From contig JASFUW010000002.1 of assembly GCA_050050135.1 (NCBI GenBank), forward strand, positions 1 through 34,852: a stretch of 34,852 nt of DNA, given 5' to 3'. The notes beneath the pieces were generated by a model that saw only the letters and a program-made list of their open reading frames with translations, was not told the origin of the DNA and ran no database searches. Position numbers and translations under genes: made by a program. Shown here in pieces: positions 1 through 34,852 of the stretch; within the stretch, counting starts at the first letter, position 1, and each line of letters begins with the position of its first letter. This DNA comes from Phycisphaerae bacterium (lineage in GTDB: Bacteria; Planctomycetota; Phycisphaerae; UBA1845).

Positions 1-330
1 ATTCTGCAGATAGGAAACTTCCCGTTCGAGTCGTTCGGGATGGGCGACGTCGTCTGCATCCATGACGGCCACGAACTGACCACGAGCAAGGGAGAGCGCG
101 TCGTTGCGCGCTCTGGATATTCCCGTATTGGGGCGGCTTACCAGGTGCACGCGGTCGTCACACGCCGCGAACCGTTCAAGTCGTCGCAGGGAGTCGTCGG
201 TCGAGCCGTCGTCAATGATGACGAACTCGAAGTCGGTGTATGTCTGCGCAAGAATGCTCCCGACGGCGACCTCGAGGTACGAGCCCGCGTTGTACACGGT
301 CATGGTGACTGAAACGGTTGGGCACTTCAT
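1..330 (-). CDS. Glycosyltransferase family 2, N-terminal part; the gene continues past the left edge of the window
   Basis: It is absent from the ORF track because it has no stop in the window. The reverse complement of 181-330 reads MKCPTVSVTMTVYNAGSYLEVAVGSILAQTYTDFEFVIIDDGSTDDSLRR, a classic GT2/GT-A N-terminus (VYN..., DDGSTD). The ATG is at 330-328. The listed + ORF 40..312 is its antisense shadow. Confidence 0.8.
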   Translation of the reverse strand, partial: MKCPTVSVTMTVYNAGSYLEVAVGSILAQTYTDFEFVIIDDGSTDDSLRRLERFAACDDRVHLVSRPNTGISRARNDALSLARGQFVAVMDADDVAHPERLEREVSYLQN

Positions 331-402
331 CGCGAGCGAACCGACATCAGGTCGGCATTTTCCTTGAAGACTCCTGCACTTCGCGGGCAAGCAACTGCCG
401 AA

Positions 403-1623
403 TCAACCGCACTCGACCATACCGGTCGACGCGTGTGAGTCTACGCCGCCGGCTGCCCGCCTTCGCATTTCGCTGGGATCATCCTTCCACTCCGCCAGCA
501 GCGCCTCAGCGTGCGGATCGGGTCGCCTTCGTAGCCGCTCTGCGACGAACTCGACGAGCCGGGCGTGTGTGCGCTGCGAGGGGACGCCGAGAGCCGTGCG
601 AATGCGAGACGCTTCGCCATTCCAGAGTCCCGACATCAGCGCCCAGAGACGGTGAGGGATGTAGTTGGAGCGCGAGCGCCGGATGACTGCGACGGAAACG
701 CGCTCCCAAGTTCGCCATCCGCGCACTTTCGCCATCCTCATTCTGCCACGCACCCATCCCGGGAATCGCGTGACAAACTGGCCGAAGGCCAGAGACAGTA
801 GAAACCACAACTTCGCGAATGTGCCGTGATGCGAACGGCGGATGGCCACGACTCGCTCGGCAAACAACCGCCATTCGGGCATGAGTTTGCGCGACGCGGC
901 TTTCGGATCATACCACGCGGCCTCCCCCTTGAATGTGCGCCGGACCGCGCGATACTCTTGCGTGATCTTCGCCAATCGGGTGGTAAACAGAGGTTTGGGT
1001 ATTTCACGAAACTCGCCCAGCAGTCTCAGCTCTGCAACCACCACCAGGTCGGCGTGATTGTACGCGCCGATCAGTCGTGTTTTGCGTAATGCGCTTGCAC
1101 GGGCGAGTCCGAAGACGAGGATGGGATAGAGAAGGCCCGGCACTCGCATCAGTCTGGGGAAGCTGATGCGGTCGTAGGGCGGGCCGGCTTCGGCCCACCC
1201 GACGGCGGGGTCTGTTCCCAAAGTTCCACCTTCGTACGTCATGAGGGTGCGCTGGGGAAAACAAAGCACGACGGATTCGGGGCTGTTGTCAAGAGCACGA
1301 ACGCACTCCTCCAAGTACGACTGGGCAAGCACGTCGTCATGGGCCGCCCACTTGAAGTACTCGCCGCGCGAGAGCTCGAACGTTCGATTAAAGTTCTTTG
1401 CCGCGCCCAGGTTTTCTTCGTTTCGGAAATATCGTACGCGCGGGTCTGAGGTGGCATAGCGTCGACAGATATCTTCTGTAGCATCCGTCGAGGCGTTGTC
1501 ACAGATGATCAACTCGAAATCCGAGAACGTCTGGCAGAGAATGGAGTCCACGGCGTCCTTGATGCAGTCTGCCCCGTTGTACACGGGCATTCCCAGACTG
1601 ACTCGGGGAGGGGACTCAGTCAC
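403..1623 (-). CDS. Glycosyltransferase family 2 with a ~180-aa basic C-terminal extension
   Basis: The N-terminus reads SLGMPVYNGADCIKDAVDSILCQTFSDFELIICDNASTDAT...NLGAAKNFN...AHDD, which are GT2 signatures. The start codon is GTG (cac at 1621-1623). Confidence 0.9.
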   Translation of the reverse strand: MTESPPRVSLGMPVYNGADCIKDAVDSILCQTFSDFELIICDNASTDATEDICRRYATSDPRVRYFRNEENLGAAKNFNRTFELSRGEYFKWAAHDDVLAQSYLEECVRALDNSPESVVLCFPQRTLMTYEGGTLGTDPAVGWAEAGPPYDRISFPRLMRVPGLLYPILVFGLARASALRKTRLIGAYNHADLVVVAELRLLGEFREIPKPLFTTRLAKITQEYRAVRRTFKGEAAWYDPKAASRKLMPEWRLFAERVVAIRRSHHGTFAKLWFLLSLAFGQFVTRFPGWVRGRMRMAKVRGWRTWERVSVAVIRRSRSNYIPHRLWALMSGLWNGEASRIRTALGVPSQRTHARLVEFVAERLRRRPDPHAEALLAEWKDDPSEMRRRAAGGVDSHASTGMVECG

Positions 1624-1659
1624 CTTTCCACACCTCGGGCGGGGACGAGCCGGTGGACG

Positions 1660-2853
1660 TCAGGCGGTATGGAATTCTGGTGCAATGCCCAGCTCACTTA
1701 CCGTCGTACGGATTTCGTCGATATATATGGGGTTCATAACCACCACATGGTGCGGGCGGTTTTCCCGGAGAAACGCCGGGGCGACGATCCGCTGTGCGGT
1801 TCCGGCCACATACATCCCCTGCTTCCGCGGATTGATGTCCACCACAAACTCGATCTCTGCGGATTCGCCCGCCAACATGTTCAGGAAAGTCACCCCTTTC
1901 GAACCGCAACCCCACACCACCGCGCGTTCGCCGTTTGCGGCGAAGCTTCGAATGCGGCGTTTCCACTTCTCGAGTTTCTCGTCGAAGCGGCTCGAAAAGA
2001 GCGATGTCTCGTCTACAAGGCCGTTCGAACCCGATTTCGTGCGTTGATCGCGCGGTACACCGGATCCGTCGGGACGCGCTTCGATCCATAGGAACTGTCC
2101 GTCATAGCCGGTACGAACCGCTTCCACCGAGAACCCGGCCTCGGCAAAACAGCGCGCCAGAGACGCTTCCGTGAAGTAGGAACAGTGCTCGTAGAGAATG
2201 TCCCATACACCGAGCTCTCTTAGTGTGAACAGGGCGTTGGGAACCTCGAAGAAGACGATACATTCCGAGTGTTGCCCAATGCTGCTTCGCACCGTGCGCA
2301 GAAAGTCGCGCGGGTCCGCAATGTGCTCGAGTGCATGCCGGCAGCAGATGAGGTCCGCGTCGCGGTCGTTCTGTTGCCCGTCGAAAAGCTCTGGCACGAT
2401 GGTGACTCGCGGATGCGCCCTTCCGTCCCCGGTCGTAAAGCTGGGATCAAATCCGAGACCGGTGTTGTCCCCCAGCTCACATATCAATTTCAGAAAATCA
2501 CCCTGGCCGCAGGCGATTTCCAGAATGCGTTTCTTCCGCAAGTCATGCCGCTCGACGAGGTAAGCTGCCAGATCCCTTGCGTAGTTCTGGAACGTAGGGG
2601 ACCAGTGCAAGGAGTTTTCATATCGTCCGTCATAGTCTATCTTGTTCGGCTCGAACGCGGAGTTGTGAATAAATCCGCAGTCACGGCAGACAGTGAGACG
2701 AATATCGCCTCTCGGTATGTTCAGAGCCTCACTCTCGGTCTCGCACAGAACATTGCAGTACACCGGCAGGTTGGCCATTGTCCAGAAGACCCGGGTGGTG
2801 TGTGATCCACATACCGGGCAAGAGTGTGCGGGATCCGGCTGTTCTTGCTTCAT
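1660..2853 (-). CDS. Class I SAM-dependent methyltransferase, Zn-ribbon plus C-methyltransferase-type C-terminal domain (paralog C)
   Basis: It has a CPVCGS...CRDCGF zinc ribbon, the SAM motif ILEIACGQGDFL, CCRHALEHI, and the C-terminal VVWGCGSKGVTFLN...VVDINPRKQG...VVMNPIY. I chose the ATG at 2853 (MKQEQPDPAHSCPVCG) instead of the track start at 2970, which would overlap the upstream gene. Confidence 0.85.
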   Translation of the reverse strand: MKQEQPDPAHSCPVCGSHTTRVFWTMANLPVYCNVLCETESEALNIPRGDIRLTVCRDCGFIHNSAFEPNKIDYDGRYENSLHWSPTFQNYARDLAAYLVERHDLRKKRILEIACGQGDFLKLICELGDNTGLGFDPSFTTGDGRAHPRVTIVPELFDGQQNDRDADLICCRHALEHIADPRDFLRTVRSSIGQHSECIVFFEVPNALFTLRELGVWDILYEHCSYFTEASLARCFAEAGFSVEAVRTGYDGQFLWIEARPDGSGVPRDQRTKSGSNGLVDETSLFSSRFDEKLEKWKRRIRSFAANGERAVVWGCGSKGVTFLNMLAGESAEIEFVVDINPRKQGMYVAGTAQRIVAPAFLRENRPHHVVVMNPIYIDEIRTTVSELGIAPEFHTA

Positions 2854-2906
2854 GTCGTGGGCACCGGGCGTCAGGCCGGCGGGTCGGGTGTCCGTATGAT
2901 CGACCT

Positions 2907-4088
2907 TCAAACCGTAACCAGCTCCGCGTCGAGACCCATAGACTCGAGATCGCGCTGAATTTCGGCGCAATAGATCGGATTCATCACCACAACGACATCC
3001 GGCGGAGCCTGGCAGAGTGATTCAGGTGCGACGATGCGATGCCCCCAGCCAACGAGGACTTTTCCCTGCCGGAAGGGATTGATATCCACGATCGCGGACA
3101 CATTTTCCTGTGTACCCACCGCGCTGAGAAACGACACACACTTCGAACCCGACCCCCAGATGGCGACGCGCTTGTTCTCAATGTTCCACGACTCAAAGCG
3201 CTGGCGCCAATCCGCGATGCGCGCTGTGACGGTCTTCCGGAAATGGTCGACGTCGGCTTCCAGTCGGGCAAGATCATCCTCCGACGACCATGCCGGCTTG
3301 GTCGGCATGGCTGACGGACGAGCGACGATCAACAGGTATTGATCATCGAAGTCCATCTCCAGTTCGAAAAGATCGAATCGCTGTGATCTGAACAGGCGAG
3401 CGAGTGACCCGAGACTGAAGTAGGCGCAGTGTTCGTAGTAAACATCCCAGAACGCTCCTTCGTTCAGTACGCGCTCGACGGCGGGGACCTCGAAAAAGAC
3501 GAGCGTATCCTCACGATCGCCGATGACGGTACGCACCTGGGCGACGAATTCCGCTGTCTGGTGAATGTGTTCCAGTGTGTGCCGGCAGCATAACACATCG
3601 CAGGGAAGGTCGGCGTGCTCCCGGGAATAGTAACTCTTGACGAAGCGGACACGGCCGTCACCACGCCCCTCGATGCGGTCGGGGTCGCAGGTCGGGTCGA
3701 TTCCGACTCCCCTATTCTCGCCCCGTTCACACAGTTCGATCAGGAAATCTCCCTTCCCACACCCGATCTCGACGACGTCCTTACCGCGAATCTCGTATTT
3801 CTCGATCAGGCTCTCGCAGAGCCGCGTCTGGAACGCCCGAAAATGCGGAGAGAAGGACTGCTGCTCTTCATAACCGGTCGCGTAATCCTGCACGGTCGGA
3901 TCGAAGACGACATTCGAGATGAAGCCGCACTGCCGGCAGAATCCGAGAACGAGATCGCGCTTCGGAAACGCGGCCGCTGATTCGGCGTCATCGAACATCA
4001 TGCAACTGTGCACAGGGATGGCTTCGCTCGAGTAGAACGGCGCCAATCCTTTCCCGCCGCAGTTCGGACATTGCGCTTCGCGGATCAC
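2907..4088 (-). CDS. Class I SAM-dependent methyltransferase, Zn-ribbon plus C-methyltransferase-type C-terminal domain (paralog B)
   Basis: It has CPNCGG...CRQCGF, VVEIGCGKGDFL, CCRHTLEHI and IWGSGSKCVSFL...IVDINPFRQG...VVMNPIY. By eye it is roughly 40% identical to paralog C. The GTG start at 4088 overlaps the upstream stop as GTGA (4085-4088). Confidence 0.85.
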   Translation of the reverse strand: MIREAQCPNCGGKGLAPFYSSEAIPVHSCMMFDDAESAAAFPKRDLVLGFCRQCGFISNVVFDPTVQDYATGYEEQQSFSPHFRAFQTRLCESLIEKYEIRGKDVVEIGCGKGDFLIELCERGENRGVGIDPTCDPDRIEGRGDGRVRFVKSYYSREHADLPCDVLCCRHTLEHIHQTAEFVAQVRTVIGDREDTLVFFEVPAVERVLNEGAFWDVYYEHCAYFSLGSLARLFRSQRFDLFELEMDFDDQYLLIVARPSAMPTKPAWSSEDDLARLEADVDHFRKTVTARIADWRQRFESWNIENKRVAIWGSGSKCVSFLSAVGTQENVSAIVDINPFRQGKVLVGWGHRIVAPESLCQAPPDVVVVMNPIYCAEIQRDLESMGLDAELVTV

Positions 4089-5338
4089 GCCGAAACTTCC
4101 CCTCGTGTTCGGACGATGCGCGGTGTGGGAACGGGCACGATGAACTCACCACCTTCGCTGAGATATTGGCGCTGCTGTTGTGAAATCTCGTTGATGAAGT
4201 TCCATGCGAGCAGTAAGACGTAGTCGGGCCTCTCCTCGAGGAGTGTCTCGCAGGGGTAGATGGGCAGGTGCAAGCCGGGCATGTACTTACCGTGTTTATG
4301 GACGTTGCGATCGACGACGAAGTCGACCAGCTCGGGGCCGATGCCCACATAGTTGATCAGCGTCGTGCCCTTTGCGGCTGCTCCGTAGGCGGCGATCCGG
4401 CTTTGGTCCTTCTTGAGCCCCTCCAGCAGTTTGCGAAGGCCGTCACGGACGCCGCCCACCCGGTCGGCAAAGTCCCGGTAATACCCATACTCCGTCACGC
4501 CGTTTTCCGCTTCCTTGTCGATCAGGGAACGGAGGGCCGTTGTCGGCGCGGCACGATGCTCGATGTAGAGTCGCAACGATCCGCCGTGGATGGAGAGGCG
4601 TTTGACGTCGTTCAAGTGCAAGCCGTGTCGCTCGAAGAGCCTGGAGAGTGCGGTGACGGAGAAGTAACACAGGTGTTCGTGGTAGATCGTGTCGAACTCG
4701 CAATGGTCGACCAGATCCACGAGGTAGGGTGCCTCAATGACGGCCACTCCGTCCTCTTTGAGCAGGACACCTATGCCCTCGACAAATCCGTTGAGATCGG
4801 GGACGTGGGCGAGGACGTTGTTGGCAATGATCACATCGGCGCGCCGTCCTTCGCTGCAGAGCTCTCGAGCCAGCTCGAGGCCGAAGAACTTACACAGCGT
4901 TTCCACGCCAGTCTCCCGAGCCGCGCGCGCCGGACCCTCTGCCGGGTCTATACCGAGGACCGGAACGCCGTGCTCGACGAAGTTTTTCAACAGGTAGCCG
5001 TCATTGCTGGCGAGCTCGACGACGAGACTGTTCTTGCTCAGCGAGCGTTGATCCAGAAGATCCAGTGCGTTGTCCCGAGAGTGCTCCAACAACGCGGGTG
5101 AGAAGGAGGAATAGTAGGGATAGTCCTCCCAGAACAGTATCTCCGGCGGAACGGTCTCGGTGATCTGCACCAGGGAACAGTCCTCGCAGAATACGACCGT
5201 AAGTGGATGGCGGGGCTCGGGCTCTTGCAGCATCTGTCGGGTCAACAGCCGATCGGCGAGCGGCATGATTCCCAAGTCCAGCACTTCCCGCAGGTGGGAG
5301 CCTTCACACGATCGACACTTTAGTGATGATGCTGTCAT
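4085..5338 (-). CDS. NDP-hexose C-methyltransferase-like class I SAM methyltransferase (paralog A, TylCIII-like pattern)
   Basis: It has CRSCEG...CEDCSLVQ, the SAM motif VVELASNDGYLL, ANNVLAHVPD, EFDTIYHEHLCYFS and the C-terminal AAYGAAAKGTTLIN...VVDRNVHKHGKYMPG. The ATG is at 5338. Confidence 0.88.
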   Translation of the reverse strand: MTASSLKCRSCEGSHLREVLDLGIMPLADRLLTRQMLQEPEPRHPLTVVFCEDCSLVQITETVPPEILFWEDYPYYSSFSPALLEHSRDNALDLLDQRSLSKNSLVVELASNDGYLLKNFVEHGVPVLGIDPAEGPARAARETGVETLCKFFGLELARELCSEGRRADVIIANNVLAHVPDLNGFVEGIGVLLKEDGVAVIEAPYLVDLVDHCEFDTIYHEHLCYFSVTALSRLFERHGLHLNDVKRLSIHGGSLRLYIEHRAAPTTALRSLIDKEAENGVTEYGYYRDFADRVGGVRDGLRKLLEGLKKDQSRIAAYGAAAKGTTLINYVGIGPELVDFVVDRNVHKHGKYMPGLHLPIYPCETLLEERPDYVLLLAWNFINEISQQQRQYLSEGGEFIVPVPTPRIVRTRGEVSA

Positions 5339-5341
5339 GAT

Positions 5342-6400
5342 TCAGGTCGTCCCGCCGACGGCTGCCGGGTATCCGTTCTTCCACCGCAGATTCTCATCAA
5401 TGACACCCTCCTCCATCAACCGTTTGATATGCTTGATGCGGAGGTACCGCTCTCCTTCCAAGTCTTCGAGTCGCAGGTCGATGGTCTTGTACGCCTGGTA
5501 GAGTTCTTCAATGCCCTTGCGAACGCTCCATTGTGGTACGAACTCGGGGACGACGCGTCCGATCTTGTCGAAGTTCACCCGGTAACATCGTCTGTCGGGG
5601 CCGCCGCCTTCGGCGTATTCGACGCGACTGCCCGGCACGACCTCCTGAACCATGTCGGCGATCTGCCGGATGGTGAAGTTGTCCTCGTTTCGTCCGACGT
5701 TGAATGCTTCGTTGTGGACTCTCTCGACCGGGGCCTCGAGGATGGCCACGAAAGCGGCGGCGATATCGCGGATGTGGACGACGGGCCGCCAGGCGGTTCC
5801 GTCGCCTTTCAGATAAACTTGTCCGGTGGTGTAGGCAAAGCCGACGAGATTGTTGACGACGAGATCGCCGCGTAGTCTGGCGGACGCCCCGTAGGCTGTT
5901 GCGTTTCGGAGGTAGGTGGGGCAGAAGTCGTCATCGGCCATCTCGGCCAAGTCACGCTCGACGAGGACCTTGGATTCGCCATATGGTGTGACGGGTCTGA
6001 AGGGTGCCCCTTCCGTCAGGATGTCATCCATTCCGCCCGCGCCGTAGGTACTGCACGAGGAAGAAAAGAGGAATCGCTTGACGCCAAGAGTCTTCGCCTG
6101 TCTCGCCAATCGCACCGAGGCCACGTGGTTGATGTCGTAGGTGCACTGCGGGTTCAGGTCTCCCAGGGGGTCGTTGGAGATTCCCGCGAGGTGAATGACG
6201 GCATCGACACCCGCCAGGTCATCGGGCGCGGCGTCGCGAACGTCCTTTCGTATAGCCGGGAAAGGCGGAACATCCTTGCCGAAGACGCACTGGGCGAACA
6301 GGTAGCTGTCCAGCCCAACGACCTCGTGGCCCGCCGCCTCAAGCATCGGTACGAGTACTGTCCCGATATACCCGTCGTGGCCCGTAACTAATACGCGCAT
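5342..6400 (-). CDS. NAD-dependent sugar epimerase/dehydratase (extended SDR)
   Basis: It has [16 protein letters not shown] (GxxGxxG), SSCSTYG and a YGESK (YxxxK) catalytic motif. It sits directly downstream of rfbF. Confidence 0.88.
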
Positions 6401-6409
6401 GATGCCGAT

Positions 6410-7180
6410 TCAACTCCACACTTTCCACGGAGCGCGGCCCGACTGCCACATGACCTCGAGCAGGTGCTTTTCGCGCAGGGTGTCCATGCACTGCCAGAAG
6501 GAGTCATGCTTGTAGGCCATCAACTGCCCGTCCGCGGCGAGTCGTTCCAATGGCTCCTGTTCCCACTGCGTTTCGTCGCCCTCGATGTAGTCGAAGACCT
6601 GTGGTTCGAGGACGAAAAACGCTCCGTTGATCCAACCTTCGCCGAGTTGGGGTTTTTCCTCGAACAGGACGACGCGATCGCCGTCGAGGGTGAGTCGGCC
6701 GTACCGGGCCGGAGGTCGCACGGCCGTGAGTGTTGCGAGTTTTCCGTGCGAGCGGTGAAACTCGACGAGCCGATTGATGTCGAGGTTCGATACACCGTCG
6801 CCCCAGGTCAGCATGAACGTGGAGTCTCCCAAGAAGGGAGCCAAGCGCTTGATGCGTCCGCCGGTCATGGTGTCGAGGCCGGTGTCGACGAGGTCGACGG
6901 TCCATTCCGGTCTTTCGCCGTCGTGGACGGTGACGTGGGCCTTTCTCAAGTTCACGGTGAGGTTGCTGCTGAGTGAACAGTAGTCGACCATGTATCGCTT
7001 GATGACGTCGCCCTTGTAGCCGAGCGCGATCACGAACTGGTCACACCCGAAGTGGGCGTAGTGCCTCATGATATGCCAGAGGATGGGCCGTCCACCGATT
7101 TCGACCATCGGCTTGGGCTTGATCTCGGTTTCCTCGGCGAGCCGGGAACCCTTACCTCCTGCAAGTATGGCTACCTTCAT
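6410..7180 (-). CDS. rfbF: Glucose-1-phosphate cytidylyltransferase
   Basis: The sequence reads MKVAILAGGKGSRLAEETEIKPKPMVEIGGRPILWHIMRHYAHFGCDQFVIALGYKG...GGRIKR...WQCMDTLRE. The 256-aa length matches RfbF. The ATG at 7180 is preferred over the 60-aa basic extension in the track ORF. Confidence 0.9.
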   Translation of the reverse strand: MKVAILAGGKGSRLAEETEIKPKPMVEIGGRPILWHIMRHYAHFGCDQFVIALGYKGDVIKRYMVDYCSLSSNLTVNLRKAHVTVHDGERPEWTVDLVDTGLDTMTGGRIKRLAPFLGDSTFMLTWGDGVSNLDINRLVEFHRSHGKLATLTAVRPPARYGRLTLDGDRVVLFEEKPQLGEGWINGAFFVLEPQVFDYIEGDETQWEQEPLERLAADGQLMAYKHDSFWQCMDTLREKHLLEVMWQSGRAPWKVWS

Positions 7181-7271
7181 TCGTGTGACCTTCGTCGAAT
7201 GTCTCTTGCGCCCGTTCGCACGGGTGTTTGATTCCAATTCGCTTTGGCGCTTTTTTGTCGAGCCTTTTGCG

Positions 7272-8381
7272 TCAGACGCTCGCCAGCACTTTGACGATCC
7301 GCTCGGCTGCGTGACCGTCCCACAGGTCGGGGATTTGCGCGTCCCGTTGCGGGTTGTCACGGGCGGCGCGGTAACCGGCGAGAATGGCTCGGGGATCGGA
7401 GCCGGTCAGTCGGTTCGTTCCCTGCGTCACGGTGATCGGTCTCTCGGTGTTCTCCCGCAGCGTCAGGCAGGGTACACCGAGCACGGTCGTTTCCTCCTGG
7501 ATACCGCCTGAGTCGGTGAGGACCACGGCTGCTTCCGCCATGAGCTTGACGAAGTCCAAGTACCCGAGCGGCTGAATCATTCGCAGGGTCTTATCCTGTT
7601 CGACTCGGGAGAGCAGGTTCAAGCTGCGGAGATTGCCGGTCGTTCTGGGATGGGCGGGGAAGACGACGGGCATGTCGGTGCCGACCTGCTGAAGCGCGTC
7701 GAGGATGCCGGTCATCACGTTGGGGTCGTCGACGTTGCTCGGTCTATGTAGCGTGACAAGTGCAAAGCACTTGCTCTTTAGACCCAACGAGTTCAGCACA
7801 TTGGACTCGTCCGCTTTTGCGCGATGGCGGAGAAGCGTGTCCACCATGACGTTTCCGACGAGGTGGACCTTGCCGTCGGTGACGCCTTCGCGTCTGAGGT
7901 TCTCGACGCCGCTCGGTTCGGTGGCGAGCAGAACGTCGCTGACGCAGTCGGTGACCACGCGGTTGATCTCCTCGGGCATTGATCGATCGAAGCTTCGGAG
8001 CCCCGCTTCGACGTGGGCGACGCGAATGCCCAGCTTGGTGGCAACGAGGGCGCCGGCCATGGTGCTGTTGACGTCGCCGACGACGATGACCCAGTCGGGG
8101 CGGTGCTCGACACAAACGGGTTCGAGACGTTTCATAACCTCGGCGGTTTGCGCGGCGTGGGTACCGCTGCCGACCTCGAGATTCACGTCCGGCTCTGGGA
8201 TGCCCAGCTCGTCGAAGAACAGGCGGCTCATGTTGGCGTCGTAGTGTTGGCCGGTGTGGACGAGCAGGGTCTCGGCGGTTCCCGCTTCCGATAACGCGTG
8301 CACGACGGGTGCGACCTTCATAAAATTGGGGCGGGCCCCGCAGACGCACATGTAGAGCGGTTTTGTTCTGTCGGATCTCAT
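7272..8381 (-). CDS. wecB: UDP-N-acetylglucosamine 2-epimerase (non-hydrolysing)
   Basis: The sequence contains GARPNFMKVAPV...VHTGQHYD...GSGTHAAQTA...VVGDVNST...HVEAGLRSFDRSMPEEINR...TDSGGIQEE, which are canonical WecB motifs. Confidence 0.92.
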   Translation of the reverse strand: MRSDRTKPLYMCVCGARPNFMKVAPVVHALSEAGTAETLLVHTGQHYDANMSRLFFDELGIPEPDVNLEVGSGTHAAQTAEVMKRLEPVCVEHRPDWVIVVGDVNSTMAGALVATKLGIRVAHVEAGLRSFDRSMPEEINRVVTDCVSDVLLATEPSGVENLRREGVTDGKVHLVGNVMVDTLLRHRAKADESNVLNSLGLKSKCFALVTLHRPSNVDDPNVMTGILDALQQVGTDMPVVFPAHPRTTGNLRSLNLLSRVEQDKTLRMIQPLGYLDFVKLMAEAAVVLTDSGGIQEETTVLGVPCLTLRENTERPITVTQGTNRLTGSDPRAILAGYRAARDNPQRDAQIPDLWDGHAAERIVKVLASV

Positions 8382-8384
8382 GCC

Positions 8385-9344
8385 TTACGGCTCACCGGCG
8401 CGACCACCCAATTCATCGACACCGGAAGGGTCGGTCTTTGCCCCGACGGACGCCTCGTCGCGGGGATGTGCTGCGGCCATGTATCTGGCCAGTGCATCGG
8501 TCCAGTGGGTCGGTCGATGACCGGTCGCATTGGTGTACGCCTGCGTGCTCAACGCCGAGAAAGGAGGACGCCTGGCGGGTTGAGCGAGCGTCCGGGAAAG
8601 TATGGGCTTAACGCCGGTATCGAGGCCTGCGTTTTGAAGGATCGCCTGTGCGAATTCGAGCCGTGAGCATTGGCCACGGTTCGCAAAATGGACGGTTCCG
8701 CGCGCCTCGACATCCAACAATCGACAGATGGCGTCCGCCAGATCGGCGGCGTGCGTGGGGCAGCCGACCTGATCGGAGACGACGCGCAGCGTGGCACCGA
8801 GCCTCGCCTGGCGAAGGATGGCTTCGACGAAGTTCGCGCCGTGGGGTCCGAACAACCAGGAGGTTCGGACGATCAGATGTTCACATCCCGATTCCCGGAT
8901 CGCCTGCTCCCCTTCCCATTTCGATCGGCCGTAAACCGAGAGCGGGTTCGGTGTGTCGTCGGGTTCGTAGGGGTCCGTCGCGGTGCCGTCGAAGATGAAG
9001 TCGGTCCCGATGTGCACGCAGACGGCACCCAGCTCGGCACATGCTCGGGCGATGTAGCCGGGCGCTTTCGCGTTGACCGACATGGCTTGTTCGACCTGCG
9101 TCTCGCATTCGTCCACGTCGGTAAAGGCGGCCGCGTTGATCACAACGGTTGGCCTTAGGCTAGTCAGGGCGTCCGCGACATCCTGGCGCGCGGTGATGTC
9201 CAGTTCCGGAAGGTCCCAAGCGGTGGGTCGGCGGTGCGGTCCGTGGTGGGCACGGCGACTCAGTGTCTCCACCATGTCACTGCCGAGCATCCCGCGGGCA
9301 CCCAGGACGAGGGCTTCGCCGTCGATCCAAGGCTGCGGGCTCAC
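8385..9344 (-). CDS. rfbD: dTDP-4-dehydrorhamnose reductase
   Basis: The sequence contains ALVLGARGMLGS...INAAAFTDVDECE...VYGRSKWEGE (YxxxK)...VRTSWLFG...VVSDQVGCPT. I chose the GTG at 9344, which forms a GTGA overlap with the rfbB stop. The track ATG at 9449 would overlap rfbB by 109 nt. The exact start is uncertain. Confidence 0.85.
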   Translation of the reverse strand: MSPQPWIDGEALVLGARGMLGSDMVETLSRRAHHGPHRRPTAWDLPELDITARQDVADALTSLRPTVVINAAAFTDVDECETQVEQAMSVNAKAPGYIARACAELGAVCVHIGTDFIFDGTATDPYEPDDTPNPLSVYGRSKWEGEQAIRESGCEHLIVRTSWLFGPHGANFVEAILRQARLGATLRVVSDQVGCPTHAADLADAICRLLDVEARGTVHFANRGQCSRLEFAQAILQNAGLDTGVKPILSRTLAQPARRPPFSALSTQAYTNATGHRPTHWTDALARYMAAAHPRDEASVGAKTDPSGVDELGGRAGEP

Positions 9345-10378
9345 CGGTCGACCCCCACGACTCCACCGGGTCCGTACTGTTTCTCGTAGTAGGTGAGGTA
9401 CTCGCGGCTCTTGATTCGCTTCCACCAGGATTCGTTGGTCTTGTACCATTCGATCGTTTCGGCGAGTCCGTGGTCGAAGTCGATCCGCGGTTGCCAGCCG
9501 ATCTCTTCGGTGAGCTTCGAGAAGTCCATGGCATATCGGCGATCGTGGCCGGGCCGATCGCGGACGTATTGGATCATCGATTCGTCGTGGTCGAGCACGG
9601 AGAGCATGCGGCGGGCGATCTCGATGTTGGGGCGTTCGCAGTCGCCGCCGATGTTGTAGACGCTCCCCGCGGCGGCGCGCAGAAGGACCTGAAGGATGGC
9701 TTCGCAGTGATCGGTGACGTGGATCCAGTCCCGGACGTTCAACCCGTCACCGTAGAGCGGGACCTTCTTACCTTCTATCAAGTTGGTCGCGAAGAGCGGG
9801 ATCAGCTTCTCGGGAAACTGATAGGGACCGTAGTTGTTCGAGCAGCGGGTGATCACCACGTCCATCCCGAAGGTGGCGTGGTAGGCGGTCACGAGGAGGT
9901 CGGCGGCGGCCTTTGAGGCGGCGTAGGGGCTGTTCGGGGCAAGCGGGGTCCGCTCGGTGAATCGCCCGGTGGGGCCCAGGGACCCGTAGACCTCGTCGGT
10001 GGAGACTTGGAGGAAGCGGGACACGCGGTGCTCGCGGGCCAAATCGAGAAGAATCTGCACCCCCACCACGTTGGTGCGGACGAAGTCCTGGGCTCCGAGG
10101 ATGCTGCGATCAACGTGGCTTTCGGCTGCGAAGTTGACGATTGCGTCGACTCCATCCTGGAACACGGGTGTCAAACTTTCGGCATCGCAGATGTCCGCGC
10201 GAACGAAGCGGCACCTGGCGTCGGCGGCACAGTCTTCAAGGTTTTCGAGGTTGCCGGCATAGGTAAGGGCGTCGAGGGCGACAACGCGAACGCGGTCACG
10301 CTGATCCAAGAGCAACCGGACGAAGTTGCTGCCGATGAAGCCGGCTGCCCCCGTGACGAGGATGGTCGAATCCCGCAT
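9341..10378 (-). CDS. rfbB: dTDP-glucose 4,6-dehydratase
   Basis: The sequence reads MRDSTILVTGAAGFIGSNFV...DALTYAGNLENL...FAAESHVDRS...STDEVYG...PYAASKAAADLLV...RPGHDRRYA. The ATG at 10378 is preferred over the TTG at 10399. Confidence 0.92.
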   Translation of the reverse strand: MRDSTILVTGAAGFIGSNFVRLLLDQRDRVRVVALDALTYAGNLENLEDCAADARCRFVRADICDAESLTPVFQDGVDAIVNFAAESHVDRSILGAQDFVRTNVVGVQILLDLAREHRVSRFLQVSTDEVYGSLGPTGRFTERTPLAPNSPYAASKAAADLLVTAYHATFGMDVVITRCSNNYGPYQFPEKLIPLFATNLIEGKKVPLYGDGLNVRDWIHVTDHCEAILQVLLRAAAGSVYNIGGDCERPNIEIARRMLSVLDHDESMIQYVRDRPGHDRRYAMDFSKLTEEIGWQPRIDFDHGLAETIEWYKTNESWWKRIKSREYLTYYEKQYGPGGVVGVDR

Positions 10379-10779
10379 GTTCGGTTCGTTCACGTGCAAA
10401 GCGCGAATCCTATAACCTGAGTGTTTGTCCAGGCGCGCGCGGCGGCCAAGGTCGCGAAGACTCGATGCGTGGTTTGTCGTGGTCTTTCCAGACTCCGTCC
10501 CCGTCAGTTGCGCACAAAAACTGCGCGTAACCTACTGCAAAAACGATACTTATAGCGAATCCCCGGTCACCGGACACTCGATTCGCCGTTTGAATCGGAT
10601 GCCCGAAAACGCAAGCGTCAATACGCCTGCGCCCCCGTTGTTTGCGTCGTGGAGCGCTCGGCTCCCGCGATCTAGTCAGCCTCGAGGGCGTTGCATCAAG
10701 CCCTGCCGCGTCGTACGACCGCACTCCGGCTTTCGCCTAAGGACTGATCGGTTTTCCTTGGCGCACCTGTGAGCGGATG

Positions 10780-10797
10780 ATCCCGGCGCGCCGGGAT
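10780..10797. repeat. Perfect palindrome aTCCCGGCGCGCCGGGAt (copy 1), followed by TTTTGCGTTT
   Basis: Read directly from the sequence. The 16-bp core is at 10781-10796. The 18-bp palindrome includes the flanking a and t. A T-run follows on the + strand. Confidence 0.9.
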
Positions 10798-11470
10798 TTT
10801 GCGTTTCGGCCCGCCTGGTGGAACCCGCCGCGCGCCCCGGTCGCGGCCGGTGTCCGGTAAGCCCGTCGGTGGCGGTCAACGACGAGACCACTCGACCGCG
10901 CAAGCCCGAGACATCGGGATGGGACGTGAAGTACGATTGCCCATCCGCGCGGGTCCGGCCCGACCTGGGCTGGCGGGACGGGGCGCCGGTCCCGACACCG
11001 GGATCGACCCATAACTCGGTCCGCGCGGTCCACGTTATTCTAGCTCGCCCTATTGGACGTGCAAGCGACGGTTGCTGGCTGCCGAACGAACCGCGGGCGG
11101 GTTCCCTCCGAGGGACTCGTTCGGCGCCCGGCAAGGGCGGGGCACGACGGATGTCTGTCTCCGGAACGCGCCGTTCCGGGTGCCAGCGGTACTCGGACCT
11201 TTCGCGTTCTACCCAAACATCCCGTGTTCACAGCTCACGCATGGGCAGCCCGATAAGTCCACTCCGAGGACGTACCTTATCGCTCCCCGCTGCGGGTTCT
11301 CGGATGTCGGCAGGTTCTTGCATTGACCCCCGCCATAACCCGGATACAGTTAGGTACTGAGTTTGGGCCAACCCGCCCCGTTTGGGGACGGTCATTCGAG
11401 CAGGGTTGGTCTGCGCGAGTTCGGTGGGGGGTGACACCAGTCTTGCGCTCAGTTCGTGCCTTTCCTTGGT

Positions 11471-11486
11471 TCCCGGCGCGCCGGGA
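11471..11486. repeat. Perfect palindrome TCCCGGCGCGCCGGGA (copy 2)
   Basis: Read directly from the sequence. There are 54 nt between it and the ATG at 11541. Confidence 0.9.
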
Positions 11487-11540
11487 GAGCATGGTTTCGG
11501 TGCGTTGTGGACCGAGATTCACCTGGGGTGGGGTCTGCGG

Positions 11541-13487
11541 ATGGACTGGCTGATTCTGGCTGGAAGCGCAGGTGACGAGACGTCGTGGGCGCGTGACGTG
11601 CCGCGACACCTGCTGCCGCTTCCGGGCACGACGCTGCTCGAGTCGTTGCTGGCGCATATGCACTCCGCCTCGTCGGGTGCGGGCACGTGCACGATCTGTG
11701 TCAACGGTCATACGGAGTGGATCACGCCGTGCGCTGAGCGTTTTCAGTCGGCGACGTTCGAGGTCGGTGTCCTGGAAGACAGCCTTCCCCTGGGCACGGC
11801 CGGTTGCCTTAAGAGCTGTCAGGACCGCCTGAACGGCAACACCGTGTTCGTGACGGGCGGTTCCGTATGGTTCGAGGACGATCCGCGATGGATGCTCGAG
11901 CAGCACCGGACACAGGGCAATGCGCTGACCGTGTTTTGCACCGTCGATTCGAACTTGTCGAACGGCAAACAGCGCACGGTGCTCAGCCCCGCGGGCATCT
12001 ACTGTTGCGAACCGGATGTCCTCGACCACATTCCGGAAGTCGGGTATCAGGATCTGAAAGAGCAATTGGTGCCGGCGCTTCGTCATGCCGGGTTGCGTGT
12101 CGGGGCGGTGTCACTTCGCCGGCCGGCTTGCCAGGTATCCGACTGGCGAAGCTATATGCATGTGCTGCATCGGATTCTCTCGACGGGGCAATTTCCGCTA
12201 GGCGGTTATGATGAAATCGCGCCCGGTATCTGGCGTGGTCGGGACGTGAGCATCGCGGAGGATGCGCGGATCGTGGGTCCGGCACTTCTGGGTCATCAGT
12301 CGCGGATCGAGCCCGGGGCGGTTGTAGTCGGTCCTGCCATGTTGGGGGACCGGGCACAGGTCGGCGCGGGATCCTGGCTTATTCGCGTCATCGCCCCGGA
12401 GGACAGCCGCAGCCCCGCGGGCATGTCGTTGACCGACCAATTCGTCCCGGAGCTTCGCCTCGGGGCGTTGCCGCTGGCGGAGGGCCCGGGCACGGGTCCG
12501 TTGAAACCGCGAACGGAGGCACGCTCGCCACACCTGGGTCCTGAGAACCCCAAAGGGTCTCGAGTCGGCAGCCCGGCGGCGGCGAAATGGCTCTCGGTTG
12601 CGGCGATCGTCGCAACTTTTGCGTGGGCGTTTTGGGACACACTCGGGGGACTATGGCACGTGTGGCGGACCGATGGCGATTACAGCGCCGGTCAGATCGT
12701 TCCGTTGGCTGCCGCCTACATGCTCGCAGCCCGACGCAACCGGCTCAAGAGACTGAAACTACGCTTTGCACCGTTGGGACTGGCCATTTTCGGGGCCGGT
12801 TTCGCGATGAATCTTTTCGGTGCGTATTACCTGTACTCATCGCTCGAGAACCTGGGCATGGGCATCTGCCTGAACGGTCTGGTGTTGATGCTAGTCGGTT
12901 GGCGGGGGTACCGTCGCATCTGGTATCCGATGGTCTTTCTGTTTCTGACGCTCCCGCTGCCGCACCGTTTCCATGACCTGATTCTGCTGCCGTTGCAGGG
13001 CATCGGCGCGCGGATTTCAGCGAGCATCCTGGAGATCGTGGGGATACCGGCCGTGCGGGCCGGGCATGTTTTAGAAGTGGCCGGGCACCGTATCGCGGTC
13101 GCAGAGGCGTGCAGCGGACTGCGAATGGCCGTGGCGTTTCTCATCGTGACGGCTGTCTTCGCCTATTTCATCCGGCGTCCGCGGTGGCAGAAAATCATCG
13201 TTGTTCTCTCGAGTCTTCCGATCGCCGTGCTCTGCAACGTGGGTCGGATCGTGGTTGCGGCTTGTCTGTACACCGCGGGGCATGGATGGGCGGCGCGTGG
13301 GGCATTCCACGACATGACCGGGCTGTTGATGGTCCCGGCGGCGTTGGCGTTGGTCTGGCTCGAATTGTGGATATTATCGTGCGTGGTCATGCACACTCCG
13401 AGCGCGCCGAAAGCGGTGACCGCCCTGGTTGACCAGATGGACCGCCGGGTGGCGGGCGCGAAAGGCAGCGCAAACAGCCCGGCGTAG
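11541..13487 (+). CDS. Fusion protein: degenerate NDP-sugar pyrophosphorylase-like domain plus left-handed beta-helix, joined to an exosortase (EpsH/Xrt family)
   Basis: The N-terminal part reads MDWLILAGSAGDETSW...LLPLPGTTLLESL...PLGTAGCLK...VTGGSVWFEDD, followed by hexapeptide repeats IAEDARIVGPALLGHQSRIEPGAVVVGPAMLGDRAQVGAGS. The C-terminal part is polytopic and carries the exosortase signatures AEACSGLRM (Cys 13110-13112), CNVGRIV (Arg 13245-13247) and AFHDMTGLL (His 13308-13310). It is a single frame with no internal stop. The ATG at 11541 is preferred over the track start at 11382. Confidence 0.85.
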   Translation: MDWLILAGSAGDETSWARDVPRHLLPLPGTTLLESLLAHMHSASSGAGTCTICVNGHTEWITPCAERFQSATFEVGVLEDSLPLGTAGCLKSCQDRLNGNTVFVTGGSVWFEDDPRWMLEQHRTQGNALTVFCTVDSNLSNGKQRTVLSPAGIYCCEPDVLDHIPEVGYQDLKEQLVPALRHAGLRVGAVSLRRPACQVSDWRSYMHVLHRILSTGQFPLGGYDEIAPGIWRGRDVSIAEDARIVGPALLGHQSRIEPGAVVVGPAMLGDRAQVGAGSWLIRVIAPEDSRSPAGMSLTDQFVPELRLGALPLAEGPGTGPLKPRTEARSPHLGPENPKGSRVGSPAAAKWLSVAAIVATFAWAFWDTLGGLWHVWRTDGDYSAGQIVPLAAAYMLAARRNRLKRLKLRFAPLGLAIFGAGFAMNLFGAYYLYSSLENLGMGICLNGLVLMLVGWRGYRRIWYPMVFLFLTLPLPHRFHDLILLPLQGIGARISASILEIVGIPAVRAGHVLEVAGHRIAVAEACSGLRMAVAFLIVTAVFAYFIRRPRWQKIIVVLSSLPIAVLCNVGRIVVAACLYTAGHGWAARGAFHDMTGLLMVPAALALVWLELWILSCVVMHTPSAPKAVTALVDQMDRRVAGAKGSANSPA

Positions 13488-13512
13488 AGTTGCCGGGTTT
13501 AGGGGGTCGTCG

Positions 13513-14199
13513 GTGCAACACACAAGAACCAGCCTGATCGGATTGACGGTTGTGATCCTGCTTTTCACGGGGATGACGCAGCGGTGGGTGCGCGTGACAC
13601 GGGCTTCCCAGGCGTCGATGCAGACCCCGTTGCGACAGCCGCTATCGCAGATTCCAGCCAATATCGGAACGTACCGGCTTCGAGGCGAGATTCCGCTGGA
13701 CACCGATGTGCTCCGGGCGGCGAACGTGGACCATTACGTGAACCGGGTATACGAGGACTCGGTCACGGGGCATCAGGTGTTCCTCTACGTCGGGTATTGG
13801 GGGACCGAGGCGGCGGGCATGGGCCATGGTCCGGACGTTTGCTACCCGGCTGTGGGATGGCGATCGGAAGGCGAGCCGAGCGGCCGGGCCGTCAGGTCCG
13901 GGAGCGGGCTCGATCGGTTCGGCGCGACCATCATGCTGCACCGGTTCTCGCACGCAGAACCGGAGGGCATCGCGCGACGGTGCGTCGGATTCGTGGCGGT
14001 GGTCAGCGGCGAGTTTGTCGGCTCGTCACGGGGGATGTTCTGGCACACCCCGCGCAGGGACGGGCACGAGGGCGGACACTACCTGGCGCAGGTTCAGGTG
14101 GCGTCAGCGGTTCCCGACGAGAAGTGGGAGAACGCGGAGTCCGAGATTGTAAGCTTCATGGAGGCGCTTCTGCCGCACACGGCTGAGTGCTTACCATAG
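13513..14199 (+). CDS. epsI: EpsI family exosortase-associated protein
   Basis: It has an N-terminal TM segment (LIGLTVVILLFTG) followed by PANIGTYRL...LDTDVLRAANVDHYVNRVY...VFLYVGYW...GHGPDVCYPAVGW, the EpsI pattern. The GTG at 13513 is preceded by AGGGGG at 13501-13506. Confidence 0.8.
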   Translation: MQHTRTSLIGLTVVILLFTGMTQRWVRVTRASQASMQTPLRQPLSQIPANIGTYRLRGEIPLDTDVLRAANVDHYVNRVYEDSVTGHQVFLYVGYWGTEAAGMGHGPDVCYPAVGWRSEGEPSGRAVRSGSGLDRFGATIMLHRFSHAEPEGIARRCVGFVAVVSGEFVGSSRGMFWHTPRRDGHEGGHYLAQVQVASAVPDEKWENAESEIVSFMEALLPHTAECLP

Positions 14200-14229
14200 G
14201 TGTTTTGGGCGCAACAGCGGCCAGGCGGA

Positions 14230-14245
14230 TCCCGGCGCGGCGGGA
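14230..14245. repeat. One-mismatch copy of the palindrome (TCCCGGCGCGgCGGGA)
   Basis: Read directly from the sequence. There are 16 nt between it and the ATG at 14262. Confidence 0.7.
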
Positions 14246-14261
14246 CGAGTGGGTTGAGTGA

Positions 14262-16439
14262 ATGTCAGAGGTGAAGCCAATAACGGTATCTCCGTATTCG
14301 CCACCGACGAAATTCTCGGGCGTGGAGCGCGAGCCTCCGCATGAGTCGCTGGTGGTGGCGCTTGTCCAACGGTGGCGGGCCGTGCTGCTCGTGGCGCTGG
14401 TGGCGGGGGCCATCTCGGTGCCGGCGGTTTGGTTTACCATACGTCCAGCCTATAAGGTCACGAGCCGGGTGAAGATTGTCCCCGTGGTGCGGCCTATCCT
14501 GTTTTCGGACCAGGATACGGATATTTCACGTCATTACGCGGTCTATGTCGCTACCGAGATGGCCGCGATGACAAGCCCCTCGGTGATCAATGCGGCGCTG
14601 GACCTTCCCGAGATTGCGTCGCTGCCGTGGGTCCGGACGTCGGTCGATCCCGTGTCCGACATCCAAGACGCGCTCTCCGTAGAATCCGTAAAGCGCACCC
14701 AGTTGCTCGCTGTTTCGATGGTCGGGCAACATCCGGAAGACATGGCAAGGATCGTCAACGGCGTGTTGAGCACGTATCTTCGTCGCCATGAGGACCGAAA
14801 GCGTCAGTGGGACGAGACGATCCTCGAGTCGCTTCGCGCCGAAGAGAGCCAGCTCGAGGCGAAGCTGGAAGCCAAGGGCGTTCAGCTCTACCAGACGGCC
14901 GTCGACCGCGGACTGGGGATGGCCCAAGAATCGGGCATGATGCTCGAGACCTGGATGAGCGAAGTCCAAGGGCTGTTGACGCAAGCCAATAAGGAGCGTG
15001 CGCTTGCGGAAGCGAGACTGAAGAGCATCAAGGCCAGTGACGAGGGCCCGGACTCCGCGGGCGTAGAGACGGCCGACCTGCGTGGTCTGCGTGACTTTGT
15101 CGCCACCGACCCGGAACTGAACAGCCTGCAAGGCCAACTCCAGAAGGCGGAGCTGTCGGTGCTGGATGACGACCGCCTGGGTCGAGGCCCGAGCCATCCG
15201 GATGTCACGGGACGCAACGAACTGATCGCGACGTTGCGGGACCGAATCGATGAGCGGCGTGAGGCCGTCGCGGAAGCCTATCGGGCGGAGGAGCGCCGCC
15301 GCCTCGAGTCCGAGATTCGGGAAGCGCAACTCAGCGCCCAGGTCTTTCGGGAGGAACTCGACAAGCTGATGCAACAGCGGGTCGGCGTGGTCGGACAGAA
15401 ATTCGAGGTCGAAAACCTGCTTCACGAACGGGAACAGCTCGAACACGCGTTGAGCCAGGTGCGGCAAAAGATCTGGAACGTCACGGTTGAGCAGCGCCGG
15501 GCTGCTCGCATCACGATCGAGTCGCTCGCGGATGCGCCGAAAGCACCGAACATCGACAACCGGCCGAAGTACTGCGCCGCCGCCGCCCTGATGAGCCTGT
15601 TTTTGGGTCTGGGGGCAGGATTGGTGCGGCATCGTTTGGACACCAGCTTCCGTCACCCCGAGCAGGTGACAGAGCGACTCGGGATGCGTGTGTTGGGTAC
15701 GGTGGCTGACGTCGGACCCGCTCGTCCCGTCGATCTTGTCGTGGATCAGCGTTTCTCGGAGCCGATCCGGGGCATTTCCGCCGCCCTGCTGGCCGATTCG
15801 ACGAAATCGCAACGGGAGTCGGGTCACTCGCGGCTGATCACCAGCCCGACGCGGGGCACGGGTAAGTCGTCGATGTCGATGAACCTCGCGCGAAGCCTGG
15901 CGGCGACGGGCCGGAAGGTGCTGCTGGTCGACGGTGACAACCACGGCCGCGGCGTGACGCGACGGTTGGACCTTTCGGGCAAACAGGGCCTGCGAGAACT
16001 GCTCACGGGGACGGCGACCCCGGACGAGGTGACCTGTTCGGACCCCGGTTCGTCTGGACTTGGCGGGATGCACGTGATCCCGGCGGGGGCACCGGACGGA
16101 CCCGGCATGCCTGGATTCGGTGAGCTGGTCGGTCGTCGCGGCGCGCAGGGGCGGCTGAAAGATCTGTTCAAGTCGTATGACGAGGTGATCGTTGATTCAC
16201 CGCCGGTGCTGGCGAAAAGCGATACGGTCATCCTGGCGACGCTGGTCGACGAGGTGGTCCTGGTTCTGCGCGCCGACCGTTCGACGCGTGAGGAGGCACA
16301 GGACGCTCAACAAGACCTTGCCGCCGTGGGCGCCCGGGTCGTCGGCGTGGTGTTGAACGCGGTCAACCCGAAGAACACACGGCGTGGGTATGGGTACAGT
16401 TACGGGTATACCTACGCCCACACGGAGGACGAAGCGTGA
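14262..16439 (+). CDS. Polysaccharide chain-length determinant (Wzz/GumC-like) fused to a BY-type tyrosine autokinase
   Basis: It has an N-terminal TM segment plus a Wzz-like region and a long coiled coil. It has Walker A SPTRGTGKSS, A' LLVDGDNHGRG, Walker B VIVDSPPVL and a C-terminal Tyr cluster RRGYGYSYGYTYAH. Confidence 0.9.
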   Translation: MSEVKPITVSPYSPPTKFSGVEREPPHESLVVALVQRWRAVLLVALVAGAISVPAVWFTIRPAYKVTSRVKIVPVVRPILFSDQDTDISRHYAVYVATEMAAMTSPSVINAALDLPEIASLPWVRTSVDPVSDIQDALSVESVKRTQLLAVSMVGQHPEDMARIVNGVLSTYLRRHEDRKRQWDETILESLRAEESQLEAKLEAKGVQLYQTAVDRGLGMAQESGMMLETWMSEVQGLLTQANKERALAEARLKSIKASDEGPDSAGVETADLRGLRDFVATDPELNSLQGQLQKAELSVLDDDRLGRGPSHPDVTGRNELIATLRDRIDERREAVAEAYRAEERRRLESEIREAQLSAQVFREELDKLMQQRVGVVGQKFEVENLLHEREQLEHALSQVRQKIWNVTVEQRRAARITIESLADAPKAPNIDNRPKYCAAAALMSLFLGLGAGLVRHRLDTSFRHPEQVTERLGMRVLGTVADVGPARPVDLVVDQRFSEPIRGISAALLADSTKSQRESGHSRLITSPTRGTGKSSMSMNLARSLAATGRKVLLVDGDNHGRGVTRRLDLSGKQGLRELLTGTATPDEVTCSDPGSSGLGGMHVIPAGAPDGPGMPGFGELVGRRGAQGRLKDLFKSYDEVIVDSPPVLAKSDTVILATLVDEVVLVLRADRSTREEAQDAQQDLAAVGARVVGVVLNAVNPKNTRRGYGYSYGYTYAHTEDEA

Positions 16440-16570
16440 AGGCAGGGAGGCGGGGAGGTTTCGATGGCGGCGCTCCGACGGACGTCGGGATTCCGCTGAG
16501 CCAATTACGGGGACGGAGGCCCTCTAGAGACCGGTTTGCAGTAGCTGGAAGCTAGAGGCAAGACGACAGA

Positions 16571-18295
16571 ATGCTGTTTATCCACTTCGGCACGGAATTC
16601 GGAATCCCGATAGCGGTCGGGAGCGGTGACGGGGCGTCGGCTTCGCCGGCAGCGCTCTCGCCGGAACGTGCGCGCCTCATTGACTCCTATTGTCGGTGGG
16701 CGTCGGAGCGCGCGGCCCCCCCGCTTGCTCTGTTGCCCAGCTCACAACGAGACGCGCTCGGGCCGATGTTGGATGAGCTCCCGCACGTTTCCCCGGCGTG
16801 GTATAGCGAGGAAGGCGTTTCGGCCCCGCCGCAGTTGCGAAGGGGTGAGCGAATCTGGATCGTGAACGGAAAGCACCTGCCAATCGTCGATTGGCACGCC
16901 GCGCGGTCGGCCGTCCGCCGTCATGACACGGAAGTGCTCATCTTCAGCTCATCCAACTCCGCACAGCGACAATATTCGGAGTCCGTGCTGGTCAGTGAAA
17001 CGGGTGAGGTCGTGAAGTTCAAGCGTCACTACTGCGACTCACCGGGGTTTACGGACTTGTGGAACGGCGAAGCTTCGTTGCTCGTGGCGTCGCGGGAGCG
17101 GGCACAGGCTGTCCTAAGCCACATGCTGACACGCGGATGGGGGTTGGAAAGCGTCGGTGCGTTGATCCGGCGGTTCAGCGTTCAGTGGTCGTCGGCGCCG
17201 TGCGTGCTGTCTGAGTTCGGGGTCGTGTCCCCGTTCTGGCCCGGCTCGCCGGGAGAAGAGCGGGCGGTGAATGCAGCCGACCGTTCAAATTCGGACGGTT
17301 CGGGTTTTCCTGGTTCGCTGAGTCTGGCTATGGAGGTACTTAGAAACGATGTCCAGCCGGGCACGCGGCGAGCGGTGGATCTTCCGGACCACGGGGGCAA
17401 CGGAGTGGGCTGGCATGGGCAGGAGACGCCTGTAGTCTCGGATCGCCATCGAACGGATGCCGACGCATCTGGAGGCGCAGCGTTTGATCCCGGCCTGAGG
17501 AGCCTGCTGCCTGACCGATACGAGGAGCCCTGGGAAGACGACGATGACGAGCCCGATCCCCTCGAGACGTACGCCGATTCGGTCGCGCCGGGATCCGACC
17601 TGGCGTATTTCTTCGCTAAGCGGACAATCGACATCTTCGTCTCGGCGTCGGGGCTGCTGCTGCTCTCGCCGCTGCTCGTGGTCGTGGCACTTCTAGTCAA
17701 GTTGACGTCGCCCGGGCCGGTGTTTTTCGGGCACCCGAGGCAGGGGAAGGGCGGCAAGGAGTTCCGTTGTCTCAAGTTCCGATCGATGCGTCAGGACGCC
17801 AGCGCCCTCCAGGACCAGCTCCGCAGCCAGAACCAAGTCGACGGACCACAGTTCAAAATCGACAACGACCCGCGCGTCACGAAAATCGGCCCGTGGCTCA
17901 GGCATTACAACATCGACGAGCTGCCGCAACTGATCAACGTGCTGCTGGGGCAGATGAGCCTGGTTGGACCGCGGCCCTCACCCGATAACGAAAACCAACT
18001 CTGCCCGGCCTGGCGACGGACGCGTCTTTCGGTCAGACCCGGGATCACGGGGCTGTGGCAGGTTCTGAGGCTCCGAAACCCGAACGCCTCGGATTTTCAG
18101 GAGTGGATCTATTACGACGTCGAGTACGTCCGTCACCGGTCACCCTGGCTCGATTTTCAAATCCTCCTCCACACGCCGGTCGCGATGTTCGCGGCGCGGC
18201 GCCTCACGGCGTTCGCCGAGCGTCTGGAGCGTCATGGTATCTGCACGCGGGCGGCCGCGCTTCGCCGACATTACGAAGGTCTGACCAACCGATAA
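16571..18295 (+). CDS. Priming sugar transferase (monotopic polyprenyl-phosphate glycosyl-phosphate transferase) with a ~340-aa atypical soluble N-terminal region
   Basis: The C-terminal part reads AKRTIDIFVSASGLLLLSPLLVVVALLVKLTSPGPVFF...RCLKFRSM...KIDNDPRVTKIGPWLRHYNIDELPQLINVLLGQMSLVGPRP...RPGITGLWQV (Bac_transf pattern; the Asp-Glu dyad is at 17915-17920). The N-terminal region has no TM segment and is followed by an acidic linker (EEPWEDDDDEPDP). Confidence 0.88.
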   Translation: MLFIHFGTEFGIPIAVGSGDGASASPAALSPERARLIDSYCRWASERAAPPLALLPSSQRDALGPMLDELPHVSPAWYSEEGVSAPPQLRRGERIWIVNGKHLPIVDWHAARSAVRRHDTEVLIFSSSNSAQRQYSESVLVSETGEVVKFKRHYCDSPGFTDLWNGEASLLVASRERAQAVLSHMLTRGWGLESVGALIRRFSVQWSSAPCVLSEFGVVSPFWPGSPGEERAVNAADRSNSDGSGFPGSLSLAMEVLRNDVQPGTRRAVDLPDHGGNGVGWHGQETPVVSDRHRTDADASGGAAFDPGLRSLLPDRYEEPWEDDDDEPDPLETYADSVAPGSDLAYFFAKRTIDIFVSASGLLLLSPLLVVVALLVKLTSPGPVFFGHPRQGKGGKEFRCLKFRSMRQDASALQDQLRSQNQVDGPQFKIDNDPRVTKIGPWLRHYNIDELPQLINVLLGQMSLVGPRPSPDNENQLCPAWRRTRLSVRPGITGLWQVLRLRNPNASDFQEWIYYDVEYVRHRSPWLDFQILLHTPVAMFAARRLTAFAERLERHGICTRAAALRRHYEGLTNR

Positions 18296-18533
18296 TGGAC
18301 TAGTGCTGTTTCCGGAAAGAAACTTCGAAATCCGGGTGGCGTTCCGGCACGCCGGGGTCGCAGCCGAGCCGTGATTGGCCCGAACCATGGCCTGCCCCTT
18401 CGGGTCTGACCATGCCACCCGAACTTGACTTCCGTTGCTGAATGCGGCACCAGGTTCGGCCCGACCGTGTTTTGCGGAAGCCGCCGGTTTGCTCCGGCTG
18501 CCGCTGGTCTGTGATCGAAAACGAGACGAGAGC

Positions 18534-21500
18534 GTGGCGGAAACTCAAACGACCCCAACACGAGGACGCGTTCGCATCGGCGGCATCGTCGTGGTCGCCG
18601 TGCTGTTGGTGTCTGCGGGGGTTGCGGCGTACGTTCGCCATACCTATCAGAAAGAAGCGAACACGGTCAAGCTGCTCCGCCAGGCGCGGGAGGCGGAGGA
18701 ACAGCGCGACCTCAAGGCGGCGTCCACGTACTACCGGCTTTATTTGAAGCGGCGTCCTTCGGATGCTTCTGCGTTGGCGGACTACGCGTCGGTGCTCAAC
18801 ACGCGGATGGTGTCCCAAGGCGCCGGGACCGAGCTGGTGGGGGACGTTTTGGGCACGCTCCGGAGACTCGTACGGCTGGAACCGGGGAACGTGGAGGCGC
18901 TGGGGCGATTGGCGACGCTGTATCTGCAAGTGGGTGATTACTCGCTGGCAGAACAGCACGCCCGCGGTTGGCTGACGCAGGCGCCGGACTCGGTTGACGC
19001 GGCGCTTTGTCTGGCCCGGGCACGTCGGGCGCTGCTTCGTTTCGATGAAGCGGCGGCGGGTCTGGTCGACGCGATCGAGACGACACCGGAGCACCCGCCG
19101 CTGTATGCGCTGCTGATCGAGTTGCTGTCGACGAATCTGGATCGGCCGCAGGAGGCAGCGGCGTGGGTCACCAAGGCGGTGCGACGCCATCCGGAGTCCT
19201 ACGAGGTCCACCTTGCCGCGTCAGCATTCTACAAGCGCCAGCGGTCGTACTCGGGGGCGGACGACGCGGCGGAGGTTCATCTGGAACGTGCGTTGGCGTT
19301 GGCGCCGCAGAATGTCGATGTGCTCGTCCCGGCTGTGTTGACCTATATAGCCCAGGGACGACTTTCGGACGCGAAGGAGCTGCTCGACGATGCCATGGAT
19401 GTGGCACCCGAATCGGCGCGGTTGACGGCGGCGCGGGCCAAGTGGGCCGTCAGAACGAATGACCCGAAGGAGATGACGGCGCTGGCTGAAGAACTGACCA
19501 CCGGGGGCGACCCGAGCGCGCCGGGCGGGCTGGATCGTCTCGCTCAGGCTGCGGAGCTGTTCCTTCGGGCGGGCGACAGCGACGCGGCGGACCGGTGCAT
19601 CGAGCGGCTCGCGAGCCCCGGTGCGGGGGGACTCCACGTTTCCGGCCCGTTGCGGACGCGACTCGACGTGCTGCGCGGAGCCCGACTGATTGCCATCGGC
19701 GAGCCGTTTGCCGCGATGCCGTTTCTTGAGCGCGCCCTCGTTCGGGCTGGTCCGTTCTCCTGGGCTGCGGAACTGCTCGCGATCGCCCATATGCGAACCG
19801 GCGCGATCGAGACAGCGGTCGACATCTACGAGCAGATTCTGTTGTCTGCCCCGGATGAAGTTGCGATCGCCGCGACCCTGGCGTGGATCGAGATCGAGCT
19901 CGGGCGATACCAAGAGGCGCGAAGACACGCGCAGCACGTGGGCGACGCCGGCGGCGCCTTCCGGCGCCAGGCCCGGTTGCTTCTCGCGGCGTGTGACCTG
20001 GGGGAGGCAAGCCGAGATGCGGACGCCGACCTGCTTGCCGCGGCGAAGGTGACCCTCGAAGCCCTGCTCGAGCAGGAACCGGAGGACGCCACCGCAATCG
20101 GGTTGCTCGCCGAATCGTTCGTGGGGCTCGGGCAGACGCAGCGGGCCGTCGAAACGGTGATGGAGTCGCCCGTGGATGACGAGCGCAAGGCGGCGCTGGT
20201 GCTGGAGGTGGGCCGCGGATTGCTCGACCGGGAGCTGGTGGAGCCTGCCGAAGCGTTGGCTTTGGAAGCGACGCGGCGGTTCCCGACGGCGGCGGCCGGG
20301 CACGAATTACTCGTGTACGTGTTGGCGACAACGGACCGGGTGTCCGAAGCTGCCGGACATATCGCTGCAACTGAATTGGCGGACCGGGCGAAGGGCCGCC
20401 TCTGGGAGATCATCAGCCGCGCTCAGTTCGCGTCCGAGCAGACGCAGACGGCGACCGAGACGCTTCGCCGGGCGGTCGCGCTTCAACCTACGAACGTTCG
20501 TGCCCGGCAAGCGCTGCTCCGACGGACGCCCGATCTGTCTGAAGCCAGACGACTCATCGACGAGATTCGTGCGATCGAAGGTAGTGAGGGTTTGGTCTGG
20601 CGCTTCGAACGGGCGTGGCTTTCGCTCGAGCGTGATCGCATGGCCGGTCGGGTGGAAGAAGCCATCGAGTTGCTGAAACGCTGCCTCACGGTCCGCCCCG
20701 GATGGATCGCCGCACGACTTCTGCTCGGATACGCGAACGAGGTGTCGGGCAATCTCGAGGAGGCTGCGGACGCCTATCGGAACGCGATCGCCCAGCATCC
20801 GAGGCTCGGCAAGAGCCAGGCGGCGATCCGTCTGGTTCGGGTCTTGCGGCAACTCGGTGACTACTTCGAGGCTGACAACCTGCTGGCATCCATCGCGGAT
20901 GCGATCGGGAACGGTGAGCGCGATCCGGTCGCCGCGGGAGCGCGGCGGACGCGCGATGTGACCTCGGAAAACCGGTCTGATTTGCTCCGCCTTCAGACCG
21001 AACGACACCTCCGGCGGCACGAACTGGAATCGGCGGCGGAGACGGCGGGGCAGCTTCTCGCGCTGCGCAAGGACGACCCCGCGTGGGCCGCACTGACGGT
21101 GGAACTCTGGCTTCGTGCGGGCAACCTGGCGGAGGCTCAGCGCATTGCGCTTGCCACGCTGGAAGCACACCCGGACGTCCCCGCCCTGCTCTGGGCGTAC
21201 GCTCGGGTGCTCATCCGCAGGGATCGAGCGGAGGAGGCGGAGTCGATGGTGCGTGCCATTGCGATGCGTCTCGAACGGGCGTCGCATTACCTTCTGCTCG
21301 CGCAACTGCTGACGCGTCTGGAGAAACACGAGGAAGCGGAGCGGGCCATCGCCCGTGCGATGGAACTGGAGCCGAACAACGCATCGGTGTTCAGCGCCTG
21401 CGCGAAGTTCTGGGGGTCGCGAGGCGACTTCGCGAAGCAGCTTGCGCTGACGCGTCGGGCTGTCGAGCTGCGCGGGGAGGACCCGGGAGCATCACTCGCC

Positions 21501-22835
21501 CTGGCGCGGTTGCTGGCCGCCAGCGACGCATCCGAGCACCGATTGGAGGCCGCGGTCATCGTCGATCACCGCCTGCGCGGAGGCGCCGAGGACCTGCCGG
21601 CTTTGCTGCTCCGGGCGAGGTTGGCGACGACCGACGTGCCCCCGAACACCGCACGCGCCGAGGCGGCGCTGATGCAAGCGCTCGCGATTGACCCTCGCTC
21701 ACCCGACGCGCACAAGCTGCTGGCGGCCGTTCAGATTCGCTCGGGGCGGCTGAACCTCGCCCGTGATACGGTTTCGGAGGGTCTGGCGTTCGCCCCGAAA
21801 GACCCGGACTTGTTGCTGGCGTCGGCGCAGATCCACTGCCATCATGGTGACTACCATCTGGCGGTCACGCCGCTCCGATGGCTCCTGGAGACCAAACCCC
21901 GGTTGCCGGTGGCGGTCCGGTTGTTAGCCACCGCTTATCAGCGAACCGGTCAAACGGACCGCGCGATCCGCACGATCGAGGGATTGGCACCGCAGGGCGT
22001 TTACACGCCAACCGAACTCATTGTCCTTGCGAAGCTGTACGAACTCGAAGGCGACCACGAGCGAACAGACTCGCTTTTCCATCGGGCGTTTGAAATGCAT
22101 CCCTCGTCCGTCGAGGTATTCCAGGAACATCTACAGTATCATGCACGGCTAGGGAATTTCGACGAGGTTTACGGGCTCACGATGTCTCGCAGGCAGAAAC
22201 AACCCGAGGACGCCGCGTCGGTTCTGTTGGCGGCGGAACTACTTGCGACGGGCGCTGAGGATCGACGTCTGCGTGAGATCGGTACGACCTGGTTCGAAGA
22301 GATCGCCACGGAGTTTCCCGGACTCGCCGGGGACGCGACCTACACCGACGCCCTGTGTCGGTACCATCGCGGCGAGCTGTCCGCCGCGGAGCGGTTGTTC
22401 GAGAATGCGATGCGGATCGCGCCGACCTCCCCGAAACCCGTAAACGCATTGGCTTGGCTCTATTCCGAAGATAGAAACGATCCCGCGAAGGCGCTCGAGC
22501 TGATCGAAGGGTTCCTGGCGGATAAACCGCTCACTGACGCCGATCTGCTCGACACGCACGGCGCCGTCCTTCTTCGCCTAGGTCGGCACAGAGAGGCGGC
22601 GCGAACATTGAGAACCTGCTTGCAGACGGCGGGTCAGACCGCCACGCTGACGGCTGCGTCCTACCATCTCGGCCTGGTGCTGCTGGAAACCAACGAGGAA
22701 GACGAAGCGCGTGTCTACCTTCGCCGGGCCTTGGAGCTGGATGACCGGCTCGGGGGATTATCCGAGGACGAAGCGCGACACGCCCGTGATCTGATGATTC
22801 GGCGACCGAGTCGGAAACTAGAGACCGGGAACTAG
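18534..22835 (+). CDS. Membrane-anchored giant TPR-repeat protein (PEP-CTERM-system PrsT-like role inferred from context)
   Basis: It has a single N-terminal TM segment (IGGIVVVAVLLVSAGVAAYV) followed by more than 1,300 aa of A/L/R-rich TPR-like helical repeats. The start is uncertain: GTG at 18534 or TTG at 18435. Confidence 0.8.
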   Translation: MAETQTTPTRGRVRIGGIVVVAVLLVSAGVAAYVRHTYQKEANTVKLLRQAREAEEQRDLKAASTYYRLYLKRRPSDASALADYASVLNTRMVSQGAGTELVGDVLGTLRRLVRLEPGNVEALGRLATLYLQVGDYSLAEQHARGWLTQAPDSVDAALCLARARRALLRFDEAAAGLVDAIETTPEHPPLYALLIELLSTNLDRPQEAAAWVTKAVRRHPESYEVHLAASAFYKRQRSYSGADDAAEVHLERALALAPQNVDVLVPAVLTYIAQGRLSDAKELLDDAMDVAPESARLTAARAKWAVRTNDPKEMTALAEELTTGGDPSAPGGLDRLAQAAELFLRAGDSDAADRCIERLASPGAGGLHVSGPLRTRLDVLRGARLIAIGEPFAAMPFLERALVRAGPFSWAAELLAIAHMRTGAIETAVDIYEQILLSAPDEVAIAATLAWIEIELGRYQEARRHAQHVGDAGGAFRRQARLLLAACDLGEASRDADADLLAAAKVTLEALLEQEPEDATAIGLLAESFVGLGQTQRAVETVMESPVDDERKAALVLEVGRGLLDRELVEPAEALALEATRRFPTAAAGHELLVYVLATTDRVSEAAGHIAATELADRAKGRLWEIISRAQFASEQTQTATETLRRAVALQPTNVRARQALLRRTPDLSEARRLIDEIRAIEGSEGLVWRFERAWLSLERDRMAGRVEEAIELLKRCLTVRPGWIAARLLLGYANEVSGNLEEAADAYRNAIAQHPRLGKSQAAIRLVRVLRQLGDYFEADNLLASIADAIGNGERDPVAAGARRTRDVTSENRSDLLRLQTERHLRRHELESAAETAGQLLALRKDDPAWAALTVELWLRAGNLAEAQRIALATLEAHPDVPALLWAYARVLIRRDRAEEAESMVRAIAMRLERASHYLLLAQLLTRLEKHEEAERAIARAMELEPNNASVFSACAKFWGSRGDFAKQLALTRRAVELRGEDPGASLALARLLAASDASEHRLEAAVIVDHRLRGGAEDLPALLLRARLATTDVPPNTARAEAALMQALAIDPRSPDAHKLLAAVQIRSGRLNLARDTVSEGLAFAPKDPDLLLASAQIHCHHGDYHLAVTPLRWLLETKPRLPVAVRLLATAYQRTGQTDRAIRTIEGLAPQGVYTPTELIVLAKLYELEGDHERTDSLFHRAFEMHPSSVEVFQEHLQYHARLGNFDEVYGLTMSRRQKQPEDAASVLLAAELLATGAEDRRLREIGTTWFEEIATEFPGLAGDATYTDALCRYHRGELSAAERLFENAMRIAPTSPKPVNALAWLYSEDRNDPAKALELIEGFLADKPLTDADLLDTHGAVLLRLGRHREAARTLRTCLQTAGQTATLTAASYHLGLVLLETNEEDEARVYLRRALELDDRLGGLSEDEARHARDLMIRRPSRKLETGN

Positions 22836-22906
22836 CGAGCGAACATGATCATCGAAGCAGGTTCGCGTTTCTGGTCATTCGTCTTTCGGCGGCGGGGACG
22901 GTGCAT

Positions 22907-24283
22907 TCAGTAGGCCCGCATGATCTGAGCACCGGGGTAGTAATATCGCAGGATGGCGCCGGCTTTCTTACCTGCGAGGGCCTGGCCTTGCATTCCCCAT
23001 TGACAAAGTCCGAGCCCGTGTCCGAATCCGCGGCCGTCCTCGAAAATGAGCTTGTCTTTCGTGTTTCGGAGCTCGAAATCGGTGCTGCGAACCCGCATCC
23101 CGCCAAGCGCCAGGCGGAACCGCTCGGCGAGCATGTCGTAGGTGTCTTTGGACGAGCCGACGATTCGCACCGTGGAAGGACGACCTGACGCTGTCCTCTC
23201 CGCGACCGTAACGCGATCGATCTGTCCCAGGGAAGCCAGGTCGGGATAAGACGCCACAAGCCGAGTGCGGACCTCGCTCTTTGTCATGCGAACGGGCCCC
23301 CAACGATAGGTTTTCCCGGGCGCGATCTTGCAATAGTCGCATCGGACGTTGCCGGCCAATGGGGGAATGTCGTTGCTCGGTCCGAATATGGACGCCGACT
23401 GCGAGCAGCCGCCACAGGCAGCGCTGTAGTAGGTGCAGAACAGTCGGTCGGTACTGCCGGCCCGGGTGGGATCGCGCCACGCCAGTACGACCCCCCGCGT
23501 GTATCGGGCGGCGTCTCTCGCACGTCGACCCGGCTCGTCCGTACGAATGCCCTTGTACACCTGGGAGTCCTGCGTAGCTTTGACGTCGTAGCCCGCGTTG
23601 TCCCGCTCGATCATGTGGAACAGAACAAAGGTGCGGGAGACAATGGCCTGGGCTCGAAAGGCCTCGGTGTGGAACGTCGGCCAGACCTCGCCGGCTACCA
23701 CGCACCCGACGTAGGCTTCGAGATCGACGAGGTTGATGACCGTCAGACCGCCGCCCTCACTGCCGGTGATTCGCATCCTCCCGGGATAACGGCGACGCTT
23801 GGACCATCCCTCGCGATCGCGCACGGACAACTCGACCGCACCGTTTGTGCTGGAACTAACGATGAGACCCGTGGCGGAGCCGCCTCGCGACCAAGGCGGG
23901 AGCGGATGTTGGCCAGCTACAACGCGGACGCGTCCCTCCGGGTCCTCGACCAACTCGATCTTCGTTGCGTCGAGCAGCGAAGCGGTGGTCTCCGGCGTGC
24001 CGGGGTCGTCGCGCGTCATAGAGAGCTGGTCGTCGGCGCCGATTCGTACGCGGGAGGCATCCGACGCCACCAGAACGCGGACGTCACGGATGGGCGTGAC
24101 CTGGTCCTCGGAGCGGATCGAGGAATCCGAAGGCCGACCATTGCCAAGCGCGGTCGTGCCCAGCGCGGCCGCGGCGAATGCCACCGCGAAACCGGGCCGT
24201 TGGCATGCGTGGGCCCCCCTGCGATGCTGCGCGCCCGGATCGGGGAGCGTAGCAGTGCGATCCGCCGCAATGGTTCTGTCCAA
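22907..24283 (-). CDS. SpoIID/LytB domain protein (peptidoglycan remodelling)
   Basis: The sequence contains FRAQAIVSRTFVLF...ATQDSQVYKG...FCTYYSAACGGCSQS...FGHGLGLCQWGMQGQA. It has a signal-like N-terminus (FAVAFAAAALGTTALG). The track start is TTG, so the start is uncertain. Confidence 0.85.
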   Translation of the reverse strand: MDRTIAADRTATLPDPGAQHRRGAHACQRPGFAVAFAAAALGTTALGNGRPSDSSIRSEDQVTPIRDVRVLVASDASRVRIGADDQLSMTRDDPGTPETTASLLDATKIELVEDPEGRVRVVAGQHPLPPWSRGGSATGLIVSSSTNGAVELSVRDREGWSKRRRYPGRMRITGSEGGGLTVINLVDLEAYVGCVVAGEVWPTFHTEAFRAQAIVSRTFVLFHMIERDNAGYDVKATQDSQVYKGIRTDEPGRRARDAARYTRGVVLAWRDPTRAGSTDRLFCTYYSAACGGCSQSASIFGPSNDIPPLAGNVRCDYCKIAPGKTYRWGPVRMTKSEVRTRLVASYPDLASLGQIDRVTVAERTASGRPSTVRIVGSSKDTYDMLAERFRLALGGMRVRSTDFELRNTKDKLIFEDGRGFGHGLGLCQWGMQGQALAGKKAGAILRYYYPGAQIMRAY

Positions 24284-24381
24284 GACGTCCCCTGTGCCTC
24301 ACCCGGCGAACCGACCGGTGACTTTGGACGACGGCGACGTCCGGGTATGTCGGCGAGTCCCCGGTGCCGGCGTGCCGGGAC

Positions 24382-25371
24382 TCAACCCGGCTGGCGCAAT
24401 GTCATGCCGTGCGCCCCGAGTTGACGCTTGATCTCCGTCAGCGAGGTCTGCCCGAAGTTTTTGATGCTGATGAGCTCGGCCTCGGTCCGCATCGAGAGTT
24501 CGCCGAGGGTAGAGATTCCGAGGCGCTGGAGCGCTTTCCGCGATCGAACGGAAAGCTCCAACTCCGATACGGGCCGGCTGAAATTGGCCCGTCCGTCGGG
24601 CGAAACGGTAACCGGTTTGGCAAGGACGGGTTGTTCGGCCGGTTGGAGGGCTTGCCCCAACTTCAGCCCCTTCTGGTCGAGCATGGCCTTGATCTCGTTG
24701 AGTGAGGTCTCGCCGAAGTTCTTGTAGGAGAGCAACTCGGCTTCGGTGGTTCGCAGCAGGTCGCCAAGCGTCTTGATGTTCATCTGCCGCAGGCAGTTCC
24801 GGGCTCGAACGCTGAGCTCGAAGTCGCTGATGGGCACGTCGAGGACGGCGTCTCTTCGCTCGCGGTCGCGCAAGCGCTGCTCGTCGAAGGCCATCGTGTA
24901 GGAGCTTTCGACCGATTGGAGAAAGGCCTTCGCACGCGTGTGGTTCGGAAAGTCGGCGAGCACGTCGAGCAGGCATGATTCGGCTCGTTCCAGGTCGCCG
25001 TGCTCCTCGTACAAGACGGCGAGGTTGATCAGTGCGTTGATGGGTGCGGGGCTTTCAGCCTTGCACATCTCGTATAGCTCGACGGCTTTGTCGTCCGCCC
25101 CGCCCTGATCGTACAACAGAGCTGCACGAAACGCGGCCTCGGTGTGGTCGGGGTCGGTATCGAGGACCTTCTCATAGCAGTCCAGCGCGCCTTCGCGGTC
25201 GTAGGACATTTCGCGCAGGAATCCGCGCAAGAACTCCACCTGCCCGCCGTTCTCGTCGGTCTCGACGGTGGCGTCCAATTCGCGCTGGGCTTCTTCCAGC
25301 TCACCCGCCCGGATGCGTTCGGCTACCGTTTCGAGCGCCGTGCTCATTTTGTCAGGTTCCCACGTCCCCAT
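24382..25371 (-). CDS. TPR protein with two tandem RNA polymerase alpha-subunit C-terminal-domain (alphaCTD, HhH) modules
   Basis: There are two repeats: ISDFELSVRARNCLRQMNIKTLGDLLRTTEAELLSYKNFGETSLNEIKAMLDQKGL (about 24655-24840) and VSELELSVRSRKALQRLGISTLGELSMRTEAELISIKNFGQTSLTEIKRQLGAHGM (about 24394-24576). Both match the RpoA alphaCTD signature (LSVRxxNxL...I.T.G.L...L....NxG.KSL.EI). The N-terminal region is TPR-like. The start is ambiguous: ATG at 25371, ATG at 25347 or TTG at 25425. Confidence 0.85.
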   Translation of the reverse strand: MGTWEPDKMSTALETVAERIRAGELEEAQRELDATVETDENGGQVEFLRGFLREMSYDREGALDCYEKVLDTDPDHTEAAFRAALLYDQGGADDKAVELYEMCKAESPAPINALINLAVLYEEHGDLERAESCLLDVLADFPNHTRAKAFLQSVESSYTMAFDEQRLRDRERRDAVLDVPISDFELSVRARNCLRQMNIKTLGDLLRTTEAELLSYKNFGETSLNEIKAMLDQKGLKLGQALQPAEQPVLAKPVTVSPDGRANFSRPVSELELSVRSRKALQRLGISTLGELSMRTEAELISIKNFGQTSLTEIKRQLGAHGMTLRQPG

Positions 25372-25495
25372 CGTACAAGAGACCAGAAACAAGAAACCGG
25401 AGACTAGACGACGTTCCGATCCCAATGTCTAGGCTCTAGATTCCGGTCGCCGCGTACGTGGGGAAGGTAGCGGCGACACCAACAAGCCGAACCGA

Positions 25496-25511
25496 TCCCG
25501 GCGCGCCGGGA
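25496..25511. repeat. Perfect palindrome TCCCGGCGCGCCGGGA (copy 3)
   Basis: Read directly from the sequence. It lies in the spacer between the DUF971 gene stop (25614) and the alphaCTD gene start. Confidence 0.9.
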
Positions 25512-25613
25512 GTGCTGGCCGATATCCGTTCGGTCTGCCCAGGGATTACGAATCCCGGAGTGTATCCGCCACCCGCTCCCCCCGCAATCCCGGCGCGTGG
25601 GTGCCCCAAGCGG

Positions 25614-26018
25614 CTAGCCGGAATCGGCGAGTTGGCGCAGGAAGCGGAAGTCGAAGATGCCGGTGTCATGGCCGTCCGACCAGCGGAGCCTCAGACCGTA
25701 GGTGCCCACCAGATCGGCGCCCGTCGCCCGGAGCTTGGCGGGGTCGGACTTGAGGACCTGCAGTGGGTTGGTCCCGGGTCGCTGAGACTCCTCCCGTTGC
25801 GTTCGGCAGGTGGCGCAGGGGCATTGTCGCCTCAGTTCGCTGAGGGGCAGCTCGTGGCGGCTGCCGTCAGCCCAGTCGATCAGGAGCACCTGCTGTTCGG
25901 TCTTGAGTTTCAGGTCCCTCGGTGTCGTCGAGGCGTCATGGGGGTCGCGCGGCGGTCGGGAGCCGGGGACCCGCGGGTGCTCATTCGGGATAGGCGACTG
26001 TCCGGAGTCAGCGGGCAT
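25614..26018 (-). CDS. DUF971 (gamma-butyrobetaine hydroxylase-like N-terminal) domain protein
   Basis: The sequence reads LLIDWADGSRHELPLSELRRQCPCATC...ADLVGTYGLRLRWSDGHDTGIFDFRFLR, the DUF971 pattern. The ATG at 26018 overlaps the htrA-like stop by 11 nt. The longer track ORF would overlap much more. Confidence 0.75.
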   Translation of the reverse strand: MPADSGQSPIPNEHPRVPGSRPPRDPHDASTTPRDLKLKTEQQVLLIDWADGSRHELPLSELRRQCPCATCRTQREESQRPGTNPLQVLKSDPAKLRATGADLVGTYGLRLRWSDGHDTGIFDFRFLRQLADSG

Positions 26019-27360
26019 GAAGGTGAACCTCCCCGTCGTATAGACGTCCCTGGAATTTGCGTCGGAAACCGATGTCAACGGGTTCGCCCTTCCTGGTACC
26101 GGCCAGCAACGCTCCGACGTGGTCGACATCCAGGACCCAACGCGACCCCATCGAGACGAGCAGATCGCCGGGTCTGATGTCCGCCTGCTCTGCGGGACCG
26201 GAGGGGTCAAGTGCGACCACAATCACGCCGGGCTTCCTTCGCGGGTTTCGCTGGAATTGGCGGGCGACGGCGTCCTTGGCGTCGGTGATGATCAGCCCGA
26301 GGCGTGCGCGGGCCAGTTTTGCGCCGTCAGGGTGGGGGATCGGCTCCAATGTCACCCGCGCACGGGTGAGCCGCCGGTCGCGGCGAACGTCCACGGAAAT
26401 CTCGTCGCCGGGCCTGTGGTTTAGCATGGTCACGTAGTAATCCACGCCGCGACCGATGGGCTGCCCGTTGATTTGTTCGATCACGTCGCCGACGCGGAGG
26501 CCTCCGATGGCGGCGGGACTTCCGTCCCGAATGTCGATCACCCGCGCCGGGGCGACGGGATCGACGCGCATTCCGAGCTGGAACCGGTTGTGCTTCTCGC
26601 TGTCCAGAATATCCGGGAGAATCTCACGCAGACGATCGACCGGAATCGCGAACCCGATGTTCTGGGCGTCGGTTCTCAAGGCCATGTTGATACCGACCAG
26701 CTCGCCAAGGACGTTGAGCAGCGGGCCGCCCGAGTTGCCCGGATTGATGCTCGCATCCGTCTGGATCAGGTCCCGATACACGGTATGCCCGGCCACCTGC
26801 AAATCCCGGTGCAACGCGCTGATGACACCGGTTGTCACTGTGTTCTGGAGCCCGATGGGGTTCCCGACCGCGATGGTCTGCTCACCGATCATCAGATCAT
26901 CGCTGCGGCCGAAAGCGATCGGTTGGAGCGGTTCCGTATTCTCGACCTTGATGACGGCGAGGTCATTCGGCGTATCGCGCCCGACCACGTCGGCGTCGTG
27001 TGCTGTTCCGTCCGTGAAAGTCACGACCAGGTCCGCACCGGCGGAAACCACGTGGGCGTTGGTGGCGACGTAACCGTCCTCGTGGATGACCACGCCGCTG
27101 CCGACGCTCAGCGTGCTTCGCTCGGTCGGGACGGCGAATAGATCACCGAAGATGTCCATCCCCTTCCGTTGGACGATCATCTTCTCGGTGGCGGAGATGT
27201 TGACGACGGACTCCCTGGCCCGCTCGTACGCCTCGACGACGGGGGTACGTCGTAGGTCACGCCGAGGCGGGGGCCGGTCCTGCGCATCGCCGGCATGCGT
27301 GGACGACGACGCGACCAGAAGCAAGGCTGTCGGTATCTGCAGGATGCCAAGCCATCGCAT
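26008..27360 (-). CDS. Periplasmic HtrA/DegP-family serine protease with two PDZ domains
   Basis: It has the signal peptide MRWLGILQIPTALLLVASSSTHA. The catalytic triad contexts are ATNAHVV, NDLAVIKV and GNSGGPLLN. The PDZ-like segments are GLRVGDVIEQINGQPI and DIRPGDLLVSMG. Confidence 0.9.
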   Translation of the reverse strand: MRWLGILQIPTALLLVASSSTHAGDAQDRPPPRRDLRRTPVVEAYERARESVVNISATEKMIVQRKGMDIFGDLFAVPTERSTLSVGSGVVIHEDGYVATNAHVVSAGADLVVTFTDGTAHDADVVGRDTPNDLAVIKVENTEPLQPIAFGRSDDLMIGEQTIAVGNPIGLQNTVTTGVISALHRDLQVAGHTVYRDLIQTDASINPGNSGGPLLNVLGELVGINMALRTDAQNIGFAIPVDRLREILPDILDSEKHNRFQLGMRVDPVAPARVIDIRDGSPAAIGGLRVGDVIEQINGQPIGRGVDYYVTMLNHRPGDEISVDVRRDRRLTRARVTLEPIPHPDGAKLARARLGLIITDAKDAVARQFQRNPRRKPGVIVVALDPSGPAEQADIRPGDLLVSMGSRWVLDVDHVGALLAGTRKGEPVDIGFRRKFQGRLYDGEVHLHAR

Positions 27361-27433
27361 GGTCAGGTACCTTGAGTCCGTAATAACCGGTCCGCCAACC
27401 GGGGTATGAGACGTTCGCAACACACGGTACCGG

Positions 27434-28387
27434 TCACGTCCAGGCAGGGAAACGCGGTGGTTTGCCCGTCAGGACTGCGATCACGTCGTCGAGGACGTTG
27501 TTCATCCGCGCCAACCCGGTCGGTGTTCGGGCTCCGATATGCGGGGTCAACAGCGTGTTGGGTGCTCGGAGCAGTGGACTATACTCTTGCGGCGGTTCGG
27601 GATCGAACACATCGAACGCCGCCCCGGCCAAGTGACCTTCCTCCAGCGCACGAGCCACCGCAGCCTCGTCCACGACCGCTCCGCGGGAGGTGTTGATCAA
27701 GAAGGCACCGCGTTTGAACGTCGCGAGCGACGACTCGTTGATCAGGTGTCGGGTTTTGTCGGTGAGCGGGACGTGGAGGCTGACCACGTCCGCGGTTCGA
27801 TACAGCTCATCCTTTTGGGCGGAGACAGCTACGAAGTCGGTCAGCCCGGGCTCGACGATGTCGTTGTAGACGATCTTCATGCGGAATCCGTGGTGGCATC
27901 GGCGGGCGACGGCCCGACCGATCCGCCCCAAACCGACGATCCCGAGAGTGAGTTCGCTGAGTTCCGGCCCTATGCAGTCTTCGCGATCCGTGGTGAACGA
28001 GCCGGCGCGGATCCCCTCGTCGGCTCGTCGAAGCTTTCTGACCAGGGAGAGCATCATGCCGACGGTCAGGTCGGCGACCGCATCGGTCGCGGCGGCGGGC
28101 GTGTAGACCACGGTGACCTCACGCGAGCGCGCCGCGTCGAGATCGATGTTCTCGAGCCCGACACCGCCCCGGCCAATCACCTTCAACCGTCGGGCGCGCT
28201 CGATGACCTCGCGTGTAACACGGGTCCGGGTTCGGACCAGCAGCGCGTCACAGTCGGCCACTTCCGCCAGCAGGTTCAGTTCGTCGCAGTCTGCAAGTTG
28301 GACTACTTCGCCGACCGTGCGAAGGCGGTTCACGACGGATGGATCGAACGGTTCGGCGATCAGGATTTTGGCGGCGGTCGAGGTCAC
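27434..28387 (-). CDS. D-isomer-specific 2-hydroxyacid dehydrogenase (phosphoglycerate dehydrogenase-like)
   Basis: The sequence contains KVIGRGGVGLENIDLDAA, the NAD motif LGIVGLGRIGRAVA, NTSRGAVVDE and LTPHIGA. The start is GTG at 28387. Confidence 0.85.
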   Translation of the reverse strand: MTSTAAKILIAEPFDPSVVNRLRTVGEVVQLADCDELNLLAEVADCDALLVRTRTRVTREVIERARRLKVIGRGGVGLENIDLDAARSREVTVVYTPAAATDAVADLTVGMMLSLVRKLRRADEGIRAGSFTTDREDCIGPELSELTLGIVGLGRIGRAVARRCHHGFRMKIVYNDIVEPGLTDFVAVSAQKDELYRTADVVSLHVPLTDKTRHLINESSLATFKRGAFLINTSRGAVVDEAAVARALEEGHLAGAAFDVFDPEPPQEYSPLLRAPNTLLTPHIGARTPTGLARMNNVLDDVIAVLTGKPPRFPAWT

Positions 28388-28468
28388 GAGGCGCGATCTT
28401 CGAGGGGCGACCCGGGTCCGTCAACCGGGCGGGATCAGTGCGGCACGCCGTGCTGACTCGAACAAGGC

Positions 28469-28588
28469 CTAATGGACCGGTTGAGCCCACAGCGCTGCCA
28501 GCAAGAAGGCGACCAAGGCGGCCACGAAGAGCCAGACCCGGTGGTGTGCTCCGACGTGAAGGTGTTTGTGATAGAAAAGGGCGTCCAT
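28469..28588 (-). CDS. Hypothetical 39-aa His-rich single-pass membrane protein
   Basis: The sequence is MDALFYHKHLHVGAHHRVWLFVAALVAFLLAALWAQPVH. The ATG at 28588 is preceded by GGGGAGGCGAGACC, a strong SD that is rare in this window. There is no recognisable family. Confidence 0.35.
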   Translation of the reverse strand: MDALFYHKHLHVGAHHRVWLFVAALVAFLLAALWAQPVH

Positions 28589-28760
28589 GGTCTCGCCTCC
28601 CCGCCCGAACGCACACTCCGTCGCATCGAAGGTGCGTCTCGGCGGCTGGAATCCGGACGGACAACCTCTATTCAAACATACAACATGAGACCGCACTTAG
28701 CCAAGTATTTGCGCCAAGCCGCCGGTTTTTCGGACGGTGGCGGAATCGGCGTGCGTGGCT

Positions 28761-29594
28761 ATGATCGCCCGAATGTCCGGATCATCGCCAGCAGGGATGC
28801 TCGAACTCGCCACGAGGCTCGCCGCGGAGGCGGGCGAGATTGCCTTATCTTATTTCGGCTCGGCCGCCGTCGAGCGTAAGGCTGATAACAGCGTTGTCAC
28901 CAACGCGGACCACGAGATGCAGGCCCACATTTTGGGCACGATCGCCCGTGCCTACCCGGACCACGCGGTCCGCGCTGAGGAAACTCAGCGAGATCCGGGT
29001 GCCCACGCGGACGGCCACGAGGCCCGGTACTGCTGGGTGATCGATCCGCTCGACGGAACGCGGAACTACGTATCCGGGTTTCCCTGCTTTGCCACGTCGA
29101 TCGCCGTGCTCGATCACGGTTGGCCGGTCGTCGGCGTGGTCCTGGAGCACAACCATCGACATCTTTACGCAGCGTCGCGCGGAGGGGGCGCGACGTTCAA
29201 CGGCGGCGCGATCACGGTACACGAGGTTCCGGACGGGTCGGACGTGCTGATCGGAATCCCGTCCAGCAAAGATCGGATGACCGTACAGGTGCTCCGTCAC
29301 TGGCTCGGTGAGCGCGGGATGATCACGCGCAACCTCGGATCGACGGCGTTGCATCTGGCGATGGTCGGCTCGGGTGCCTTGGGCGCGACATTCTGCAAAC
29401 AGTGCAAGATATGGGACATCGCAGCCGGGGCTCTGATTGTCGATGAGGCGGGCGGGCGGTGCACGCAGGTTGACGGGTCGGACCGGTTGCCGTTCGATCT
29501 AAGCGCCGACCCCGAGGAGGACCTGCCACTGCTCGCGGCTGCCCCGCGGACGCACGAGCGGTTGATGACTTCGATCAGCGATCAAGTCTGCTGA
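28761..29594 (+). CDS. Inositol monophosphatase family protein (SuhB/CysQ-like)
   Basis: The sequence contains VVTNADHEMQ...RAEE...WVIDPLDGTRNYVSGFP...WDIAAG, which are IMPase metal-binding motifs. The start is ambiguous: GTG at 28737, ATG at 28761 or ATG at 28773. Confidence 0.85.
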   Translation: MIARMSGSSPAGMLELATRLAAEAGEIALSYFGSAAVERKADNSVVTNADHEMQAHILGTIARAYPDHAVRAEETQRDPGAHADGHEARYCWVIDPLDGTRNYVSGFPCFATSIAVLDHGWPVVGVVLEHNHRHLYAASRGGGATFNGGAITVHEVPDGSDVLIGIPSSKDRMTVQVLRHWLGERGMITRNLGSTALHLAMVGSGALGATFCKQCKIWDIAAGALIVDEAGGRCTQVDGSDRLPFDLSADPEEDLPLLAAAPRTHERLMTSISDQVC

Positions 29595-29598
29595 CCCG

Positions 29599-29625
29599 CC
29601 TGCCTGTGTGTTGCACGCAGACAGG
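29599..29625 (+). terminator. Possible hairpin terminator after the IMPase gene
   Basis: In cctgcctgtgtg-ttg-cacgcagacagg there are 12 paired positions with one mismatch and one G-U, and a 3-nt loop. It begins 5 nt after the stop. There is no immediately adjacent U-tract; gttttat lies about 20 nt downstream. Confidence 0.3.
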
Positions 29626-29909
29626 TATTCGCAACGTCGTTTTATACCTGTGAGTCGCTATCGAGGAGGGAGCGGCGAACCCGAGCCTGAGCACCGAGGG
29701 CGCGGTGGTGGTGTCGCCCGATTCCGGCGTATCGGGACAAACGACCGGGCCGGCACGGCCTTGAGTCGGGGTTTTCTTGACAGCGATGGACGGCCGGGGC
29801 AGGATCGTGCTCGCGCGAGCCTCCAGCGCTGGATGTGACCCCGCGGGAAGCCACCGGGCCGTCGGTTGAGGACCCCGATGCGTCGGGGCTCGGTCAAGGT
29901 CCTCGGTCG

Positions 29910-29929
29910 AATCCCGGCGCGCCGGGATT
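29910..29929. repeat. Perfect 20-bp palindrome aaTCCCGGCGCGCCGGGAtt (copy 4), extendable by ggtc/gacc with one bulge
   Basis: Read directly from the sequence. There are 23 nt to the GTG at 29953 and 44 nt to the ATG at 29974 of plsC. Confidence 0.9.
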
Positions 29930-29973
29930 GACCGCTGCAGCGCCGGAGCGGCGTGGCCACGGGTCTTGTTGCG

Positions 29974-30732
29974 ATGCTGCGAGGTTACCTAGCGATCCTG
30001 TTTACGTGCTTCATGGTGGTCGTGGGCGGCGTTCCGCTCGTGGTGCTGGGATTGGTTTGCCGTTCGCGCCGCGCCATGGCATGGGTGGCATCGTCCTGGG
30101 CTCGCGGCGCACTTGCGATCTGCGGTGTTCGGCTGACGATCCACGGGGCGGAGGTGCTTCCCGACGGACCGGCGAGCTTTCTGTTGGGGAACCACCAGAG
30201 CGCGCTCGATATCCCGATTCTAATCGCCGCGATGCGCGGCGACGTGCGTTTCATGGCCAAGAACTCGCTGTTTCGTTTTCCGATTTTCGGATGGGTGCTT
30301 TCGATGTACGGATACATTCCCATCGACCGGAAACGGACTCGCGTCACGCTGGACCGTCTTCATCGCATGTACGACCGGGTTGAGCGGGACCCGATCTCGC
30401 TGGTAGCGTTCCCGGAGGGCACGCGAAGCCGGGACGGGCGGTTGTTGCCATTTCGCAAGGGTACGATGAAGATATGCCATCGCATCGGGCTTCCGGTCGT
30501 GCCGTTTGCGATTGAAGGGTCGCACCGCGTGACGCCGCGGAAGCGGATTCATGCGAAACCGGGTCCGGTTCGGTTGACGTTCGGCGAACGGATCGGTGCG
30601 GCGACGGTCGCACAGATGTCGAGCGAGGCGCTTCACGACCGCATCCGCGGCGCGATTGCCGACATGCTGGATCGAACCGAGGAAATCGAGACACCCCGGG
30701 CGGCTTCGGTAACGGCCGCAGAGGGCAGGTAA
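29974..30732 (+). CDS. plsC: 1-acyl-sn-glycerol-3-phosphate acyltransferase (LPLAT/AGPAT family)
   Basis: It has an N-terminal TM segment, the HX4D motif GNHQSALDIPIL, FPEGTRSRDGRLLPF and VVPFAIEG. The start is ATG at 29974 or GTG at 29953. Confidence 0.88.
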   Translation: MLRGYLAILFTCFMVVVGGVPLVVLGLVCRSRRAMAWVASSWARGALAICGVRLTIHGAEVLPDGPASFLLGNHQSALDIPILIAAMRGDVRFMAKNSLFRFPIFGWVLSMYGYIPIDRKRTRVTLDRLHRMYDRVERDPISLVAFPEGTRSRDGRLLPFRKGTMKICHRIGLPVVPFAIEGSHRVTPRKRIHAKPGPVRLTFGERIGAATVAQMSSEALHDRIRGAIADMLDRTEEIETPRAASVTAAEGR

Positions 30733-30733
30733 G

Positions 30734-33700
30734 GTGATCCGTAAGAATCCGTCCGAACCGCAACGCCTCGCCGACCGGTTGGCCGGTCACCATGTCCTCG
30801 TGACCGGTTCGACGGGCTTTCTCGCGAAAGCGGTCGTCGAGAAGCTGCTTCGGGCGGTTCAGACCGTGGGGGGTATCTATCTTCTGGTGCGGGTCCGCTC
30901 TGACGGTACGACGCCGCAACAGAGAGCACAGCGTGAGGTCTTCAGCTCACGAGCCTATGACCGGCTGAGGGCTTCACTCGGCGAGCGTTTTGCCCGGTTG
31001 TGCGAGGAGAAGATTCACGTCGTCGGCGGGGACCTGACCAAGGAACGATTGGGAATCCCGCCCGAGGAATACTCCGCCCTGGCCGGGCGCGTGACGTTGA
31101 TCATCAATAGTGCCGCGACGGTGACATTCGACGAGCGGATCGATCTGGCGTTGGACCTGAATACGCTCGGCCCGAGACGTTTGCTCCAGTTTGCGCGAGA
31201 TTGCGGGAGTGTTCCGTTCATGCAGGTGTCGACCTGCTACGTTTGCGGAACGCGCAGCGGGGTGGTGCCCGAGGATTTCAGTGCGCCGCAAACCGCGCAG
31301 GAGCGATTGCCGCGACGTGAAGGGTCCGATGCGTATGATCTGGACGGCGTCGTCGAATCTGCACAGGCGGAGGCCGCCGAGCTTCGCCATCGGTTCGGCG
31401 CCGACACGGAAGCCTGTCGCCGCGAGCTGATCGAGGCGGGGATGCGGCGTGCCCGCTCATACGGCTGGCACGACACGTACACGTTCACGAAGTGGTTGGG
31501 AGAGCAGTTTCTCATTCGCGATCGGGGCAACGTTCCGCTTGTCATCTTTCGCCCTGCGATCATCGAGGGGAGCTTCGACGAGCCGATTCCCGGTTGGATC
31601 GACGGGTTGCGGATGGCGGACCCGATCATCGTGGCCTACGGGAGGGGCAAGCTCTCGCAGTTCCCGGCGATCAGCGACCTTCCCATCGACCTGATTCCCG
31701 TCGATTTCGTCGCGAATGCCATGCTCGCGACACTGCCCGTGGGGAAAGGGTGGTCGGAGGGGCTGGCGGTTTATCACTGCGCTTCGAGCGAGCGCAACCC
31801 GCTGCTCCTGAGCGTTTTGCGCAAGTCACTCAGCCGTGCCTTCAAGAAACGCCCGCTCAGCGACGATGACGGGCGCCCCGTGCGACCGCGTGAGCTTCGC
31901 TATGTGGAGCAGTCGGCGTTCATCGCCCGGTGGGAGTCGAAGTACCGGTGGATTCTCCGCCTTCAGCGCGTTTACAAAGCGTTCGGAATCCAGGGCCGGC
32001 GGTTCCGCAAGCTCACCGCGCTCGGTCGACAGATCGAGCAGGTCATCTATTTCGCGAAGATTTACGCGCCGTACACACACCTTGCGTGCACGTTCGGCGA
32101 CGAGAAGCTGCGTGCGGCGGCGGATCGGCTGGATCCCCAGGATCGGAAAGCGTTTACCTTCGACGTAGAGCGGATCGACTGGGACAACTACATCGTCGAT
32201 CGGCACATACCCGGTTTGCGAGCGTTCGTGTTGAGCCCGGCCGCGGAACCGACCCCGCGCATTCTGGCGAAGGAGGAATGGGACCGCGACGCCGTTCGAA
32301 CGCCGGAGGAACTGCTCCGAGGAAACAACCTGTTCGAGGTCTTCGCCGGCGCGGTCCGTCGATATGGTGACCGACCCGCGCTCCAGGTCCTGCGCGGCAA
32401 CCGCTGGCTTCGTTACTCCTACAACGAGGCGCTGCGCGCGACGGGTGCGGTGATGCAGCGTTTCGTCGATCGCGGGCTGACACCCGGCGACCGCGTCGCG
32501 ATCTGCGGCGAGAGCTGTCCGGAATGGGGATTGGTCTATCTTGCGATCATGCGGGCGGGGCTGACGGCCGTGCCGCTGGACCCGCAGCTCCCCCCTGCCG
32601 ACGCGTGGTCCGAGGCGCGGTTCGCGGGTGCGAAACTGATGTGCGCGACACGGCGCACGTTGGCGGGGCTCGAGGCGCACCGCTCGGAGAGCGATGCCGA
32701 ACTCGTCGAGCTGCGCGAACCGTTCATCCCCCGACCGGCGGCCGCGCGCGACACCGCGCCGGAACCGGTCGAGGTCAGTGACACTGCGGTGGCCTCCATC
32801 TTGTTCACGTCCGGCACGACGGTGTCGCCCAAGGCGGTCCAACTGACGCATCGCAACTTCATCGCCAACGCGACGGCCCTGCTCAAGGTGCACATGGTGG
32901 CGCCGACGGATCAGTTGCTCTCGGTGCTTCCGATGTACCACGCGTTCGAGTTCACGGGCGGGTTTCTGGCGCCGCTGGTCTGCGGGGCGACGATCACGTA
33001 CGTCGACGAACTCAAGGGACCGAAGATTCAGGAAGCGACGCAGGCGACCGGAACGACGGTCATGCTGGTGGTGCCGCGCTTGTTGCGGCTGTTTCACGAT
33101 TCGATCGACAGCACGGTCGCCGCGGGGGGGTGGCTCCAGCGTTTCGCCTTTCGCGCGTTCGGCTTTCTCTCGGACGCGACGGGGTATTCGCTCGGTCGAT
33201 GGTTGTACAGCCGGGTGCACAAGCGGTTCGGCGGGCGACTGAGGATGTTCGTCTCGGGGGGGTCGCGGCTAGACCCGGACCTGTTCAAGTCATTCCGGCA
33301 AATGGGTTTCGAAGTATACGAAGGGTATGGGCTGACCGAGACCGCACCCGTTTTGACGGTCAACCCGCCCGGTCGGGCGCAAGGCGGCTCGGTGGGTCCG
33401 GCGCTGCCGGGGGTCGAGATCGAGATCCGGAACCAGAACCTCGAGGGCGTCGGCGAGGTCTGGGCGCGGGGAAAGAGCGTGATGCCGGGGTACCTCGACA
33501 ATGCGGAAGCCACAGGCGAGGTCCTCGTCGACGGCTGGTTCCGCACCGGGGACCTCGGGCGGCGTGATTCGAACGGATACCTGTACCTCACCGGGCGATC
33601 GAAGGACCTGATCGTCACCGACGCGGGCAAGAACGTCTATCCCGACGAAGTGGAGGCGAAATACTGCGAGCTGCCCTGCGTCAAGGAAATCTGCGTGTTC

Positions 33701-34852
33701 GGGATGCCGTCGGAAAGGGGGCTGGGCGACGTCGTGCACGCCGTGGTGGTAGTCGACGAGGGCGCCAGCCCGGAACTCGACCGGTCGTCGATCGAGCGTG
33801 AGATTCGATTGGCCGTCGGGTCGATCGGCGAAACCTTGCCTTCCCACGAGCGAATCGCGACGCTTCACTTCTGGACGCGCGACCTTCCGAGAACGTCCAC
33901 ACTCAAAGCGAAGCGGAGTCTGATCCGTGACATGGTTCAGGCCGAGCACGCCGCGGCGACGCTCAGCTCCTCGAGCGAGCACGCGCCTCGCGGTGATGAG
34001 GTTCAGCCGCCCCCGACGTCGGAGGACGACCCCAACGAAGCGAAGAAGCTGGCGGTGGTCCGGCAGATCGTCGCGAACCAGACCAAATGTCCCGAGCCAT
34101 CGGTCCGACCGACCGCCCACCTCCTGTTGGATCTCGGGATCGATAGCATCGGCAAACTTGACCTGATCGGGGCGGTCGAGGCCCGCTTCAACATGGAGAT
34201 CGACGAGGCGACGGCGGCGGCGATCACGCGCGTATCCGATGTCTTGAAGGTCATCGGCGACCGGCGGCCGCGCGAGTCCGCACGTGCCGCGCCGCAGCCG
34301 CGCCCCCCACGGATGACCGCAGAATCAGCCGACGCTTCGTTGAACGGAGCGCCTTCTCCGGCGGTCGTCCCACTGCGTTGGCTCGTGCGCGGCGGTCTGG
34401 GCGCGCTGATGAGTTCCTATATCCGGGTCCACGCGCTGGGGCGAGAGAACATCCCCCCAGCAGGGGCGTTCCTCCTCGCACCGAATCACTCGTCGCACCT
34501 GGATTCGCCTTCGGTGTTGATGGCTGTGGGGAGTCGGCGGCGTGTGTGGGTCGCCGGGGCCGAGGACTACTTCTTCAACACCCGAATCCGGCGGTTGGTC
34601 TTCGGACAATGTCTCGACGCGATCCCCTTCGACAGAAGGGCGGACGGCGTGCTCGGTTTGCGGCGGTGTAGCCAAGCGCTGAACCGCGGCGACGGGCTTT
34701 TGATCTTCCCCGAAGGAACGCGTTCCACGACGGGTGAAATGCAACCGTTCAAGATCGGTGTCGCGGTGCTCGCGATGGAGCGGAAGGTGCCTATCGTACC
34801 TGTGTACATCCACCGCGCGTTCGAGCTTCTGCCCAAGGGACAGCGTTTCGCC
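30734..34852 (+). CDS. Giant multidomain lipid enzyme (partial, C-terminus beyond the window): fatty-acyl reductase, acyl-AMP/CoA ligase, acyl carrier domain and AGPAT acyltransferase
   Basis: It is absent from the ORF track because it has no stop in the window. Frame 2 is open for 1373 codons from the GTG at 30734, which has GAGGG 8 nt upstream and lies 1 nt after the plsC stop. The reductase shows VLVTGSTGFLAK (30797-), VSTCYV and YTFTKWLGE. The ligase shows ILFTSGTTVSPKAV (32807-32833), YEGYGLTETAP, FRTGDLG and GRSKDLI. The carrier domain shows LLDLGIDSIGKLDL (Ser 34145-34147). The acyltransferase shows APNHSSHLDS (34484-) and IFPEGTRSTTGE. The long minus-strand ORFs here (31826..33220, 33290..34120) are antisense artefacts. 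Confidence 0.88.
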   Translation, partial: MIRKNPSEPQRLADRLAGHHVLVTGSTGFLAKAVVEKLLRAVQTVGGIYLLVRVRSDGTTPQQRAQREVFSSRAYDRLRASLGERFARLCEEKIHVVGGDLTKERLGIPPEEYSALAGRVTLIINSAATVTFDERIDLALDLNTLGPRRLLQFARDCGSVPFMQVSTCYVCGTRSGVVPEDFSAPQTAQERLPRREGSDAYDLDGVVESAQAEAAELRHRFGADTEACRRELIEAGMRRARSYGWHDTYTFTKWLGEQFLIRDRGNVPLVIFRPAIIEGSFDEPIPGWIDGLRMADPIIVAYGRGKLSQFPAISDLPIDLIPVDFVANAMLATLPVGKGWSEGLAVYHCASSERNPLLLSVLRKSLSRAFKKRPLSDDDGRPVRPRELRYVEQSAFIARWESKYRWILRLQRVYKAFGIQGRRFRKLTALGRQIEQVIYFAKIYAPYTHLACTFGDEKLRAAADRLDPQDRKAFTFDVERIDWDNYIVDRHIPGLRAFVLSPAAEPTPRILAKEEWDRDAVRTPEELLRGNNLFEVFAGAVRRYGDRPALQVLRGNRWLRYSYNEALRATGAVMQRFVDRGLTPGDRVAICGESCPEWGLVYLAIMRAGLTAVPLDPQLPPADAWSEARFAGAKLMCATRRTLAGLEAHRSESDAELVELREPFIPRPAAARDTAPEPVEVSDTAVASILFTSGTTVSPKAVQLTHRNFIANATALLKVHMVAPTDQLLSVLPMYHAFEFTGGFLAPLVCGATITYVDELKGPKIQEATQATGTTVMLVVPRLLRLFHDSIDSTVAAGGWLQRFAFRAFGFLSDATGYSLGRWLYSRVHKRFGGRLRMFVSGGSRLDPDLFKSFRQMGFEVYEGYGLTETAPVLTVNPPGRAQGGSVGPALPGVEIEIRNQNLEGVGEVWARGKSVMPGYLDNAEATGEVLVDGWFRTGDLGRRDSNGYLYLTGRSKDLIVTDAGKNVYPDEVEAKYCELPCVKEICVFGMPSERGLGDVVHAVVVVDEGASPELDRSSIEREIRLAVGSIGETLPSHERIATLHFWTRDLPRTSTLKAKRSLIRDMVQAEHAAATLSSSSEHAPRGDEVQPPPTSEDDPNEAKKLAVVRQIVANQTKCPEPSVRPTAHLLLDLGIDSIGKLDLIGAVEARFNMEIDEATAAAITRVSDVLKVIGDRRPRESARAAPQPRPPRMTAESADASLNGAPSPAVVPLRWLVRGGLGALMSSYIRVHALGRENIPPAGAFLLAPNHSSHLDSPSVLMAVGSRRRVWVAGAEDYFFNTRIRRLVFGQCLDAIPFDRRADGVLGLRRCSQALNRGDGLLIFPEGTRSTTGEMQPFKIGVAVLAMERKVPIVPVYIHRAFELLPKGQRFA

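What the first reader, a model, noticed from the sequence alone, without database searches (positions are those of the whole stretch)
11541..13487. Exosortase fused to a catalytically degenerate sugar-nucleotidyltransferase/LbH domain
One uninterrupted frame joins two modules, and I see no in-frame stop or plausible internal start across the 12400-12600 junction. The first module is about 330 aa with the fold pattern of NDP-sugar pyrophosphorylases (LLPLPG..., PLGTAGCLK, VTGGSVWFEDD) plus hexapeptide/left-handed beta-helix repeats. The second is a polytopic exosortase carrying the Cys/Arg/His signature (AEACSGLRM, CNVGRIV, AFHDMTG). The nucleotide-binding G-loop is degenerate. The canonical LAGGxGTRL reads LAGSAGDET (11556-11582), so the phosphate-contacting Arg is Glu. 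This argues for a ligand-sensing or scaffolding pseudo-enzyme rather than an active pyrophosphorylase. The fusion physically couples a sugar-nucleotide-like binding module to the protein-sorting transpeptidase of an EPS locus. I know of EpsI-exosortase fusions but cannot recall this architecture. It could gate protein sorting on precursor availability.
Basis: partly seen in the sequence, partly recalled or inferred. Interest (0 to 1): 0.75.

Follow-up and report, generated by a model that had tools for sequence, protein, structure and literature searches.

The report
Exosortase fused to pseudo-pyrophosphorylase module
A real, conserved Phycisphaerae membrane protein joins a probably non-catalytic copy of a sugar-nucleotide-making enzyme to a protein-sorting exosortase; relatives of that copy sit, standalone or fused, beside the enzyme that starts exopolysaccharide synthesis in hundreds of bacterial species, which hints that protein sorting and polysaccharide initiation are physically linked.

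Summary
Window 11541-13487 (+) is one uninterrupted 648-aa gene. It has a GMPP/CugP-like NTP-transferase plus left-handed beta-helix module (aa 1-300), a variable disordered linker (aa 301-345) and an exosortase with its Cys/Arg/His residues. About 80 protein clusters at 30-68% identity, two of them on complete MAG chromosomes, keep the same fusion, so it is not an assembly artefact. The catalytic signature is degenerate across the family: GxGTR becomes Gx[E/D], the Mg-binding Asp becomes Ser/Ala, and a sugar loop is deleted. The nucleotide-base pocket is kept.

The proposed role, gating exosortase on precursor supply, is only partly supported. The N-module belongs to a large unnamed family (364 clusters at E<=1e-30; at least 212 species). 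Its members normally stand alone next to, or are fused to, the priming phosphoglycosyl transferase (Bac_transf), often with a chain-length/tyrosine-kinase gene. Within the fusion clade the module survives where the exosortase is truncated, absent, or has lost its catalytic Cys.

Best reading: a GMPPA-like regulatory or scaffold subunit of the EPS-initiation machinery that became tethered to the exosortase. No curated model or searchable paper describes it. It is a new variant of known kinds, of moderate to high interest.

The parts
11323..11350 (+). Sigma-70-like promoter TTGACC-16 nt-TACAGT for the fusion gene and probably its operon
   Evidence: It is the only such site in 10380-11600, where 0.0 are expected from shuffles. 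Both hexamers are conserved in three relatives whose fusion proteins are about 68% identical (L004, L085, L086).
11355..11540 (+). Conserved, probably structured 5' leader. Two hairpins lie at 11365-11448, and a 3' stem pairs with the start-codon region.
   Evidence: The conserved blocks carry indels that are not multiples of 3. RNAalifold keeps 7 of 44 pairs through changes on both sides. Covariance model R1 finds only the four close relatives, plus a weak, position-consistent hit in L003 (E 0.23). MFE z-score is -2.0. This part is tentative.
11541..13487 (+). Fusion gene, 648 aa plus stop
11541..12206 (+). Cytoplasmic NTP-transferase-like (GT-A/Rossmann-like) domain, aa 1-222, with a degenerate catalytic signature. 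Degenerate G-loop 11556-11582; GTAG base-binding loop 11787-11813; GGSVW in place of xxDxx at 11850-11882; family signature GYQDLKEQLVP at 12042-12080.
   Evidence: Profile hits to GMPP/UGPase structures. AF2 model plus Foldseek. Column statistics. Residue mapping onto VTC1.
12207..12440 (+). Short left-handed beta-helix (hexapeptide) domain, aa 223-300
   Evidence: Pfam Hexapep E 6e-4. Family profile aligned to the LbH of 8x7s, GMPP and GlmU. The model shows a ladder of short strands at aa 224-298 with pLDDT 97-98.
12441..12575 (+). Variable, disordered linker, aa 301-345
   Evidence: Mean identity 11%. pLDDT below 50 for aa 307-344.
12576..13373 (+). Exosortase (EpsH-type polytopic membrane domain), aa 346-611. 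Catalytic Cys524 (nt 13110-13112), Arg569 (13245-13247), His590 (13308-13310).
   Evidence: Pfam PF09721 E 3.8e-54. TIGR02602 scores 146 bits against a cut-off of 105.6, and TIGR04178 57 bits against 23. Across the family, Arg528, Asn566 and Arg569 are conserved 72/72, His590 71/72 and Cys524 65/72.
13429..14199 (+). EpsI (DUF3485), the exosortase-associated protein, encoded as a separate gene
   Evidence: PF11984 E 1.8e-17. It lies immediately downstream of the fusion in most fusion loci.
14262..16439 (+). Polysaccharide co-polymerase / tyrosine autokinase (chain-length determinant fused to a P-loop kinase)
   Evidence: AAA_31 and CbiA. Below-cut-off similarity to TIGR01007, TIGR03018 and TIGR03007. 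It follows the fusion gene in every fusion locus where the contig allows.
16571..18295 (+). Monotopic priming phosphoglycosyl transferase. It has a soluble N-terminal domain (aa ~25-215), a single hydrophobic helix (aa 357-375) and a Bac_transf domain (aa 350-540).
   Evidence: PF02397 E 4e-62. Hydropathy. Homolog N-termini support the ATG at 16571 as the start. The N-domain model is poor (pLDDT 55), yet nearly all of the top 50 Foldseek hits are nucleotidyltransferase folds at weak E-values.
18435..22835 (+). Giant TPR protein, PrsT-like
   Evidence: TIGR02917 scores 222.9 bits, below its cut-off of 312. It is conserved downstream in L003, L085 and L086.

Best explanation
Shown. The gene encodes a conserved two-module inner-membrane protein of Phycisphaerae. 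The N-terminal module is cytoplasmic and GMPP-like (NTP-transferase + LbH). It has lost the PPi-binding Thr-Arg, the Mg-binding Asp and a sugar-binding loop, but keeps the nucleotide-base pocket. A flexible linker joins it to an exosortase that looks catalytically intact. The N-module is not a one-off capture. It belongs to a large unnamed family of non-canonical GMPP-like proteins found in EPS-initiation cassettes across several phyla. In those cassettes the module either stands alone next to the priming phosphoglycosyl transferase (PGT), often with the chain-length/tyrosine-kinase gene between them, or is fused to the PGT's N-terminus. That PGT usually carries its own paralogous N-terminal domain.

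Inferred. In Phycisphaerae the standalone gene fused with the neighbouring exosortase gene. An unfused arrangement, N-module-x-Xrt-EpsI-PCP-PGT, still exists in L038. The module most likely binds a nucleotide or NDP-sugar without turning it over. Like GMPPA/KONJAC with GMPPB/VTC1, or the nucleotide-sensing DUF of WbaP, it would act as a regulatory or scaffolding subunit of the PGT/PCP initiation complex on the cytoplasmic face, probably oligomerising through its LbH. The fusion would then tether the exosortase to that complex. Sorting of PEP-CTERM-type proteins would be co-localised and stoichiometrically coupled with polysaccharide initiation, rather than gated allosterically.
For: Fusion is real and conserved.

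Fold.

Family-wide loss of catalytic residues, with the base pocket retained: mapped onto the VTC1 residues described in PMC9168903. The acidic residue at position 80 and the G85-G88 loop are kept. R13 becomes E/D, K23 becomes R, D111 becomes S/A, D219 becomes E/Q, and the Asn173 loop is deleted.

Purifying selection: the N-module averages 49% identity, close to the exosortase's 54% and far above the linker's 11%.

A canonical sugar-nucleotide enzyme sits in the adjacent divergent operon. The glucose-1-phosphate cytidylyltransferase at 6410..7360 scores 370.9 bits against TIGR02623 (cut-off 300). The locus therefore does not need the module for catalysis.

Link to the PGT:
- 44 of 80 genome loci from the first scan carry N-module-Bac_transf fusions of about 585 aa.
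- The exhaustive search finds 364 clusters at E<=1e-30. Of the 141 newly returned proteins among the top 150 hits, plus the window protein, 126 are standalone, 10 are Xrt fusions and 6 are Bac_transf fusions.
- In the second scan (at least 212 species) about 65 of 80 loci, and nearly every locus whose contig extends far enough, read standalone module-(PCP)-[N-domain+Bac_transf]. An exosortase lies nearby in only 4.

The module outlives the exosortase within the fusion clade:
- L001/L002 keep the N-module, TM1 and the 'DYSAGQLVP' motif, then stop. They have no EpsI and run straight into PCP and PGT.
- L005, L007, L010 and L011 have a soluble module directly before the PGT, and they nest among fused forms in the NJ tree.
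- Seven clusters (P0060-P0069) have Cys524->Ala and FHD->LHG, lack EpsI, and still read fusion-PCP-PGT.

Precedents: LbH-mediated assembly of the inactive GMPPA with GMPPB, and of KJC with VTC1 (PMC9168903); the UMP-sensing non-catalytic DUF of WbaP (PMC10942596).
Against: - No binding, activity or interaction data exist for any member of this family. The mechanism rests on analogy and gene-fusion logic.
- The window's own PGT N-domain shows no detectable sequence similarity to the module (hhalign probability 2%). Only a low-confidence model hints at a nucleotidyltransferase fold, and it has no recognisable LbH. An LbH-mediated hetero-dimer is therefore unsupported in this particular clade.
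- The most conserved motif of the whole family (D171-x-K173-E174) maps onto the loop that holds the catalytically critical Glu195-Lys196 in VTC1. This could mean a retained, altered catalytic function.
- The NJ tree has no support values.
- 'Loss of exosortase' loci come from MAGs, where a second locus elsewhere cannot be excluded.
- No PEP-CTERM-type substrate was found in the window.
Confidence: 0.55

Rival explanations
1. The N-module is a ligand sensor whose occupancy by a sugar nucleotide allosterically switches the fused exosortase on or off, so that protein sorting is gated by precursor availability.
For: The fusion is covalent and conserved. The base-binding pocket is retained while the catalytic residues are lost. 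The exosortase triad is intact in 65 of 72 members.
Against: The module is retained where the exosortase is truncated, absent, or mutated Cys->Ala. Across the wider family its constant partner is the PGT, not an exosortase: only 4 of 80 standalone loci have Xrt nearby. The linker is 45 residues long, disordered and unconserved. The ligand site and the exosortase active site would lie on opposite faces of the membrane (topology model of Haft 2006, PMC1569441).
Confidence: 0.15
2. The N-module is an active enzyme with a non-canonical active site. It would be a nucleotidyltransferase or related phosphotransferase that makes or channels the donor substrate to the membrane machinery, as in the fused IPCT-DIPPS enzyme.
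For: Purifying selection is strong. The invariant K173-E174 pair sits in the loop equivalent to the catalytic Glu195-Lys196 of VTC1. The acidic residue at position 80 and the GTAG loop are conserved. N-terminal fusion to the PGT in many phyla would suit substrate channelling. An active nucleotidyltransferase fused to a membrane phosphotransferase exists (4mnd appeared among the fold hits).
Against: The PPi-binding Arg is replaced by an acidic residue. The Mg-binding Asp is never present in 72 fusion-clade members. The second Asp is changed and the sugar loop is deleted. The replacement residues differ between the X, S and B classes, which is unlike a conserved alternative active site. A canonical cytidylyltransferase is encoded next door.
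Confidence: 0.2
3. Artefact or decay: two genes joined by a frameshift or assembly error, or a fusion pseudogene with no function.
For: The junction is low-complexity and poorly conserved. The single-sequence Pfam hits for the N-module fall below the gathering thresholds.
Against: 72 full-length clusters from independent samples, including two closed MAG chromosomes, keep the same reading frame across the junction. Both halves are under purifying selection. The model is high-confidence.
Confidence: 0.01

Closest known systems
Exosortases (EpsH/XrtA family; nearest models XrtW, XrtD, XrtA) with EpsI
   Same: Polytopic EpsH-type domain with conserved Cys, Arg and His. The EpsI gene lies immediately downstream. 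The gene is embedded in an EPS locus with a chain-length/tyrosine kinase, a priming sugar transferase and a PrsT-like TPR protein.
   Different: No named Xrt subfamily model reaches its cut-off: XrtW 158 bits against 425, XrtD 155 against 400, XrtA 136 against 208. The protein carries a 300-aa cytoplasmic N-terminal domain. The fusions described by Haft 2006 are C-terminal EpsI and CAAX-protease-like domains only. The cognate sorting signal was not identified for this clade. A classic PEP-CTERM protein lies near the distant fusion in L084.
GMPPA/GMPPB and KONJAC/VTC1 (a non-catalytic paralog regulating GDP-mannose pyrophosphorylase)
   Same: Same two-domain fold, NTP-transferase + short LbH (Foldseek E 1e-14 to 1e-17). 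A paralog thought to be catalytically inactive keeps a nucleotide-sugar pocket and assembles with its partner through the LbH (PMC9168903). In most related loci there are two paralogous modules, one free and one on the PGT.
   Different: Only 15-19% identity. The partner here would be a membrane phosphoglycosyl transferase or its N-domain, not an active pyrophosphorylase. The G-loop is far more degenerate than in GMPPA. Binding and regulation are untested.
eIF2B gamma/epsilon
   Same: NTP-transferase + LbH pseudo-enzymes used as scaffold or regulatory subunits. They are significant profile and fold matches.
   Different: A eukaryotic translation factor, with no functional relation. This is a structural analogy only.
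Nucleotide-sensing DUF (PF13727) of large monotopic PGTs such as WbaP
   Same: A non-catalytic, Rossmann-like cytoplasmic accessory domain attached to the priming PGT, which senses a nucleotide (UMP) and modulates initiation (PMC10942596). The wider N-module family is fused to, or adjacent to, monotopic PGTs that lack that DUF.
   Different: A different fold family. In this window the module sits on the exosortase, not on the PGT.
IPCT-DIPPS (nucleotidyltransferase fused to a membrane phosphotransferase, PDB 4mnd)
   Same: A cytoplasmic NTP-transferase-fold domain fused N-terminally to an integral membrane enzyme (seen among the fold hits).
   Different: There the nucleotidyltransferase is catalytically active and feeds the membrane enzyme. 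Here the catalytic residues are missing and the membrane partner is a transpeptidase.

Membership tests
Exosortase (EpsH, PF09721 / TIGR02602) | Significant match to the family model above the curated cut-off | tested here: met
   PF09721 scores 184 bits (cut-off 25.7). TIGR02602 scores 146 (105.6). TIGR04178 scores 57 (23).
Exosortase (EpsH, PF09721 / TIGR02602) | Conserved catalytic Cys, Arg and His | tested here: met
   Cys524, Arg569 and His590 are present in the window protein. Across the family, Arg is 72/72, His 71/72 and Cys 65/72.
Exosortase (EpsH, PF09721 / TIGR02602) | Polytopic (about 8 TM) membrane topology | tested here: inconclusive
   Only a crude hydropathy scan was run. It shows about eight hydrophobic segments between aa 346 and 616. 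No dedicated topology predictor was used.
Exosortase (EpsH, PF09721 / TIGR02602) | Cognate C-terminal sorting-signal proteins (PEP-CTERM or a variant) in the same genome | not testable with these tools
   None among the window ORFs. The whole genome is not available. A classic PEP-CTERM protein lies 5 kb from the distant fusion in L084.
Named exosortase subfamilies (XrtA, XrtB, XrtD, XrtW, XrtV ...) | Score at or above the subfamily's curated cut-off | tested here: not met
   Best scores are XrtW 158 against 425, XrtD 155 against 400, XrtA 136 against 208 and XrtV 102 against 313.
Sugar-1-phosphate nucleotidylyltransferase (PF00483; GMPP/CugP branch) | GT-A/Rossmann-like fold followed by a C-terminal LbH | tested here: met
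   AF2 pLDDT 89. Foldseek matches 8x7s at E 5e-19 with TMq 0.74. Profile against PDB gives E 7e-31.
Sugar-1-phosphate nucleotidylyltransferase (PF00483; GMPP/CugP branch) | Pfam gathering score for the single sequence | tested here: not met
   PF00483 scores 18.4 bits against a cut-off of 21.2. Hexapep scores 19.9 against 27.
Sugar-1-phosphate nucleotidylyltransferase (PF00483; GMPP/CugP branch) | G-loop GxGTR(L) and the downstream Lys that bind the triphosphate/PPi (VTC1 Gly9, Thr12, Arg13, Lys23) | tested here: not met
   The window reads G8-S-A-G11-D12-E13 ... R22. Across the family, position 13 is E26/D21 of 72, and position 22 is R52/K8.
Sugar-1-phosphate nucleotidylyltransferase (PF00483; GMPP/CugP branch) | Catalytic/Mg-binding Asp residues (VTC1 Asp111, Asp219) | tested here: not met
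   Position 108 is S46/A23/C2/T1 and never D. Position 198 is E50/Q15.
Sugar-1-phosphate nucleotidylyltransferase (PF00483; GMPP/CugP branch) | Nucleotide-base recognition (acidic residue at 80 and the GTAG loop) | tested here: met
   D80 is D65/E6 of 72. G85 and G88 are invariant, and T86 and A87 are each 66/72.
Sugar-1-phosphate nucleotidylyltransferase (PF00483; GMPP/CugP branch) | Pyrophosphorylase activity | not testable with these tools
   Needs a biochemical assay.
XrtA/PEP-CTERM-type EPS locus | Exosortase + EpsI + chain-length/tyrosine kinase + priming sugar transferase + PrsT-like TPR protein in one locus | tested here: inconclusive
   All five gene types are present in order at 11541-22835. 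Every XrtA-system-specific model scores below its cut-off: TIGR03013 153 bits against 393, TIGR03018 91 against 231, TIGR03007 40 against 279, TIGR02917 223 against 312. PrsK/PrsR regulators were not seen in the window.
Unnamed 'N-module' family (non-canonical GMPP-like partner of monotopic PGTs), defined here | [YF]xD[LIV]KExL[IV]P motif, PxG(T/P)AGC loop, no GxGTR, no Mg-Asp, and genomic linkage to Bac_transf | tested here: met
   The window protein has all the sequence features and lies two genes upstream of Bac_transf. The family was delineated. The motif served as a search pattern, but it is equally conserved in the pattern-free HMM search.

The most novel reading that the evidence does not exclude
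The N-module family is a previously unrecognised bacterial class of pseudo-NDP-sugar pyrophosphorylases. Its members would act as GMPPA-like regulatory subunits of priming phosphoglycosyl transferases in Wzx/Wzy-type EPS pathways across Acidobacteriota, Gemmatimonadota, Nitrospirota and Planctomycetota. On this reading the Phycisphaerae fusion is a 'Rosetta stone' showing that the exosortase is a physical component of the EPS-initiation complex. That would be consistent with exosortase using a lipid-linked glycan made by that complex as the acceptor when it processes PEP-CTERM proteins.
Probability: 0.2. Interest if true: 0.85.

Novelty: new variant of a known kind. Interest (0 to 1): 0.6.

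Why it matters
Exosortases have been tied to exopolysaccharide loci since 2006. Haft et al. (2006) proposed their role in processing PEP-CTERM proteins from phylogenetic profiling and gene neighbourhood, not from any identified physical connection to the polysaccharide machinery.

This family supplies a covalent fusion between an exosortase and a cytoplasmic module. In hundreds of other genomes that module is fused to, or encoded next to, the priming phosphoglycosyl transferase. This turns the question into concrete experiments. Does the module bind the PGT or the tyrosine kinase? Which nucleotide does it bind? Does removing it uncouple protein sorting from EPS synthesis?

Independently of the exosortase, the work exposes a large, uncurated family of probable pseudo-pyrophosphorylases in EPS initiation cassettes. 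Its members presumably receive only generic names: the few source annotations seen here read 'exosortase' or 'NDP-sugar pyrophosphorylase family protein', and no curated model covers the module. The family offers a bacterial parallel to GMPPA/KONJAC regulation and to the nucleotide-sensing domain of WbaP.

Tried and rejected
- BLASTP and hhalign of the window PGT's N-terminal domain against the N-module found no similarity. I could not show that the window operon carries a second paralogous module.
- The AF2 model of that PGT N-domain was poor (pLDDT 55, 8-sequence alignment). Its Foldseek hits are nearly all nucleotidyltransferase folds but weak (E 4e-3 or worse). I treat this as a hint only.
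- Searches for PEP-CTERM-like tails among ORFs of the window and of 19 related loci found nothing convincing.
- Rfam (gathering thresholds) and tRNA scans of the window were empty.
- The covariance model of the 5' leader did not generalise beyond four close relatives.
- Literature searches found no paper on this architecture, and none on N-module-PGT fusions. The queries were exosortase + nucleotidyltransferase, exosortase + Phycisphaerae, PGT fusions, and exosortase fusions.
- The frameshift/assembly-join idea was rejected on comparative evidence.
- An acetyltransferase role for the LbH was considered and set aside. The LbH is short (about 75 aa) and aligns with the non-catalytic C-terminal LbH of GMPP/UGPase, not with the GlmU acetyltransferase core.
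No coordinates or multimer prediction were available to test the positions of pocket residues or docking.


Full report
1. The observation

Window 11382..13487 (+) is one open frame. The ATG at 11541 gives a 648-aa protein starting 'MDWLILAG'. This matches the N-termini of most homologs.

Pfam finds Exosortase_EpsH at aa 358-611 (E 3.8e-54). The N-terminal half gives only sub-threshold Hexapep and NTP_transferase hits. NCBIfam places the C-terminal half in the generic exosortase family (TIGR02602, TIGR04178). No named Xrt subfamily reaches its cut-off.

2. Is the fusion real?

A search of 5.8 billion proteins returned about 80 clusters at 90% identity with the same two-module architecture, at 30-68% identity. 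Where a source names them, they are called only 'exosortase', from Phycisphaerae or Planctomycetota MAGs. Seventy-two are full length.

Mean identity to the query is 49% for aa 1-300, 54% for the exosortase and 11% for aa 301-350. Both modules are therefore under purifying selection, joined by a free-evolving linker.

Two closed MAG chromosomes (CP070827, CP070744) and about 20 GTDB species representatives carry the same continuous gene. A frameshift or assembly join is excluded.

3. What the N-module is

A profile of the family hits solved structures of the GMPP/CugP branch of sugar-1-phosphate nucleotidylyltransferases:
- 8x7s UGPase, E 7e-31
- Leishmania GDP-MP, 1e-19
- Arabidopsis VTC1, 5e-18
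- human GMPPB, 1e-14
- GMPPA, 2.5e-9
- eIF2B epsilon and gamma

The AlphaFold model of aa 1-345 is confident (pLDDT 89.2, pTM 0.83) and disordered only at aa 307-344. Foldseek returns the same enzymes, with 8x7s at E 5e-19 and TMq 0.74. The fold assignment, NTP-transferase domain plus short LbH, is therefore secure.

4. Active-site status

I used the HMM alignment to VTC1 together with the residues described for VTC1 in PMC9168903. The table gives the mapping; family counts are.

| VTC1 role | VTC1 residue(s) | Window / family |
|---|---|---|
| PPi site | Gly9, Thr12, Arg13, Lys23 | S9, D12, E13, R22. Position 13 is E or D in 47 of 72; position 22 is R52/K8 |
| Catalytic Asp | Asp111 | S108 (S46/A23, never Asp) |
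| Catalytic Asp | Asp219 | Position 198, E50/Q15 |
| Mannose contact | Asn173, on a nine-residue loop | Loop deleted |
| Guanine contact | Acidic residue at 80 | D80 (D65/E6) |
| Guanine contact | Gly85 in the GTAG loop | G85 and G88 invariant |
| Catalytic loop | Glu195-Lys196 | K173-E174, invariant, order reversed |

The base pocket is kept, while the phosphate, metal and sugar sites are remodelled. This supports 'catalytically degenerate, probably still ligand-binding'. It does not prove inactivity.

5. The wider family: the main new result

First genome scan. I scanned one genome per GTDB species with the motif [YF]xD[LIV]KEQL[VI]P and classified the loci with local HMMs. Three architectures appeared:
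- X: N-module-exosortase fusion. 20 species: Phycisphaerae plus a deeper Planctomycetota clade, L047/L084.
- B: N-module-Bac_transf fusion of about 585 aa. 44 species: Nitrospirota, 'Deltaproteobacteria', Acidobacteriota, Brocadiaceae and some Phycisphaerales. NCBIfam confirms man1P-GTase-like plus EPS_sugtrans halves.
- S: standalone.

All three classes lack the canonical G-loop and the Mg-binding Asp.

Pattern-free search. An HMM search of 1.84 billion representatives found 364 clusters at E<=1e-30. Of the 141 newly returned proteins among the top 150 hits, plus the window protein, 126 are standalone proteins of 330-450 aa, 10 are X and 6 are B.

Second genome scan. In about 65 of the 80 loci retrieved, the order is standalone module, optionally a PCP/tyrosine-kinase gene, then a PGT of about 590 aa. 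Most of the remaining loci end too close to the module to tell. The N-terminal region of that PGT again matches the module's HMM, mainly its LbH part. An exosortase is nearby in only four loci.

No NCBIfam model covers the module in any of the three contexts.

6. Relation between the module and the exosortase

An unfused arrangement exists in L038: module-x-Xrt-EpsI-PCP-PGT. Several loci of the type S-PCP-PGT-Xrt-EpsI carry unfused exosortases that match the fusion-clade exosortase profile strongly (E 5e-94 to 3e-64).

In an NJ tree the Xrt-associated modules of Planctomycetota group apart from the PGT-fused ones. The tree has no support values.

Within the main fusion clade there is a series in which exosortase function is lost but the module stays in front of PCP/PGT:
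- Seven clusters (P0060, P0062, P0064-P0067, P0069) have the catalytic Cys replaced by Ala and FHD replaced by LHG. They have no EpsI gene, and still read fusion-PCP-PGT.
- P0078, found in two independent metagenomes (L001/L002), retains the module, TM1 and the first exosortase motif 'DYSAGQLVP', then ends. It has no EpsI.
- L005, L007, L010 and L011 have a soluble module directly upstream of the PGT, with no exosortase within 10 kb.

These observations argue that the module's primary function belongs to the initiation cassette, not to exosortase catalysis.

7. Locus context in the window

Downstream of the fusion gene lie:
- EpsI (13429..14199)
- a PCP/tyrosine autokinase (14262..16439)
- a monotopic PGT (16571..18295), with a soluble N-domain, one hydrophobic helix at aa 357-375 and a Bac_transf domain
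- a 1466-aa PrsT-like TPR protein

The same order is found in L003, L004, L085 and L086.

Upstream, on the other strand, is a sugar-nucleotide operon. It includes dTDP-glucose 4,6-dehydratase, RmlD, WecB, three C-methyltransferases and a glucose-1-phosphate cytidylyltransferase that scores above its curated cut-off. The locus therefore has a genuine pyrophosphorylase.

8. Mechanism

Shown:
- the architecture
- the family-wide pattern of residue loss and retention
- the genomic coupling to PGT and PCP
- persistence of the module without a functional exosortase

Inferred: the module is a non-catalytic, nucleotide- or NDP-sugar-binding regulatory or scaffold subunit of the initiation complex. The analogies are inactive GMPPA/KONJAC assembling with GMPPB/VTC1 through the LbH (PMC9168903), and the UMP-sensing DUF of WbaP (PMC10942596). 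Fusion to the exosortase would tether protein sorting to sites of EPS initiation.

I give this reading 0.55. It is disfavoured by the flexible linker, by the opposite membrane faces (topology model in PMC1569441) and by the degenerative series. A non-canonical active enzyme gets 0.2, kept alive by the invariant K173-E174 pair. Artefact gets 0.01.

9. Comparison with what is known, and novelty

Haft et al. (2006) describe exosortase fusions to EpsI and to CAAX-protease-like domains only. Full-text searches found no paper on exosortase-nucleotidyltransferase fusions, or on this module attached to PGTs.

The protein is a bona fide exosortase-family member outside the named subfamilies. Its N-module is a structural member of the NTP-transferase/LbH superfamily that fails the catalytic-motif tests.

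I rate it a new variant of known kinds. The most novel reading not excluded is a new bacterial class of pseudo-pyrophosphorylase regulators of PGTs, with the exosortase as part of the initiation complex. I put that at about 0.2.

10. Limits

- All of the evidence is comparative.
- The genomes are MAGs.
- The tree is a simple NJ tree.
- No coordinates were available to verify pocket geometry.
- No substrate signal was identified for this clade.
- The similarity between the window PGT's N-domain and nucleotidyltransferases rests on a low-confidence model.

Noticed in passing
window 11323-11540: The only sigma-70-like promoter in the 1.2-kb gene-free region is TTGACC-16-TACAGT at 11323-11350. It is conserved in three relatives and followed by a conserved leader of about 180 nt. 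The leader has two hairpins with compensatory changes, and a 3' stem that pairs with the start-codon region. It may act as a translational control element for the exosortase operon.
   Followed up: partly
window 10489-10555; L003 8152-8218; L010 6158-6221: A non-coding motif of about 65 nt (CAGACTCCGTCCCCGTCGGTTGC...AACCTACTGCAAAA...TTAT) is about 80% identical between loci whose fusion or N-module proteins are only about 50% identical. In L010 it lies 34 nt from the start of a minus-strand PCP gene. It may be a promoter or operator for the divergent operon, or a small RNA.
   Followed up: no
P0060, P0062, P0064-P0067, P0069; loci L170/L171 7762-9723: A sub-clade of the fusion family has the exosortase catalytic Cys replaced by Ala (VIEAAGGLRM) and FHD replaced by LHG. 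It lacks an EpsI gene but keeps the full-length fusion followed by PCP and PGT. This looks like a doubly 'dead' protein that is still conserved.
   Followed up: partly
L001 8001-9185 and L002 3171-4355 (P0078): A 394-aa remnant consists of the N-module, the linker, TM1 and the first exosortase motif 'DYSAGQLVP', then stops. It is found in two independent metagenomes, with PCP and PGT directly downstream and no EpsI.
   Followed up: partly
window 16571-17260: The PGT's soluble N-terminal domain (conserved core aa ~25-215) matches no Pfam or NCBIfam family and has only 8 homolog clusters. The public gene call starts 65 codons too late, as judged from homolog N-termini. The low-confidence model resembles nucleotidyltransferase folds.
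   Followed up: partly
window 11541-12206 (family alignment): The cytoplasmic N-module has an unusual number of conserved cysteines (C53, C89, C93, C133, C155, C156). C53 and C89, the latter directly after the GTAG loop, are also invariant in the standalone clade. A redox or metal role is possible.
   Followed up: no
window 403-10399 (minus strand): The divergent operon encodes RmlB, RmlD, WecB, an above-cut-off glucose-1-phosphate cytidylyltransferase, an epimerase, three C-methyltransferase-type proteins (Methyltransf_13/14) and a GT2. This suggests a C-methylated deoxy-sugar in the polysaccharide.
   Followed up: partly
window 24382-25425 (minus strand): A 346-aa ORF combines TPR repeats with two RNA polymerase alpha C-terminal domains (PF03118, E 1e-43). 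This is an unusual architecture and was not examined.
   Followed up: no
L084 10727-11287: A 186-aa secreted protein with a textbook PEP-CTERM tail (SPIPEPSTMFLLGLGVAVLRHGRKQ) lies 5 kb downstream of the distant N-module-exosortase fusion (P0085 clade). This indicates that at least that clade serves classic PEP-CTERM substrates.
   Followed up: partly
CP070744.1 (L012 and L053): One closed Phycisphaerales MAG chromosome carries both an N-module-exosortase fusion (L012) and, 1.8 Mb away, an N-module-Bac_transf fusion (L053). The two fusion types can therefore coexist in one genome.
   Followed up: no

Follow-up and report, generated by a model that had tools for sequence, protein, structure and literature searches.

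The window analysed here, a stretch of 34,852 nucleotides, is confirmed to end in a genuine, though unexceptional, gene of the known ElbD family, and a dedicated PlsC gene precedes it. The two genes and the modules of the larger one are located as follows.

29974-30732, plus strand: stand-alone PlsC/AGPAT-type acyltransferase of 252 aa with a hydrophobic N-terminus, HX4D (NHQSALD) and FPEGTRS
30734-34852, plus strand: ElbD-family four-domain enzyme with a GTG start; 1373 of about 1420 aa, the rest past the contig end
30800-32233, plus strand: alcohol-forming fatty-acyl reductase module (NAD_binding_4 and Sterile/FAR_C) with the NAD(P)H loop TGSTGFLAK and the catalytic Tyr/Lys in YTFTK
32351-33901, plus strand: adenylate-forming ligase (AMP-binding and AMP-binding_C) with A3 TSGTTVSPK, A5 YGLTET, A7 TGDLG, A8 GRSKD and an A10-type Lys in TLKAKR
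34055-34249, plus strand: acyl carrier (phosphopantetheine-binding) domain with the attachment residue Ser1138 in LDLGIDSIG (nt 34145-34147)
34430-34852, plus strand: C-terminal PlsC/AGPAT-type acyltransferase domain with NHSSHLD (HX4D) and FPEGTRS; the final residues, approximately 48, lie past the contig end

The sequence-only reading had proposed a frame of at least 1373 codons without a stop up to the window end, and this holds: positions 30734-34852 of the plus strand form a single frame of 1373 codons with zero stops, whereas the other two plus-strand frames contain 35 and 20. An in-frame TAA (30710-30712) makes the GTG at 30734 the earliest start possible downstream of it. This GTG matches the N-termini of 14 full-length homologs in the alignment and has a GAGGG 8 nt on its 5' side. 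The contig stops before the gene does, and the longest record with this protein in the collection comprises 34,852 bases. Since homologs have 1405-1470 aa, approximately 48 C-terminal residues are absent. The GC content by codon position of the frame (0.67/0.48/0.80) is like that of other genes in the window. In contrast, none of five antisense ORFs checked showed a coding GC pattern, and three of them (31826-33220, 33290-34120 and 34325-34813) had a mirrored one with a GC1 of 0.76-0.82. We therefore treat the long antisense ORFs as artefacts, as had been suspected. The megaenzyme gene is missing from the ORF listing, which had likewise been noticed, only because ORFs running off the window end go unlisted. 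The high GC content of the window (about 63-66%), its many long spurious ORFs and the incompleteness of the gene could suggest a chance frame, a frameshift-fused chimera or a pseudogene. However, the protein is collinear with the 14 homologs, which have 1409-1470 aa, without any frameshift or internal gap. Its active-site motifs are all intact, its GC3 signature is coding and its truncation is the contig end and nothing more. Together with the open frame this effectively refutes an artefact, the probability of which we regard as negligible.

The stand-alone PlsC matches the Pfam Acyltransferase family (1.9e-30) and reaches 98.1 bits against TIGR00530, just below the cut-off of 102.95. Its sole match among PDB sequences is PlsC (5kym, 2.7e-24). 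In three related loci (L001, L002 and L004) the gene immediately 5' of the megaenzyme shares 46-59% identity with it. An alternative GTG start exists at 29953, but the invariant start is Met8 (ATG 29974). The gap of 1 nt described earlier between both genes is exact: the stop codon TAA (30730-30732) is followed by one base (G 30733) and then by the GTG.

In a Pfam scan every domain match on the megaenzyme exceeded the gathering cut-off, and conservation of motifs was judged over 15 sequences, namely the window protein and the 14 full-length homologs. The four modules named in the sequence-only reading were all recovered, along with a Sterile domain, and each motif quoted there (TGSTGFLAK, YTFTK, TSGTTVSPK, YGLTET, TGDLG, GRSKD, LGIDSIG, HX4D as NHSSHLD, and FPEGTR) was found with its key residues invariant. 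The reductase consists of NAD_binding_4 (aa 23-330, 1.2e-65) and Sterile (aa 426-500, 2.8e-11). Residues 12-500 align with the whole of a solved fatty acyl-CoA reductase (7eoz_A, 1.7e-95), and G25, G28, Y249 and K253 are invariant. The ligase comprises AMP-binding (aa 540-921, 1.7e-70) and AMP-binding_C (aa 972-1056, 3.5e-8), and its key motif residues including K1058 do not vary. It had been labelled an acyl-AMP ligase. Its top PDB matches are CoA-ligase-type ANL enzymes, to which its sequence is closer than to FAAL (4fuq, 1e-42, versus 3e-26 for the FAAL 3pbk); the label is therefore a functional guess. The PP-binding domain (aa 1108-1172, 8.5e-8) scored 32.8 bits against a cut-off of 20.8, and the block from H1129 to G1140 is invariant save for one position, L1131. 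The C-terminal Acyltransferase domain (aa 1233-1359, 3.9e-22) has PlsC 5kym as its sole PDB match (4.6e-13), with H1252, D1257 and P1326-S1331 invariant. The sequence of the megaenzyme thus shows, in the canonical order of ElbD, a FAR-type NAD(P)H reductase that is intact, a ligase for adenylation, a carrier with its phosphopantetheine serine and an acyltransferase similar to PlsC.

The same organisation was described for ElbD of Myxococcus xanthus (MXAN_1528, UniProt Q1DC43), which is encoded in the elbABCDE ether-lipid operon (Lorenzen et al. 2014, via PMC9131029). The published account presents one polypeptide in which a FAR1-like reductase, a ligase of the acyl-CoA-synthetase type, an ACP and an AGPAT-like acyltransferase follow each other as they do here. 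[quoted passage not shown] The earlier proposal of an ElbD-type domain inventory is therefore well founded, since inventory and order fit the published descriptions (PMC9131029; PMC9426513; bioRxiv 10.64898/2026.06.23.733905). The suggestion that a leading reductase departs from ElbD was wrong, as M. xanthus ElbD is described in the same, canonical order. Moreover, an acidobacterial cluster (L008) encodes a four-domain enzyme with which the window protein aligns collinearly from end to end (1423 aligned positions, 32% identity, E=0). The neighbours of that enzyme, a HAD protein, a Lar_N protein and an NAD-epimerase, reproduce the published elbB-elbC-elbD-elbE order. The 32% refers to this acidobacterial ElbD in a canonical cluster, while M. 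xanthus ElbD was compared by its published description. A profile-profile comparison of both clades gave a probability of 100 (E 2e-261, 1373 columns). These comparisons support the assignment of the four-domain enzyme to ElbD. The family is large and has already been flagged in MAGs of Planctomycetota; the published record also includes elbD+elbB clusters with acyltransferases and DAG kinases on their flanks.

Other multidomain enzymes share parts of this architecture. FARAT, a FAR-GNPAT fusion known from M. xanthus (MXAN_1675), Tetrahymena and Dictyostelium (PMC13012113), also joins a FAR at its N-terminus to a glycerolipid acyltransferase and provides fatty alcohol and acylated backbone for ether-lipid synthesis. 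However, it has neither ligase nor ACP, takes acyl-CoA as substrate and acts together with AGPS, whereas the acyltransferase studied here matches PlsC and not GNPAT by sequence and is not linked to AGPS. In carboxylic acid reductases (CAR; A-PCP-R, e.g. PDB 5mso) an adenylation domain likewise loads a carrier and an NAD(P)H-dependent Rossmann domain reduces the thioester. There, the reductase is C-terminal and stops at the aldehyde, whereas ours stands at the N-terminus, belongs to the eukaryote-like FAR type and includes a Sterile domain; the protein also has an added acyltransferase. Aas, the bifunctional acyl-ACP synthetase/2-acylglycerophosphoethanolamine acyltransferase (PRK08633), also pairs a PF01553 acyltransferase with an AMP-binding acyl-ACP synthetase and activates free fatty acids before moving them to a lipid acceptor. 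It differs in that the acyltransferase precedes the ligase, free ACP is used and a reductase is absent.

The likeness to Aas raises the question of whether the locus serves lipid salvage or remodelling. The ligase, carrier and acyltransferase would then activate exogenous fatty acids and re-acylate lysophospholipids as in E. coli, PlsC would perform the second acylation, no ether bond would form and the FAR would only divert some chains to alcohols. The Aas equivalog is the third-best NCBIfam match over the ligase and acyltransferase regions (2.7e-65), and both acyltransferase modules are PlsC-like rather than GNPAT-like. Besides, the FAR domain is missing from many family relatives of about 870-920 aa, which have just ligase, carrier and acyltransferase. 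It is also missing from most ElbD-like proteins outside the myxobacteria (PMC9131029). However, at 220.8 bits the score is far below the cut-off for Aas (1221), and the domains come in the opposite order. The full-length FAR module has invariant catalytic residues and is retained in all of more than 100 close homologs, which argues for selection on reduction. In M. xanthus disruption of elbD strongly decreased alkyl and vinyl ether lipids, and complementation rescued them (PMC9131029). We consider salvage unlikely. Nevertheless, presence of the gene does not guarantee an ether-lipid product, since ether lipids were not detected in Pontiella isolates with ElbD homologs (PMC11868695).

More than 100 full-length homologs share the common architecture at 58-70% identity, and those that bear an organism name, roughly a dozen, are all assigned to Phycisphaerae, Phycisphaerales or Planctomycetota. 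In six Phycisphaerae/Planctomycetota relatives surveyed for their operons, the genes for ElbD, an elbB-like HAD protein and a polyol-type Zn-ADH occur together in all six, and most gene junctions abut or overlap. A YegS/DagK lipid kinase is part of the operon in five, a LarA-like (elbC-like) gene in just two. The gene for PlsC lies immediately upstream of elbD in five of the six and, as the abutting PlsC is real and conserved, the term "two-acyltransferase lipid module" used before is fair. A look for further ether-lipid genes downstream had been suggested; the HAD, Zn-ADH and kinase genes were found in the relatives, while our contig ends within elbD and carries only the first two operon genes, plsC and elbD. 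From the relatives only, we infer that these three genes lie past the contig end. The HAD protein of the relatives is homologous to that of the acidobacterial cluster (4e-44), and for their Lar_N gene the identity is 46% along the full length. Their Zn-ADH falls into the polyol/threonine dehydrogenase branch, whose substrates are secondary alcohols of polyols.

With the M. xanthus elb operon, as published, the relatives share a gene of the HAD family (elbB), and some of them also a LarA-like gene in the elbC position. The Phycisphaerae order is rearranged to plsC-elbD-elbB-ZnADH-[elbC]-dagK, with a dedicated PlsC and a lipid kinase as additions. The NAD-epimerase/dehydratase of the ElbA/ElbE type is missing; an ElbE-type SDR was absent from the six operons, which instead encode the unrelated polyol-type Zn-ADH. 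Similar clusters were described for sponge symbionts (Poribacteria, Acidobacteriota), in which gene cluster families with only elbD+elbB have glycerol-3-phosphate acyltransferases and DAG kinases next to them (bioRxiv 10.64898/2026.06.23.733905; PMC9426513). By the published descriptions the elbD+elbB core and the phospholipid neighbours (acyltransferase, DAG kinase) agree, whereas the operons here come from another phylum (Phycisphaerae/Planctomycetota) and a wetland habitat and constantly include the Zn-ADH.

Taken together, the window end probably represents the start of an elb (ether lipid biosynthesis) operon of the Phycisphaerae type, namely its first two genes, with PlsC translationally coupled to the ElbD-family megaenzyme. 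The ligase would adenylate a free long-chain fatty acid and load the in-cis carrier domain. The FAR domain would reduce the acyl-S-carrier to a fatty aldehyde or alcohol; alternatively, the acyltransferase domain may pass the chain to a glycerol-phosphate or DHAP-type acceptor. In a putative step the FAR product and the acylated backbone would be joined to 1-O-alkyl glycerol phosphate; neither AGPS nor another known ether-forming enzyme was found in the operon. The Zn-ADH, which in relatives lies downstream in the position of ElbE in canonical clusters, could reduce or oxidise C2 of the backbone. The stand-alone PlsC may then acylate sn-2, yielding 1-alkyl-2-acyl-glycerol-3-phosphate, and the HAD phosphatase and the YegS/DagK kinase might interconvert phosphate and free-alcohol forms.

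Two further outcomes have to be weighed. ElbD could mainly yield free fatty alcohols that are later esterified to wax-type or alkyl-diacylglycerol storage lipids instead of membrane ether phospholipids, an option already raised in the sequence-only reading. The N-terminal 500 residues correspond to a complete alcohol-forming FAR (7eoz, 1.7e-95), and M. xanthus also produces the neutral alkyl-diacylglycerol TG-1 (PMC9131029). However, a WS/DGAT-type wax synthase is absent from the operon, and the partners PlsC, HAD-IB phosphatase and lipid kinase fit the chemistry of glycerophospholipid intermediates, so that we regard this outcome as improbable. An NRPS-like enzyme producing a specialised signalling or antimicrobial lipid rather than bulk membrane lipid appears very unlikely. 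Genome-mining tools do assign elbD homologs to the NRPS-like class, diversified ether-lipid natural products and differing A-domain specificities are a topic of the sponge-symbiont literature, and ether lipids of M. xanthus are developmental signals (PMC9426513). The gene is, however, near-universal, apparently single-copy and 58-70% identical across Phycisphaerae MAGs, and its neighbours are housekeeping-like lipid genes; therefore, core lipid metabolism fits better than an accessory cluster.

The forward-strand frame from 30734 to the end of the window translates into 1373 codons without a stop, whereas the other two forward frames contain 35 and 20 stops over the same stretch. This agrees with the uninterrupted frame described in the sequence-only reading. 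GTG 30734 is the first possible start 3' of an in-frame TAA (30710-30712) and matches the N-termini of 14 full-length homologs in an alignment. As had also been proposed, the gene begins directly behind a PlsC gene, and a single base separates the plsC stop codon (TAA 30730-30732) from the GTG. Codon-position GC of the elbD-like frame is 0.67/0.48/0.80, as in other genes of the window. Among five antisense ORFs checked opposite the gene, three showed mirrored codon-position GC and none a coding pattern. Long antisense ORFs (e.g. 31826-33220) were thus ruled out as genes by codon-position GC, and the earlier suspicion that the ORF track omits the true gene and displays artefacts held. The gene is missing from the ORF list because ORFs running off the source end go unlisted. 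The opposite possibility, that the elbD-like gene itself is the artefact, is effectively excluded. In the protein database the longest recorded contig with this protein has 34,852 bases and is the window itself; therefore, the truncation of the gene reflects the contig end and not a lesion. Alignment with homologs of 1405-1470 aa indicated that about 48 C-terminal residues are absent. On sequence grounds, the elbD-like gene at the window end is a genuine ElbD-family gene cut by the contig end.

The Pfam scan of the protein gave the following matches, all of which exceed the gathering thresholds:

aa 23-330: NAD_binding_4 (1.2e-65)
aa 426-500: Sterile/FAR_C (2.8e-11)
aa 540-921: AMP-binding (1.7e-70)
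aa 972-1056: AMP-binding_C
aa 1108-1172: PP-binding (8.5e-8)
aa 1233-1359: Acyltransferase (3.9e-22)

Each of the four modules postulated from sequence alone was thereby recovered. A FAR-type reductase, an adenylating ligase, an ACP and an AGPAT-like acyltransferase lie on one polypeptide in the order published for ElbD. Every catalytic motif quoted before was found again, comprising the TGxTGF loop, YxxxK, A3/A5/A7/A8/A10, the DS(I) serine, HX4D and FPEGTR. Moreover, an alignment of 15 sequences shows no variation at the key motif residues, such as the carrier serine, the A10 lysine, HX4D and PEGTR. In the reductase, the Sterile domain comes after an NAD_binding_4 Rossmann domain that carries the GxxGxxG loop and YxxxK; protein residues 12-500 match positions 9-507 of 7eoz, a fatty acyl-CoA reductase of known structure (1.7e-95). 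In sequence comparison with the PDB, the ligase was nearest to CoA-ligase-type ANL enzymes and the sole match of the C-terminal acyltransferase was PlsC 5kym. An Aas-like remodelling enzyme would also unite an acyltransferase with a ligase. In Aas, however, the acyltransferase is N-terminal to the ligase and neither ACP nor reductase is fused, whereas our protein has the reverse order together with ACP and FAR domains; its Aas equivalog score is 220.8 bits compared with a cut-off of 1221.

According to a review (PMC9131029), M. xanthus ElbD begins with a FAR1-like domain, after which come acyl-CoA-synthetase, ACP and AGPAT-like domains. The same review describes elbA and elbE of the elbABCDE cluster as NAD-dependent epimerase/dehydratase genes, elbB as a HAD-like gene and elbC as a gene of unknown function. 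The ElbD domain order agrees in two further papers (PMC9426513; bioRxiv 10.64898/2026.06.23.733905). The sequence-only reading had treated the leading reductase as a peculiarity of this protein. Since the published order starts with the FAR1-like domain, reductase-first is the canonical arrangement in all three papers and not a variant. We used the four-domain enzyme of an Acidobacteriota locus (L008) as a proxy for M. xanthus ElbD (Q1DC43 / ABF88003.1), which itself was compared by its published description. The L008 cluster contains a HAD gene, a Lar_N protein gene, the four-domain enzyme gene and a NAD-epimerase gene; judged by the published gene descriptions, this would correspond to the order elbB-C-D-E. 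The window protein aligned with the L008 enzyme from end to end (32% identity, 1423 positions, E=0), and the profile-profile comparison of the Phycisphaerae clade with the L008 clade covered 1373 columns (probability 100, E 2e-261). With this homology, and with inventory and order identical to published ElbD, the proposed likeness to ElbD is supported.

Partner genes are related in part as well. The HAD of the Phycisphaerae loci is homologous to that of L008 (4e-44). The Lar_N genes, which occur at the following positions, share 46% identity over their full length between L008 and the Phycisphaerae operons:

L008, 6360-7958: Lar_N gene (DUF2088, LarA-like nickel-pincer), ~530 aa, in the elbC position of the elbB-C-D-E-like cluster
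L005 (Phycisphaerae-type relative), 13406-15004: Lar_N (LarA-like) gene, ~530 aa, inside the elb operon
L006 (Phycisphaerae-type relative), 13226-14818: Lar_N (LarA-like) gene, ~530 aa, inside the elb operon

The closest solved structures of the Lar_N protein are 9q2u, a 'LarA-like nickel-pincer nucleotide cofactor-utilizing enzyme', and 9q3j, a DUF2088 protein. Judged by synteny, M. xanthus ElbC (MXAN_1529) would likewise be a Lar_N/DUF2088 protein. Within an ether-lipid operon, a LarA-type racemase/epimerase could have C2 of the glycerol backbone as its target. The Zn-ADH of the Phycisphaerae operons is unrelated to the ElbE-like SDR of L008.

Two genes lie directly 5' of the elbD-like gene in the window:

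28737-29594, forward strand: inositol-monophosphatase-family gene (also HisN/CysQ-like), 380 nt 5' of plsC
29974-30732, forward strand: PlsC-type acyltransferase gene, 252 aa, likely start ATG 29974

The plsC product shows a hydrophobic N-terminus and the PlsC/AGPAT motifs NHQSALD (HX4D) and FPEGTRS. It matches Pfam Acyltransferase (PF01553) with 1.9e-30 and PlsC 5kym in the PDB with 2.7e-24. Against the TIGR00530 AGP_acyltrn cut-off of 102.95 it scores 98.1 bits and its ortholog in the relative L004 104.8 bits. The Pfam and PDB matches, together with the position of plsC directly 5' of the elbD-like gene in five of six relatives, corroborate the stand-alone, abutting PlsC of the earlier reading. 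Around the plsC start, a search for Rfam matches, tRNA and promoter motifs found none; the single terminator-like match near it lies within the plsC coding region and is no more than expected by chance. The inositol-monophosphatase-family gene was rejected as an operon member, as genes 5' of plsC vary in every relative. It is probably unrelated to the elb operon because it is not conserved beside it.

Gene neighbourhoods of six Phycisphaerae/Planctomycetota relatives point to plsC and the elbD-like gene as the opening pair of a Phycisphaerae-type elb operon, whose other genes would lie beyond the contig end. In all six, the ElbD-like gene is followed by genes for a HAD-IB hydrolase (237-261 aa) and a Zn-ADH of the polyol/threonine-dehydrogenase branch of the MDR superfamily, and the junctions between the three are mostly overlapping or abutting. 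The junction of plsC with the ElbD-like gene ranges from -4 to +3 nt in the five relatives with this arrangement; the exception is L002, where the called start overlaps by 41 nt. A YegS/DagK-family lipid kinase gene is located downstream in 5/6 relatives, and in two of the six the Lar_N gene lies between ADH and kinase. Further 5', no gene is conserved among the six. When two additional loci were included (L001, L002, L004-L007, L088, L089), the HAD gene was next after elbD in all eight; it overlaps or abuts elbD in seven and lies within ~90 nt in L089. In two more distant family members the operon is reduced to the ElbD and HAD pair. Similar surroundings were described for sponge symbionts, whose clusters with only elbD and elbB are bordered by genes for glycerol-3-phosphate acyltransferases and DAG kinases (bioRxiv 10.64898/2026.06.23.733905). 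None of the six Phycisphaerae-type operons contains an ElbE-type NAD-dependent epimerase/dehydratase and the ~410-aa Zn-ADH occupies the next position, an absence that concerns the operon and not the ElbD protein. In L004, the stop of the lipid kinase gene overlaps the start of an alpha/beta-hydrolase gene (17217-18023), whose product may be an operon-associated lipase or esterase.

The sequence shows four catalytic modules, all intact and in ElbD order, and a conserved, tightly coupled PlsC; on this basis we consider an ether-lipid pathway somewhat more likely than not. The ligase would charge the in-cis carrier domain with a fatty acid, and the FAR domain would convert some of the acyl pool to aldehyde or alcohol. 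The fused acyltransferase would acylate a glycerol-phosphate or DHAP-type acceptor, and a further step would make the 1-O-alkyl bond. The Zn-ADH would take over the C2 redox from ElbE, PlsC would acylate sn-2, and HAD phosphatase and lipid kinase would interconvert phosphate and alcohol forms. Less probable alternatives are an Aas-like remodelling enzyme, a fatty-alcohol or neutral-lipid pathway and a specialised signalling lipid. Pontiella isolates carry ElbD homologs, yet ether lipids were not detected in them (PMC11868695). In favor of ether lipids, the review PMC9131029 reports a strong drop in alkyl and vinyl ether lipids upon elbD disruption.

A further-reaching reading, which we consider rather unlikely, is that plsC-elbD-elbB-ZnADH, with or without an elbC-like LarA homolog, and dagK form a compact, AGPS- and ElbE-independent route from free fatty acid to 1-O-alkyl-2-acyl-glycerol phosphate. 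If so, the Phycisphaerae operon would provide a minimal gene complement for ether-bond formation in the elb pathway. The polyol-type Zn-ADH would then be a candidate for the missing chemistry (reductive etherification or C2 redox) and, in operons that have it, the nickel-pincer LarA-like ElbC a second one (C2 stereochemistry). In wetlands and sediments, Phycisphaerae would also be an unrecognised environmental source of non-isoprenoid alkyl glycerol ethers. Non-isoprenoid ether lipids from bacteria serve as environmental biomarkers and are relevant to the 'lipid divide'. The partner set offers a compact candidate for heterologous reconstitution of the pathway.

Earlier papers already cover the ElbD gene, its family and its occurrence in Planctomycetota, and this copy adds little. 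Of 267 Planctomycetota MAGs from the Black Sea, 33 gave ElbD BLAST matches (at least 30% identity, E <1e-30) in a published screen (PMC11868695). Our copy, from an uncultured organism, was found in a wetland metagenome run and shows the canonical ElbD architecture to be a standard feature of wetland Phycisphaerae, with PlsC, HAD phosphatase, polyol-type Zn-ADH and lipid kinase as fixed partners. The only mildly new element is the operon variant (PlsC added, Zn-ADH for ElbE, lipid kinase), most of which falls beyond the window. The same architecture recurs in more than 100 full-length homologs at 58-70% identity, and the close homologs with a source name belong to MAGs of Phycisphaerae or Planctomycetota. 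Searching the 50%-identity representatives exhaustively with the first 1200 aa yielded ~54 full-length proteins of 1350-1750 aa at 30-47% identity, besides many ligase-ACP-acyltransferase proteins without reductase. The full-length proteins form two broad clades in a quick tree. The Phycisphaerae group sits within the clade of shorter proteins, whose named members are Planctomycetota, Acidobacteriota, Latescibacteria, Armatimonadota and Fervidibacterota. No Myxococcota were among the names from the profile search with the 'short'-clade profile. Candidatus Binataceae was named for one of the clusters of 10 distant representatives. A genome-contig search with the 'long'-clade profile and the generic pattern FTSGTTGxPK gave mostly ordinary acyl-CoA synthetases among the matches listed, with L008 as the only full-length relative among them.

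Elsewhere in the window, an exosortase-linked exopolysaccharide locus occupies 11382-22835 on the forward strand. Its exosortase has 701 aa with the EpsH domain at aa 411-664 and a ~400-aa N-terminal extension. The locus also encodes a DUF3485/EpsI-like protein, a 725-aa P-loop (chain-length/tyrosine-kinase-like) protein, a 574-aa Bac_transf priming sugar transferase and a 1466-aa all-TPR protein. A sugar-nucleotide gene block on the reverse strand (403-10399) comprises a CapE/FnlA-like dehydratase, an RmlD-like reductase, a UDP-GlcNAc 2-epimerase, a nucleotidyltransferase, a NAD-epimerase and a GT2. The block also holds three tandem paralogous C-methyltransferase-type genes (Methyltransf_13/14/23) at 1660-2970, 2907-4088 and 4085-5338, an unusual triplication. 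Besides, the reverse-strand gene 24382-25425 encodes a 347-aa protein with TPR repeats and two RNA_pol_A_CTD copies (1e-43, two stretches); such a fusion of TPR with the RNA polymerase alpha-subunit C-terminal domain is odd outside rpoA.
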